Source: Microcystis aeruginosa NIES-2549 (GTDB lineage: Bacteria; Cyanobacteriota; Cyanobacteriia; Cyanobacteriales; Microcystaceae). Taken from it: a DNA stretch of 32,000 nucleotides. The notes under the pieces are model-generated. The model ran no database searches, was not told the origin of the DNA, and saw only the letters and a program-made list of their open reading frames with translations. The stretch is taken from contig NZ_CP011304.1 of assembly GCF_000981785.2 (NCBI RefSeq), forward strand, positions 600,001-632,000, in the 5' to 3' direction. This document shows, piece by piece, positions 1 through 32,000 of the stretch. A program made the position numbers and the translations under genes. Numbering within the stretch: position 1 is the first letter of the stretch; each line of letters opens with the position of its first letter.

Positions 1-1
1 A

Positions 2-382
2 GCCAGAATTCCCTACAAAATAGTCTTTATTTTTTCCTCTACCCTGCGTTTATTTCCTCTCCTAGTAGAAGAATCTCGCTCGATTATTTCTGCTCAAAGA
101 TTACGAGGATTAGCAATAGAAAAAATGGGTTGGTTACAAAAAGGAAAAATTTATGCTTCTATCGCTGTACCTTTAATTTTAAACGCTATGGCTAAATCGC
201 AAAAATTAGAGGTAGTTCTACAGGCTAAGGCTTTCTCTGGTGATCCCGATCGCACATTTTTACAGGAATCAATCTTAACCAATAAAGACTATTTATTAAT
301 TATTGGCTTTCTATTTTTATTGGTTTTGGCAATTATTCTCTATGTAAAATTCGGGGTGGGAAAATTTGCCTGGTTGTTTTAA
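2..382 (+). CDS. C-terminal part of a CbiQ/EcfT-like energy-coupling-factor (cobalt) transporter transmembrane protein, 5' end outside the window
   Basis: The frame of ORF 125..382 stays open back to nt 2 (ARIPYKIVFIFSSTLRLFPLLVEESRSIISAQRLRGL...). This motif context resembles the CbiQ/EcfT conserved loop, and a hydrophobic C-terminal helix follows. Confidence 0.55.
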   Translation, partial: ARIPYKIVFIFSSTLRLFPLLVEESRSIISAQRLRGLAIEKMGWLQKGKIYASIAVPLILNAMAKSQKLEVVLQAKAFSGDPDRTFLQESILTNKDYLLIIGFLFLLVLAIILYVKFGVGKFAWLF

Positions 383-391
383 GATTAATCC

Positions 392-973
392 CTATTGTAT
401 AGCTCGATCGATCTGGGGATATAAAGCTTCTAAATCCCCGGAATTGTCCAAAACAATATCAGCTAAGGCAATTTTTTCGGCTAAAGGCATTTGATTATTA
501 ATCCGAGCGATCGCTTGTTCCCTAGTTAAGTTATTTCTAGTCATTAAGCGTTGAATTTGTTGCTCTAAACCGCAGGAAACCACCCAAATCTCTGTGACTA
601 AATAGGTTAATTTGGCTTCAAATAATAAAGGTATGGAAAAAACAACTATCGGGGCTTCTAACTGCTCTAAATGCCGCTTAAAACATTCTCTAACGTAGGG
701 ATGAATCTGACTTTCTAACCAGATTTTTTCCTCGGGATTATTAAAAATAATCTCTCCTAACTGTTGGCGATTAAGGGAATTATCCTCAGTTTTAACTTTT
801 CTGCCATAACGCACAAAAATTCTCTCTAAAATTGCCGAACCCTTTTCCACTGCTTCCCGGGCATAAATATCCGCATCAAGGACGGGAATTTTGTAGATAT
901 TTTCTAAATAATTGGAAACCGTGGATTTACCACAGGCTATTCCCCCTGTTAACCCGATAATTCTTCTCGACAT
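392..973 (-). CDS. coaE: Dephospho-CoA kinase
   Basis: N-terminal P-loop IGLTGGIACGKST, about 190 aa, and overall CoaE-like sequence. Confidence 0.9.
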   Translation of the reverse strand: MSRRIIGLTGGIACGKSTVSNYLENIYKIPVLDADIYAREAVEKGSAILERIFVRYGRKVKTEDNSLNRQQLGEIIFNNPEEKIWLESQIHPYVRECFKRHLEQLEAPIVVFSIPLLFEAKLTYLVTEIWVVSCGLEQQIQRLMTRNNLTREQAIARINNQMPLAEKIALADIVLDNSGDLEALYPQIDRAIQ

Positions 974-1034
974 AAATTATTAAATTGCTAATCTCAATTA
1001 AGGTGCGTTACGCGCTCGCTAACACACCCTAAAG

Positions 1035-1760
1035 TTATAAACTCTCTATCTGTTGTAAAACTCTTGCTTGTACTTGTTGATAGGCAGTTTCCACATCTCC
1101 TAAATCGCGACGAAAACGATCCTTATCGAGAATACGCGCTTGGGCATCCTCTTGGGTTTTATCCCAGAGACGACAGGTATCGGGGCTAATTTCATCACCT
1201 AGATAAATTTTGCCCGTTTTATCAACTCCAAATTCTAACTTAAAATCGACGAGAATAATCTGGCACTTATCAAAAAATTCCTGTAGATATTGATTGATTT
1301 GCAGGGCTAAATCTCGTAACTGATTGACTTGCTCCTCGCTGGCAATATCGATCACTTTTATGCGATCGGGCGTTAACAAAGGATCGCCCAAAGCATCATC
1401 CTTGAGGTAAAATTCTACGAGAGGAAAAGGTAAAACTTTCCCCTCCTTTAATCCCGTTTGCTTGCACAAACTCCCAGCGGCGATATTTCTGACTACTACT
1501 TCCAAGGGAATGATTTTAATCGCCTTGACGCGCATTTCCCTAGAACTAGGGCGATCAATATAATGGGTAGCTATTCCTAGGGATTCTAACCATTGAAATA
1601 GGGCAGTGGAGACAGTACAGTTAATTTCTCCTTTGCCGACAATTTGCCCACGTTTTTGGGCATTAAAAGCGGTGGCATCGTCTTTGTAATAAGTAAGGAG
1701 AATATCGGGATCATCGGTTTGATAGAGAATTTTGGCCTTGCCTTCATAGAGTTTTTCCAT
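1035..1760 (-). CDS. purC: Phosphoribosylaminoimidazole-succinocarboxamide (SAICAR) synthase
   Basis: MEKLYEGKAKILY...DDATAFN is a classic PurC N-terminus. The ORF-track start at 1778 is a TTG. The ATG at 1760 has GAGG about 9 nt upstream, so the start was trimmed to it. Confidence 0.9.
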   Translation of the reverse strand: MEKLYEGKAKILYQTDDPDILLTYYKDDATAFNAQKRGQIVGKGEINCTVSTALFQWLESLGIATHYIDRPSSREMRVKAIKIIPLEVVVRNIAAGSLCKQTGLKEGKVLPFPLVEFYLKDDALGDPLLTPDRIKVIDIASEEQVNQLRDLALQINQYLQEFFDKCQIILVDFKLEFGVDKTGKIYLGDEISPDTCRLWDKTQEDAQARILDKDRFRRDLGDVETAYQQVQARVLQQIESL

Positions 1761-2096
1761 AGTTATCATCCTCGGCAATTGATAAACGAAAATCGATGGT
1801 TAATCAGATAGCGGCAGCAGCAAATTTTGGCGATCAACCTAGACAAAAAATTTATATCATCGGGGAGATGATTGTTGAAAAAAATAATGTATAATTGCTG
1901 CTTAAAGATAACTGTCAACATTTTGCGACCGAATCTTAACCTATAACCAAAAAGTGTCACGATTTAAGTGTCAATTTTTGGCGAATCAGCAAAGTTTCTA
2001 CTTAAATCCTCAATGATAGCCAACAACTGATATTATCTCCCATTACCATTACCGAAAAATCTAAAGAAATTCCGCAAAATTACCCGCCGTCGCCCT

Positions 2097-2393
2097 ATGA
2101 ATCAGAATCCTCCTAACGATGATAACCCGAATCTCCCCGATCGCCGCAAGGAGAATTTTCTCTATCCTCGCGCCCCCTACTATGGAGAATTTAAGCCAGA
2201 AAACTTGCTATTTAACGCCAATTTACAGGAATTTGCCCAAAAAGTCAGTTTTATTTGTAATCTGGAAACCGGGGGCAAAATCAGTTCTCTAGAAGCCTAC
2301 CAAAAAATTAAAGCCCTCTGGAAAGACTTAAAACAGAGCAAAAAAGGCCTAGGCATTGGGGAAAATCCCTTTAAAAAAGATGATGATACCTAA
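2097..2393 (+). CDS. Small conserved-looking hypothetical protein (98 aa), function unknown
   Basis: Clean ORF in an otherwise empty interval with a hydrophilic sequence. No family recognised. Confidence 0.45.
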   Translation: MNQNPPNDDNPNLPDRRKENFLYPRAPYYGEFKPENLLFNANLQEFAQKVSFICNLETGGKISSLEAYQKIKALWKDLKQSKKGLGIGENPFKKDDDT

Positions 2394-2480
2394 AGGGTAA
2401 TCAATAAAAATCTCCTGGGTTGATCAAAAATACTGGGACAGAAATATTTTCTGTCCCCATAGAATTAGATAAGCAAACGC

Positions 2481-4280
2481 TTAAAAATTACCGTGATTTT
2501 GGATGGCACTTTCTAATTTTGCCACCACTTCCTCGACGCTAATTACTCCTAAATCGCCCGTGGCACGGGTGCGAATACTTAAACTATTACTTTCCATTTC
2601 CTTTGCCCCCACCACTGCCATCACGGGGATTTTTGCGGTTTCAGCATTGCGAATCATTTTACCCAAACGTTCGCCACTGGTATCGGTTTCGGCCCGAATT
2701 CCTAACAATTGCATTTTCGCTGTCACCTCTTTAGCGTAATCCAATTGACTATCACTAACCGGTAATAATCGTATCTGGACAGGGGCTAACCAAAGAGGAA
2801 AATCCCCCGCGTATTCTTCGATTAAAATACCGATTAAACGTTCCAAAGAACCAAAGGGGGCGCGATGAATCATCACCGGACGTTTACGATTACCATCTTC
2901 GGCAACGTATTCTAGTTCAAAACGTTCGGGTAAATTATAATCTACCTGTACCGTTCCTAACTGCCATTCTCTTTCGAGGGCATCTTGGAAAATAAAGTCT
3001 AATTTTGGACCATAAAAAGCCGCTTCTCCAGGAGCCTCAAAATAATCCATCCCCAAAGTTTGCACCGCTTTTCTAATCGCTGATTGTGCCTTTTCCCAAG
3101 CGTCATCGGAACCGATATACTTATCCGATTCGGGGTCACGAAAACTCAATCGCGCCTTAAAATTCTTTAATTGTAAACTCTTAAACACCGTCAAAATTAA
3201 ATCAACAACGCTTAAAAATTCCTTGTCTAATTGTTCGGGAGTGACAAACAAATGGGAATCATCGACGGTAAAACCGCGAACTCTAGTTAATCCTCCCAAT
3301 TCTCCCGATTGTTCGTAACGATAAACTGTCCCGAATTCCGCCAAACGCATCGGCAATTCCCGATAGGATCTCAAATCACTTTTATAGATTTGAATATGAA
3401 AAGGACAGTTCATCGGTTTAAGCACAAATCCTATTTCCTTACTAGCAGATTCCTCATCGTCTGCCATCATGGGAAACATATCTTCTTTGTACTTTTGCCA
3501 GTGACCGGAAATTTTAAACAAATCCACGCGAGCAATATGGGGAGTAACTACGGGTAAATAACCGCGTTTTAACTGTTCTTTTTTCAGAAAATCTTCTAAC
3601 AAAGAACGAATTAAAGTTCCTTTGGGTGTCCATAAAGGCAATCCAGGACCGACAGAATCAGAGAAAATAAATAAACCTAATTCTTTGCCTAATTTCCGAT
3701 GGTCACGTTTTAGTGCTTCTTCCTTGCGGCGCTTGTATTCGGCTAATTGTTGGGGATTTTCCCAAGCTGTGCCGTAAATGCGCTGTAATTGGGCTTTATT
3801 TTCATCCCCGCGCCAATAAGCACCCGCTACCGTCTCTAATTCGATCGCCTTCGGGTCTAGTTCACTTGTATTATCTAGGTGCGGACCGGCGCACAAATCC
3901 CACCAAGCGTCCCCAAGATGATAAAGGGTGATGGGTTCTTGAATTCCCGCCAGAATTTCCAGCTTATAGGCTTCATTAATCGCTTTAATGCGCTTTTCCG
4001 CCTCTTCCCGAGAAACTTGCTCGCGAATCACTGGCAGTTTTTTATTGATAATTTTGACCATCTCTTTTTTGATTTCCTTGAGATCCTTATCGGTAAAAGG
4101 TTCTGGCACATCAAAATCGTAGTAGAATCCAGTTTCAGTCCAAGGCCCGATAGTAACTTGGGCTTTCGGGAATAATTTCTGCACCGCCATGGCCATCACA
4201 TGGGAGGTGGTGTGACGAATGCGCTTGAGGTGGTCGGATTCGCTGGTTTTCGGGAGTTTAATCGGGGCTTGGTTATCCAT
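2481..4280 (-). CDS. thrS: Threonyl-tRNA synthetase (starts at the editing domain, no N-terminal TGS domain)
   Basis: 599 aa with the HTTSHVMA editing-site motif, class II core motifs (FRDPESD..., RAPFGSLER), and a C-terminal anticodon-binding domain. Confidence 0.93.
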   Translation of the reverse strand: MDNQAPIKLPKTSESDHLKRIRHTTSHVMAMAVQKLFPKAQVTIGPWTETGFYYDFDVPEPFTDKDLKEIKKEMVKIINKKLPVIREQVSREEAEKRIKAINEAYKLEILAGIQEPITLYHLGDAWWDLCAGPHLDNTSELDPKAIELETVAGAYWRGDENKAQLQRIYGTAWENPQQLAEYKRRKEEALKRDHRKLGKELGLFIFSDSVGPGLPLWTPKGTLIRSLLEDFLKKEQLKRGYLPVVTPHIARVDLFKISGHWQKYKEDMFPMMADDEESASKEIGFVLKPMNCPFHIQIYKSDLRSYRELPMRLAEFGTVYRYEQSGELGGLTRVRGFTVDDSHLFVTPEQLDKEFLSVVDLILTVFKSLQLKNFKARLSFRDPESDKYIGSDDAWEKAQSAIRKAVQTLGMDYFEAPGEAAFYGPKLDFIFQDALEREWQLGTVQVDYNLPERFELEYVAEDGNRKRPVMIHRAPFGSLERLIGILIEEYAGDFPLWLAPVQIRLLPVSDSQLDYAKEVTAKMQLLGIRAETDTSGERLGKMIRNAETAKIPVMAVVGAKEMESNSLSIRTRATGDLGVISVEEVVAKLESAIQNHGNF

Positions 4281-4414
4281 GTCTTTTGAATTTACACCTT
4301 CTCTATTCTCTATTTTAATGGTAAAAGGAGTCTTTAGTCAGGAAAAAAATCAAGATAGATATCAATGCCATTTACCCTCATCTCTAACCCCTAAACCCTC
4401 ATCTCTATTTCCCG

Positions 4415-5335
4415 ATGAAAAAACTAATTTTATCCTGTTTATTTTTGGGATTGGTTGCTTGTAATCCCTCGGTTAATACCACCGATAACCAAAAACCCAA
4501 GGTAATCTCCACTAGCACAATTATCGCCGATTTAACCGCACGAGTGGGCGGTGAAGAAATTGACCATCAAGACATTTTAAAACCGGGGGATGATCCCCAC
4601 GTTTATGAACCAGTTCCCGCCGATAGTGTCGCTTTAGAAAAAGCCGATTTAATTCTCTATAACGGTTATAATCTCGAACCGGGGTTAATTAAAATGATCA
4701 ATTCTACGGGGATTAAGGCGAAAAAAGTGGCCGTGGGAGAAGCAATCAAGCCTTTACAACTGGCAAAAGAGGGGCAGAAAGTCCCCGATCCCCACGTTTG
4801 GGGTTCGGCGAAAAATGGGATAATCATGGTGGAAAAAATCCGAGATCAATTGATTGAATTAAGTCCCGAAGATAAAGGGATTTTTACTGCAAATGCCGCC
4901 CAATTAATCGCAGAATTAGAAAACCTTGATCGCTGGATTGCTGCGGCTATTGAAACTATCCCCCCTTCCCAAAGACAATTAGTCACCACTCATGACGCTT
5001 TTCAGTATTATGCTCATGCCTATGGTTTAAAAGTAGCGGGAACTTTAATTGGTATTAGTACCGAAGAACAACCTAGCGCCCAAACAGTGAAAAATCTAGC
5101 CGATGCTATTAAAAATCTCCAGGTTGCTGCTATCTTTGCCGAGACCACTATTAATCCCGCTTTAATTACCACGGTAGCGGAAGAAGCGGGGGTGAAATTA
5201 GCACCACAACAATTATATTCTGATTCGATCGGCGCGGTGGGTACTAGGGGGGATAGTTATGTAAAAATGCTGAAAGAAAATACGCGCTCGATCGTAGAAT
5301 CTTTAGGGGGAAAAGTACCTCAAGAAGGTCAATAG
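4415..5335 (+). CDS. Metal ABC transporter substrate-binding lipoprotein, ZnuA/MntC/TroA (cluster A-I) family
   Basis: Lipoprotein signal MKKLILSCLFLGLVAC, plus DPHVYEP and DPHVW metal-ligand motifs and THDAFQYY. There is no long His-rich loop and no adjacent permease or ATPase. Confidence 0.8.
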   Translation: MKKLILSCLFLGLVACNPSVNTTDNQKPKVISTSTIIADLTARVGGEEIDHQDILKPGDDPHVYEPVPADSVALEKADLILYNGYNLEPGLIKMINSTGIKAKKVAVGEAIKPLQLAKEGQKVPDPHVWGSAKNGIIMVEKIRDQLIELSPEDKGIFTANAAQLIAELENLDRWIAAAIETIPPSQRQLVTTHDAFQYYAHAYGLKVAGTLIGISTEEQPSAQTVKNLADAIKNLQVAAIFAETTINPALITTVAEEAGVKLAPQQLYSDSIGAVGTRGDSYVKMLKENTRSIVESLGGKVPQEGQ

Positions 5336-5468
5336 ACCTCTTGTAAAAATCAAAAAATTGTCCTTAGAGTCAGGAGTTAGGAAGGCAGAAATACCGACAA
5401 TCAGCAATTATCGGTGACTTTTAGATGATGACAAATGGATCAGCAGCTGCCTGTAAGCATCCCACCGA

Positions 5469-5548
5469 AAAGCTAATGCGCGGGGGGTTTGGGGGCGGCG
5501 CCACGCCCCCAACGGGGGGTTTGGGGGGTAGAACCCCCCAAAAGCTTG
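5469..5548. repeat. G/C-run palindromic element: two copies of GGGGGGTTTGGGGG plus two short perfect hairpins
   Basis: aaaagct..ggggggtttgggggcg-gcgcca-cgcccccaac-ggggggtttgggggg-tagaa-ccccccaaaagctt. The stems are gggggcg/cgccccc and ttgggggg/ccccccaa. Confidence 0.7.
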
Positions 5549-5637
5549 GATTGAGGGAAAAAATCGAAAGTAACGCCCGACTTTAGCAGAGAGTTTCCCC
5601 TTAAAAATCCCAACTTAGTAGATTTACAAAGCGGGGT

Positions 5638-6729
5638 TTATTTCCCAAATCCTTTACCGCGATTGACAGCAGGTAAACTGAGACAATTGTTAATCTGTTC
5701 TTTTAGGGTTTCATGATCGAGATTTTGACCGATAAGAACTAGCTGATTTTTCGGACTACCTTTCCATTCGTCATCTTCGAGAGTGAAACGTTTACCACTA
5801 AGGTGGAAAATATGACGTTTAGGACTTTCATCAAACCAGAGAATACCCTTAGCGCGGAAAACGCTTTCCGGTAACTGATTATCGAGGAAATATTGGAACT
5901 TCCGAATCGAAAAAGGTTGGTCACTAGCAAAGGAAATAGAAGTAAATCCATCCACCTCTAAATGATTGGAATGGTCGTGATGATCATGATCGTGATCATG
6001 GTCGTGATCATGATCGCAATGGTCGTGATCGTGGTCGTGGTGATCATGGTCGTGGTGTTCTTCTTCTGTGTCGAAATATTTATCCGATTCAAATAGTCCG
6101 ACGCTGAGAATTAAGGGTAAAGGGACTTGACTTTTGCTAGTACGAAGAATTCTCGCTCCTTCCTTCATGTCCCGGATTCTTATTTCTAAAGAATCCACAT
6201 CCCCTTCATCCACTAGATCGGTTTTATTGAGAACAATAATATCACCGTAGGTGATTTGACTTAAGGCCGCTTGCGAGTTGAATAAATCGAGACTGAAATT
6301 GGCACAATCCACCATGGTGACAATGGAATCTAAACGGGTCATTTCGCGTAATTCCGTCCCTAAAAAGGTTAAGGCTACCGGTAAAGGATCGGCTAATCCT
6401 GTGGTTTCTACGACTAAATAATCGATTTTTTCGGGACGTTCGAGAATTTTATAAACCGCTTGAATTAAATCCTCGTTAATCGTGCAGCAAATACAGCCAT
6501 TATTTAATTCTACCATGCTGTCATCACTGCTGATAATCAGTTCGTTATCGATACCGATTTCACCGAATTCATTGACAAGAACAGCAGTTTTTAATCCCTG
6601 TTGATTGCTGAGAATATGATTGAGAAGAGTAGTTTTACCACTACCCAGAAACCCAGTAATAATTGTTACCGGTAGCCCTTTTTTTGGCACTGACATCGTG
6701 TTAATAGCTTGTGATTCGACGGTTTGCAT
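5638..6729 (-). CDS. COG0523-family (CobW/YjiA/ZigA-like) metallochaperone GTPase with a His/Asp-rich insert
   Basis: P-loop GFLGSGKTTLLNHIL, GCICCT (CxCC) motif, NKTD, and an internal HHDHDHHDHDHDHCDHDHDHDHDHDHHDH tract. Confidence 0.9.
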   Translation of the reverse strand: MQTVESQAINTMSVPKKGLPVTIITGFLGSGKTTLLNHILSNQQGLKTAVLVNEFGEIGIDNELIISSDDSMVELNNGCICCTINEDLIQAVYKILERPEKIDYLVVETTGLADPLPVALTFLGTELREMTRLDSIVTMVDCANFSLDLFNSQAALSQITYGDIIVLNKTDLVDEGDVDSLEIRIRDMKEGARILRTSKSQVPLPLILSVGLFESDKYFDTEEEHHDHDHHDHDHDHCDHDHDHDHDHDHHDHSNHLEVDGFTSISFASDQPFSIRKFQYFLDNQLPESVFRAKGILWFDESPKRHIFHLSGKRFTLEDDEWKGSPKNQLVLIGQNLDHETLKEQINNCLSLPAVNRGKGFGK

Positions 6730-6831
6730 AATGATTTGGGGGTGAGTATTCTGTCACTAAAAAGCGATTTGTCGGGATGAGATGGCTAGTTTTTCTTGAT
6801 CAAACAGTCTCCACTCGATCGCCGACTATTT

Positions 6832-7269
6832 TTATTGTAGATATTTTTGGACTACATCCCATCCTGTTAGGGTAACAAAAAGAAAACCAAGAAACAATAA
6901 AAGATTAGTGCCGATGTGGAGAGACCGCGCTAGAGGTGGACGAGTTGTAATGTTCAGGCCGCTAATTGCCGAAACAAAAACCAGAAAAACCACCGATAAA
7001 CCCGCTATCAGGTGGGAAGAGTGGCCTAAACTGCCATAATGACCGATTGTTCCCACTAATCCGATTCCCAGCAGAATTAAGACCAAAGCAACCATGATCA
7101 GGCCGCTGAGGAGATGAAAGGATCTTAACCATTTTGGTCGAGATTGGCCCGCAAGTCGTCGATAACCCATGTTTACCCCCGAAACTGCCAGTAAAAAATA
7201 GGCAAAGAGGGCAAATCCCATCGACCAAGCGGCAATTTTCCATAACCAGAGAAAGGAGGGGAGATTCAT
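6832..7269 (-). CDS. Polytopic membrane protein (4 predicted TM helices), possibly DUF4079-like
   Basis: Hydrophobic helices throughout. The start was trimmed to the internal Met (MNLPSFLWLW...), because the longer ORF would overlap the divergent aminopeptidase ORF. Confidence 0.55.
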   Translation of the reverse strand: MNLPSFLWLWKIAAWSMGFALFAYFLLAVSGVNMGYRRLAGQSRPKWLRSFHLLSGLIMVALVLILLGIGLVGTIGHYGSLGHSSHLIAGLSVVFLVFVSAISGLNITTRPPLARSLHIGTNLLLFLGFLFVTLTGWDVVQKYLQ

Positions 7270-7357
7270 AGGGGTGGGATTATTGTTAGCAAGGAAAGGG
7301 ACGACCGATCGTGTTAATTTAAGTTTACCGGACAAAAATCAGCAAGTTAGGGCTAAT

Positions 7358-9910
7358 ATGTCTCATCTCACCATCGACACGGAAAATAATCAGCGTCAAC
7401 CCTTTGAATTACCGGGGGCTAAACCCCATTATAACCCCGATCGACCCGGACAAGTTAATCATATTTTTCTCGATTTAATTATTGATATTCCCCAACAAAG
7501 TTTTCAGGGCAGCTGTCAGATTACCCTCACTCCCATTCGTCAGGGAATTAGCAGTTTAACTCTGGATGCGGTGGATCTAAATATTAATTCTGTGTTTATT
7601 GAAGGTATCAGTCAACCCTTTGACTATGATCGTTCTCTCCTGACCATTCATCTGTTACAACCCACCACCGATAAACCGATTATCCTGACGATTAACTATC
7701 AGGTTAAGCAACCACAACGGGGATTATATTTTATCGGACCTGATGAATATTATCCCGATAAACCGATTCAAGTTTGGACCCAGGGAGAAGATGAAGATTC
7801 TCGCTTTTGGTTTCCCTGTTTTGATTACCCCGGCCAATTAGCCACCTCCGAAATTCGGGTTAAAATTCCCCAACCCTATATCGCTATTTCTAACGGAGAA
7901 TTAATCTCGGTGGCAACCGTTGGTGAAGACAGAATTTATCACTGGTCACAAAAGCAAATTCATCCTACCTATTTAATGACTCTTGCGGTGGGAGATTTTG
8001 CCGAATTATGCGACTCATGGAATGGTGTTCCCGTTACTTATTATGTGGAAAAAGGACGGGAAGAAGAGGGACAAAGAAGTATGGGTAAAACTCCCCGCAT
8101 GATCGAGTTTTTTAGCCAAAAGTTTGGTTATCCCTATCCCTATCCTAAATACGCGCAAGTTTGTGTAGATGATTTTATCTTTGGTGGGATGGAAAATACT
8201 TCCACCACAATTTTAACCGATCGCTGTTTAATTGATCAAAGAGCCAGCATCGATCATACTTGGACAGAAAGCTTAGTTGCCCATGAATTAGCTCATCAAT
8301 GGTTCGGTGATTTAGTGGTGATTAAACACTGGTCTCACGCTTGGATTAAAGAGGGAATGGCTTCCTATTCTGAGGTTTTATGGACAGAATCGGAATACGG
8401 AAAAGCAGCTGCTAGTTATTATTTATTAGGGGAAGCAAGAAGTTATTTAGAAGAAGATACTTCCCGCTATCGTCGTCCGATTGTTACTCATGTTTATCGA
8501 GAAGCTATCGAACTTTATGATCGTCATCTCTACGAAAAAGGTGCTTGTGTTTATCACATGATCCGCTCTATTTTAGGGGAAGATTTATTCGCAAAAGCGA
8601 TTCATACTTTTGTGCGGGATAATGCCCATAAAACCGTGGAAACTGTGGACTTATTACGGGCGATCGAAAAAGCGACCGGCTACAATTTATTATTCCTCTT
8701 TGATCAGTACGTTTATCGCGGTGGTCATCCCGATTATAAGGTCGCTTACAGTTGGGACAATGAGAATAATTTAGCCCAATTAACTGTCACCCAAACTCAG
8801 GATGAAAAGGAACTATTCGACTTGAAAATTCCCGTCGCTTTTGCCTATCTCAACTCTGAAGACCTTACCTACAATCTGCGGATTCACCAAAAAGAACAAA
8901 CTTTCTATTTTCCCCTAGCACAAAAGCCCGATTTTGTCAAGTTCGATCGGGGTAATAATTTCCTCAAAACCGTCACTCTTGAGTATCCCATCGGCGAATT
9001 AAAAGCGCAATTACAACAGGATCCCGATCCGATTTCCCGTATCTATGCAGCGACGGCCATTGCTAAAAAAGGCGGTTTAGAAGCGATCGAAGCTTTAGGG
9101 AGAGCCCTAGAAAATGAGCCTTTTTGGGGGGTGCGTGTGGAGGTGGCCAAACAGTTAGCAACTCTTCGGTTAGATCAGGCGGTTACTGCTTTAATTAAAG
9201 GTTTAAACGATGAAAAAGCACAAGTCCGTCGGGCAATTGTCGAGGGATTAAGTGAAATTAAAACCTTAGATAGTTATAATGCGCTTAAATCCCTATTAGA
9301 AACTGGAGATGCTAGTTATTATGTGGAAGCGGCCACGGCGCGAGGATTAGGCTCCATGGCCGTGGGACAATTGCAAAATAAAGAAGGGGAAATTATTGAC
9401 CTGCTCAATCATATTTTACAGTCAAGAAAGGGGTGGAATGAGGTAGTAAGAGCGGGCGCAATTGGCGGTTTAAGCCAGTTAAAAACCTCGCCGGCGGCTT
9501 TGGAGTCAATTTTGACCTACACGGCTTTAGGCACGCCTCAACCCCTGAGATTAGCCGCTATCCGCGCCCTGGGAGCGATTTCTTCGGGACAAACCACCGA
9601 CAAATTAACCGTAATTTTGGAACGTTTAGAAACTATTGCCAAGGAAACTTTTTTCTTGACGCAGGTGGCAGTGTGTAACGCTTTAGGACAGATAGAAAAT
9701 GCCAAAGCTATCGCTATTTTACAAGCTTTGAGCGATCGAACTCCCGATGGTCGCGTGCGTCGTGTAGCGGAGGAAGCAGTACAAAAAGTCCAGAAAAAAT
9801 TAGGTTCCGACAAAGCAATTCAGGAAATTCGCGAGGAATTAGAAAAAATGAAACAGGAAAATCAGGAACTTAAAAGTCGTTTGACCAAATTAGAGGCGAA
9901 AAATAGTTAG
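7358..9910 (+). CDS. M1-family zinc aminopeptidase (aminopeptidase N-like) fused to C-terminal HEAT-like repeats and a coiled-coil tail
   Basis: GGMENT exopeptidase motif and the HELAHQWFGD...W(X)KEG zinc site. The C-terminal about 300 aa has repeated (A/V)R..A...LG HEAT/PBS-lyase-like units, and the protein ends in a KQENQELKSRLTKLEAK coiled coil. Start set at MSHLTID (ATG 7358). Confidence 0.88.
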   Translation: MSHLTIDTENNQRQPFELPGAKPHYNPDRPGQVNHIFLDLIIDIPQQSFQGSCQITLTPIRQGISSLTLDAVDLNINSVFIEGISQPFDYDRSLLTIHLLQPTTDKPIILTINYQVKQPQRGLYFIGPDEYYPDKPIQVWTQGEDEDSRFWFPCFDYPGQLATSEIRVKIPQPYIAISNGELISVATVGEDRIYHWSQKQIHPTYLMTLAVGDFAELCDSWNGVPVTYYVEKGREEEGQRSMGKTPRMIEFFSQKFGYPYPYPKYAQVCVDDFIFGGMENTSTTILTDRCLIDQRASIDHTWTESLVAHELAHQWFGDLVVIKHWSHAWIKEGMASYSEVLWTESEYGKAAASYYLLGEARSYLEEDTSRYRRPIVTHVYREAIELYDRHLYEKGACVYHMIRSILGEDLFAKAIHTFVRDNAHKTVETVDLLRAIEKATGYNLLFLFDQYVYRGGHPDYKVAYSWDNENNLAQLTVTQTQDEKELFDLKIPVAFAYLNSEDLTYNLRIHQKEQTFYFPLAQKPDFVKFDRGNNFLKTVTLEYPIGELKAQLQQDPDPISRIYAATAIAKKGGLEAIEALGRALENEPFWGVRVEVAKQLATLRLDQAVTALIKGLNDEKAQVRRAIVEGLSEIKTLDSYNALKSLLETGDASYYVEAATARGLGSMAVGQLQNKEGEIIDLLNHILQSRKGWNEVVRAGAIGGLSQLKTSPAALESILTYTALGTPQPLRLAAIRALGAISSGQTTDKLTVILERLETIAKETFFLTQVAVCNALGQIENAKAIAILQALSDRTPDGRVRRVAEEAVQKVQKKLGSDKAIQEIREELEKMKQENQELKSRLTKLEAKNS

Positions 9911-9920
9911 TTAACCTGAG

Positions 9921-9960
9921 TGATCAGTTATCAGTCAATATCAATACTTATCAGTCAGTG
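9921..9960. repeat. Degenerate heptamer repeat (CAGTTAT-like) directly after the aminopeptidase stop
   Basis: tgatcag ttatcag tcaatat caatact tatcag tcagtg. Confidence 0.6.
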
Positions 9961-10054
9961 CAACAGAAAGCTGGTTTCTGGTAAATATCTAAATTAAAGC
10001 TCAGATTTTTTGTTAAGAAACCCGCTTTCTCCGAGCTTGTTGAGTGAGAACAGA

Positions 10055-10268
10055 GTAGCTCGATCGATACATCCGAACAACAAAAAAGCACCCCCTTTCG
10101 AGGATGCCCTTTTATCTAATGATTGAGATGCTAACTGATTGAAATGCCCAAAAATAGGGAGTTTATGGACTTTCCCATTAAAGTCAGGTTAGATTATGAC
10201 CATTTCTTAATTAAAAAACCCACCAAAGAAAACAGGCCTAACCCTAAAATAGAACTAGGCTCCGGTAC
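10055..10268. repeat. Copy 1 of a roughly 215-230 bp repeat (PEP-CTERM gene 3' end plus downstream terminator region)
   Basis: Aligns by eye with 11080..11309. Both start gtagctcgatcgatacatccgaacaa and end ctaaccctaaaatag.gctaggctccggtac, with scattered substitutions and small indels between. Confidence 0.85.
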
Positions 10269-10280
10269 TAACGAAATCAT
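10194..10280 (-). pseudogene. Remnant of a PEP-CTERM protein gene (only the C-terminal sorting signal survives)
   Basis: The minus-strand translation MISLVPEPSSILGLGLFSLVGFLIKKWS* matches the C-terminus of the intact neighbour (VPEPSAILGLGLFSLVGFLRKKRS*). There is no upstream domain. Confidence 0.7.
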
Positions 10281-10395
10281 TAGTTATAGTCATTTCAGAT
10301 AAGTCTGATACACTCTAGACCGACAAAACCCTTATGAACTCTGGGATTAATATTCTCAATTTTAATTGAAATGGCTATACCTTACTGACCGCCTT

Positions 10396-10761
10396 CTATT
10401 CTAGATAATCCCCTAAAAAGACGAGTTTATTCTTGATATCTTCGGCAGAGCGGGTAGCGATTAAATTAGCAATAGCTTTTACCTGTTCTCCCACGGAATA
10501 TCTTTGTTTCGCGGCCACAATAATTCCCGTATGGCTGATCGAGCGCGTCATATAGGATTTATGCAATCGACAAAAATCGCCTACATTAAAAGTATAAATT
10601 ACCCGACCTTGCTGGGTTGCCCAAACCAGTTGATCGGGATCGGGTAGCTGAATGTTTTTCGCTTCCCAAGTGGTAATTACATCAATCTTCAGATTCCGCA
10701 AAGCTTCCACGACCGAGCGTTGACCCGCATCTTCATCAAGGTAGAGACGGATTTGACTCAT
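10396..10761 (-). CDS. PIN-like (DUF5615 / COG4634, Mut7-C-type) putative toxin of a type II TA pair
   Basis: 121 aa starting MSQIRLYLDEDAG, typical of the DUF5615 family. Its start shares 1 nt with the stop of the upstream DUF433 gene (TAATG). Confidence 0.75.
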   Translation of the reverse strand: MSQIRLYLDEDAGQRSVVEALRNLKIDVITTWEAKNIQLPDPDQLVWATQQGRVIYTFNVGDFCRLHKSYMTRSISHTGIIVAAKQRYSVGEQVKAIANLIATRSAEDIKNKLVFLGDYLE

Positions 10762-11051
10762 TAAAATTCACCGGCTCGATATCGTGATTCCCAGTCTTCA
10801 CAATCGGCTCGGTAAGCATCGATATCGGCCTCTATCTGTTCTTTATTCGCGTGATAATACGCTAGAGCGCTATAAATTTGAGCCAGACTTAACTGAGGAT
10901 ACTCCTTAGCGATCGCTTCGGCACTCATTCCCGTTTTATGATCCATGACTAAACTTTGAATCGTGATTCTAGTTCCCGCGATCCGGGGACGAGCATTACA
11001 AATATCCGGACTAGCCACAATAAATTCGCTAATATCGATGCCTGTAGCCAT
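10761..11051 (-). CDS. DUF433 (COG2442) putative antitoxin
   Basis: SPDICNARPRIAGTRITIQSLV... is the DUF433 signature. The start was trimmed to MATGIDISEF, because the longer ORF runs into the repeat at 11080. Confidence 0.75.
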   Translation of the reverse strand: MATGIDISEFIVASPDICNARPRIAGTRITIQSLVMDHKTGMSAEAIAKEYPQLSLAQIYSALAYYHANKEQIEADIDAYRADCEDWESRYRAGEF

Positions 11052-11079
11052 ATTTTCGCCTAAAGAAGTCCCTTTTATT

Positions 11080-11309
11080 GTAGCTCGATCGATACATCCG
11101 AACAACCAAAAAGCACTCCCTAAAATTAGAGAATGCCCTTTTCTTTAATGATTTAGACCCTAACTGATTGAATTGACAAAAATAGGGAATTTATAGCCTC
11201 TGCGGAGTAGAATTCTCATCAAAGTCAGGTTATATTATGACCGTTTCTTCCTCAAAAAACCCACCAGAGAAAACAGCCCTAACCCTAAAATAGCGCTAGG
11301 CTCCGGTAC
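11080..11309. repeat. Copy 2 of the roughly 215-230 bp repeat (3' end and terminator region of the intact PEP-CTERM gene)
   Basis: See copy 1 at 10055..10268. Confidence 0.85.
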
Positions 11310-12446
11310 AGTTGGATTGGGGGGTTCAGTTTGTCCATCTAAACGAGCGATCCAAGCTTCATAATTACCACTAGGGTTAATTCCAGTACCTACAACCGTT
11401 AACCCATCAGCAGCAATTGCCGTCGCAGCGCTTAAAGTCCAACCCGTTAAATTTAAACCATAGTCATTAGTTAAAACCTGTTGTAAGCTCCGCATCCCTT
11501 GGGTACTATTCCAGATAAATGACTCCTGACCATTAGCACTTTCACTGTAACCAACCAGAACAGACCCATCTGCTGATATTCCAGTAGCATAGCTAGAGAA
11601 AATACCCCCCGGTAAGTCCCCTAGTCCGGCCATTCCCGTTGCTTGTGTCCAACGAAATGCTTCCCAACCATTAGCACTATTGCTACCACCACCAACAACA
11701 GAACCGTCGGCTGATACTACATTAGCAATGCTACTAAAAGTCCCTCCCGGTAAGTCCCCTAGTCCGACCATCCCCGTTGCTTGCGTCCAACGGAATGCCT
11801 CCTGACCATTAGCACTCTGACTGTAACCAACAACAGTAGAACCATCGAATGATACTCCCTGAGCCCAGCTAAGGGAACTACCTCCCGGTAAGTCCCCTAG
11901 TCCGACCGTCCCCATTGCTTGTGTCCAAAGAAATGCCTGAGGGCCAATATCAGTATTGCTACCACCAACAACAACAGAACCATCGAATGATACTCCTGAA
12001 GCAAAGTTATCGAAACCCCCCCCCGGTAAATCGCCTAATCCAACCATCCCTGTTCCTTGTGTCCAACGGAATGCGTTCAGAAAATTATTAGTACTAACGC
12101 TGTAACCAACCACAACAGACCCGTCTCCCGATACTTCGGAAGCCAAGCTCCCGAAATCACCTCCCGGTAAGTCCCCTAGTCCGACCATCCCCGTTGCTTG
12201 TGTCCAACGGAATGCCTCCCACCCTATATATGGATTACCAGTAGCAGCACGGTCGCTAAAACCAACAACAACAGACCCATCTGCTGATACTCCTGAAGCA
12301 CCGCTAGAGAAACTACCCCCAGATAAGTCTCCTAACCCCTGAAAAGAGGCGGCTTCTGCGGGGAAAGTGACCCCGATCGCACCCAATCCGATCCCTAAGC
12401 TGATACAATTAGCTAGTATCTTGTTCATAACCTGATAAGACTCCAA
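11235..12446 (-). CDS. Secreted HAF-family extracellular repeat protein with a C-terminal PEP-CTERM sorting signal
   Basis: Six to seven repeats of about 46 aa (AFRWTQATGMVGLGDLPGG..S.A.GVSADGSVVVG), an N-terminal signal-like segment, and the C-terminus VPEPSAILGLGLFSLVGFLRKKRS. The true start may be the internal MNKILAN. Confidence 0.85.
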   Translation of the reverse strand: MESYQVMNKILANCISLGIGLGAIGVTFPAEAASFQGLGDLSGGSFSSGASGVSADGSVVVGFSDRAATGNPYIGWEAFRWTQATGMVGLGDLPGGDFGSLASEVSGDGSVVVGYSVSTNNFLNAFRWTQGTGMVGLGDLPGGGFDNFASGVSFDGSVVVGGSNTDIGPQAFLWTQAMGTVGLGDLPGGSSLSWAQGVSFDGSTVVGYSQSANGQEAFRWTQATGMVGLGDLPGGTFSSIANVVSADGSVVGGGSNSANGWEAFRWTQATGMAGLGDLPGGIFSSYATGISADGSVLVGYSESANGQESFIWNSTQGMRSLQQVLTNDYGLNLTGWTLSAATAIAADGLTVVGTGINPSGNYEAWIARLDGQTEPPNPTVPEPSAILGLGLFSLVGFLRKKRS

Positions 12447-12608
12447 AAAACTGAGTGATTCTTACAATCTAGATGTTCACTTTGGTTTTGTCTGTGGGAA
12501 TTTGTGGCCATTTTGGATTTTCTGATACAATAATTTTTGTGGGATAAAGTGGGATTTAGTGGCAAAAAGGAGGGCAAGGATCATAAAAAAGGCTAAATTT
12601 GATTTTTA

Positions 12609-12793
12609 GGTTCGATCCCCCCTAGCCCCCCTTTTTAAGGAAGGAACCAGACTCAAAGTCCCCCTTTTTAAGGAAGGAACCAGACTCAAAGTCTCCCTTT
12701 TTAAGGAGGGAAACAGACTCAAAGTCCCCCTTTTTAAGGAGGGAAACAGACTCAAAGTCCCCCTTTTTAAGGGGGATTTAGGGGGATCGAACT
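12609..12793. repeat. MITE-like element: 4.5 tandem copies of a 33-bp unit bounded by inverted termini
   Basis: Units cccccttttt aagga(a/g)gga a(c/a)cagactcaaagt at 12626..12775. Termini aggttcgatcccccctagccccc and gggggatttagggggatcgaact are reverse complements of each other. Confidence 0.8.
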
Positions 12794-12882
12794 AGCGAAG
12801 CTTATAACTAGCAACTTGGGTTAATTTAAATGCGGAACAAATTACTAAATTAAGAGGTTAATCAGTCAAAAAAAGGCAAAAA

Positions 12883-13308
12883 ATGGAAGAATTATTAGAG
12901 TTAAAAAATCTATTAATAGCTGGCAATGTTCCCGATGCCTTGATTTTGGTAGAGGAAATGACAGAAATGAGCAAAGATGATAAGCTCAATAAGATTTTTA
13001 GCTTTAGTATTATTGTCCTATTACATCTGATTAAACAGCAAGCAGAAAAACGCAGTACCCGCTTATGGGAAACCTCTATTTCTAATTCTGTTCGACAGAT
13101 TCAACGCATTAATCAACGACGTAAAACTGGAGGAAATTATCTAACACCAGAAGAATTAAAAGAAACCTTAGATGATGCTTATTATTCCGCTTTAAGACAA
13201 GCGGCATTAGAAGCTTTTGAAGGTATATATAAACCAGAAGAAATTGAGGCTATGATCGATAAAAATAAAATTATTAATCAAGCATTGGAATTAATATTAA
13301 TCGATTAA
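12883..13308 (+). CDS. DUF29-like helical protein (141 aa)
   Basis: LLHLIKQQAEKRSTRLWETSISNSVRQIQRI...LKETLDDAYYSALRQAALE resembles the conserved core of cyanobacterial DUF29 proteins. Recognised from memory only. Confidence 0.45.
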   Translation: MEELLELKNLLIAGNVPDALILVEEMTEMSKDDKLNKIFSFSIIVLLHLIKQQAEKRSTRLWETSISNSVRQIQRINQRRKTGGNYLTPEELKETLDDAYYSALRQAALEAFEGIYKPEEIEAMIDKNKIINQALELILID

Positions 13309-13488
13309 GTAACAGGTGACAGTCGGAAACAAATCAGGAGGTTTAAATGTCAGAAATAAAATAATTTGGCAAATATTTATAAAAAAACGAGAAAAATAAA
13401 ATCTGTTCCCTTATCCCAAATAGCAATACAAACGTTCTATTACTTACTTATATGGATATTCAAACCCTTTTAGAATGGACAGATAAAC

Positions 13489-14763
13489 CTGACAGGGGGA
13501 CAAGCAAGCTGAAAAGCTTATGTAGCATAAAATACAGACACAGACTCCAAAAAAAGATAAGTCATATTTACCATATATGACCTAAATAACGAAAATGATA
13601 AGTGAACTATACCAGAAAGTGTTAGAAAATGAACTGGGACGAGCCAGATATCTACTGTTGTTAATGATAGTTGGAACCTTGCAAATACTAAAGCAAGCTA
13701 AGTTAGAGATATTAGCTGAAGCCTTACCAATACCAATCCTGTTTGAGAGTCGGAGAAAAAAACTAAAAAGATTTTTAAAGCTGGAAATTCTGAATATTGA
13801 AAAAATCTGGTTTCTCTGCCTAAAAGAGATGTTAAAACAGCAGCAGAGATTCACAACAAAAGGATTAGCGTATATTGCCATAGACCGGACAAGTTGGGGA
13901 GCAATAAATATCTTGATGGTGAGTCTAATTTATGACAAGAGAGCCATCCCAATCTATTGGGAGATATTAGATAAAAAAGGAAGTAGTAATCTCGAAGAAC
14001 AGCAGCGAGTATTAGAAAAAACATTGACCGTGCTATCAGGTCATAAAATAGTGGTGTTAGGAGATAGAGAATTTTGCTCGGTCAGTCTTGGAAAGTGGCT
14101 TCAGAAGCAGAGTTTATACTTTTGCTTAAGACAAAAAAAAAGTACAAATGTCAAGACAAAAGAAGGAATTTATCAAGAAATGAGAGAGTTAGGTTTAAGT
14201 CCAGGAACTCAACTATTTTTGAATGATGTCAATATTACAAAAGAGCAGGGATTTGGACAGTTTAACTTAGCTGGTAAGTGGAAAAAAACCTATGGGGGTT
14301 TTCAAACAAAAGAACCTTGGTATATTCTGACAAATTTTGTGGATTTAGAGACGGCAATAATTGCCTATCAAAAAAGATTTGATATTGAGGAGATGTTCCG
14401 AGATTTTAAGTCGGGAGGCTATAGCTTAGAAGGTTCTCAATTAGCACCCCAATACTTATCAAAGCTGATAATTGTTATAGCTATCGCCTATACAAGTGCC
14501 ACACTACAAGGTAAAAAAATTAAGGATATGGGAATCCAAAAATATGTCACAAGACCTGAAAAAAGATATAAAGGTCAACGCAGACACAGCAGTTTTTATG
14601 TGGGTCAACATCTCTATCATTGGCTCCAGCTACATCAAATGTTCCAAAAAAATATAGAAGAGCTAATGCAAATTAGCCGCTATCGGTTGAAGGATTACAT
14701 CAAGGGACAAAGAGCTATATCGCTTGCTCTATCTACCTTCTAGCTGGCTTGTCCCCCTCCCAG
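13489..14763 (+). mobile_element. IS4-family insertion sequence (1275 bp) with imperfect terminal inverted repeats and a 9-bp target-site duplication
   Basis: The left end is ctgacagggggacaagcaagct and the reverse complement of the right end is ctgggagggggacaagccagct, matching at 19 of 22 positions. The direct repeat cagataaac sits at 13480..13488 and 14764..14772. Confidence 0.9.
13595..14743 (+). CDS. IS4-family DDE transposase
   Basis: DDE candidates are DRTSWG and GDREF. The motif YQKRFDIEEMFRDFK has exact Y-(2)-R-(3)-E-(6)-K spacing, which is characteristic of IS4. Confidence 0.9.
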   Translation: MISELYQKVLENELGRARYLLLLMIVGTLQILKQAKLEILAEALPIPILFESRRKKLKRFLKLEILNIEKIWFLCLKEMLKQQQRFTTKGLAYIAIDRTSWGAINILMVSLIYDKRAIPIYWEILDKKGSSNLEEQQRVLEKTLTVLSGHKIVVLGDREFCSVSLGKWLQKQSLYFCLRQKKSTNVKTKEGIYQEMRELGLSPGTQLFLNDVNITKEQGFGQFNLAGKWKKTYGGFQTKEPWYILTNFVDLETAIIAYQKRFDIEEMFRDFKSGGYSLEGSQLAPQYLSKLIIVIAIAYTSATLQGKKIKDMGIQKYVTRPEKRYKGQRRHSSFYVGQHLYHWLQLHQMFQKNIEELMQISRYRLKDYIKGQRAISLALSTF

Positions 14764-16178
14764 CAGATAAACAGGTATTAGACAAAACCGGTAAACATCT
14801 TGATTCGTTGCAAGAATCCATCTTACAGGGTATTTGGGAACATCAAGATTACGAAGAAATTGCCAAAGATAATCAGCGCAGTTATGACCATATAAAAAAA
14901 GAAGCATGGAAGTTATGGCAACTGTTATCAGATGTTTTTCAAGAAGATATAAAAAAGTCTAATGTTCGTTCTATTTTAGAAAATAAAGCTTCATCTACTA
15001 TTTATCACTTTGTTAACCATCATGGTAATAATATTAGTAATAACCATATAAACATCTGTAGAGAAAATAACCCCTATTCAGAAAAAAACTTAAAAAAGTC
15101 TTCAAATTTTCCAGATAATGATCATCTATCCCCCATAATTGACTTAACAAAAGCTCCTGAATTAAGGTGTAACTATGGACGTAAGTTAGAACTATCTACC
15201 TTAAAAGAATGGCTAGATAATAAAACTCGATTAATTACTATTTATGGGTTAACTGGAATCGGAAAAACAGCTTTAACCCTTAAATTAATTTCAGAAATTG
15301 CCCCACAATTTGATTATATTATTTATCGCAGTCTGGAAAATATTCCTCAATTAATCGCTCTCAAAGATGATCTAAAACAGTTTTTCAGCCAATCTCTATC
15401 AACCCCCTTACCTGATATAATAGATTATCTAAGCTCCTATCGTTGTTTAATTATTCTTGATGATGTGCAGAATATTTTTAAACTGGGGGAATTAGCAGGT
15501 AAATATTTAAGCGACTGTCAGGATTATCATAAATTTTTTCAGCAAATTGCTACCACATCTCATCAAAGTTGTTTGATTTTAATTAGTTGGGAACTTCCCA
15601 GAGATTTTGTTACCTTAAAATCCGATAAAATTAAAACTTTATACCTACAAGGTTTAACAACAGAATTTGAAAAAATATTCAAAGAATACGGTTTAAAAAG
15701 TGAGGAAAAATGGACGAAACTGAGGGAACTTTATCAAGGTCATCCTAACTGGTTAAATATCATCTCCTCAACCATTATTGAGCTATTTGATGGAGAAGTA
15801 TCCTTATTTTTAGAACAAATGAAAAATGAAATTTATTTAGGAGATATAGAAGACTCGATCGAATGTCATTTACAGCGTTTATCCGCAACAGAAAAAAAGG
15901 TGATGCACTGGTTAGCTAATCAAACTGAAGCGGTAGAAAAGTTTCCCAAAACTGCTAATCTTGACTTATCTACTTCTGAATTTTGGGCAACTATTCAGTC
16001 ATTAATGAGACGCTGTTTACTGGATAAATTACCATCAGAAACCTCGTCCTATTTTCCTATTAATCCTGTGTTTAAATCCTATCTTCAAAGAAATCCTAAC
16101 GATTAGAAAAAATTGATATTATTCTAAATATATGTGTACCGCAACGCAGAAACCCGCAGGATCGCTTTCCAGTCTATA

Positions 16179-16466
16179 CTATTTTCTATACACCTGATCG
16201 TGACTACCAATATCAATTAACAAGATGATAACTTCTAAATATTCTCCATCTTCCGAAAAACTAAAAATAATTCGACAATCGTAAGCGACAGTACAAGACC
16301 ATAACTCTTCTAAATTACCACTTAACTTATGGGTTTTTAAAGACAGTGTAAATGGGTCTTCTGCCAGTTTTCTAAGTACATCGAAAGTTTTAGGTTTTAA
16401 CTGGGGATTTTTCTTGATTAGCTTCTTAAACGAACGCTTAAACCCATCACTCCATATTAGATCCAT
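16179..16466 (-). CDS. RelE/YafQ-type mRNA-interferase toxin (type II TA)
   Basis: 95 aa with ...KTHKLSGNLEELWSCTVAYDCRIIF...IGSHDQVY, typical of YafQ/RelE-fold toxins. It begins 2 nt after the upstream small gene. Confidence 0.75.
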   Translation of the reverse strand: MDLIWSDGFKRSFKKLIKKNPQLKPKTFDVLRKLAEDPFTLSLKTHKLSGNLEELWSCTVAYDCRIIFSFSEDGEYLEVIILLIDIGSHDQVYRK

Positions 16467-16468
16467 TG

Positions 16469-16678
16469 TTAATCCTCATTCAAATCGGCAATCAAATCTT
16501 CTACGGTTCCCTTTCTGGCCGTTCCAGTAGCGATCGCCTCTTTCAATTCCTTAAAATTAGCTAAAATTTCTCTTTCTCTTGCTTTAGCTCTATATTGACA
16601 CAAAATCTCTAACAATGACTCCTGTTCATCCTCTGATAAATTCTCAAAAGATTTGATCATTTCTTGCAAAGTCATCAT
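16469..16678 (-). CDS. Cognate small acidic antitoxin (69 aa)
   Basis: Lies immediately upstream of the toxin and is tightly coupled to it. It is a helical, acidic protein related to the 17063..17278 product. Confidence 0.6.
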   Translation of the reverse strand: MMTLQEMIKSFENLSEDEQESLLEILCQYRAKAREREILANFKELKEAIATGTARKGTVEDLIADLNED

Positions 16679-16758
16679 TTTACCTCTTAACTCTCGATAA
16701 AAACCTGGAATCTCTTATTCTTTGTGTGATCAGTTTAACTTACATAGGAGCGATCAAT

Positions 16759-16788
16759 CTTTGTGTCCTTTGTGTCTTTGTGGTTTGC
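16759..16788. repeat. CTTTGTGTCCTTTGTGTCTTTGTGG motif (dispersed intergenic repeat family)
   Basis: ctttgtgtcctttgtgtctttgtggtttgc here, and the closely related ctctttgtgtcctctgtgcctctgtagttt at 27208..27237. Confidence 0.6.
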
Positions 16789-16841
16789 TCCACTCGCTCG
16801 TCACCAGGACTGTATCTTAGAATACATTTTACCCACCAAAC

Positions 16842-17057
16842 CTAAGAGAGCCAAATAATCCGACAATCATAACCACAAGAACAAGCTTTAAGTCCCGATA
16901 ATTCCCCTTTTAATGAATGAGTTCCCAAGTTCAAAAAATAAATATCTTCCCTCATTTGTGCCAATGTTTTCTCAATCGCTTTCTGTCGTTGAGGATTTCT
17001 GAGAACAAACTTACGGAAAGTCCGCTTAAATTTAGGCGTTAAAACCAGTTCTCTCAT
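16842..17057 (-). pseudogene. 3'-truncated RelE/YafQ-type toxin paralogue
   Basis: Aligns with the 16179 toxin up to GYDCRIIW, then stops (71 vs 95 aa). It lacks the C-terminal segment that carries GSHDQVY in the intact copy, and the dispersed repeat motif lies just downstream. Confidence 0.6.
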
Positions 17058-17062
17058 AATAT

Positions 17063-17278
17063 CTATTCTAAAGTTTCTCTCAATTCTCTCAGAACAATTT
17101 CTAGGGGTTGAGGTTTAAATTCTCTTTGATGAAAAGCATTAATTGACTCCCTAGCATCCCTAGCAATTTCTTGACGACGAATATCAAGTAAACGATTTTG
17201 TAAAATTTCTAATAACATTTCCTGTTGTTCTAAAGATAGTTGCTCAACAGTATTTAAAGCTTGTTCTAAACTGATCAT
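17063..17278 (-). CDS. Small antitoxin paralogue (71 aa), now paired with a truncated toxin
   Basis: Same size, position and LS(L/E)(D/E)(E/Q)QE.LLEIL motif as the 16469 gene. It is 5 nt upstream of the toxin remnant. Confidence 0.6.
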   Translation of the reverse strand: MISLEQALNTVEQLSLEQQEMLLEILQNRLLDIRRQEIARDARESINAFHQREFKPQPLEIVLRELRETLE

Positions 17279-17321
17279 AATTTAACCTCAAACTCAAAAA
17301 ACCACCTTCTATTCTAACAAC

Positions 17322-17352
17322 AAAAAAGCACCCCCTCGCGGGAGTGCCTTTT
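17322..17352 (-). terminator. Intrinsic terminator of psbA
   Basis: The minus-strand RNA reads GGCACUCCC-GCGA-GGGGGUGC followed by UUUUUU, about 16 nt after the psbA stop. Confidence 0.75.
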
Positions 17353-17367
17353 CGTTCAGACTAGGAA

Positions 17368-18450
17368 TTAACCATTGATAGCGGGAGCGGTCAGAGCTAC
17401 GGGAGCCTGTTCACCACTAGCTAAGTCTAAGGGGAAGTTGTGAGCATTACGCTCGTGCATTACTTCCATACCGATACCAGCGCGGTTTAACACATCAGCC
17501 CAAGTACCGATTACACGACCTTGAGAATCGAGAATCGACTGGTTGAAGTTGAAACCGTTGAGGTTAAACGCCATGGTGCTAACACCCATTGCCGTAAACC
17601 AGATACCGATTACCGGCCAAGCACCTAAGAAGAAGTGCAGGGAGCGGCTGTTGTTGAAAGAAGCGTATTGGAAGATTAAACGTCCGAAGTAACCGTGAGC
17701 GGCAACGATATTGTAGGTTTCTTCCTCTTGACCGAATTTGTAACCGTAGTTCTGAGATTCGATTTCAGTGGTTTCACGCACTAAGGAAGAAGTTACTAGA
17801 GAACCGTGCATCGCGGAGAACAAGGAACCGCCGAACACACCAGCCACACCTAACATATGGAAGGGGTGCATCAGAATGTTATGTTCTGCTTGGAACACGA
17901 ACATAAAGTTGAAGGTTCCAGAGATTCCTAAAGGCATACCATCAGAGAAGGAACCTTGTCCGATGGGGTAGATTAAGAATACAGCAGTAGCGGCGGATAC
18001 AGGTGCAGAGTAAGCTACACAGATCCAAGGACGCATTCCTAAACGGAAAGACAGTTCCCACTGACGACCGAGGTAGCAGAAGACACCTAGTAAGAAGTGG
18101 AAAATGACTAACTGGTAGGGACCACCGTTGTATAACCACTCATCTAAGGAAGCAGCTTCCCAGATGGGGTAGAAGTGGAGTCCAATCGCGTTAGAAGAGG
18201 GAACAACCGCACCAGAGATGATGTTGTTTCCGTAGAGTAGAGAACCAGCTACAGGCTCGCGGATACCGTCGATATCTACGGGAGGAGCGGCGATAAAGGC
18301 GATGATGAAGCAGGTGGTGGCGGTGAGCAGGGTGGGGATCATGATCACACCGAACCAACCGACATAAAGACGGTTGTTGGTGCTGGTGATCCACTGGCAG
18401 AACTGCTCCCACAGGGAAGCGCTCTCGCGCTGTTGTAGAGTTGTAGTCAT
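17368..18450 (-). CDS. psbA: Photosystem II reaction-centre protein D1 (precursor with C-terminal extension), Gln-130 (D1:1-type) form
   Basis: A 360-aa canonical D1 sequence with GRQWELS (Q at the E/Q130 position) and the C-terminus ...[20 protein letters not shown]. Confidence 0.98.
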
Positions 18451-18507
18451 GGTTGGATAATTTCTGTATGTATTAGGTTGTCAAGGTTCGTTGTTTGACA
18501 TGAGTTA

Positions 18508-18536
18508 ATACTATCGGCTTTTTATAGTTATGTAAA
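18508..18536 (-). promoter_or_regulatory. Candidate sigma70-type psbA promoter (TTTACA-17 nt-TAGTAT)
   Basis: On the minus strand, TTTACA (18536..18531), a 17-nt spacer, and TAGTAT (18513..18508), roughly 55 nt upstream of the psbA ATG. Confidence 0.5.
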
Positions 18537-18565
18537 GGGGTTTTAAGGAATATTTTTTTATCAAT

Positions 18566-18605
18566 GTCATAACTTTTACTTATATAATTGATGTTCATGT
18601 AAACT
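18566..18605 (+). promoter_or_regulatory. Candidate NtcA-type promoter of cynS (GTC-N8-TAC, 20 nt, TAAACT)
   Basis: gtcataacttttac at 18566..18579 keeps the GT-N10-AC core, and the TAN3T-type box taaact lies at 18600..18605. The ATG is at 18636. Confidence 0.35.
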
Positions 18606-18635
18606 AGATGCAGACAAATTCTGCAAAAATAAGCG

Positions 18636-19073
18636 ATGATACCCGAAATTACCGCAAAACTATTGGAAGCGAAGAAAGAAAAAGGCCTCAGTTTCGCTGA
18701 CCTAGAAGCGATTCTAGGGAGAGATGAGGTGTGGATTGCCGCTGTTTTTTACCGGCAAGCGAGCGCCTCCCCAGAGGAAGCAACGAAAATTGTGGCAGCT
18801 TTGGGACTGGGAACCGAAATCATCCCATTCTTAACCGAGTATCCTGTCAAGGGATTGGGTCCGGTTGTCCCCACCGACCCCCTGATTTATCGTTTCTATG
18901 AGATCATGCAGGTGTATGGAATGCCCCTAAAATCGGTAATTCATGAAAAATTCGGCGATGGTATTATGAGTGCGATCGATTTTACCCTCGACGTGGATAA
19001 GGAGGAAGACCCTAAAGGCGATCGCGTTAAAATTACCATGTCGGGTAAGTTTTTATCCTATAAGAAGTGGTGA
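18636..19073 (+). CDS. cynS: Cyanase (cyanate hydratase)
   Basis: 145 aa. [24 protein letters not shown]...[11 protein letters not shown]...[26 protein letters not shown] is a typical CynS sequence. Confidence 0.93.
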
Positions 19074-19090
19074 GTCCGGCTAAAGTCAAC

Positions 19091-19114
19091 GGTAAGGAAT
19101 TTCTATTCCTTGCC
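19091..19114 (+). terminator. Hairpin downstream of cynS (possible terminator)
   Basis: ggtaaggaat-ttct-attccttgcc forms a 10-bp stem with one G-U pair. The T-run comes only about 10 nt later. Confidence 0.45.
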
Positions 19115-19649
19115 GCTCTTGCTATTTTTCTTAACAAAACTTAACAATTGACGGCAAAATTTTGCTTGCTTTTTTTGGCAGATTTTGGGACAATATTTTA
19201 AAAATAGTTTAATAATAATGGAAATATAACCACCTAGCTATAATCACAAAAGTCCCATTATAAGAAAATCATAACCCAAGCCGCCGCAAAAGTCAAGGGA
19301 TCTCGCCTAATTATGCTGTGAAACTTCTAATTCCTTGATCGGTGAGGGTTTGGGGAATTATGAATTATGAATTGGGGAGTGGGAAGACAGTAAACTGATA
19401 ACTGCCAATTCAGACTTGAATTGGCGATGTTATATTGAACATTTTCAAGAAGAAGGCGCACCGCAAAGCGGATCTCTGCGATATCGCTGTTTTTTTACCG
19501 CTTATGAAACTAACATTATTGTTCCTTTAAAATCTTTGAGGATTGAGGTAGAGATGGCAGATGTTTATAACAAAGTAATCTTTAGTTAAAGCCTTAAATA
19601 TGGAGCTTTTGTTATCATTAGAATACATAAATATTCGTCATAAAAAAAA

Positions 19650-20084
19650 TTAGCGTAGGCAATGATTAATAGAAAAACTGAATACTTGTGCAAGTTGTTG
19701 TGAACAAGTTACCTCCGCTATTCGGCGAAGATTAACCATAACGATAGCTCCAAAAAACATTATATTAACAAGAAATGGTGAATAGGGAACTCCGAAATAT
19801 GAAGAAGCACAAGATAAAAAAAGATGTGCCACAAAATATGATACTATAACAAGCAATAAATCAGTTAAAATTGCAGATATATCTAAACTTAAGCCTAGTA
19901 CATGTGTTATGGCATAACTTAGAAGAGTCAAGCTAGTACCTAATAAAAGTAGTCCTGATATTGCTCTAGGCTCTTGTTCAAAAAGTCCCCAAAATCCCAA
20001 ATAAATCGCCGTCAATGAAAACCCAACGGAGACAGCTTTTACGATCCCATCGTAAACATTTCCCAAAGCATTTCCCCAATCCAT
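19650..20084 (-). CDS. Small integral membrane protein, about 4 TM helices, no recognised family
   Basis: Four hydrophobic segments, AT-rich coding sequence, and the same strand as the gene 88 nt upstream of it. Confidence 0.6.
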   Translation of the reverse strand: MDWGNALGNVYDGIVKAVSVGFSLTAIYLGFWGLFEQEPRAISGLLLLGTSLTLLSYAITHVLGLSLDISAILTDLLLVIVSYFVAHLFLSCASSYFGVPYSPFLVNIMFFGAIVMVNLRRIAEVTCSQQLAQVFSFSINHCLR

Positions 20085-20172
20085 AAAAAATTATCCAGCT
20101 AACTTTACCAATTTATGAAATTATCAAAGTATCAAAAATATTGGGTAAATTTTAACAATTTGTGTGCTAGAT

Positions 20173-20559
20173 TTACTCACCGAATAATTTACCATGTACA
20201 GCATTTACAAACGCTTCTCCTTCTGATTTTTGCCATGGCCATCCAGTGACAGGAGTTGCTGTTCCTCCGGCCGTAACCACGTTTACCGTTGGAGAACCCC
20301 ACATCAATAGAATACCAACAATCAAGGGAATAATACCCACTACTACAGTTATCAAAACAATTCCTAAAACAATAAGGAATAGTCCCCCAAAAACTTTCCT
20401 ATCCATTTCATATCGAACTGCAACAACTTGCTTGAGAGGAACATCTTCTCTTCGTCCACCACGAAACCAGCTTTTCTTCGCCATATAGGTAAGTCTTTTG
20501 TTCGTTACAATACCAAAACAGTTGTCAACTAAGACATTTTCTTTAGAACTTGATGTCAT
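20173..20559 (-). CDS. Membrane protein with a bacterial PH-like (bPH) fold apparently split by a long hydrophobic hairpin
   Basis: GIVTNKRLTYMAKK...EDVPLKQVVAVRYE (beta-rich), then about 32 hydrophobic residues, then PTVNVVTAGG...EGEAFVNAVHGKL (strands plus a terminal helix). The fold assignment is inference. Confidence 0.55.
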   Translation of the reverse strand: MTSSSKENVLVDNCFGIVTNKRLTYMAKKSWFRGGRREDVPLKQVVAVRYEMDRKVFGGLFLIVLGIVLITVVVGIIPLIVGILLMWGSPTVNVVTAGGTATPVTGWPWQKSEGEAFVNAVHGKLFGE

Positions 20560-21012
20560 TTTTTCCTCCCCATTTGATTTGTGTACTGGTTGAGCGTGCG
20601 GCCTGGGCTACATTGCCTAAAGCCACCTTAAGCATCCTGACTGTGATATGCTAGAACCTGTACTATTTCACATTTTCTTTACATTGGCTAAATAAAGCCT
20701 TGAAACTGCTTAATTACTTAGGATACATCGTAGTCTTGAGTTTAGTCAGTCGGAAAAGTCGGAACTTACAGCCAAACAATTGATCTGAAATATCGGAAAT
20801 ATCAGCTAAAATAAGTAAAAAACTTAGGTTCTTCCGAACTTACACTGTAGAAAATTCCTCAAGTTCCCTCTCTGCCCAGCAATGCTCTAAAGTTGATAAA
20901 TATCAATCTAACAAAAACTCAAAGCTTTAGTATATAAGCTTTACAAGCATGAGTTGTTGATAGTTTTACATGACAGGTTCGGTAGAGCCAAAACTTACCT
21001 AATCTATAGTCC

Positions 21013-22383
21013 ATGTTTCAAGCTAATCTATCTAATACGGTGTTAAATCTCTTAGATGAGTTGGTTTTTGCCAAAACAGATCAACATCTAGACTATCTTC
21101 AAAAAACTATCTTGCAAGGGACTTTAGAAGGTTACAAATACTCAGAAGTTGCCAAAGAATCTCATCTTAGTGAAGGTCATATTCGAGATAGTGCTTCAGA
21201 ATTATGGAAAATTTTGTCAGAAGTTTTAGGGGAAGATATTACTAAATCAAATATTAGAGCAGTTTTAAAGAAACATAGCTTTATAAATAATAATATGGGA
21301 CGAGATTTAGTCTCTTTTAATAATGTTCATATTTGTGATCATAATCCATTTTCCCTCAATAATAATAATTATCACTCTGAAATCCAGCGCGATCAACCTT
21401 ATTTAGATTTAGGTCATATTCCTGAAATAACTCAATTTTATGGAAGAATTACCGAATTAAATAACCTGCAAACTTGGATAGTTGCGGAGAAATACCGTTT
21501 GGTTACTGTGTTAGGTTTAAAAGGAATTGGTAAAACCACCCTTTCTTTGAAACTGGTTGATAAAATCAAAAATAGTTTTAATTATGTTATTCGCAGAAGT
21601 TTGTATTTTTGTCCAAAATTAGATGAACTTTTAAGTGAAATTTTACCCTCTATCAATCCTCAATTAAAGCTCTCTCAAAGTCTTGACAAGAAATTAAATT
21701 TATTCTTAGAGTTAATAAAAAGCCATCGCTGTTTGATTATTCTTGATGATTTACAAAGTCTATTTGATTCTAAAAAACTAGCAGGTAATTATCAAAAAGA
21801 GTACCAAGATTATCAACTATTGTTTAAAAGCATTGCTGAAGTCAATCATCAATGCTGTTTACTGTTGTTGAGTCAAGAAAAACCTATTGATACGACTTTT
21901 TATGGGCAGAAAAATAAATTCATTAAAACATTAATCATAGAAGGTTTAGGAGAAGATGCCATAGAAATTTTGCGCCATCATAATCTATTAAATGAAGACA
22001 GTTGGGAAGCCTTAATTAAATGTTATCAAGGTCATCCTCTTTGGTTAGAATTAGTTGCTAGTTTTATTCAAGAGACATTTTTAGGTAAGGTGGCTGACTT
22101 TTTGGAGATTAAATACCCGATTGCCGAAGAAACTTTAGAGCAGACTTTATTAAGTATTTTGCAAAGTTTAACAGAATCAGAGAAACTAATGTTAACAGAA
22201 TTAGCAAATTTTAATCAACCTATTTCTATTAAAGAAATGATCGACCAAACTTCTCTAGCTTATACAGATTCTTTGAAAGTAATTCAATCTCTAATCAGAC
22301 GAATAATAGTGGCAAAAGATGAAAACGCTCTATTATGTTTGAATCCTGTTTTTAAAGCTTATGTAATTAATCATCAAATCTAG
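21013..22383 (+). CDS. HTH-like N-terminal domain + NB-ARC/STAND P-loop NTPase + winged-helix, with no C-terminal repeat domain (456 aa)
   Basis: Walker A GLKGIGKTTL, Walker B CLIILDDLQ, LLLLSQEKP (RNBS-B position), QGHPLWLELV (GxP/GLPL-like), and LTESEKLMLTELA (winged helix). The N-terminal LQKTILQG..YSEVAK...HIRD..SELWKILSEVLGEDITKSNIR resembles the HTH module found on many cyanobacterial STAND and WD40 proteins. Confidence 0.8.
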   Translation: MFQANLSNTVLNLLDELVFAKTDQHLDYLQKTILQGTLEGYKYSEVAKESHLSEGHIRDSASELWKILSEVLGEDITKSNIRAVLKKHSFINNNMGRDLVSFNNVHICDHNPFSLNNNNYHSEIQRDQPYLDLGHIPEITQFYGRITELNNLQTWIVAEKYRLVTVLGLKGIGKTTLSLKLVDKIKNSFNYVIRRSLYFCPKLDELLSEILPSINPQLKLSQSLDKKLNLFLELIKSHRCLIILDDLQSLFDSKKLAGNYQKEYQDYQLLFKSIAEVNHQCCLLLLSQEKPIDTTFYGQKNKFIKTLIIEGLGEDAIEILRHHNLLNEDSWEALIKCYQGHPLWLELVASFIQETFLGKVADFLEIKYPIAEETLEQTLLSILQSLTESEKLMLTELANFNQPISIKEMIDQTSLAYTDSLKVIQSLIRRIIVAKDENALLCLNPVFKAYVINHQI

Positions 22384-22445
22384 GGCTGAGTCGAAAATTT
22401 TATCGCAATCATAATAGTTTACGAAATTCTACGACTGTCAAATAG

Positions 22446-22558
22446 TTACACCTGCATTTTAATTTCAGGAATTTCCCCATCTTGCCAGCGTTTTTCCAAG
22501 GCTGCAAGATACTCATTGCATCTTGTATATTAGTTAATGCCTCTTCCTCAGTATATCC
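22446..22558 (-). pseudogene. Degenerate relic of a HicB/UPF0150-like antitoxin gene
   Basis: The minus strand reads (stop)GYTEEEALTNIQDAMSILQ, then a frameshift, then LEKRWQDGEIPEIKMQV*. The G.TxEEAL.NI..A motif is typical of HicB-like N-domains. Confidence 0.3.
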
Positions 22559-22582
22559 CTACTGCACACTTAAAACTCAAAT

Positions 22583-22620
22583 CTGATAACTTATAACTGA
22601 TAACTGATAACTGATAACTG
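22583..22620. repeat. Heptamer tandem repeat (CTGATAA/CAGTTAT)n abutting the SSF symporter stop codon
   Basis: ctgataac ttataac tgataac tgataac tgataac tg. The symporter stop codon is at 22622..22624. Confidence 0.85.
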
Positions 22621-22621
22621 C

Positions 22622-24445
22622 CTAACCTAAATCTCGGTCTTTAGTGACAGTAATTTCCTTAGATAAATGGCGATACCAAGTAAAATAGAGACCGATGGAA
22701 AGCAAAAGAAAAACCAAAGCCAAAATCTTCAAACTTTGCCACTGCTTGATGATTAAAACAATCCCCATCATAAAGAGGACTAATTGCCAAGGAACGGTAA
22801 GAAAAGCGGCGATGATATCCCGTTGATTTTCCGCTTTAATTTTTGCCTGTAGGTTAGGTTTAACACTGTGACGGACTTCTCCCCAAAAGCCAAAAGGTCG
22901 GGTAACATTATAGAAATTTTCCATGACTAAACTATCAGTGGGAGGAGTTAACAAAGTAGCGATAATACAGCCAGCTAAAGCGAACAAACTCGGCACAAGA
23001 AAGAGAATATATTCCTGATATTGACTGTGACGGAAGAAAGGTAAAATTATCGCTTGTGAGGCAATAGCCGCAATCATTCCCGCTAAAGTTCCCACAGCAA
23101 AACCATAACCATTAAAGCGCCACCAATACCAACGTAATAGGAGAGGAACTGCTAATCCCACCCCTAATCCCGTGGTTAACCAACCCCAAATATCATTGAC
23201 ATTTTGGATATTAAAACTCAAAACTAAGCCAATTACTACCACAAAAATCGAGGCCAAACGACCTTGAAAAACTAACTCCTGTTCTCCCGCATTCGGTTTC
23301 AAAAAAGCTTGATAGATATCTTTGACCCAATAGGCAGCACTAGCGTTAATAACTGCGTTAAAAGTGGACATAGCCGCCGCTAAAAAAGCAGCAATTAATA
23401 ACCCTTTCATCCCCACCGGAATGTATTGAGTAATAACCGTGGCCAGAATTCTTTCCGGATCTGTAATCGTGCCTTCGGTTAAACCGTAGTGAATGCCTAA
23501 AACCGCAAAAGCTGTGACTAGAGGCCAACGGAAAGAAAGCAGAACAATCCAGAATAAAGATAATAAACCAGCATCTCGATCGCTTTTGGCGGCTAGGTAT
23601 CGTTGTAACATATAACCACCGCTGCCGCTGCAACCTTCGATGATGGTTTTAACTAAATAAAAGAAAATCACCCCACCAAACAAATTAAAGATGGCATAAT
23701 CTCCGGGTAAATCCAAAGTCAGGGAGGGAAAAATACTAGCCCATTCGCTTAAATTCCAAGTTTTTGGCTCCGTTGCCCCTGGAATGGCCACCGTGAAACT
23801 ATCGGGAAGATTAACGGTAAAAAAGGCGACTGCCGATACATAAATTACCGCCACAAAAATCAGAAACCCTTGAAATAAATCGGTAATTACCCCACCATAA
23901 AAACCACTGGCCACCGTATAAATCAAGGTTAGAAGAATTAATATCACCGAAGCAAGACGATCATCCATACCCAGAAACTGCCCTAAAAATTTCCCCCCCG
24001 CAACGGAGAAATAACTCATCGCACCGATAGAGAATAAGAGAGTGGCGACGGCGCTGATAATTCGGGCAAAATTCCCCTGTTTTCCAGTTCCAAAGCGAAA
24101 TTGCATCCATTCCGCCATGGTCATAACTTGGGCCCGGCGATTCCATTTGCCCATAAAAGCCATGAGAAAGGCCATAATTAGGACAACACCGCCGCGGATT
24201 TCGATAAATAGTCCTTTGGGTCCGACGGCGTAAATTAGGGCAGAAATGACCATAGTTCCCGCTAAATCGGTGTTAGCTGCCATTCCCGACACCCCTAACA
24301 TCCACCAAGGCAAATTGCGATTACCTAAAAAGTAGGATTCTAGACCTTGAGAAGCTTTTTTCTCGGCTATAATCCCGATTATTAGGGTTGCTGCCAGATA
24401 AAGCAGCACAATTACATAATCAATTAACTGCATAGTTGATATCAA
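22622..24445 (-). CDS. Sodium:solute symporter family (SSF) transporter, 607 aa
   Basis: About 13-14 TM helices, with an SSF-like N-terminal region (YFLGNRNLPWWMLGVSGMAANTD). The substrate cannot be inferred. Confidence 0.8.
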   Translation of the reverse strand: MISTMQLIDYVIVLLYLAATLIIGIIAEKKASQGLESYFLGNRNLPWWMLGVSGMAANTDLAGTMVISALIYAVGPKGLFIEIRGGVVLIMAFLMAFMGKWNRRAQVMTMAEWMQFRFGTGKQGNFARIISAVATLLFSIGAMSYFSVAGGKFLGQFLGMDDRLASVILILLTLIYTVASGFYGGVITDLFQGFLIFVAVIYVSAVAFFTVNLPDSFTVAIPGATEPKTWNLSEWASIFPSLTLDLPGDYAIFNLFGGVIFFYLVKTIIEGCSGSGGYMLQRYLAAKSDRDAGLLSLFWIVLLSFRWPLVTAFAVLGIHYGLTEGTITDPERILATVITQYIPVGMKGLLIAAFLAAAMSTFNAVINASAAYWVKDIYQAFLKPNAGEQELVFQGRLASIFVVVIGLVLSFNIQNVNDIWGWLTTGLGVGLAVPLLLRWYWWRFNGYGFAVGTLAGMIAAIASQAIILPFFRHSQYQEYILFLVPSLFALAGCIIATLLTPPTDSLVMENFYNVTRPFGFWGEVRHSVKPNLQAKIKAENQRDIIAAFLTVPWQLVLFMMGIVLIIKQWQSLKILALVFLLLSIGLYFTWYRHLSKEITVTKDRDLG

Positions 24446-24476
24446 TTTAACTTTCGATCGTTATAGCATCAATTGA

Positions 24477-24845
24477 CTACGATTTCTGGCTAACGGTTTC
24501 TTTTTCTAAGATTTGCACCCGTTGCTCTAGCTTTTTTAAATCTTCCTTTAATTCAATTACTAAAGTGGCTAAACGCTGGAATAGTGGGTCACTTTCCCCG
24601 ACCACTTCCCCATTTACTATACCCGTTCCCGATCGCCGTTGGGGAATCGGAGCGGCATTTTCCCTGCGGATGGTTATTCCTCGGACTTGACTTTCAAGGC
24701 GCTCGACTCGATTGCGGAGACTCATTAACTCCGATCTTACCGCCGTATCCGATTGTGCTTTGCTGGCATTAACAAAACTCAGTATTAGCAAAAGAGAGAT
24801 AATCAGGGTTAAAAAGCCATAAAAAGAGATTTTAGCTAATTTCAT
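24477..24845 (-). CDS. Secreted coiled-coil hypothetical protein (122 aa)
   Basis: Signal-peptide-like N-terminus (...LSFVNASKAQ) and heptad-rich helices at both ends. Confidence 0.55.
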   Translation of the reverse strand: MKLAKISFYGFLTLIISLLLILSFVNASKAQSDTAVRSELMSLRNRVERLESQVRGITIRRENAAPIPQRRSGTGIVNGEVVGESDPLFQRLATLVIELKEDLKKLEQRVQILEKETVSQKS

Positions 24846-24998
24846 CGATTTTACCCCCTATCTATCTGACCCGACTTAATGTTAAGAAACGTGGCTAAAT
24901 CTAAAGCTTGATTGCAATTCCGCCTCCGGGTGATTAGTGGCTCAAAAGAGGATGATAAGGTAAAAAGCACGATTTTGTCGAAATTTGGCCTTATCTCT

Positions 24999-25172
24999 AT
25001 GTATAAAAACTCAGATAAAGATTTTCTCGGAGCAGCAATCACAGCCGGTTTAGGTGCGGGAATCGTCACTTCTTTTGCCGTCAATCAAGGACAAGACATC
25101 GGTACAGCTTTAGGAATTACCGCTTTAGCGGCTGTTTGCGGTGTTATCTGCCGTCATTTTGACCTAATGTGA
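24999..25172 (+). CDS. Possible small Gly/Ala-rich membrane protein (57 aa)
   Basis: MYKNSDKDFLGAAITAGLGAGIVTSF...ALGITALAAVCGVICRHF. The start was trimmed from ORF 24912. An overlapping minus-strand ORF, 24851..25084, competes with it. Confidence 0.35.
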   Translation: MYKNSDKDFLGAAITAGLGAGIVTSFAVNQGQDIGTALGITALAAVCGVICRHFDLM

Positions 25173-25183
25173 TGCAATCTTCC

Positions 25184-25786
25184 TCACACCTCCAATTCTG
25201 CCGAAAAATCCCGTTTTTTCTCGTATTGATAGGGACCGAGCAGAGCGCCCCAAATTCCCTTACCGGTGCTGGGATCTAGACCTTTATCGTAGGTTTTTAG
25301 GCTATGACTCGTCACCTCGAAACCCAAAGACACCTGATAGGTTGTCCCCTCATAGGTGAATTGACAGTGCTGTTCCGGTTGCGGTTGGGCGATAAACTGG
25401 TATTGATTATCAGCGAGAGTATGGACTTGAACCGCTAAAGTGCAAGTAGGCAGGAAAGTTAGGTCTTCTAAGCTAATTTTTCGCAAAATATCGGGATTTT
25501 TGCCCGCACCTTGCACGGATTTCAGGTCATTAAACATATAATGCCTAACCTCTAACCCTGCCGATTCCGAGCGCGTTAATCGCCACAGTCGCGGTCGGTA
25601 GGGTTGGTCTAAATTGATTATACTGGCCTGTTCGGCAAAAAGAGCGATGCTGTCTTCCCGAAACAAAGGCAGCGGACGCAACCATAAACGCAGGTGAACG
25701 TACCACACCGGTTCTGCTTGCGCTTGCCGTTGATTTTCAAATTCACCCGCGAGATACCGACCGAAAGTGATTAATTCAGGGGTCAT
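25184..25786 (-). CDS. cpcT: Phycobiliprotein chromophore (bilin) lyase, CpcT/CpeT family
   Basis: The N-terminus LITFGRYLAGEFENQRQAQAEPVWYVHLRLWLRPLP is the family signature, and the protein is about 200 aa. Confidence 0.85.
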   Translation of the reverse strand: MTPELITFGRYLAGEFENQRQAQAEPVWYVHLRLWLRPLPLFREDSIALFAEQASIINLDQPYRPRLWRLTRSESAGLEVRHYMFNDLKSVQGAGKNPDILRKISLEDLTFLPTCTLAVQVHTLADNQYQFIAQPQPEQHCQFTYEGTTYQVSLGFEVTSHSLKTYDKGLDPSTGKGIWGALLGPYQYEKKRDFSAELEV

Positions 25787-26025
25787 AGCTCAAAAAATTC
25801 TCCGTATTGCCTCAAAATTAATCATAACACCCAGAGAAATAACTTTTTTAACAAAAATGACCTTCAGTCCACCGGAACCCGCTTAAACTGGGTTATTGCC
25901 CCTTGATTGTACCAATATTCCCAGCCAGCGCTTGAGGTCAAATTTACCGTTAAAAATCGTCCTATAATAATTCAAGGCTAGAAACTGACAATTATTAATG
26001 TTGAAGTTGAGAATCGGCGGGCGAT

Positions 26026-27174
26026 ATGTTAAACAGACGTTCTTTTTTGCAAGGATTAGGTACAATCGCCTTAGCGGGGGGTTTAAATGGCTGCGCTTCC
26101 GGAAGCGGCGAGCCGAGCATTGTTCTCCTGTCCGGTTCGATTCCGCCGCGATTACTAACAGATTTTCAGAAAACTATTGCCGAAAAAAAAGTCAATTTTC
26201 AGTCGGAAAGGCAGCTGAAAGAGCTATTAAAATTGTTAGAAAAATGGTTAAAAAATCAGGGGCAACCGGCCTCACAATTTCCGATTCCTATCCCTTTTAG
26301 GGAACAGAACCCAGCTATCGGTAATTTAGTCACCCTAGGGGATGCTTGGCTAGGAAAAGCGATTACTAACGGTTTAATTCAACCTCTAGATACTTCTCAA
26401 CTCTCTAATTGGTCAAAACTGCCCCCCCGTTGGCAAGAAAACATGACTCGCAATGGCCAAGGACAACTGCAAACAGAGGGAAAAGTCTGGGGTGCGCCCT
26501 ACCGTTGGGGAATGACAGTAATTGCCTATAATGAGGAAAAATTCGCTCAATTTGACTGGCGACCACAGGATTGGTCTGATTTATGGCGACCAGAATTAAC
26601 TGGTAAAATTGCCCTAATTGATAATCGTCGCGAAGTCATCGGTTTAACCCTAAAAAAATTGGGTTATTCTTATAATTCCAGTGATTTAAAACAAGTTGCG
26701 CGACTAAAAGACCAGCTATTCACTTTACAAAAACAGGTAAGATTTTATAGTTCTCAACATTACTTACAACCCCTGATACTCGGTGATGTCTGGCTGTCTG
26801 TGGGTTGGTCTAATGATATTTTACCAGTGAGTAATCGCTATAAGAAAATTAAAGTTGTTGTCCCCAAATCTGGCACTTCCCTCTGGTCAGATGTGTGGGT
26901 AAAACCAGTTTTAACTACTCCTAATTCTCTTGTCCAGCAATGGATTGATTTTTGTTGGCAACCAGAATCCGCTACTAAAATTTCTTTATTTACCTCCGGA
27001 TTATCTCCCCTAATTCTCACTGAAAATCCCGACCAAATTTCCCCAGATATTAGAAATAATCCTTTACTTGTCAATCCGGAAGCGATCAAAAAAAGCGATT
27101 TTTTAAACCCTTTATCGCCAGCAACCGAGCAAGAATACGAGCAATTATGGCAAGCAATGCGACAGTTAGTATAG
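26026..27174 (+). CDS. Periplasmic solute-binding lipoprotein, PotD/PotF-like (polyamine-type) family
   Basis: Tat-like signal plus lipobox MLNRRSFLQGLGTIALAGGLNGC, with a PotD-like core (WGAPYRWGMTVIAYN, GDVWLSVGWSND). Confidence 0.75.
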   Translation: MLNRRSFLQGLGTIALAGGLNGCASGSGEPSIVLLSGSIPPRLLTDFQKTIAEKKVNFQSERQLKELLKLLEKWLKNQGQPASQFPIPIPFREQNPAIGNLVTLGDAWLGKAITNGLIQPLDTSQLSNWSKLPPRWQENMTRNGQGQLQTEGKVWGAPYRWGMTVIAYNEEKFAQFDWRPQDWSDLWRPELTGKIALIDNRREVIGLTLKKLGYSYNSSDLKQVARLKDQLFTLQKQVRFYSSQHYLQPLILGDVWLSVGWSNDILPVSNRYKKIKVVVPKSGTSLWSDVWVKPVLTTPNSLVQQWIDFCWQPESATKISLFTSGLSPLILTENPDQISPDIRNNPLLVNPEAIKKSDFLNPLSPATEQEYEQLWQAMRQLV

Positions 27175-27325
27175 TCAGGAGATACTAGACAAAATTCTGC
27201 GGGTTGTCTCTTTGTGTCCTCTGTGCCTCTGTAGTTTAAAAAATGCTTATTGCCTGATCTCGAAATCAGACCAAAAAGGAATAGTTTTAAAGCAACAGGA
27301 GATACTAGGCAAAATTCTGTGAGTC
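27175..27325. repeat. Two direct copies of about 29 bp (caggagatactagRcaaaattctg) bracketing a roughly 90-bp MITE-like segment
   Basis: Copies at 27175..27204 and 27296..27325. The intervening DNA carries ctctttgtgtcctctgtgcctctgtag, related to 16759..16788. Confidence 0.7.
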
Positions 27326-27345
27326 GGAAACTTAACACTGATAAC

Positions 27346-27564
27346 TCATAAATTATACTTTCCTGAAAACCATTTGTATATAAGGTATAAAATGCTCGCA
27401 TTAACTACAAGACTAAGAAATTCAGAATATCTGTTTGCTTGTAAATTTGATGATGATCCTCCGAGCATTGCTTGTATATGGTTATTAACTTCTGGAGCAA
27501 TTAAAGTTATATAAGCGGCGACAACAAGGATAAATCCTAGCAGATAGCGATTAGACTGATTCAT
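27346..27564 (-). CDS. Possible small two-TM protein (72 aa)
   Basis: The internal Met of ORF 27346..27693 (MNQSNRYLLGFILVVAAYITLIAP...) is used as the start. The longer form only translates the heptamer repeat. Confidence 0.3.
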   Translation of the reverse strand: MNQSNRYLLGFILVVAAYITLIAPEVNNHIQAMLGGSSSNLQANRYSEFLSLVVNASILYLIYKWFSGKYNL

Positions 27565-27595
27565 CAATATTAAGGTGAAAAATACATTTACCCAA

Positions 27596-27636
27596 CTGAT
27601 GACTGATAACTGATAACTGATAACTGATAACTGATT
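27596..27636. repeat. Heptamer tandem repeat (CTGATAA/CAGTTAT)n abutting the M50 protease stop codon
   Basis: ctgatga ctgataa ctgataa ctgataa ctgataa ctgatta. The stop codon at 27635..27637 lies in the last unit. Confidence 0.85.
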
Positions 27637-28756
27637 AAGCGGTTTGACTTTGGGTTTCTTGGGCGAGAAAAGTAAGGATAGAAGCTTTCTCAATTAGCCC
27701 CAAAACTGTGCCGTTTTCTTCCACCACTGTCACTTGAGATAAATTTTCGCCTTCCAAAATTTTCACCACATCTAGGAGGGAAGTATTAGACAAAACCAGT
27801 TTAAGACTTTCGCTAGTTTGTAATAACTGGCCGATATTTACCTGGGTCCATTGGGAAGTGGGAATCGTTTTCAGAGCCTCTACATTAATCACCCCTAATA
27901 GTTTACCTTCGCTATCGGTAACTAGGAATTTAGACCATTGTTGTTTACCGATAACATAATTATTAGCAAACTCGCGCAGGGTTAAATTAATCGGCACTAC
28001 AGGACTATTAGGAGAGATAACATCTTTAGCGGTGTAGCGACTTAGGAAATCTTGAACCTTAGCTGATTGAGCGGAAAAGCCAGCATTTTGTAGAAGGAAA
28101 AAGCCAATTAATAGCGTCCAAGCACTGCCAAATTGACTGATTCCGAGAATTGATAGCGCACCGATGACAATCGCTAACCAACCAAAAAATTGACCGAAAC
28201 GACTAGCGAATAAAACCCCTTTATTGGGATTACCCGTTACTTGCCAAACGATGGCTTTAAGGATATTACCACCATCTAAAGGTAAACCGGGGATCAGGTT
28301 AAATAAACCTAGGGCGAGGTTGATATAGGCAAGCAGAGAAAGAATCGCCGCCATCGGCCCATTTAAGCTAATATTGAGACCAATAATTAGGAAGATACCG
28401 AAGAGCAGTAAACTAACTAAAGGGCCGGCAATTGCTACTAGAAAAGCTTCTAGGGGAGTTTTCGATTCTCTGCCGAGAGTTGCCAACCCACCGAATAAAA
28501 AGAGGGTAATTGATTTGACTTCAATACCTTGGGCGATGGCAACAAAACTATGACCTAATTCGTGGGCAACCACGGAGGCAAATAGGAGAATAGCGGCAAA
28601 AAATCCTAAGAGCCAGGGCAGGATTCCCGTTAACTGGGGAAACTGACTTAAATCTCCTCCATAGGTTAAGGTAATTAACCCCAGAACAAAGAACCAAGAA
28701 GGATTAATATAAAAGGGAATTCCAAAGAGATTCCCAACTCTAATGTTGCCATTCAT
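27635..28756 (-). CDS. Site-2 (M50) family zinc metalloprotease with C-terminal CBS pair
   Basis: HELGH zinc motif, the LPLDGG motif, multiple TM helices, and two CBS-like segments at the C-terminus. The start was trimmed to MNGNIRVGNLFGIPFYINPSW. Confidence 0.85.
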   Translation of the reverse strand: MNGNIRVGNLFGIPFYINPSWFFVLGLITLTYGGDLSQFPQLTGILPWLLGFFAAILLFASVVAHELGHSFVAIAQGIEVKSITLFLFGGLATLGRESKTPLEAFLVAIAGPLVSLLLFGIFLIIGLNISLNGPMAAILSLLAYINLALGLFNLIPGLPLDGGNILKAIVWQVTGNPNKGVLFASRFGQFFGWLAIVIGALSILGISQFGSAWTLLIGFFLLQNAGFSAQSAKVQDFLSRYTAKDVISPNSPVVPINLTLREFANNYVIGKQQWSKFLVTDSEGKLLGVINVEALKTIPTSQWTQVNIGQLLQTSESLKLVLSNTSLLDVVKILEGENLSQVTVVEENGTVLGLIEKASILTFLAQETQSQTA

Positions 28757-28927
28757 TTTGTATCTTCTCCAATTATCGGGGACTAACGCCAAGAAGATTA
28801 GGTTATCAATTACGCCATTCACTTCTGTTAACAATTGTAACAAAAATGAAAATCTCTCCAGCATTCCTTCAGGGAGTAAAAACCGTCATTGCTGTGGTTC
28901 GGTTATTTTCGTAGGAGAATTAAATCA

Positions 28928-29557
28928 ATGATTAATTATTTACGCGGACAAGCGATCGAGGTGATCAAAACCCCTAATAACCGACTGATCTTGATTTTAG
29001 ACGTAAACCAGATCGGTTACGAAATCCAAATTCCCTCGCGATTAGCCCTAGACATCGGCAAAGATAACAATGATAGTTGTCAGATTTTTACTCACCTACT
29101 CCTTCGCGAGGAGCAGCCTTTATTGTACGGTTTCGGCACCGCCCCAGAGCGAGATCTGTTTCGTCAACTGCTTGCCGTCAATGGAGTTGGGGCGCAATTA
29201 GCCCTAGCTTTAATCGATACCTTGGGGATTGAGGAACTTGTGGTGGCGATAGTGACAGGAAATACCAAAATTTTGAGCAAAACCCCCGGAGTCGGCTTAA
29301 AAACAGCAGAAAGAATCGCTTTGGAGTTAAAAACTAAATTGGCAGCATGGCGACAGCTAAGAGAAGCGACGACGACAACCACGGCAATACTGCCGGCAGC
29401 GGACATCCTCGAAGATGTGCAGATGACCCTTTTAGCTTTAGGATACAGCCAAGAGGAGATCGATCGAGCTATCGCAGTCCTCAGTCAAGATGCTTTATTT
29501 AGTAAAAATACTCAGCCAGAAGACTGGATTAAAGGGGCAATTAATTGGCTAGGCTAA
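28928..29557 (+). CDS. ruvA: Holliday junction branch-migration complex subunit RuvA
   Basis: MINYLRGQAIEV...GYEIQIP..., the HhH motifs LLAVNGVGAQLALAL and SKTPGVGLKTAERI, and a domain III tail. Confidence 0.9.
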   Translation: MINYLRGQAIEVIKTPNNRLILILDVNQIGYEIQIPSRLALDIGKDNNDSCQIFTHLLLREEQPLLYGFGTAPERDLFRQLLAVNGVGAQLALALIDTLGIEELVVAIVTGNTKILSKTPGVGLKTAERIALELKTKLAAWRQLREATTTTTAILPAADILEDVQMTLLALGYSQEEIDRAIAVLSQDALFSKNTQPEDWIKGAINWLG

Positions 29558-29582
29558 ATCAGGAGATAGGAGACAGCCTTTT

Positions 29583-29614
29583 CAGTTATCAGTTATCAGT
29601 GATCAGTTATCAGA
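29583..29614. repeat. Heptamer tandem repeat (CAGTTAT)n 26 nt after the ruvA stop
   Basis: cagttat cagttat cagtgat cagttat cag. Confidence 0.8.
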
Positions 29615-29834
29615 TGCGAGTTTTCCGTTCACTAGACATCTCCAAAAATTATAACCCAATCACAGCTTGTTTTTGGTCTGTGTACTAATTAAGTAGTTCG
29701 ATGCCCAAAATGTATATCTATCGTTGCTAATTCAATTTCACTGAAAAAATATGAGGCAATTAAAATCATTTTTATTTGGGTAGATTCCTTAACTAGAGAG
29801 ACTTTTAGCCTTGAGATAATGTTAGATCGAGGTT

Positions 29835-29869
29835 CACTGATTACTGATTACTGTTTACTGTTCACTGAC
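29835..29869. repeat. Related heptamer repeat (CACTGAT/TACTGAT/TACTGTT) upstream of apcA
   Basis: cactgat tactgat tactgtt tactgtt cactgac. Confidence 0.75.
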
Positions 29870-30098
29870 AAATCGCTCCCCATTTCCCCACTCCCTTGTG
29901 AGGGCAAATGTTAAAAAGTATTAAGAAAATAGTGAGAAGGTGAACCAGATGCCGCAAAATAGTTGCGTTAGGTCGCTCTAGCTAGGGAAGTCTTGAGACG
30001 CTGAGGCGGAAACGAGATAACTTAAGCGTAGTGACCACAACTGCTATAAAATGTCAGATTAAGTTTATTAATCTCACTTAGTTGGGAGGAATCCATCA

Positions 30099-30584
30099 AT
30101 GAGTATCGTCACGAAATCGATCGTGAATGCTGATGCTGAAGCTCGTTACCTCAGCCCCGGCGAACTAGACAGAATTAAAGCCTTCGTTGGCAGTGGTGCC
30201 GCTCGTTTACGCATCGCTGAAACCCTGACCGGCGCTCGCGAAACCATCGTCAAACAAGCTGGCGATCGCTTATTCCAAAAACGTCCTGACATCGTTTCCC
30301 CCGGTGGCAACGCTTACGGCGAAGAAATGACCGCTACCTGTCTGCGTGACATGGACTACTACCTACGTTTAATCACCTACGGAGTAGTTGCTGGTGATGT
30401 CACCCCGATTGAAGAAATCGGTTTAGTCGGTGTGCGTGAAATGTACAAATCTTTAGGAACCGACATCGGTGCCGTAGCTCAAAGCGTTCGCGAAATGAAA
30501 GAAGTTGCTACCGGTCTTATGTCTTCTGACGATGCTTCTGAAGCTTCTTCCTACTTCGATTACGTGATCGGCTCTATGTCGTAG
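30099..30584 (+). CDS. apcA: Allophycocyanin alpha subunit
   Basis: [26 protein letters not shown]..., 161 aa, with the chromophore Cys context [12 protein letters not shown]. Confidence 0.98.
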
Positions 30585-30663
30585 AATAATTCCTTTGTGA
30601 ATCGTTCTAGACACACCCCTCGTAAACCTCTTAAGATTAAGCAAAACCCAAGGAAGAACCACC

Positions 30664-31149
30664 ATGCAAGACGCAATTACTTCTGTTATCAACTCTGCTG
30701 ACGTTCAAGGCAAATACCTTGACGCTTCTGCTCTCGGCAAACTGAAAGGCTACTTCGCCACCGGTGAACTGCGCGTGCGCGCCGCTAGTGTCATTAGCGC
30801 CAACGCTGCCGGTATCGTTAAAGAAGCTGTGGCTAAGTCCCTGTTATACTCTGACGTAACCCGTCCCGGTGGTAATATGTACACCACCCGTCGTTACGCC
30901 GCTTGTATCCGTGACCTCGACTACTATCTCCGTTATGCTACCTACGCTATGTTAGCTGGAGATCCTTCTATCCTCGACGAGCGCGTTCTCAACGGCCTGA
31001 AAGAAACCTACAACTCTTTAGGTGTACCCATCTCCTCCACCGTTCAAGCTATTCAAGCGATGAAAGAAGTCACCGCTAGTTTAGTTGGTGCTGATGCGGG
31101 TAAAGAAATGGGGATTTACTTCGACTACATTAGCTCTGGCTTAAGCTAG
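30664..31149 (+). CDS. apcB: Allophycocyanin beta subunit
   Basis: [20 protein letters not shown]..., 161 aa, with [13 protein letters not shown]. Confidence 0.98.
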
Positions 31150-31339
31150 AAGTAACGAACTCGGACAAAATAGGGTTCGGGAAGCCGAGGATGAGTGCTA
31201 GGTCTTTAAAGGCTGAATCTGGCCAAGATAGGTTTTGACGAGCTAGTATTGATCCTTGACTCCCGACCTTTGTTATTTTAGGAAAAAGCCTTCGTTAGTT
31301 TAAGCGACAAGTTTTTCAGCGATTAGGAGAAATCAATCC

Positions 31340-31543
31340 ATGCGGATGTTCAAAATCACCGCTTGTGTTCCTAGCCAAAGCCGCATTCGGACACAACGGG
31401 AATTACAAAATACCTATTTCACCAAACTCGTTCCCTACGATAATTGGTTTCGTGAGCAACAACGCATCATGAAAATGGGCGGCAAAATTGTCAAAGTGCA
31501 GTTAGCTACTGGCAAACCAGGGACTAATACAGGTTTACTGTAA
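31340..31543 (+). CDS. apcC: Phycobilisome core linker Lc7.8
   Basis: MRMFKITACVPSQSRIRTQRELQNTYFTKLVPYDNWFREQQRIMKMGGKIVKV, 67 aa, downstream of apcAB. Confidence 0.95.
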   Translation: MRMFKITACVPSQSRIRTQRELQNTYFTKLVPYDNWFREQQRIMKMGGKIVKVQLATGKPGTNTGLL

Positions 31544-31564
31544 TTGGCTGCCACTGGAACTTTA

Positions 31565-31592
31565 AAAAAGAGGTCTGGAAAGACCTCTTTTT
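31565..31592. terminator. Bidirectional intrinsic terminator between convergent apcC and msrB
   Basis: aaaaagaggtct-ggaa-agacctcttttt is a perfect stem flanked by an A-run and a T-run. It lies 21 nt after the apcC stop and 3 nt after the msrB stop. Confidence 0.85.
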
Positions 31593-31595
31593 GCT

Positions 31596-32000
31596 TTAGG
31601 GATTTTTTTCAAACTGCAAAGCGGCAGAGTTGAGACAATAGCGTTTTCCCGTCGGGGGTGGACCATCATTAAAAACGTGACCGAGATGAGCATCACAGGT
31701 GGCACAAACAATCTCTGTCCGCACCATGAAAAAACTAACATCTCGTTCGTACTTAATATTAGCCTCGTTAGCAGCAGTCCAGAAACTCGGCCAACCAGTA
31801 CCCGAATCATACTTGCTGTCAGAAGTAAATAACTCCGTACCACAGCAGACACATTTGTAAATACCTTTTTCTTTATTATCGTGATATTTACCAGTAAAAG
31901 CCCGTTCTGTTCCCTTTTTGCGGGTAACTTGGAACTGTTCGGGAGTTAGCTGGGCCCGCCATTCCGCCTCGGTTTTACGAACTTTTTCTACCATAGTCAT
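31596..32000 (-). CDS. msrB: Peptide-methionine (R)-S-oxide reductase
   Basis: Two CxxC pairs ([19 protein letters not shown]) and the RYCLNS catalytic Cys motif. The ATG sits at the window edge, so a longer N-terminus cannot be excluded. Confidence 0.9.

Follow-up and report, generated by a model that had tools for sequence, protein, structure and literature searches.

An IS4-family insertion sequence very probably splits one of two HTH and NB-ARC paralogues in Microcystis aeruginosa NIES-2549

The locus of interest lies in a 32,000 nt stretch of the Microcystis aeruginosa NIES-2549 genome (contig NZ_CP011304.1, positions 600,001–632,000; hereafter the window, with coordinates counted from its first letter). 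Between positions 13452 and 16106, an apparent HTH and NB-ARC gene seems to be broken in two by a mobile element. This raises a series of questions: is the break a genuine insertion event, can the original gene be restored from the sequence, what remains of its function, and does its loss reveal anything about the role of the gene? The original prediction held that the insertion is a recent one by an IS4 element, that the gene is most likely silenced, and that the loss supports a role for the gene family in biological conflict.

The element occupies positions 13489–14763 (1275 bp, forward strand), in the same orientation as the gene that it interrupts. Its ends are terminal inverted repeats—CTGACAGGGGGACAAGCAAGCT on the left (13489–13510, forward strand) and, on the right (14742–14763, reverse strand), a sequence whose reverse complement is CTGGGAGGGGGACAAGCCAGCT—that begin 5'-CTG and agree at 19 of 22 positions; a repeat finder independently placed these two ends first among the inverted repeats of the region. 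The element is bordered on both sides by the 9 bp sequence CAGATAAAC (13480–13488 and 14764–14772), the two copies forming a perfect target-site duplication. Every coordinate originally given for the element, its repeats and the duplication was rechecked and found to be correct.

The boundaries were also tested on other copies of the element. M. aeruginosa NIES-2481 carries three more full-length, 1275 bp copies (one mismatch each; 99.9% identity), all with identical termini and each with its own perfect 9 bp duplication: ATTTAGCAA, CGTTGTAGG and AACATGGAT. The NIES-2481 plasmid was the only plasmid record returned by the search. The left terminal inverted repeat is unchanged in loci L004, L005 and L006. 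A 9 bp duplication hence accompanies four of four independent copies (the one in the split gene and the three in NIES-2481), and since the three NIES-2481 copies share their termini while each has a different perfect duplication, the proposed ends and duplication are not due to chance. Within the window, the IS ends occur only once. A 382-aa open reading frame at 26026–27174, of the same length as the transposase, was considered as a candidate second copy; it encodes an unrelated periplasmic solute-binding protein, and this reading was dropped. A scan of the whole window for Rfam families gave no matches.

The transposase gene (382 aa; 13595–14743, forward strand) ends with a stop codon at 14741–14743, 20 nt before the end of the element. 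Its product matches the NCBIfam model NF033591 (transpos_IS4_2) at 238.7 bits (cutoff 152; E 9e-71; residues 36–360) and Pfam DDE_Tnp_1 at 35.7 bits (cutoff 23; E 1e-8), while NCBIfam transpos_IS4_1 scores it at just 26.5 bits. The three DDE residues are D97 in IAIDRT (nt 13874–13891), D157 in GDREF (nt 14060–14074) and E265 in YQKRFDIEEMFRDFK (nt 14366–14410), all on the forward strand. The last of these stretches contains Y258-R261-E265-K272, whose spacing, Y-(2)-R-(3)-E-(6)-K with the catalytic glutamate included, is a hallmark of the IS4 family. The curated model match above cutoff, the DDE residues with their Y-2-R-3-E-6-K motif, the inverted repeats and the fixed 9 bp duplication together place the element in the IS4 family; the RefSeq label for its transposase is merely "IS4 family transposase". 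By analogy with the family members IS10 and IS50, the element probably transposes by a cut-and-paste route, via a hairpin intermediate. The target would be cut in a staggered fashion and then repaired, giving the 9 bp duplication.

The insertion lies 12 codons into the gene, as predicted, and the two gene fragments can be rejoined exactly. The 5' stub (13452–13488, forward strand) consists of the ATG, codons 1–12 and one base of codon 13; the 3' body (14773–16106, forward strand) resumes with the other two bases of that codon and continues to the stop codon. Removal of the IS and one copy of the duplication yields a 1371 nt, in-frame sequence that encodes 456 aa and begins MDIQTLLEWTDKQVLDKTGKHLDSLQESILQG. 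The 3' body contains the rest of an N-terminal HTH_VMAP-M9 domain (to approximately residue 95), a low-complexity linker, and an NB-ARC-like NTPase with a Walker A motif (GLTGIGKT, 15246–15269), a Walker B motif (LIILDD, 15447–15464) and a QGHP motif (15735–15746), all on the forward strand. The split reading frame carries no lesion beyond the IS insertion.

Very probably, then, a 456-aa Microcystis gene was split when a 1275 bp IS4-family element inserted at its codon 13. It is extremely improbable that the arrangement is an assembly artefact in which a repeat has been misplaced into the gene. Copies of the IS are nearly identical, and such repeats are often mis-joined in short-read assemblies; a mis-join, however, would not yield a perfect 9 bp target duplication of the same length as that at three other copies. 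Further, the 432-aa product that starts just past the IS is found on two contigs, the longest of which measures 4.29 Mb, a length that indicates a finished chromosome.

An empty site was sought in other Microcystis genomes, and one was found: the syntenic locus of L003 (GCA_001578075.1) reads ...GAATGGACAGATAAACAGGTATTAGA..., with a single CAGATAAAC and an uninterrupted gene. The same 37 nt as at 13452–13488 open this intact orthologue, in keeping with the original view of that segment as the conserved 5' end of the gene. L001 and L002 carry CTGATAAAC at the corresponding site. Intact orthologues of 456–457 aa (93–95% identical) occupy the same locus in many Microcystis, and one of them, P0021, is identical to the reconstruction across the N-terminal 40 residues. 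In an alignment of 33 family members from across genera, M1 and L22 are invariant and D11, K17 and H21 nearly so. Because M1 and D11 are conserved across genera, and residues 3–18 are modelled as the first helix of the domain, the N-terminus of the reconstructed gene is genuine coding sequence. The window also contains an intact paralogue of the same HTH and NB-ARC architecture (456 aa; 21013–22383, forward strand), with which the reconstructed protein is, as had been claimed, collinear over its full length (37% identity, E 3e-90).

The insertion appears to be recent, as was originally argued from the intact duplication and undegraded reading frame. To the perfect duplication, the 99.9% identity among IS copies and the lack of further lesions in the split frame can be added a comparison of substitution rates: dN/dS is 0.21–0.37 between the split allele and intact alleles, no different from the 0.31 measured between intact alleles (a value that indicates purifying selection). 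Therefore, there has been no detectable decay since the insertion.

What does the insertion do to the gene? In our assessment, the split allele is probably fully null. The IS (i) parts the gene body from its own ATG and upstream promoter region, (ii) cuts helix 1 of the HTH domain, and (iii) leaves a stub peptide of 42 aa, the 5' stub reading into the IS for 12 native and 30 IS-encoded residues before a stop at 13578–13580. For these three reasons the allele is most likely null, and both expression and function of the split gene would have been lost. As the original prediction pointed out, the listed start of the remaining frame (14724) is a TTG that belongs to the right end of the IS, and the next in-frame ATG is distant: the first past the insertion lies at 15819, i.e., at residue 362.

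Use of that TTG, or of a second in-frame TTG at 14808 (residue 25), would make the allele altered rather than null, an outcome that we consider unlikely. Read-out from the IS, by transposase read-through or from an outward promoter in its right end, would then produce a protein with a complete NTPase and a largely retained HTH domain, in which helix 1 is changed or shortened; such a product might differ in the level or control of its expression. The frame is open from 14691. Initiation at 14724 would give a chimeric protein of 460 aa (14724–16106, forward strand), in which 14 IS-encoded residues (M/L-LYLPSSWLVPLPA) stand in place of native residues 1–10 and the junction peptide reads LYLPSSWLVPLPADK..., while initiation at 14808 would give 432 aa; residues 11–456 or 25–456 of the lesion-free gene body would be kept. 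Both products are present in public protein collections, though they were annotated by gene callers and not from expression. Read-through into the gene body is plausible, because the transposase gene is co-oriented with the split gene, its stop codon is only 20 nt from the IS end, and a consensus scan found no terminator-like site downstream of the transposase gene before the gene body begins. On the other hand, TTG is a weak start codon, no obvious Shine-Dalgarno sequence precedes either TTG, and expression of IS transposase genes is typically very low (as in IS10 and IS50), which counts against an altered protein. The chimeric N-terminus would also place four prolines where helix 1 belongs, and a protein begun at residue 25 would be without helix 1 and, with it, D11, K17, H21 and L22. 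Finally, IS insertions in Microcystis PCC 7806 lowered the expression of adjacent genes (PMC11448079). A consensus scan of 13250–16300 returned no consensus sigma-70-type promoter in the IS right end, and fewer promoter-like sites than in shuffled sequence; such scans capture cyanobacterial promoters and ribosome-binding sites poorly, and this one is uninformative on read-out.

If the allele is null, as we think probable, which kind of gene has been knocked out? The reconstructed protein combines the N-terminal HTH_VMAP-M9 domain with an NB-ARC-like STAND ATPase in 456 aa. Against Pfam NB-ARC (cutoff 23.5) the reconstructed gene scores 25.0 bits and the paralogue 29.6 bits, which is marginal; the paralogue also matches Pfam ATPase_2 at 37.3 bits. 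Profile matches include the plant NLR chains Sr35, ZAR1 and MLA13 (E 1e-6), and also PH0952. With a full-length model of moderate quality (pLDDT 67), the best Foldseek matches are RPP1, Roq1, Apaf-1 and CED-4 (E 1e-7; TM only 0.3–0.4), and ORC/Cdc6 score nearly as high as these four. Pfam searches gave no repeat domain in either paralogue—the protein stops approximately 280 residues past the P-loop—and neither a sensor-repeat nor an enzymatic effector domain.

At the N-terminus, precomputed annotations list PF26355 (HTH_VMAP-M9) for every orthologue, and the domain assignment stands on these; the local Pfam copy gave no PF26355 match. The domain is modelled as five helices (pLDDT 92), of which helix 1 spans residues 3–18 (pLDDT 90–96). 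Its best fold matches are KorA-operator, sigma-70 region 4, EvgA, FixJ and EL222 (probability 0.8–0.9, E ~1), and a PDB search with the domain profile returned nothing significant. In the present searches, all members of this family of putative minimal STAND switches (HTH_VMAP-M9 plus NB-ARC) came from cyanobacterial genomes and metagenome contigs.

The original prediction described the knock-out of such genes as a recurring pattern and, indeed, the same gene is broken by different lesions in other Microcystis strains. In NIES-2481 it is interrupted by an IS1-family element with an 8 bp duplication, in BLCC-F210 it contains a 101 bp MITE-like insert and a nonsense codon, and in LSC13-02 it has suffered a 103 bp out-of-frame deletion; L095 carries an insert of ~165–185 bp, and several metagenome contigs show frameshifts. 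Disruption affects about 10 of the 35 loci that could be assessed, a count in which some of the metagenome frameshifts may be assembly errors.

The step from this pattern to support for a conflict role is not borne out. There is no credible PADLOC match and no sensor-repeat or effector domain, relatives of the gene sit beside very different cassettes, and repeated loss is equally expected of any dispensable gene in a genus whose IS and MITE elements move often, as those of Microcystis do (PMC2779907, PMC11448079). In PADLOC-DB 2.0, no match was obtained for P0021 (the orthologue of the split gene) or for eight neighbouring genes, and the paralogue gave one weak match (PDC-S27, E 2.7e-4) that covers only the P-loop (residues 141–205). 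We know of no phage phenotype for the split gene. It seems to us quite improbable that the knock-out is adaptive, i.e., that the gene encodes a STAND protein with a costly role in immunity or abortive infection and that its loss has been selected. The independent breaks in other strains would fit such a history, as would the toxin-antitoxin genes that surround the locus, the mosaic N-terminal module among strains, and the HTH_VMAP-M9 name, which comes from the variable modules of proposed conflict systems (PMC7159879). Against these stand the near-empty PADLOC results, the domain content, the purifying selection on intact alleles, and the presence of IS and MITE copies by the hundred in a genome, with which repeated loss of any dispensable gene is consistent (PMC2779907).

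Judged from sequence, the gene neighbourhoods appear to favour a regulator at least as much as a conflict gene. It is possible, if doubtful, that the gene regulates transcription of an adjoining cassette, as a STAND-type switch with an N-terminal DNA-binding HTH, and that the partner cassette is absent here, making the loss neutral. An orthologue (54–62% identical) is divergently paired with genes for an MvdD-type ATP-grasp ligase of 323 aa and a peptide of 80 aa; this pairing occurs at six independent Oscillatoriales or metagenome loci (L027 being a duplicate of L026), the outer genes vary by locus, and the conserved 80-aa peptide has a C-terminus rich in Thr, Ser, Asp and Glu. Other relatives have an upstream vWA protein, Ser/Thr kinase, PP2C-like protein or MacB-type exporter. 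Among Microcystis alleles, the N-terminal 127 residues and the upstream genes vary together, the NTPase remaining 95–97% identical, and the N-terminal model is closest to KorA, sigma-70 region 4 and LuxR/FixJ-type DNA-binding domains. In the window, there is no divergent partner upstream, and the VapBC pair of L001 and L003 is also missing. The HTH fold matches are weak (E ~1), however, and purifying selection persists on intact type-A Microcystis alleles that lack any partner cassette. In addition, the ATP-grasp link is limited to one subclade: L059, L061 and L064, which have enough flanking sequence and similar identity, lack the module. A universal tie between the family and the peptide plus ATP-grasp pair was therefore rejected, the pair being found at the six independent loci only.

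A tentative reading of these neighbourhoods is that the HTH module may be swapped by recombination along with a divergent upstream cassette, the NTPase staying near-constant; the HTH would then set cassette specificity, and the window allele would be an orphan switch. Upstream cassettes seen so far comprise a graspetide-like peptide with an ATP-grasp ligase, vWA/kinase/PP2C-like genes, a MacB-type exporter, and a toxin-antitoxin pair. If true, an orphan switch without a partner cassette would explain the repeated tolerance of knock-outs by IS, MITE and deletion.

Overall, the IS insertion is real and cleanly reconstructable, yet ordinary for a genus rich in active mobile elements. Its value is chiefly one of annotation: databases list the 432-aa and 460-aa reading frames as ordinary "AAA family ATPase" proteins, while the locus is a gene split by an IS, and the sequence gives its true product of 456 aa exactly. 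It adds one more documented case of IS activity shaping the accessory genes of a bloom-forming, toxin-producing cyanobacterium. Nature has here also knocked out one member of a pair of HTH and NB-ARC paralogues, and related strains carry isogenic-like intact alleles; comparing them could help to learn the role of an uncharacterised family. The insertion itself is unsurprising; the mosaic N-terminal module with its changing partner cassettes is the more interesting side finding.

How does the split gene compare with known systems? With Avs and other catalogued defence NTPases it shares a STAND-type core, toxin-antitoxin surroundings and strain-to-strain variability; it differs in having no credible PADLOC match, and no sensor, nuclease, protease or TIR effector. 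Like the NB-ARC/STAND NTPases (Apaf-1, CED-4, plant NLRs, PH0952), it has an NB-ARC score, Walker A and B motifs and a GHP motif; unlike them, the 456-aa protein lacks a C-terminal LRR, WD40 or TPR sensor and any death-fold, TIR or enzymatic effector, its N-terminal domain being an HTH. The STAND regulators MalT, LAL and SARP/AfsR similarly join an NTPase switch to a DNA-binding HTH (putative here), and LAL and SARP regulators sit beside small biosynthetic cassettes, as do some relatives of the split gene. In MalT and LAL proteins, however, the HTH is C-terminal rather than N-terminal, and the protein described here is much smaller and has no TPR or other sensor; Pfam and NCBIfam searches gave no matches to the MalT, LAL or SARP/AfsR families. 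The VMAP-M modules of vWA-MoxR ternary systems share the PF26355 N-terminal domain and, in some relatives, a vWA neighbour (PMC7159879). These modules, M0–M28, are treated only collectively in the main text of Kaur et al. 2020 (PMC7159879). The window locus differs from such systems in that it has no MoxR gene, VMAP-C domain or vWA gene, and no vWA, MoxR or VMAP genes were found among the window reading frames scanned around either paralogue.

For the element itself, the nearest comparison by host is the ISMae catalogue of M. aeruginosa NIES-843, which documents that a single genome holds IS and MITE copies in the hundreds and includes the IS4-family element ISMae5 (PMC2779907). The hosts belong to the same genus, but ISMae5 measures 1694 bp and the present element 1275 bp, and the NIES-843 catalogue table lists no IS4-family element of 1275 bp (PMC2779907). 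IS10 and IS50 (of Tn10 and Tn5) differ from the present element in their host, here a cyanobacterium, and in that the 1275 bp element matches transpos_IS4_2 rather than transpos_IS4_1. The four duplicated targets found here also do not resemble the target consensus of IS10. The elements are alike in the following: a single DDE transposase reading frame fills an element of ~1.3 kb, the D, D and E residues are accompanied by a DREF/DREAD-like second motif and the Y-2-R-3-E-6-K motif, the inverted repeats are short, imperfect and start 5'-CT, and the target duplication is 9 bp long.

The disruption is real and was accurately described in the original prediction: an IS4-family insertion, of an ordinary kind, disrupts an accessory gene that encodes a 456 aa HTH_VMAP-M9 + NB-ARC-type STAND ATPase. 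Reading of positions 13300..14900, combined with a script check, reproduced the predicted coordinates, inverted repeats and target duplication. Two copies of the 9 bp sequence CAGATAAAC (13480..13488 and 14764..14772) enclose a 1275 bp element, the left end of which is CTGACAGGGGGACAAGCAAGCT and the right end the reverse complement of CTGGGAGGGGGACAAGCCAGCT. In the same check, the terminal inverted repeats agree at 19 of 22 positions, and a repeat finder independently placed the termini first among the inverted repeats of 12800..17400. The sole long ORF in the element (13595..14743, + strand) encodes a 382 aa transposase that matches NCBIfam transpos_IS4_2 (238.7 bits, cutoff 152, E 9e-71) and Pfam DDE_Tnp_1, with scores below 27 bits for other IS-family models. 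The catalytic motifs are D97 (IAIDRT), D157 (GDREF) and Y258-x2-R-x3-E265-x6-K272, the last lying within YQKRFDIEEMFRDFK.

Looking up the exact protein also places this transposase in M. aeruginosa NIES-2481, with two copies on plasmid CP025929 and a third on the chromosome. Each of the three aligns along the whole 1275 bp with a single mismatch, has identical termini, and is flanked by a perfect 9 bp duplication of its own (ATTTAGCAA, CGTTGTAGG and AACATGGAT, all different). On alignment with these copies, the inverted repeat and duplication assignment passes the refutation test set in the original prediction. The element belongs to the IS4 family of insertion sequences, and its boundaries hold elsewhere. 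At one plasmid locus (L004 1577..5749), a copy of this IS interrupts the gene for an intein-containing SNF2-family helicase, leaving ORFs of 469 and 539 aa. The 90%-identity transposase cluster has 865 members; among the 40 read, all named ones are from Microcystis and many are fragments. RefSeq calls the plasmid copy merely "IS4 family transposase". The NIES-843 IS catalogue lists an IS4-family element of 1694 bp, ISMae5, and none of 1275 bp (PMC2779907).

Joining 13452..13488 to 14773..16106 gives a 1371 nt ORF of 456 aa. Searching a large collection of proteins yielded dozens of orthologues from Microcystis, of 456–457 aa (93–95% identity over 100% of the length), with N-termini reading MDIQ(T/N)LLEWTDKQVL(D/E)KTGKHLDSLQESILQG; the first 40 residues of one intact orthologue, P0021, are identical to those of the reconstruction. 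Codons 1–12 are genuine coding sequence: M1 is invariant and D11 nearly so in an alignment that extends to proteins at 56–61% identity from Microcoleus, Phormidium, Tychonema and Aerosakkonema. The predicted collinearity with the intact paralogue at 21013..22383 also holds, at 37% identity.

The orthologous genes of two relatives (L001 and L003, the latter from GCA_001578075.1) were fetched with their flanks. Both neighbourhoods match that of the window, with a DUF29 gene upstream, and a YafQ/ParE-type toxin, its small partner and two further small ORFs downstream. The M1 peptidase gene farther upstream is also kept in L001; psbA and the cyanase gene are visible in L003, while L001 ends before them. 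The corresponding L003 sequence is ATGGATATTCAAACCCTTTTAGAATGGACAGATAAACAGGTATTAGA, in which CAGATAAAC occurs once in an uninterrupted gene, and so the empty site sought in other Microcystis exists at the orthologous position. L001 and L002 read CTGATAAAC at the target site.

The surroundings of the gene vary. At 13356..13379, the window lacks ~1.0–1.2 kb found in L001 and L003, where a VapBC-type pair (a 90 aa ORF and a 147 aa PIN protein) sits between the DUF29 and HTH + NB-ARC genes. Toxin–antitoxin-like pairs are abundant around the locus, at 10396..11105, 16179..16678 and 16842..17278 (DUF433 + DUF5615; the YafQ/ParE-type toxin + 69 aa partner; two 71 aa ORFs, one with a faint YafQ match); none has a match in PADLOC. 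The paralogue lies in a 3.2 kb segment (19313..22554) between the cyanase and Na+/solute symporter genes, the L003 counterpart of which is only ~60 bp. The segment also holds two minus-strand ORFs, both strongly hydrophobic in places and unmatched in Pfam, at 19650..20084 (144 aa) and 20173..20559 (128 aa). A comparison of window 17368..32000 with the NIES-2481 chromosome (L008 13410..21068) shows that gene order 3' of psbA is reversed in NIES-2481 (SelR, CpcD, two phycobilisome genes, RuvA, M50 peptidase, solute-binding protein, CpeT), and that the cyanase-to-symporter segment is missing there. These two differences suggest an inversion or rearrangement between the strains downstream of psbA.

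What does the insertion do to the gene? The IS sits between the first and second bases of codon 13, within predicted helix 1 (residues 3–18). The 5' stub now codes for 12 native residues followed by 30 from the IS, and terminates at a stop at 13578..13580. The downstream frame is open from 14691, with candidate + strand starts at TTG 14724 (14 IS-encoded residues in place of residues 1–10), TTG 14808 (residue 25), GTG 15465, TTG 15573 and ATG 15819 (residue 362), all in frame. Neither TTG 14724 nor TTG 14808 has a clear ribosome-binding sequence, and consensus scans detected no promoter at the right end of the IS. Read-through transcription into the split gene is possible, because the transposase gene is co-oriented with it and stops 20 nt short of the IS end; downstream of that stop, the scans detected no terminator. 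An altered or weakly expressed protein could arise in this way, an outcome that we consider unlikely; a null allele is probably what the insertion has produced. The 460 aa (14724..16106) and 432 aa (14808..16106) ORF products have both been deposited in public protein collections, in a 90% cluster named "AAA family ATPase", and their starts are artefactual. The exact 456 aa reconstruction is absent from these collections; existing annotation therefore hides the disruption.

The insertion was also proposed to be recent, and several observations are in line with this: the two copies of the 9 bp duplication match perfectly, a single base separates the IS from the NIES-2481 copies, and the gene body carries no other lesion. 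Further, dN/dS between the split allele and 22 intact alleles (0.21–0.37) equals that found within the intact set (mean 0.31). Together, these fit a recent event.

Disruption of this gene's orthologues is recurrent in Microcystis. Across ~42 Microcystis loci, drawn from species-representative genomes and metagenome contigs and surveyed for this gene alone, 25 have an intact gene, contig ends truncate 7, and ~10 show internal damage of differing kinds (metagenome frameshifts may be errors, and the loci are not all independent). The NIES-2481 orthologue carries a 757 bp IS1-family element (L008 11046..11802) after residue 343, with termini GGCGTTGC and 8 bp duplication AAATATCA; this knock-out is independent of the window's insertion. 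The 5' part of that split orthologue is annotated "High-affnity carbon uptake protein Hat/HatR". Further independent events are seen in BLCC-F210 (L016 5115..5215; a 101 bp MITE-like insert, with residue 82 also turned into a nonsense codon), LSC13-02 (L018 near 4959; an out-of-frame 103 bp deletion) and L095 (about 4890..5076; an insert of roughly 165–185 bp). In several other contigs the orthologue is frameshifted. In Microcystis genomes, IS and MITE copies number in the hundreds (PMC2779907), and laboratory sublines have been found to differ through IS movement (PMC11448079).

The original prediction took IS knock-out as support for a role in conflict. By itself it is not: PADLOC has no model matching the split gene (the paralogue gives a weak P-loop match only), relatives' neighbourhoods vary, and extension to an immunity function is speculative. 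At six independent Oscillatoriales/metagenome loci (L024 4229..5781, L026 4358..5784, L029 4354..5773, and L056, L062 and L068), the orthologue is transcribed divergently from adjacent genes for a conserved 80 aa peptide and a 323 aa MvdD-type ATP-grasp ligase. The peptide's C-terminus is Thr/Ser/Asp/Glu-rich (...TSLTYDDTxSG...KDDSxQSDT), and the intergenic region is well conserved while outer neighbours differ. The pair, an arrangement of filamentous cyanobacteria, looks like a small graspetide-type cassette; the Microcystis loci lack it, as do some others where identity is similar. Elsewhere, the upstream gene encodes a vWA protein, Ser/Thr kinase or PP2C-like protein, or, in one Microcystis strain, a MacB-type exporter.

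Same-locus Microcystis alleles share their 3' 990 bp (from window 15117) at 96–97% identity, but are unrelated to one another in the 5' 375 bp and in the upstream genes. In these mosaic alleles (L045–L047, L049, L050, L017, L110), the N-terminal 127 residues are 39–65% identical (P0047: 87% and 40%), versus 95–97% for the NTPase body from ~residue 128. P0044, for example, is 39% identical over residues 1–127 and 96% over residues 128–456; the values for P0040 are 65% and 97%. The recombination breakpoint, which divides window 14773..15116 from 15117..16106, coincides with the HTH linker/NB-ARC domain border. Divergent N-termini go with an upstream vWA protein, kinase or MacB-type exporter, and window-type alleles with VapBC and DUF29. 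This joint replacement of the N-terminal module and the upstream cassette is compatible both with a regulator or switch in which HTH and neighbour are matched, and with a diversifying conflict system. The side observations are the more novel material here, foremost the N-terminal mosaicism and the variable partner cassettes.

The encoded protein combines two recognizable parts. PF26355 (HTH_VMAP-M9) is found at the N-terminus of every orthologue in precomputed annotations. The N-terminal domain has no sequence-level match in the PDB; modelled in isolation (pLDDT 92), it forms five helices, and its best neighbours are the DNA-binding HTH domains of KorA-operator, sigma-70 region 4, EvgA, FixJ and EL222 (E ~1). 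Residues ~147–280 match P-loop STAND-type families in Pfam (NB-ARC, 25.0 bits against a cutoff of 23.5; AAA_14, 31.1 bits; also ATPase_2, NACHT and nSTAND3/6), with slightly higher scores for the paralogue; Pfam detected neither a C-terminal repeat sensor nor an enzymatic effector domain in the split-gene protein. The NTPase motifs are GLTGIGKT (Walker A), LIILDD (Walker B) and QGHP. The AlphaFold model of P0021 (pLDDT 67, disordered linker at 87–145) has RPP1, Roq1, Apaf-1 and CED-4 as its first structural matches, with ORC/Cdc6 close behind, all at low TM-scores. When searched against the PDB, the family profile finds the plant NLRs Sr35, ZAR1 and MLA13, and the archaeal STAND protein PH0952.

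Follow-up and report, generated by a model that had tools for sequence, protein, structure and literature searches.

AfsR and the large SARP proteins of Streptomyces have, like the protein described here, an N-terminal DNA-binding output domain followed by an NB-ARC-type NTPase. Their targets carry direct repeats over the -35 region and spacer, with the last repeat near -10, in promoters without a good -35 element (PMC10936776). Direct repeats also overlap the -35 position and the spacer, close to -10, in the family described here. However, the AfsR/SARP output domain is an OmpR-type winged helix plus BTAD rather than a tetrahelical HTH of the sigma-r4/LuxR type, the repeats come as 2 units with a period of 11 bp rather than as 3 to 7 units of 9-10 bp, and TPRs follow the NOD. 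The present protein has no TPR sensor, its host is a cyanobacterium, and autoregulation is apparently the rule in its family.

MalT and other LAL regulators likewise join a LuxR-type HTH to a STAND NTPase. MalT multimerizes in an ATP-dependent manner and thereby binds cooperatively to the MalT boxes, short direct repeats that are arranged in arrays. In MalT/LAL proteins the HTH is C-terminal, there is a large inducer-binding sensor domain, and the NTPase is of the MalT clade, whereas the present protein has an N-terminal HTH and no sensor, belongs to the AP-ATPase/NB-ARC clade, and is about half their size. A C-terminal sensor (TPR/SUPR) of the MalT/AfsR/LAL type was absent from the protein and from its best 120 homologues. 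Therefore, the protein is a variant rather than a canonical member of this group.

CED-4 of Caenorhabditis elegans has the same order of N-terminal output domain, nucleotide-binding domain (NBD), helical domain, and winged helix, with no C-terminal repeats, and CED-4 structures 2a5y and 3lqq were among the Foldseek matches of our protein model. CED-4 is a precedent for a sensor-less NB-ARC protein as a regulated switch that is controlled in trans. However, the output domain of this eukaryotic protein is a CARD that recruits a caspase, whereas the output domain here is of a DNA-binding type, and only the NB-ARC fold is related.

Cyanobacterial PF26355-NB-ARC proteins with WD40, pentapeptide, or DUF1822 regions, and "SigR," have the head and NTPase of the present protein (identity of 33-37% across residues 10-454). 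The preliminary description of this DNA had correctly stated that the head occurs in large cyanobacterial WD40 proteins. The genes for such proteins, including WD40-bearing relatives with the same HTH, are preceded by the same type of repeat arrays, but the proteins have a C-terminal repeat domain, the presumptive sensor, that is missing from the present protein and from most of its close relatives. The HTH-NB-ARC-repeat architecture is listed in a catalogue but has not been studied (PMC11119718). No publication on PF26355 or VMAP-M9, and no description of the family, was found in literature searches. Avs and bNACHT proteins share the STAND NTPase core, but they carry sensors and enzymatic effectors in cis. 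The present protein has neither, has no significant PADLOC match and no defense-island signature, and belongs to a different clade.

Here we describe a Microcystis aeruginosa gene within a window of 32,000 nucleotides, the whole stretch of DNA that was analyzed. Judged from sequence, the best explanation as a whole is that its product belongs to a large family of sensor-less, autoregulated STAND (NB-ARC) transcription factors in cyanobacteria, a reading to which we assign a probability of roughly 0.68.

A complete HTH and NB-ARC gene

The gene and the parts of its product are as follows (positions in the window).

21013..22383, + strand: complete gene for the HTH and NB-ARC protein, 456 aa, ATG start (ORF list; full-length Microcystis homologues 94-96% identical)
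21040..21276, + strand: N-terminal HTH domain, residues ~10-88, sigma-70 region-4/LuxR type (PF26355 HTH_VMAP-M9 and Sigma70_r4 matches; domain model)
21277..21396, + strand: disordered linker, residues 89-128 (pLDDT < 50 for residues 91-125)
21322-21336, + strand: motif NVHIC in the linker, with family-invariant Cys108 (alignment of family sequences)
21397..21942, + strand: nucleotide-binding domain (Pfam NB-ARC and ATPase_2 above cut-off)
21514-21543, + strand: Walker A motif GLKGIGKTTL, in the NBD
21730-21756, + strand: Walker B motif CLIILDDLQ, in the NBD
21943..22110, + strand: helical domain, ARC1-like (model helices 313-364)
22027-22056, + strand: GxP-type motif QGHPLWLELV in the helical domain (Y338, P342, W344, and L345 invariant)
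22111..22380, + strand: winged-helix domain, ARC2-like (model elements 373-454; alignment)
22339-22362, + strand: LNPVFKAY, end of the winged-helix domain and putative plant MHD position (alignment; equivalence inferred; N444 invariant)

The preliminary description had the open reading frame exactly right, and all the motifs that it quoted were found (GLKGIGKTTL at residue 168, CLIILDDLQ at 240, LLLLSQEKP at 283, QGHPLWLELV at 339, and LTESEKLMLTELA at 386), as was its hand count of 17 G+C in 60 nucleotides at 21301..21360. The GC content of the gene is 0.301 versus 0.405 for the whole window. However, gene GC was below flank GC in 73 of 78 loci, and because this is a family-wide trait, AT-richness is no evidence for the local accessory patch that had been proposed.

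The chain runs from the HTH through the linker to a complete NB-ARC module (NBD, helical domain, and winged helix), and there it ends (AlphaFold2 model of the 456 residues: pLDDT 83, pTM 0.70). C-terminal repeats are absent, as previously noted. Because the protein ends with the winged-helix domain, the 60 residues that had been placed after that domain are the remainder of the domain itself. The gene had been called intact, and the best 120 homologues (all 453-528 aa, with coverage of 97-100%) agree with this. A 3' truncation was rejected because homologues with the same layout, which number in the hundreds in cyanobacteria, are uniformly 455-475 aa with the common end motif LNPVLKxY. The gene is thus real and full length, and its product joins a head of a predicted DNA-binding type to an NLR-type ATPase.

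The STAND/NB-ARC fold was confirmed with Pfam and with structure prediction followed by Foldseek. ATPase_2, with 37.3 bits, exceeded its Pfam gathering threshold of 33.2, and NB-ARC, with 29.6 bits, exceeded its threshold of 23.5. The top Foldseek matches of the model were plant CNL resistosomes, Apaf-1, CED-4, and the archaeal STAND protein 6mfv (E values of 6e-12 to 1e-8), with weaker matches to MalT (8bob; E = 1.6e-7) and, distantly, Avs3 (8dgc; E = 5.6e-6). An Orc/Cdc6 or replication-initiator assignment was set aside because NB-ARC proteins outscored Orc/Cdc6 in both sequence and structure searches. In an alignment of 30 family sequences GLKGIGKT (168-175) and LIILDD (241-246) were invariant, including G168, G173, K174, T175, D245, and D246, and the QGxPLWL motif was likewise invariant in the family alignment. 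After the sensor-1 strand, at a position assigned by alignment, the family consensus is S-x-EKPRE, whereas the present protein has EKPID, without the Arg. Because Ile replaces this conserved Arg in the Microcystis/Crocosphaera subgroup, ATP hydrolysis may be weak in this copy. The putative MHD position, its equivalence being likewise based on alignment, reads LNP, with the invariant Asn444 rather than a His.

The claim that an HTH head precedes the NB-ARC module was also supported. The head belongs to the Pfam family PF26355 (HTH_VMAP-M9), and among 18 family members Sigma70_r4 matched 10 (best E = 7e-6), r4_2 matched 9, and GerE matched 4. The domain model (pLDDT 89) had only LuxR/NarL/FixJ proteins or sigma region 4 as structural neighbors, with Foldseek E values of 0.15-0.9 that are not significant for so small a domain. 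An HMM of the N-domain found no significant match among PDB sequences, and a single-sequence search with it gave only 6 short candidates. In STAND regulators the HTH is the output domain. Because the present HTH is of the sigma-70 region-4/LuxR type, it would be the output domain of this protein, contrary to the earlier statement that no effector is recognizable.

Repeat arrays at family promoters

Arrays of 9-10-nt direct repeats were found upstream of 72 of 83 family genes (~87%). The arrays, with ~3 to 7 units depending on the locus, are phased against the -10 box (a consensus call), with repeat-unit cores at -5, -14 to -16, -22 to -25, and -31/-32 relative to the -10 hexamer. Their register to the hexamer is fixed, and the -35 position is taken up by a repeat unit. 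Distal sites share the unit of the proximal array despite 20-25 nt of intervening nonrepeat DNA. The repeats are visible by eye, and autocorrelation of the upstream regions peaks at 9-10 nt. Upstream conservation is maximal 30-70 nt before the ATG, and blastn linked the upstream regions of 81 genes into 8 groups versus 46 for downstream controls. k-mer enrichment after deduplication gave no result because the upstream regions were too alike. Class-specific array patterns matched 72 family promoters versus 11 other sites in 1.41 Mb on both strands. Outside cyanobacteria the bare 9-nt-period pattern lacks specificity: unrelated organisms have such repeats as satellites or in coding sequences. 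For example, a metagenome scan with the bare three-unit pattern gave mostly unrelated coding or satellite repeats, and the only family promoters among the matches listed were those of L113 and the pseudogene L156. The link between promoter repeats and these family genes is a new finding.

The repeat unit varies with the recognition helix of the HTH (S53-K66, SEGHIRDSASELWK). The unit TCGGA was paired with Asp59 in 42 of 43 cases, the units TCAGA, TCATA, and TACGR (TACGA) with Asn in 10 of 13, and GTTAT with Val in all 13, in a sample of about six classes, each largely one clade, so that shared ancestry confounds the pairing. Paralogues of a single genome (locus L058) have different unit/helix pairs. 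The genes of loci L044 and L038 form a mosaic with a recombination breakpoint in the linker, and the class of the array goes with the HTH and not with the NTPase. However, this is not independent proof because promoter and HTH are physically adjacent. From these patterns we infer that the HTH reads the repeat units of its own promoter. The only candidate target other than the family genes themselves is an orthologous Trypsin_2+TPR gene in three related, syntenic loci (L044, L060, and L067), where it is preceded by arrays of the locus-specific class.

The corresponding elements of the window copy are the following.

20745..20765, + strand: distal pair of direct-repeat units, GTCAGTCGGAAAAGTCGGAAC (sequence; conserved in Microcystis L001 and Crocosphaera L002)
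20782..20806, + strand: proximal array GATCTGAAATATCGGAAATATCAGC at the -35 and spacer positions (sequence; conserved in L001 and L002; family equivalent phased to the -10 box)
20807..20812, + strand: -10-like hexamer TAAAAT (consensus scan; position conserved across the family)
20827..20989, no strand assigned: MITE of 163 nt that separates the -10 box from the ATG, in the 5' leader (direct repeat; imperfect terminal inverted repeats)

The distal pair was the sole zero-mismatch match to TCGGAAAWRTCGGAA in the window, and a consensus promoter scan reported CTGAAA-16-TAAAAT at 20785-20812. The MITE is flanked by 8-bp target duplications (AAAACTTA, 20819-20826 and 20990-20997), and copies with 96% identity are located on two Microcystis plasmids. 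At the same spot Microcystis L001 has a different insert and Crocosphaera has none. With the MITE in its leader, the gene may be poorly expressed.

The preliminary description reported two diverged paralogues. A second family gene is indeed present (38% identical; BLASTP E = 8e-88), but 14724..16106 does not form an intact gene of 460 aa. The second copy is a 456-aa gene that starts at 13452 and is interrupted by an insertion sequence after codon 12.

13316..13365, + strand: probable promoter of the disrupted copy, GTCGGAAAC ... ATCAGGAGG ... GTCAGAAAT, then TAAAAT at 13357-13362 (sequence; tentative)
13452..13488, + strand: first 12 codons (MDIQTLLEWTDK) of the second copy, displaced by the insertion (in-silico excision of the insertion sequence restores an in-frame ORF of 456 aa)
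13489..14763, + strand: IS4-family insertion sequence with 39-nt terminal inverted repeats (inverted repeat; target duplication; DDE_Tnp_1)
13595..14743, + strand: transposase ORF of the IS4-family element (DDE_Tnp_1)
14773..16106, + strand: rest of the disrupted second family gene (BLASTP; reconstruction)

The target duplication of the IS4-family element is 9 bp (CAGATAAAC, 13480-13488 and 14764-14772). The array before the disrupted copy is weaker than that of the intact gene. The surroundings that had been described for both paralogues, toxin-antitoxin modules and an insertion sequence, are those of the disrupted copy; the intact gene is directly surrounded by cynS, two small ORFs for membrane proteins, and a solute symporter gene.

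Family context and alternative explanations

The family is very abundant in cyanobacteria: clustering at 50% identity (E ≤ 1e-30) gives 1,667 clusters, and a set with one genome per species contains at least 548 copies. The preliminary description proposed that the protein acts in trans as the switch of a conflict system not yet described. In such an NLR-like immune switch the HTH would sense invader DNA or be a homotypic adaptor, and the NB-ARC oligomer would trigger an effector encoded elsewhere, leaving the promoter repeats a secondary role. The head takes its Pfam name from vWA-MoxR conflict systems, the middle regions of which are proposed invader sensors (PMC7159879). The family is multiparalogous, diversifying, and AT-rich relative to its flanks, with distant members on 86 cyanobacterial plasmids. 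However, the gene is usually monocistronic, and ORF clustering of 81 loci found no conserved neighbor, effector, or partner, no neighbor cluster being present in more than 12 of the 81. A Pfam/PADLOC census of 150 immediate neighbors also found no conserved operon partner (Uma2, 17; every other, ≤5). The enrichment of Uma2 (PADLOC PDC-S03) at position +1 (12/79 versus 10/1203) is consistent with a conflict system, but these genes are convergent, of a single size class, and probably of one syntenic lineage, and Uma2 was rejected as an operon partner. Other defense-like neighbors (a few DO-GTPase, Leo-like, or IetA-like genes) are occasional. PADLOC gave no significant match for the protein; the best, PDC-S27 (E = 2.7e-4), covers 60 residues of the P-loop only. 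The proposal of a conflict system is not supported by these results.

Phages provide a further argument on each side. ORF120L of Planktothrix phage PaV-LD is a stand-alone homologue of the HTH head (hhalign probability, 99.1%; E = 1.4e-18) and could be a decoy. However, PaV-LD was the only phage with the head among 50,697 records, and its recognition-helix residues differ. No host-type arrays were found in its genome, and a scan of IMG/VR for the N-domain found no relatives. The sole candidate target, the trypsin-TPR protein, would also fit an immune role, its domain type being frequent among conflict effectors (PMC7159879), but a pure sensor model gives the phased, class-matched arrays at the family's own promoters no role. 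An immune switch is therefore unlikely, and the protein is most likely not a stand-alone phage sensor.

Less probable still is a sigma-like or anti-sigma-like factor, with the region-4-like head docking on the RNA polymerase beta-flap or competing with sigma region 4. The similarity to Sigma70_r4 and r4_2 and the repeat unit at the -35 position point in this direction, as does a catalogue of cyanobacterial "sigma factors" that includes proteins with r4 plus NB-ARC, among them r4_2*NB-ARC*TPR_MalT ("SigR"), and gives NB-ARC and WD40 as accessory domains in sigma-r4 proteins (PMC11119718). However, Pfam gave no match to sigma-70 region 2 or region 3 in the protein or in family members, and a subthreshold TIGR02937 match in the protein covers only profile positions 117-162, the region-4-like segment. 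Because region 2, for -10 recognition and melting, is absent, the protein could not function alone as a sigma factor. Furthermore, LuxR/NarL-type regulators scored equal to sigma region 4 in the structure search with the HTH, and arrays of 3-7 units reach well past a single -35 site.

A last alternative, hardly credible, is that no protein binds the upstream repeats: they would be tandem repeats prone to slippage, with promoter strength or spacing changing through phase variation, or else just a promoter trait that the family has inherited. Their copy number is variable, and unrelated organisms have similar 9-nt-period repeats. However, distal sites keep the same unit, the register to the -10 hexamer is fixed, unit changes follow recognition-helix changes, and three loci have the same unit class also at another, unlinked promoter.

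A proposed sensor-less switch and its implications

If the protein is a sensor-less, autoregulated transcription factor, its sigma-r4/LuxR-type HTH would read the 9-10-bp units from about -60 to the -10 hexamer of its own promoter, where the units would stand in for a canonical -35 element. ATP-dependent oligomerization of the NB-ARC module would gather several HTH heads for cooperative binding to the array, and the bound oligomer would set transcription of its own gene, in an autoregulatory loop, and of a few other promoters with the same units, the gene for the secreted trypsin-like protease-TPR protein being one candidate. Because there is no sensor in cis, the nucleotide switch would need control in trans, for which a ligand, a partner protein, or the concentration of the protein itself could be responsible. 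CED-4 is controlled in this way by CED-9. In the window the circuit would be perturbed, with the MITE between promoter and start codon of one copy and the insertion sequence splitting the other.

A broader reading, which we regard as doubtful, joins these elements into a set of mutually orthogonal, self-regulating NLR-type switches. Each paralogue would have its own 9-bp code, set by one or two recognition-helix residues, and promoter and HTH would move together as one cassette through recombination in the linker. Targets of the switches would be the secreted protease-TPR protein and other cell-fate or defense effectors, phages would counter with HTH-only decoys such as PaV-LD ORF120L, and sensor-less and WD40-bearing paralogues of one code could coassemble like helper and sensor NLRs.

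In the usual picture of STAND/NLR proteins, sensor, switch, and effector are in one chain, whereas this family keeps only the switch and an output domain of a DNA-binding type. The best reading is that such a sensor-less STAND transcription factor would be a new variant of the MalT/AfsR kind. Current annotations as "ATPase," "NB-ARC domain-containing protein," or "AAA family ATPase" would be better replaced with putative STAND-type transcription regulator. The presumptive operators adjoin the family genes, which makes the system tractable. It opens the questions of how a bare NB-ARC module is switched on without a sensor in cis, how the geometry of an oligomer reads phased direct repeats, and how recognition helix and operator coevolve into orthogonal pairs, which could serve as parts for cyanobacterial synthetic biology. 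For Microcystis, the insertions of mobile elements at both window copies suggest that MITEs and IS elements rewire regulatory genes.

Architecture of the protein and its family

The preliminary description proposed an intact gene for a minimal HTH-NB-ARC protein; its observation was confirmed, whereas its interpretation was supported only in part. The open reading frame exists as described, all of the quoted motifs were found at their positions, and the hand count of 17 G+C in 60 nucleotides was exact.

Features of the two family copies in the window
13480-13488 and 14764-14772: perfect 9-bp target duplication of the IS, CAGATAAAC
13489..14763: IS4-family element with 39-nt terminal inverted repeats
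20745-20765: distal unit pair of the target promoter
20782-20806: proximal array of the target promoter
20807-20812: TAAAAT, -10-like box of the target promoter
20827-20989: 163-nt MITE within the target gene's 5' leader, with 8-bp target duplication AAAACTTA
21013..22383, + strand: target gene, 456 aa

Residues 142 to 287 matched ATPase_2 and NB-ARC, both over the curated Pfam cut-offs, and plant CNL NB-ARC modules were the top PDB sequence matches. An AlphaFold2 model made from 30 family sequences (pLDDT 83, pTM 0.70) was confident except in a disordered linker, residues 91 to 125. In the structure search CNL resistosomes, Apaf-1, CED-4, and one archaeal STAND protein ranked above Orc/Cdc6, MalT, and Avs3. 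These profile and structure searches support the proposed NB-ARC/STAND fold. The winged-helix domain forms the C-terminal end of the chain, and, as claimed, the protein has neither a repeat domain nor an extra C-terminal module.

A 3' truncation of the target gene was ruled out, and its claimed intactness borne out, because the best 120 homologues, from many cyanobacterial genera, are 453 to 528 aa long with 97 to 100% query coverage. Microcystis orthologues are 94 to 96% identical. The family comprises 1,667 representatives at E ≤ 1e-30 in a library clustered at 50% identity; the best 150 of these are mostly 430 to 500 aa, with about 20 longer. In the longer relatives the same N-terminal HTH (the head) and NTPase precede WD40 propellers, pentapeptide repeats, or DUF1822, so the statement that the head occurs on large cyanobacterial proteins was right. 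A one-genome-per-species collection contains at least 548 family copies, and a genome often has two or three. In an alignment of 30 family proteins the Walker A and Walker B residues and the QGxPLWL motif are invariant, and LNPVLKxY is common at the C terminus. Also invariant there is Cys108 (21334-21336), which lies within a conserved NVNIC motif of the linker joining HTH and NTPase, elsewhere disordered and variable; it may serve in redox chemistry or metal binding, or mark a processing site.

Genomic setting and the question of conflict

The GC content is 0.301 for the target gene versus 0.405 for the window, which had been read as an AT-rich local accessory patch. However, among 80 family loci fetched with 10-kb flanks, whose ORFs were called and then clustered, gene GC was below flank GC in 73 of 78, and the neighbor was on the opposite strand upstream in 63 and downstream in 49 of 77. 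These patterns indicate that AT-richness and stand-alone organization are traits of the family, not of the window. Neither conserved neighbors nor a defense-island signature emerged: no neighbor family exceeded 12 of 81 loci, and PADLOC gave PDC-S03 (Uma2) and a few Leo-, IetA-, or TRIP13-like matches among neighbors and nothing significant for the target protein. In a Pfam census of 150 immediate neighbors, Uma2 appeared 17 times and every other family at most 5 times. A Uma2-family endonuclease gene (PDC-S03) occupied position +1 in 12/79 loci versus a background of 10/1203 (~1%). These genes are directly downstream, usually convergent, and of one size class; the orientation and single size class suggest that the enrichment probably reflects one syntenic lineage. 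Loci with this arrangement include L007, L012, L020, L026, L030, L036, L038, L050, L056, and L077.

The target gene was also said to lie among toxin-antitoxin modules and an IS, near a diverged paralogue. The second gene is present, but it is not intact: the IS4-family element interrupts it after codon 12, and in silico removal of the element restores a 456-aa ORF starting at 13452. Its apparent TTG start, 14724, lies within the IS terminal repeat. The toxin-antitoxin modules and DUF29 surround this second copy instead, whereas the neighbors of the target gene are a solute symporter gene and, on its opposite side, cynS with two small membrane-protein ORFs.

Among 50,697 phage records, Planktothrix phage PaV-LD alone has a head homologue, the stand-alone 105-aa ORF120L (NC_016564.1 84063-84380; 3971-4288 in fetched region L081). 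Comparison with the family head gave an hhalign probability of 99.1% (E 1.4e-18); the recognition-helix residues differ. The ORF120L gene has endolysin-region genes on one flank and a Holliday-junction resolvase gene on the other. Its product may serve as a decoy, or may be a regulator that takes over host arrays; no host-type arrays were found in the PaV-LD genome. Four GATTAGAC units with a 10-nt period lie directly upstream of the phage integrase ORF018R (L205, from PaV-LD, ~10348-10392). A DUF433/DUF5615 pair is found in the window (10396-11105) and, by the phage record annotation, as PaV-LD ORF034R/035R (L205 19296-19957). Distant family members are carried by 86 cyanobacterial plasmids. 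By precomputed annotation, residues ~10 to 88 of the target are PF26355 (HTH_VMAP-M9), whose name traces to vWA-MoxR systems with middle regions proposed as invader sensors (PMC7159879). The phage homologue, the plasmid-borne members, and the origin of this name leave room for a link to conflict, which may be what the family regulators govern, but they do not support a reading of the protein as a self-contained immune sensor.

Phased repeat arrays in family promoters

In an attempt at de-duplication, 81 upstream regions fell into 8 blastn linkage groups versus 46 for downstream controls. Upstream conservation was highest 30 to 70 nt ahead of the start codon. Tandem 9-10-nt direct repeats are visible in the sequences and lead up to a TATAAT-like box, as in ATGTCGGAA ATGTCGGAA AGATCGGA TATAAT. 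Autocorrelation peaked at lags 9 and 10. The register of the unit cores relative to the -10 hexamer shows that a unit takes the -35 position.

Starts of unit cores, counted from the first base of the -10 hexamer
-5: 35/75 promoters
-14 to -16: 64/75 promoters
-22 to -25: unit core
-31/-32: unit core
near -57 and -66 to -68: distal unit pair

Class-specific array patterns matched 72 family promoters versus 11 other sites in 1.41 Mb, both strands. Arrays also precede WD40-bearing relatives, and one family pseudogene has kept its array. A literature search found no prior description of family repeat arrays or helix-operator covariation. At locus L038 an orphan array with a TATGAT box (~9306-9340) is found 680 nt ahead of the family gene. 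No convincing ORF follows it, and it may be what is left of a promoter or may drive an sRNA. Metagenome contigs L087, L090, L106, L107, L131, and L144, from one habitat type, share a recurring ~60-nt element, GAGTCGGAAATTTCGGAAAGGTCGGAG...CCTCCGACTCCGCAACCCTG, which appears to be a dispersed repeat with no relation to the family.

In the 32-kb window the two-unit pattern matched with at most one mismatch only within the units at 20745-20806, and a consensus promoter scan chose the same site. The target promoter is near-identical in another Microcystis genome and recognizable in Crocosphaera. In Microcystis ~170 nt lie between it and the final 22 nt of the leader, and in the window this stretch is the 163-nt MITE. 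Microcystis plasmids NZ_CP046974.1 and NZ_CP025929.1 carry copies 96% identical to the MITE. The site may be an insertion hot spot, since a different insert, of ~170 nt, occupies it in another Microcystis strain (L001).

The unit core varies by sub-lineage in step with the recognition helix, and the target helix, SEGHIRD, fits the TCGGA class.

Unit core and residue aligned to query position 59
TCGGA: Asp, 42/43
TCAGA / TCATA / TACGR: Asn, 10/13
GTTAT: Val, 13/13
TAGGA: Tyr, 1/1

Paralogues of one genome (L058) carry differing unit-helix pairs. L038 and L044 are 90 to 100% identical in their NB-ARC parts and downstream DNA but 60 to 73% in the HTH coding region and 32 to 57% in the promoter, and the breakpoint falls within the linker; the L038 gene is a mosaic, sharing 94% identity with the L044 gene in its 3' part. 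The array class goes with the HTH, which is supportive of an HTH-array link although not independent evidence, because the promoter adjoins the HTH.

In three syntenic loci a second array precedes orthologous genes for a secreted Trypsin_2+TPR protein (L044 5961-7603; L060 4816-6678; L067 6515-8133), ~50-60 nt before a TATACT box common to all three. Its class is that of the local regulator, GTACG/GTCAG in L044 and L067 and GTCGG in L060. Two divergently transcribed secreted-protein genes, one with a twin-arginine-like signal, stand between the protease gene and the regulator.

A candidate STAND transcription regulator

The HTH is the effector in MalT, AfsR, and other STAND regulators, and by this analogy the family head is best regarded as the output domain. 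Among 18 heads scanned singly, Sigma70_r4 matched 10 (best E 7e-6), r4_2 matched 9, and GerE matched 4. The structural neighbors of a separate head model (pLDDT 89) were solely LuxR/NarL/FixJ and sigma-region-4 domains, with nonsignificant E-values, as expected of a 60-residue fold. An r4_2*NB-ARC*TPR_MalT architecture is already cataloged in cyanobacteria (PMC11119718). The target protein probably belongs with the STAND transcription regulators, as a variant.

We propose that the target protein would be an ATP-dependent, oligomerizing transcription factor whose HTH heads bind the phased direct repeats standing in for the -35 element of its own promoter; at other promoters it may act from further upstream. 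The analysis showed the fold, the domain architecture, conservation across the family, and that the arrays exist, are phased, and are specific; DNA binding by the HTH, oligomerization, the sign of regulation, and the regulon are what we infer. The arrays would be analogous to MalT boxes and to the direct repeats next to the -10 element in AfsR/SARP regulation (PMC10936776). Control would have to be exerted in trans, by analogy with CED-4, because there is no sensor in cis. The family is of interest because it is abundant, uncharacterized, and directly testable.
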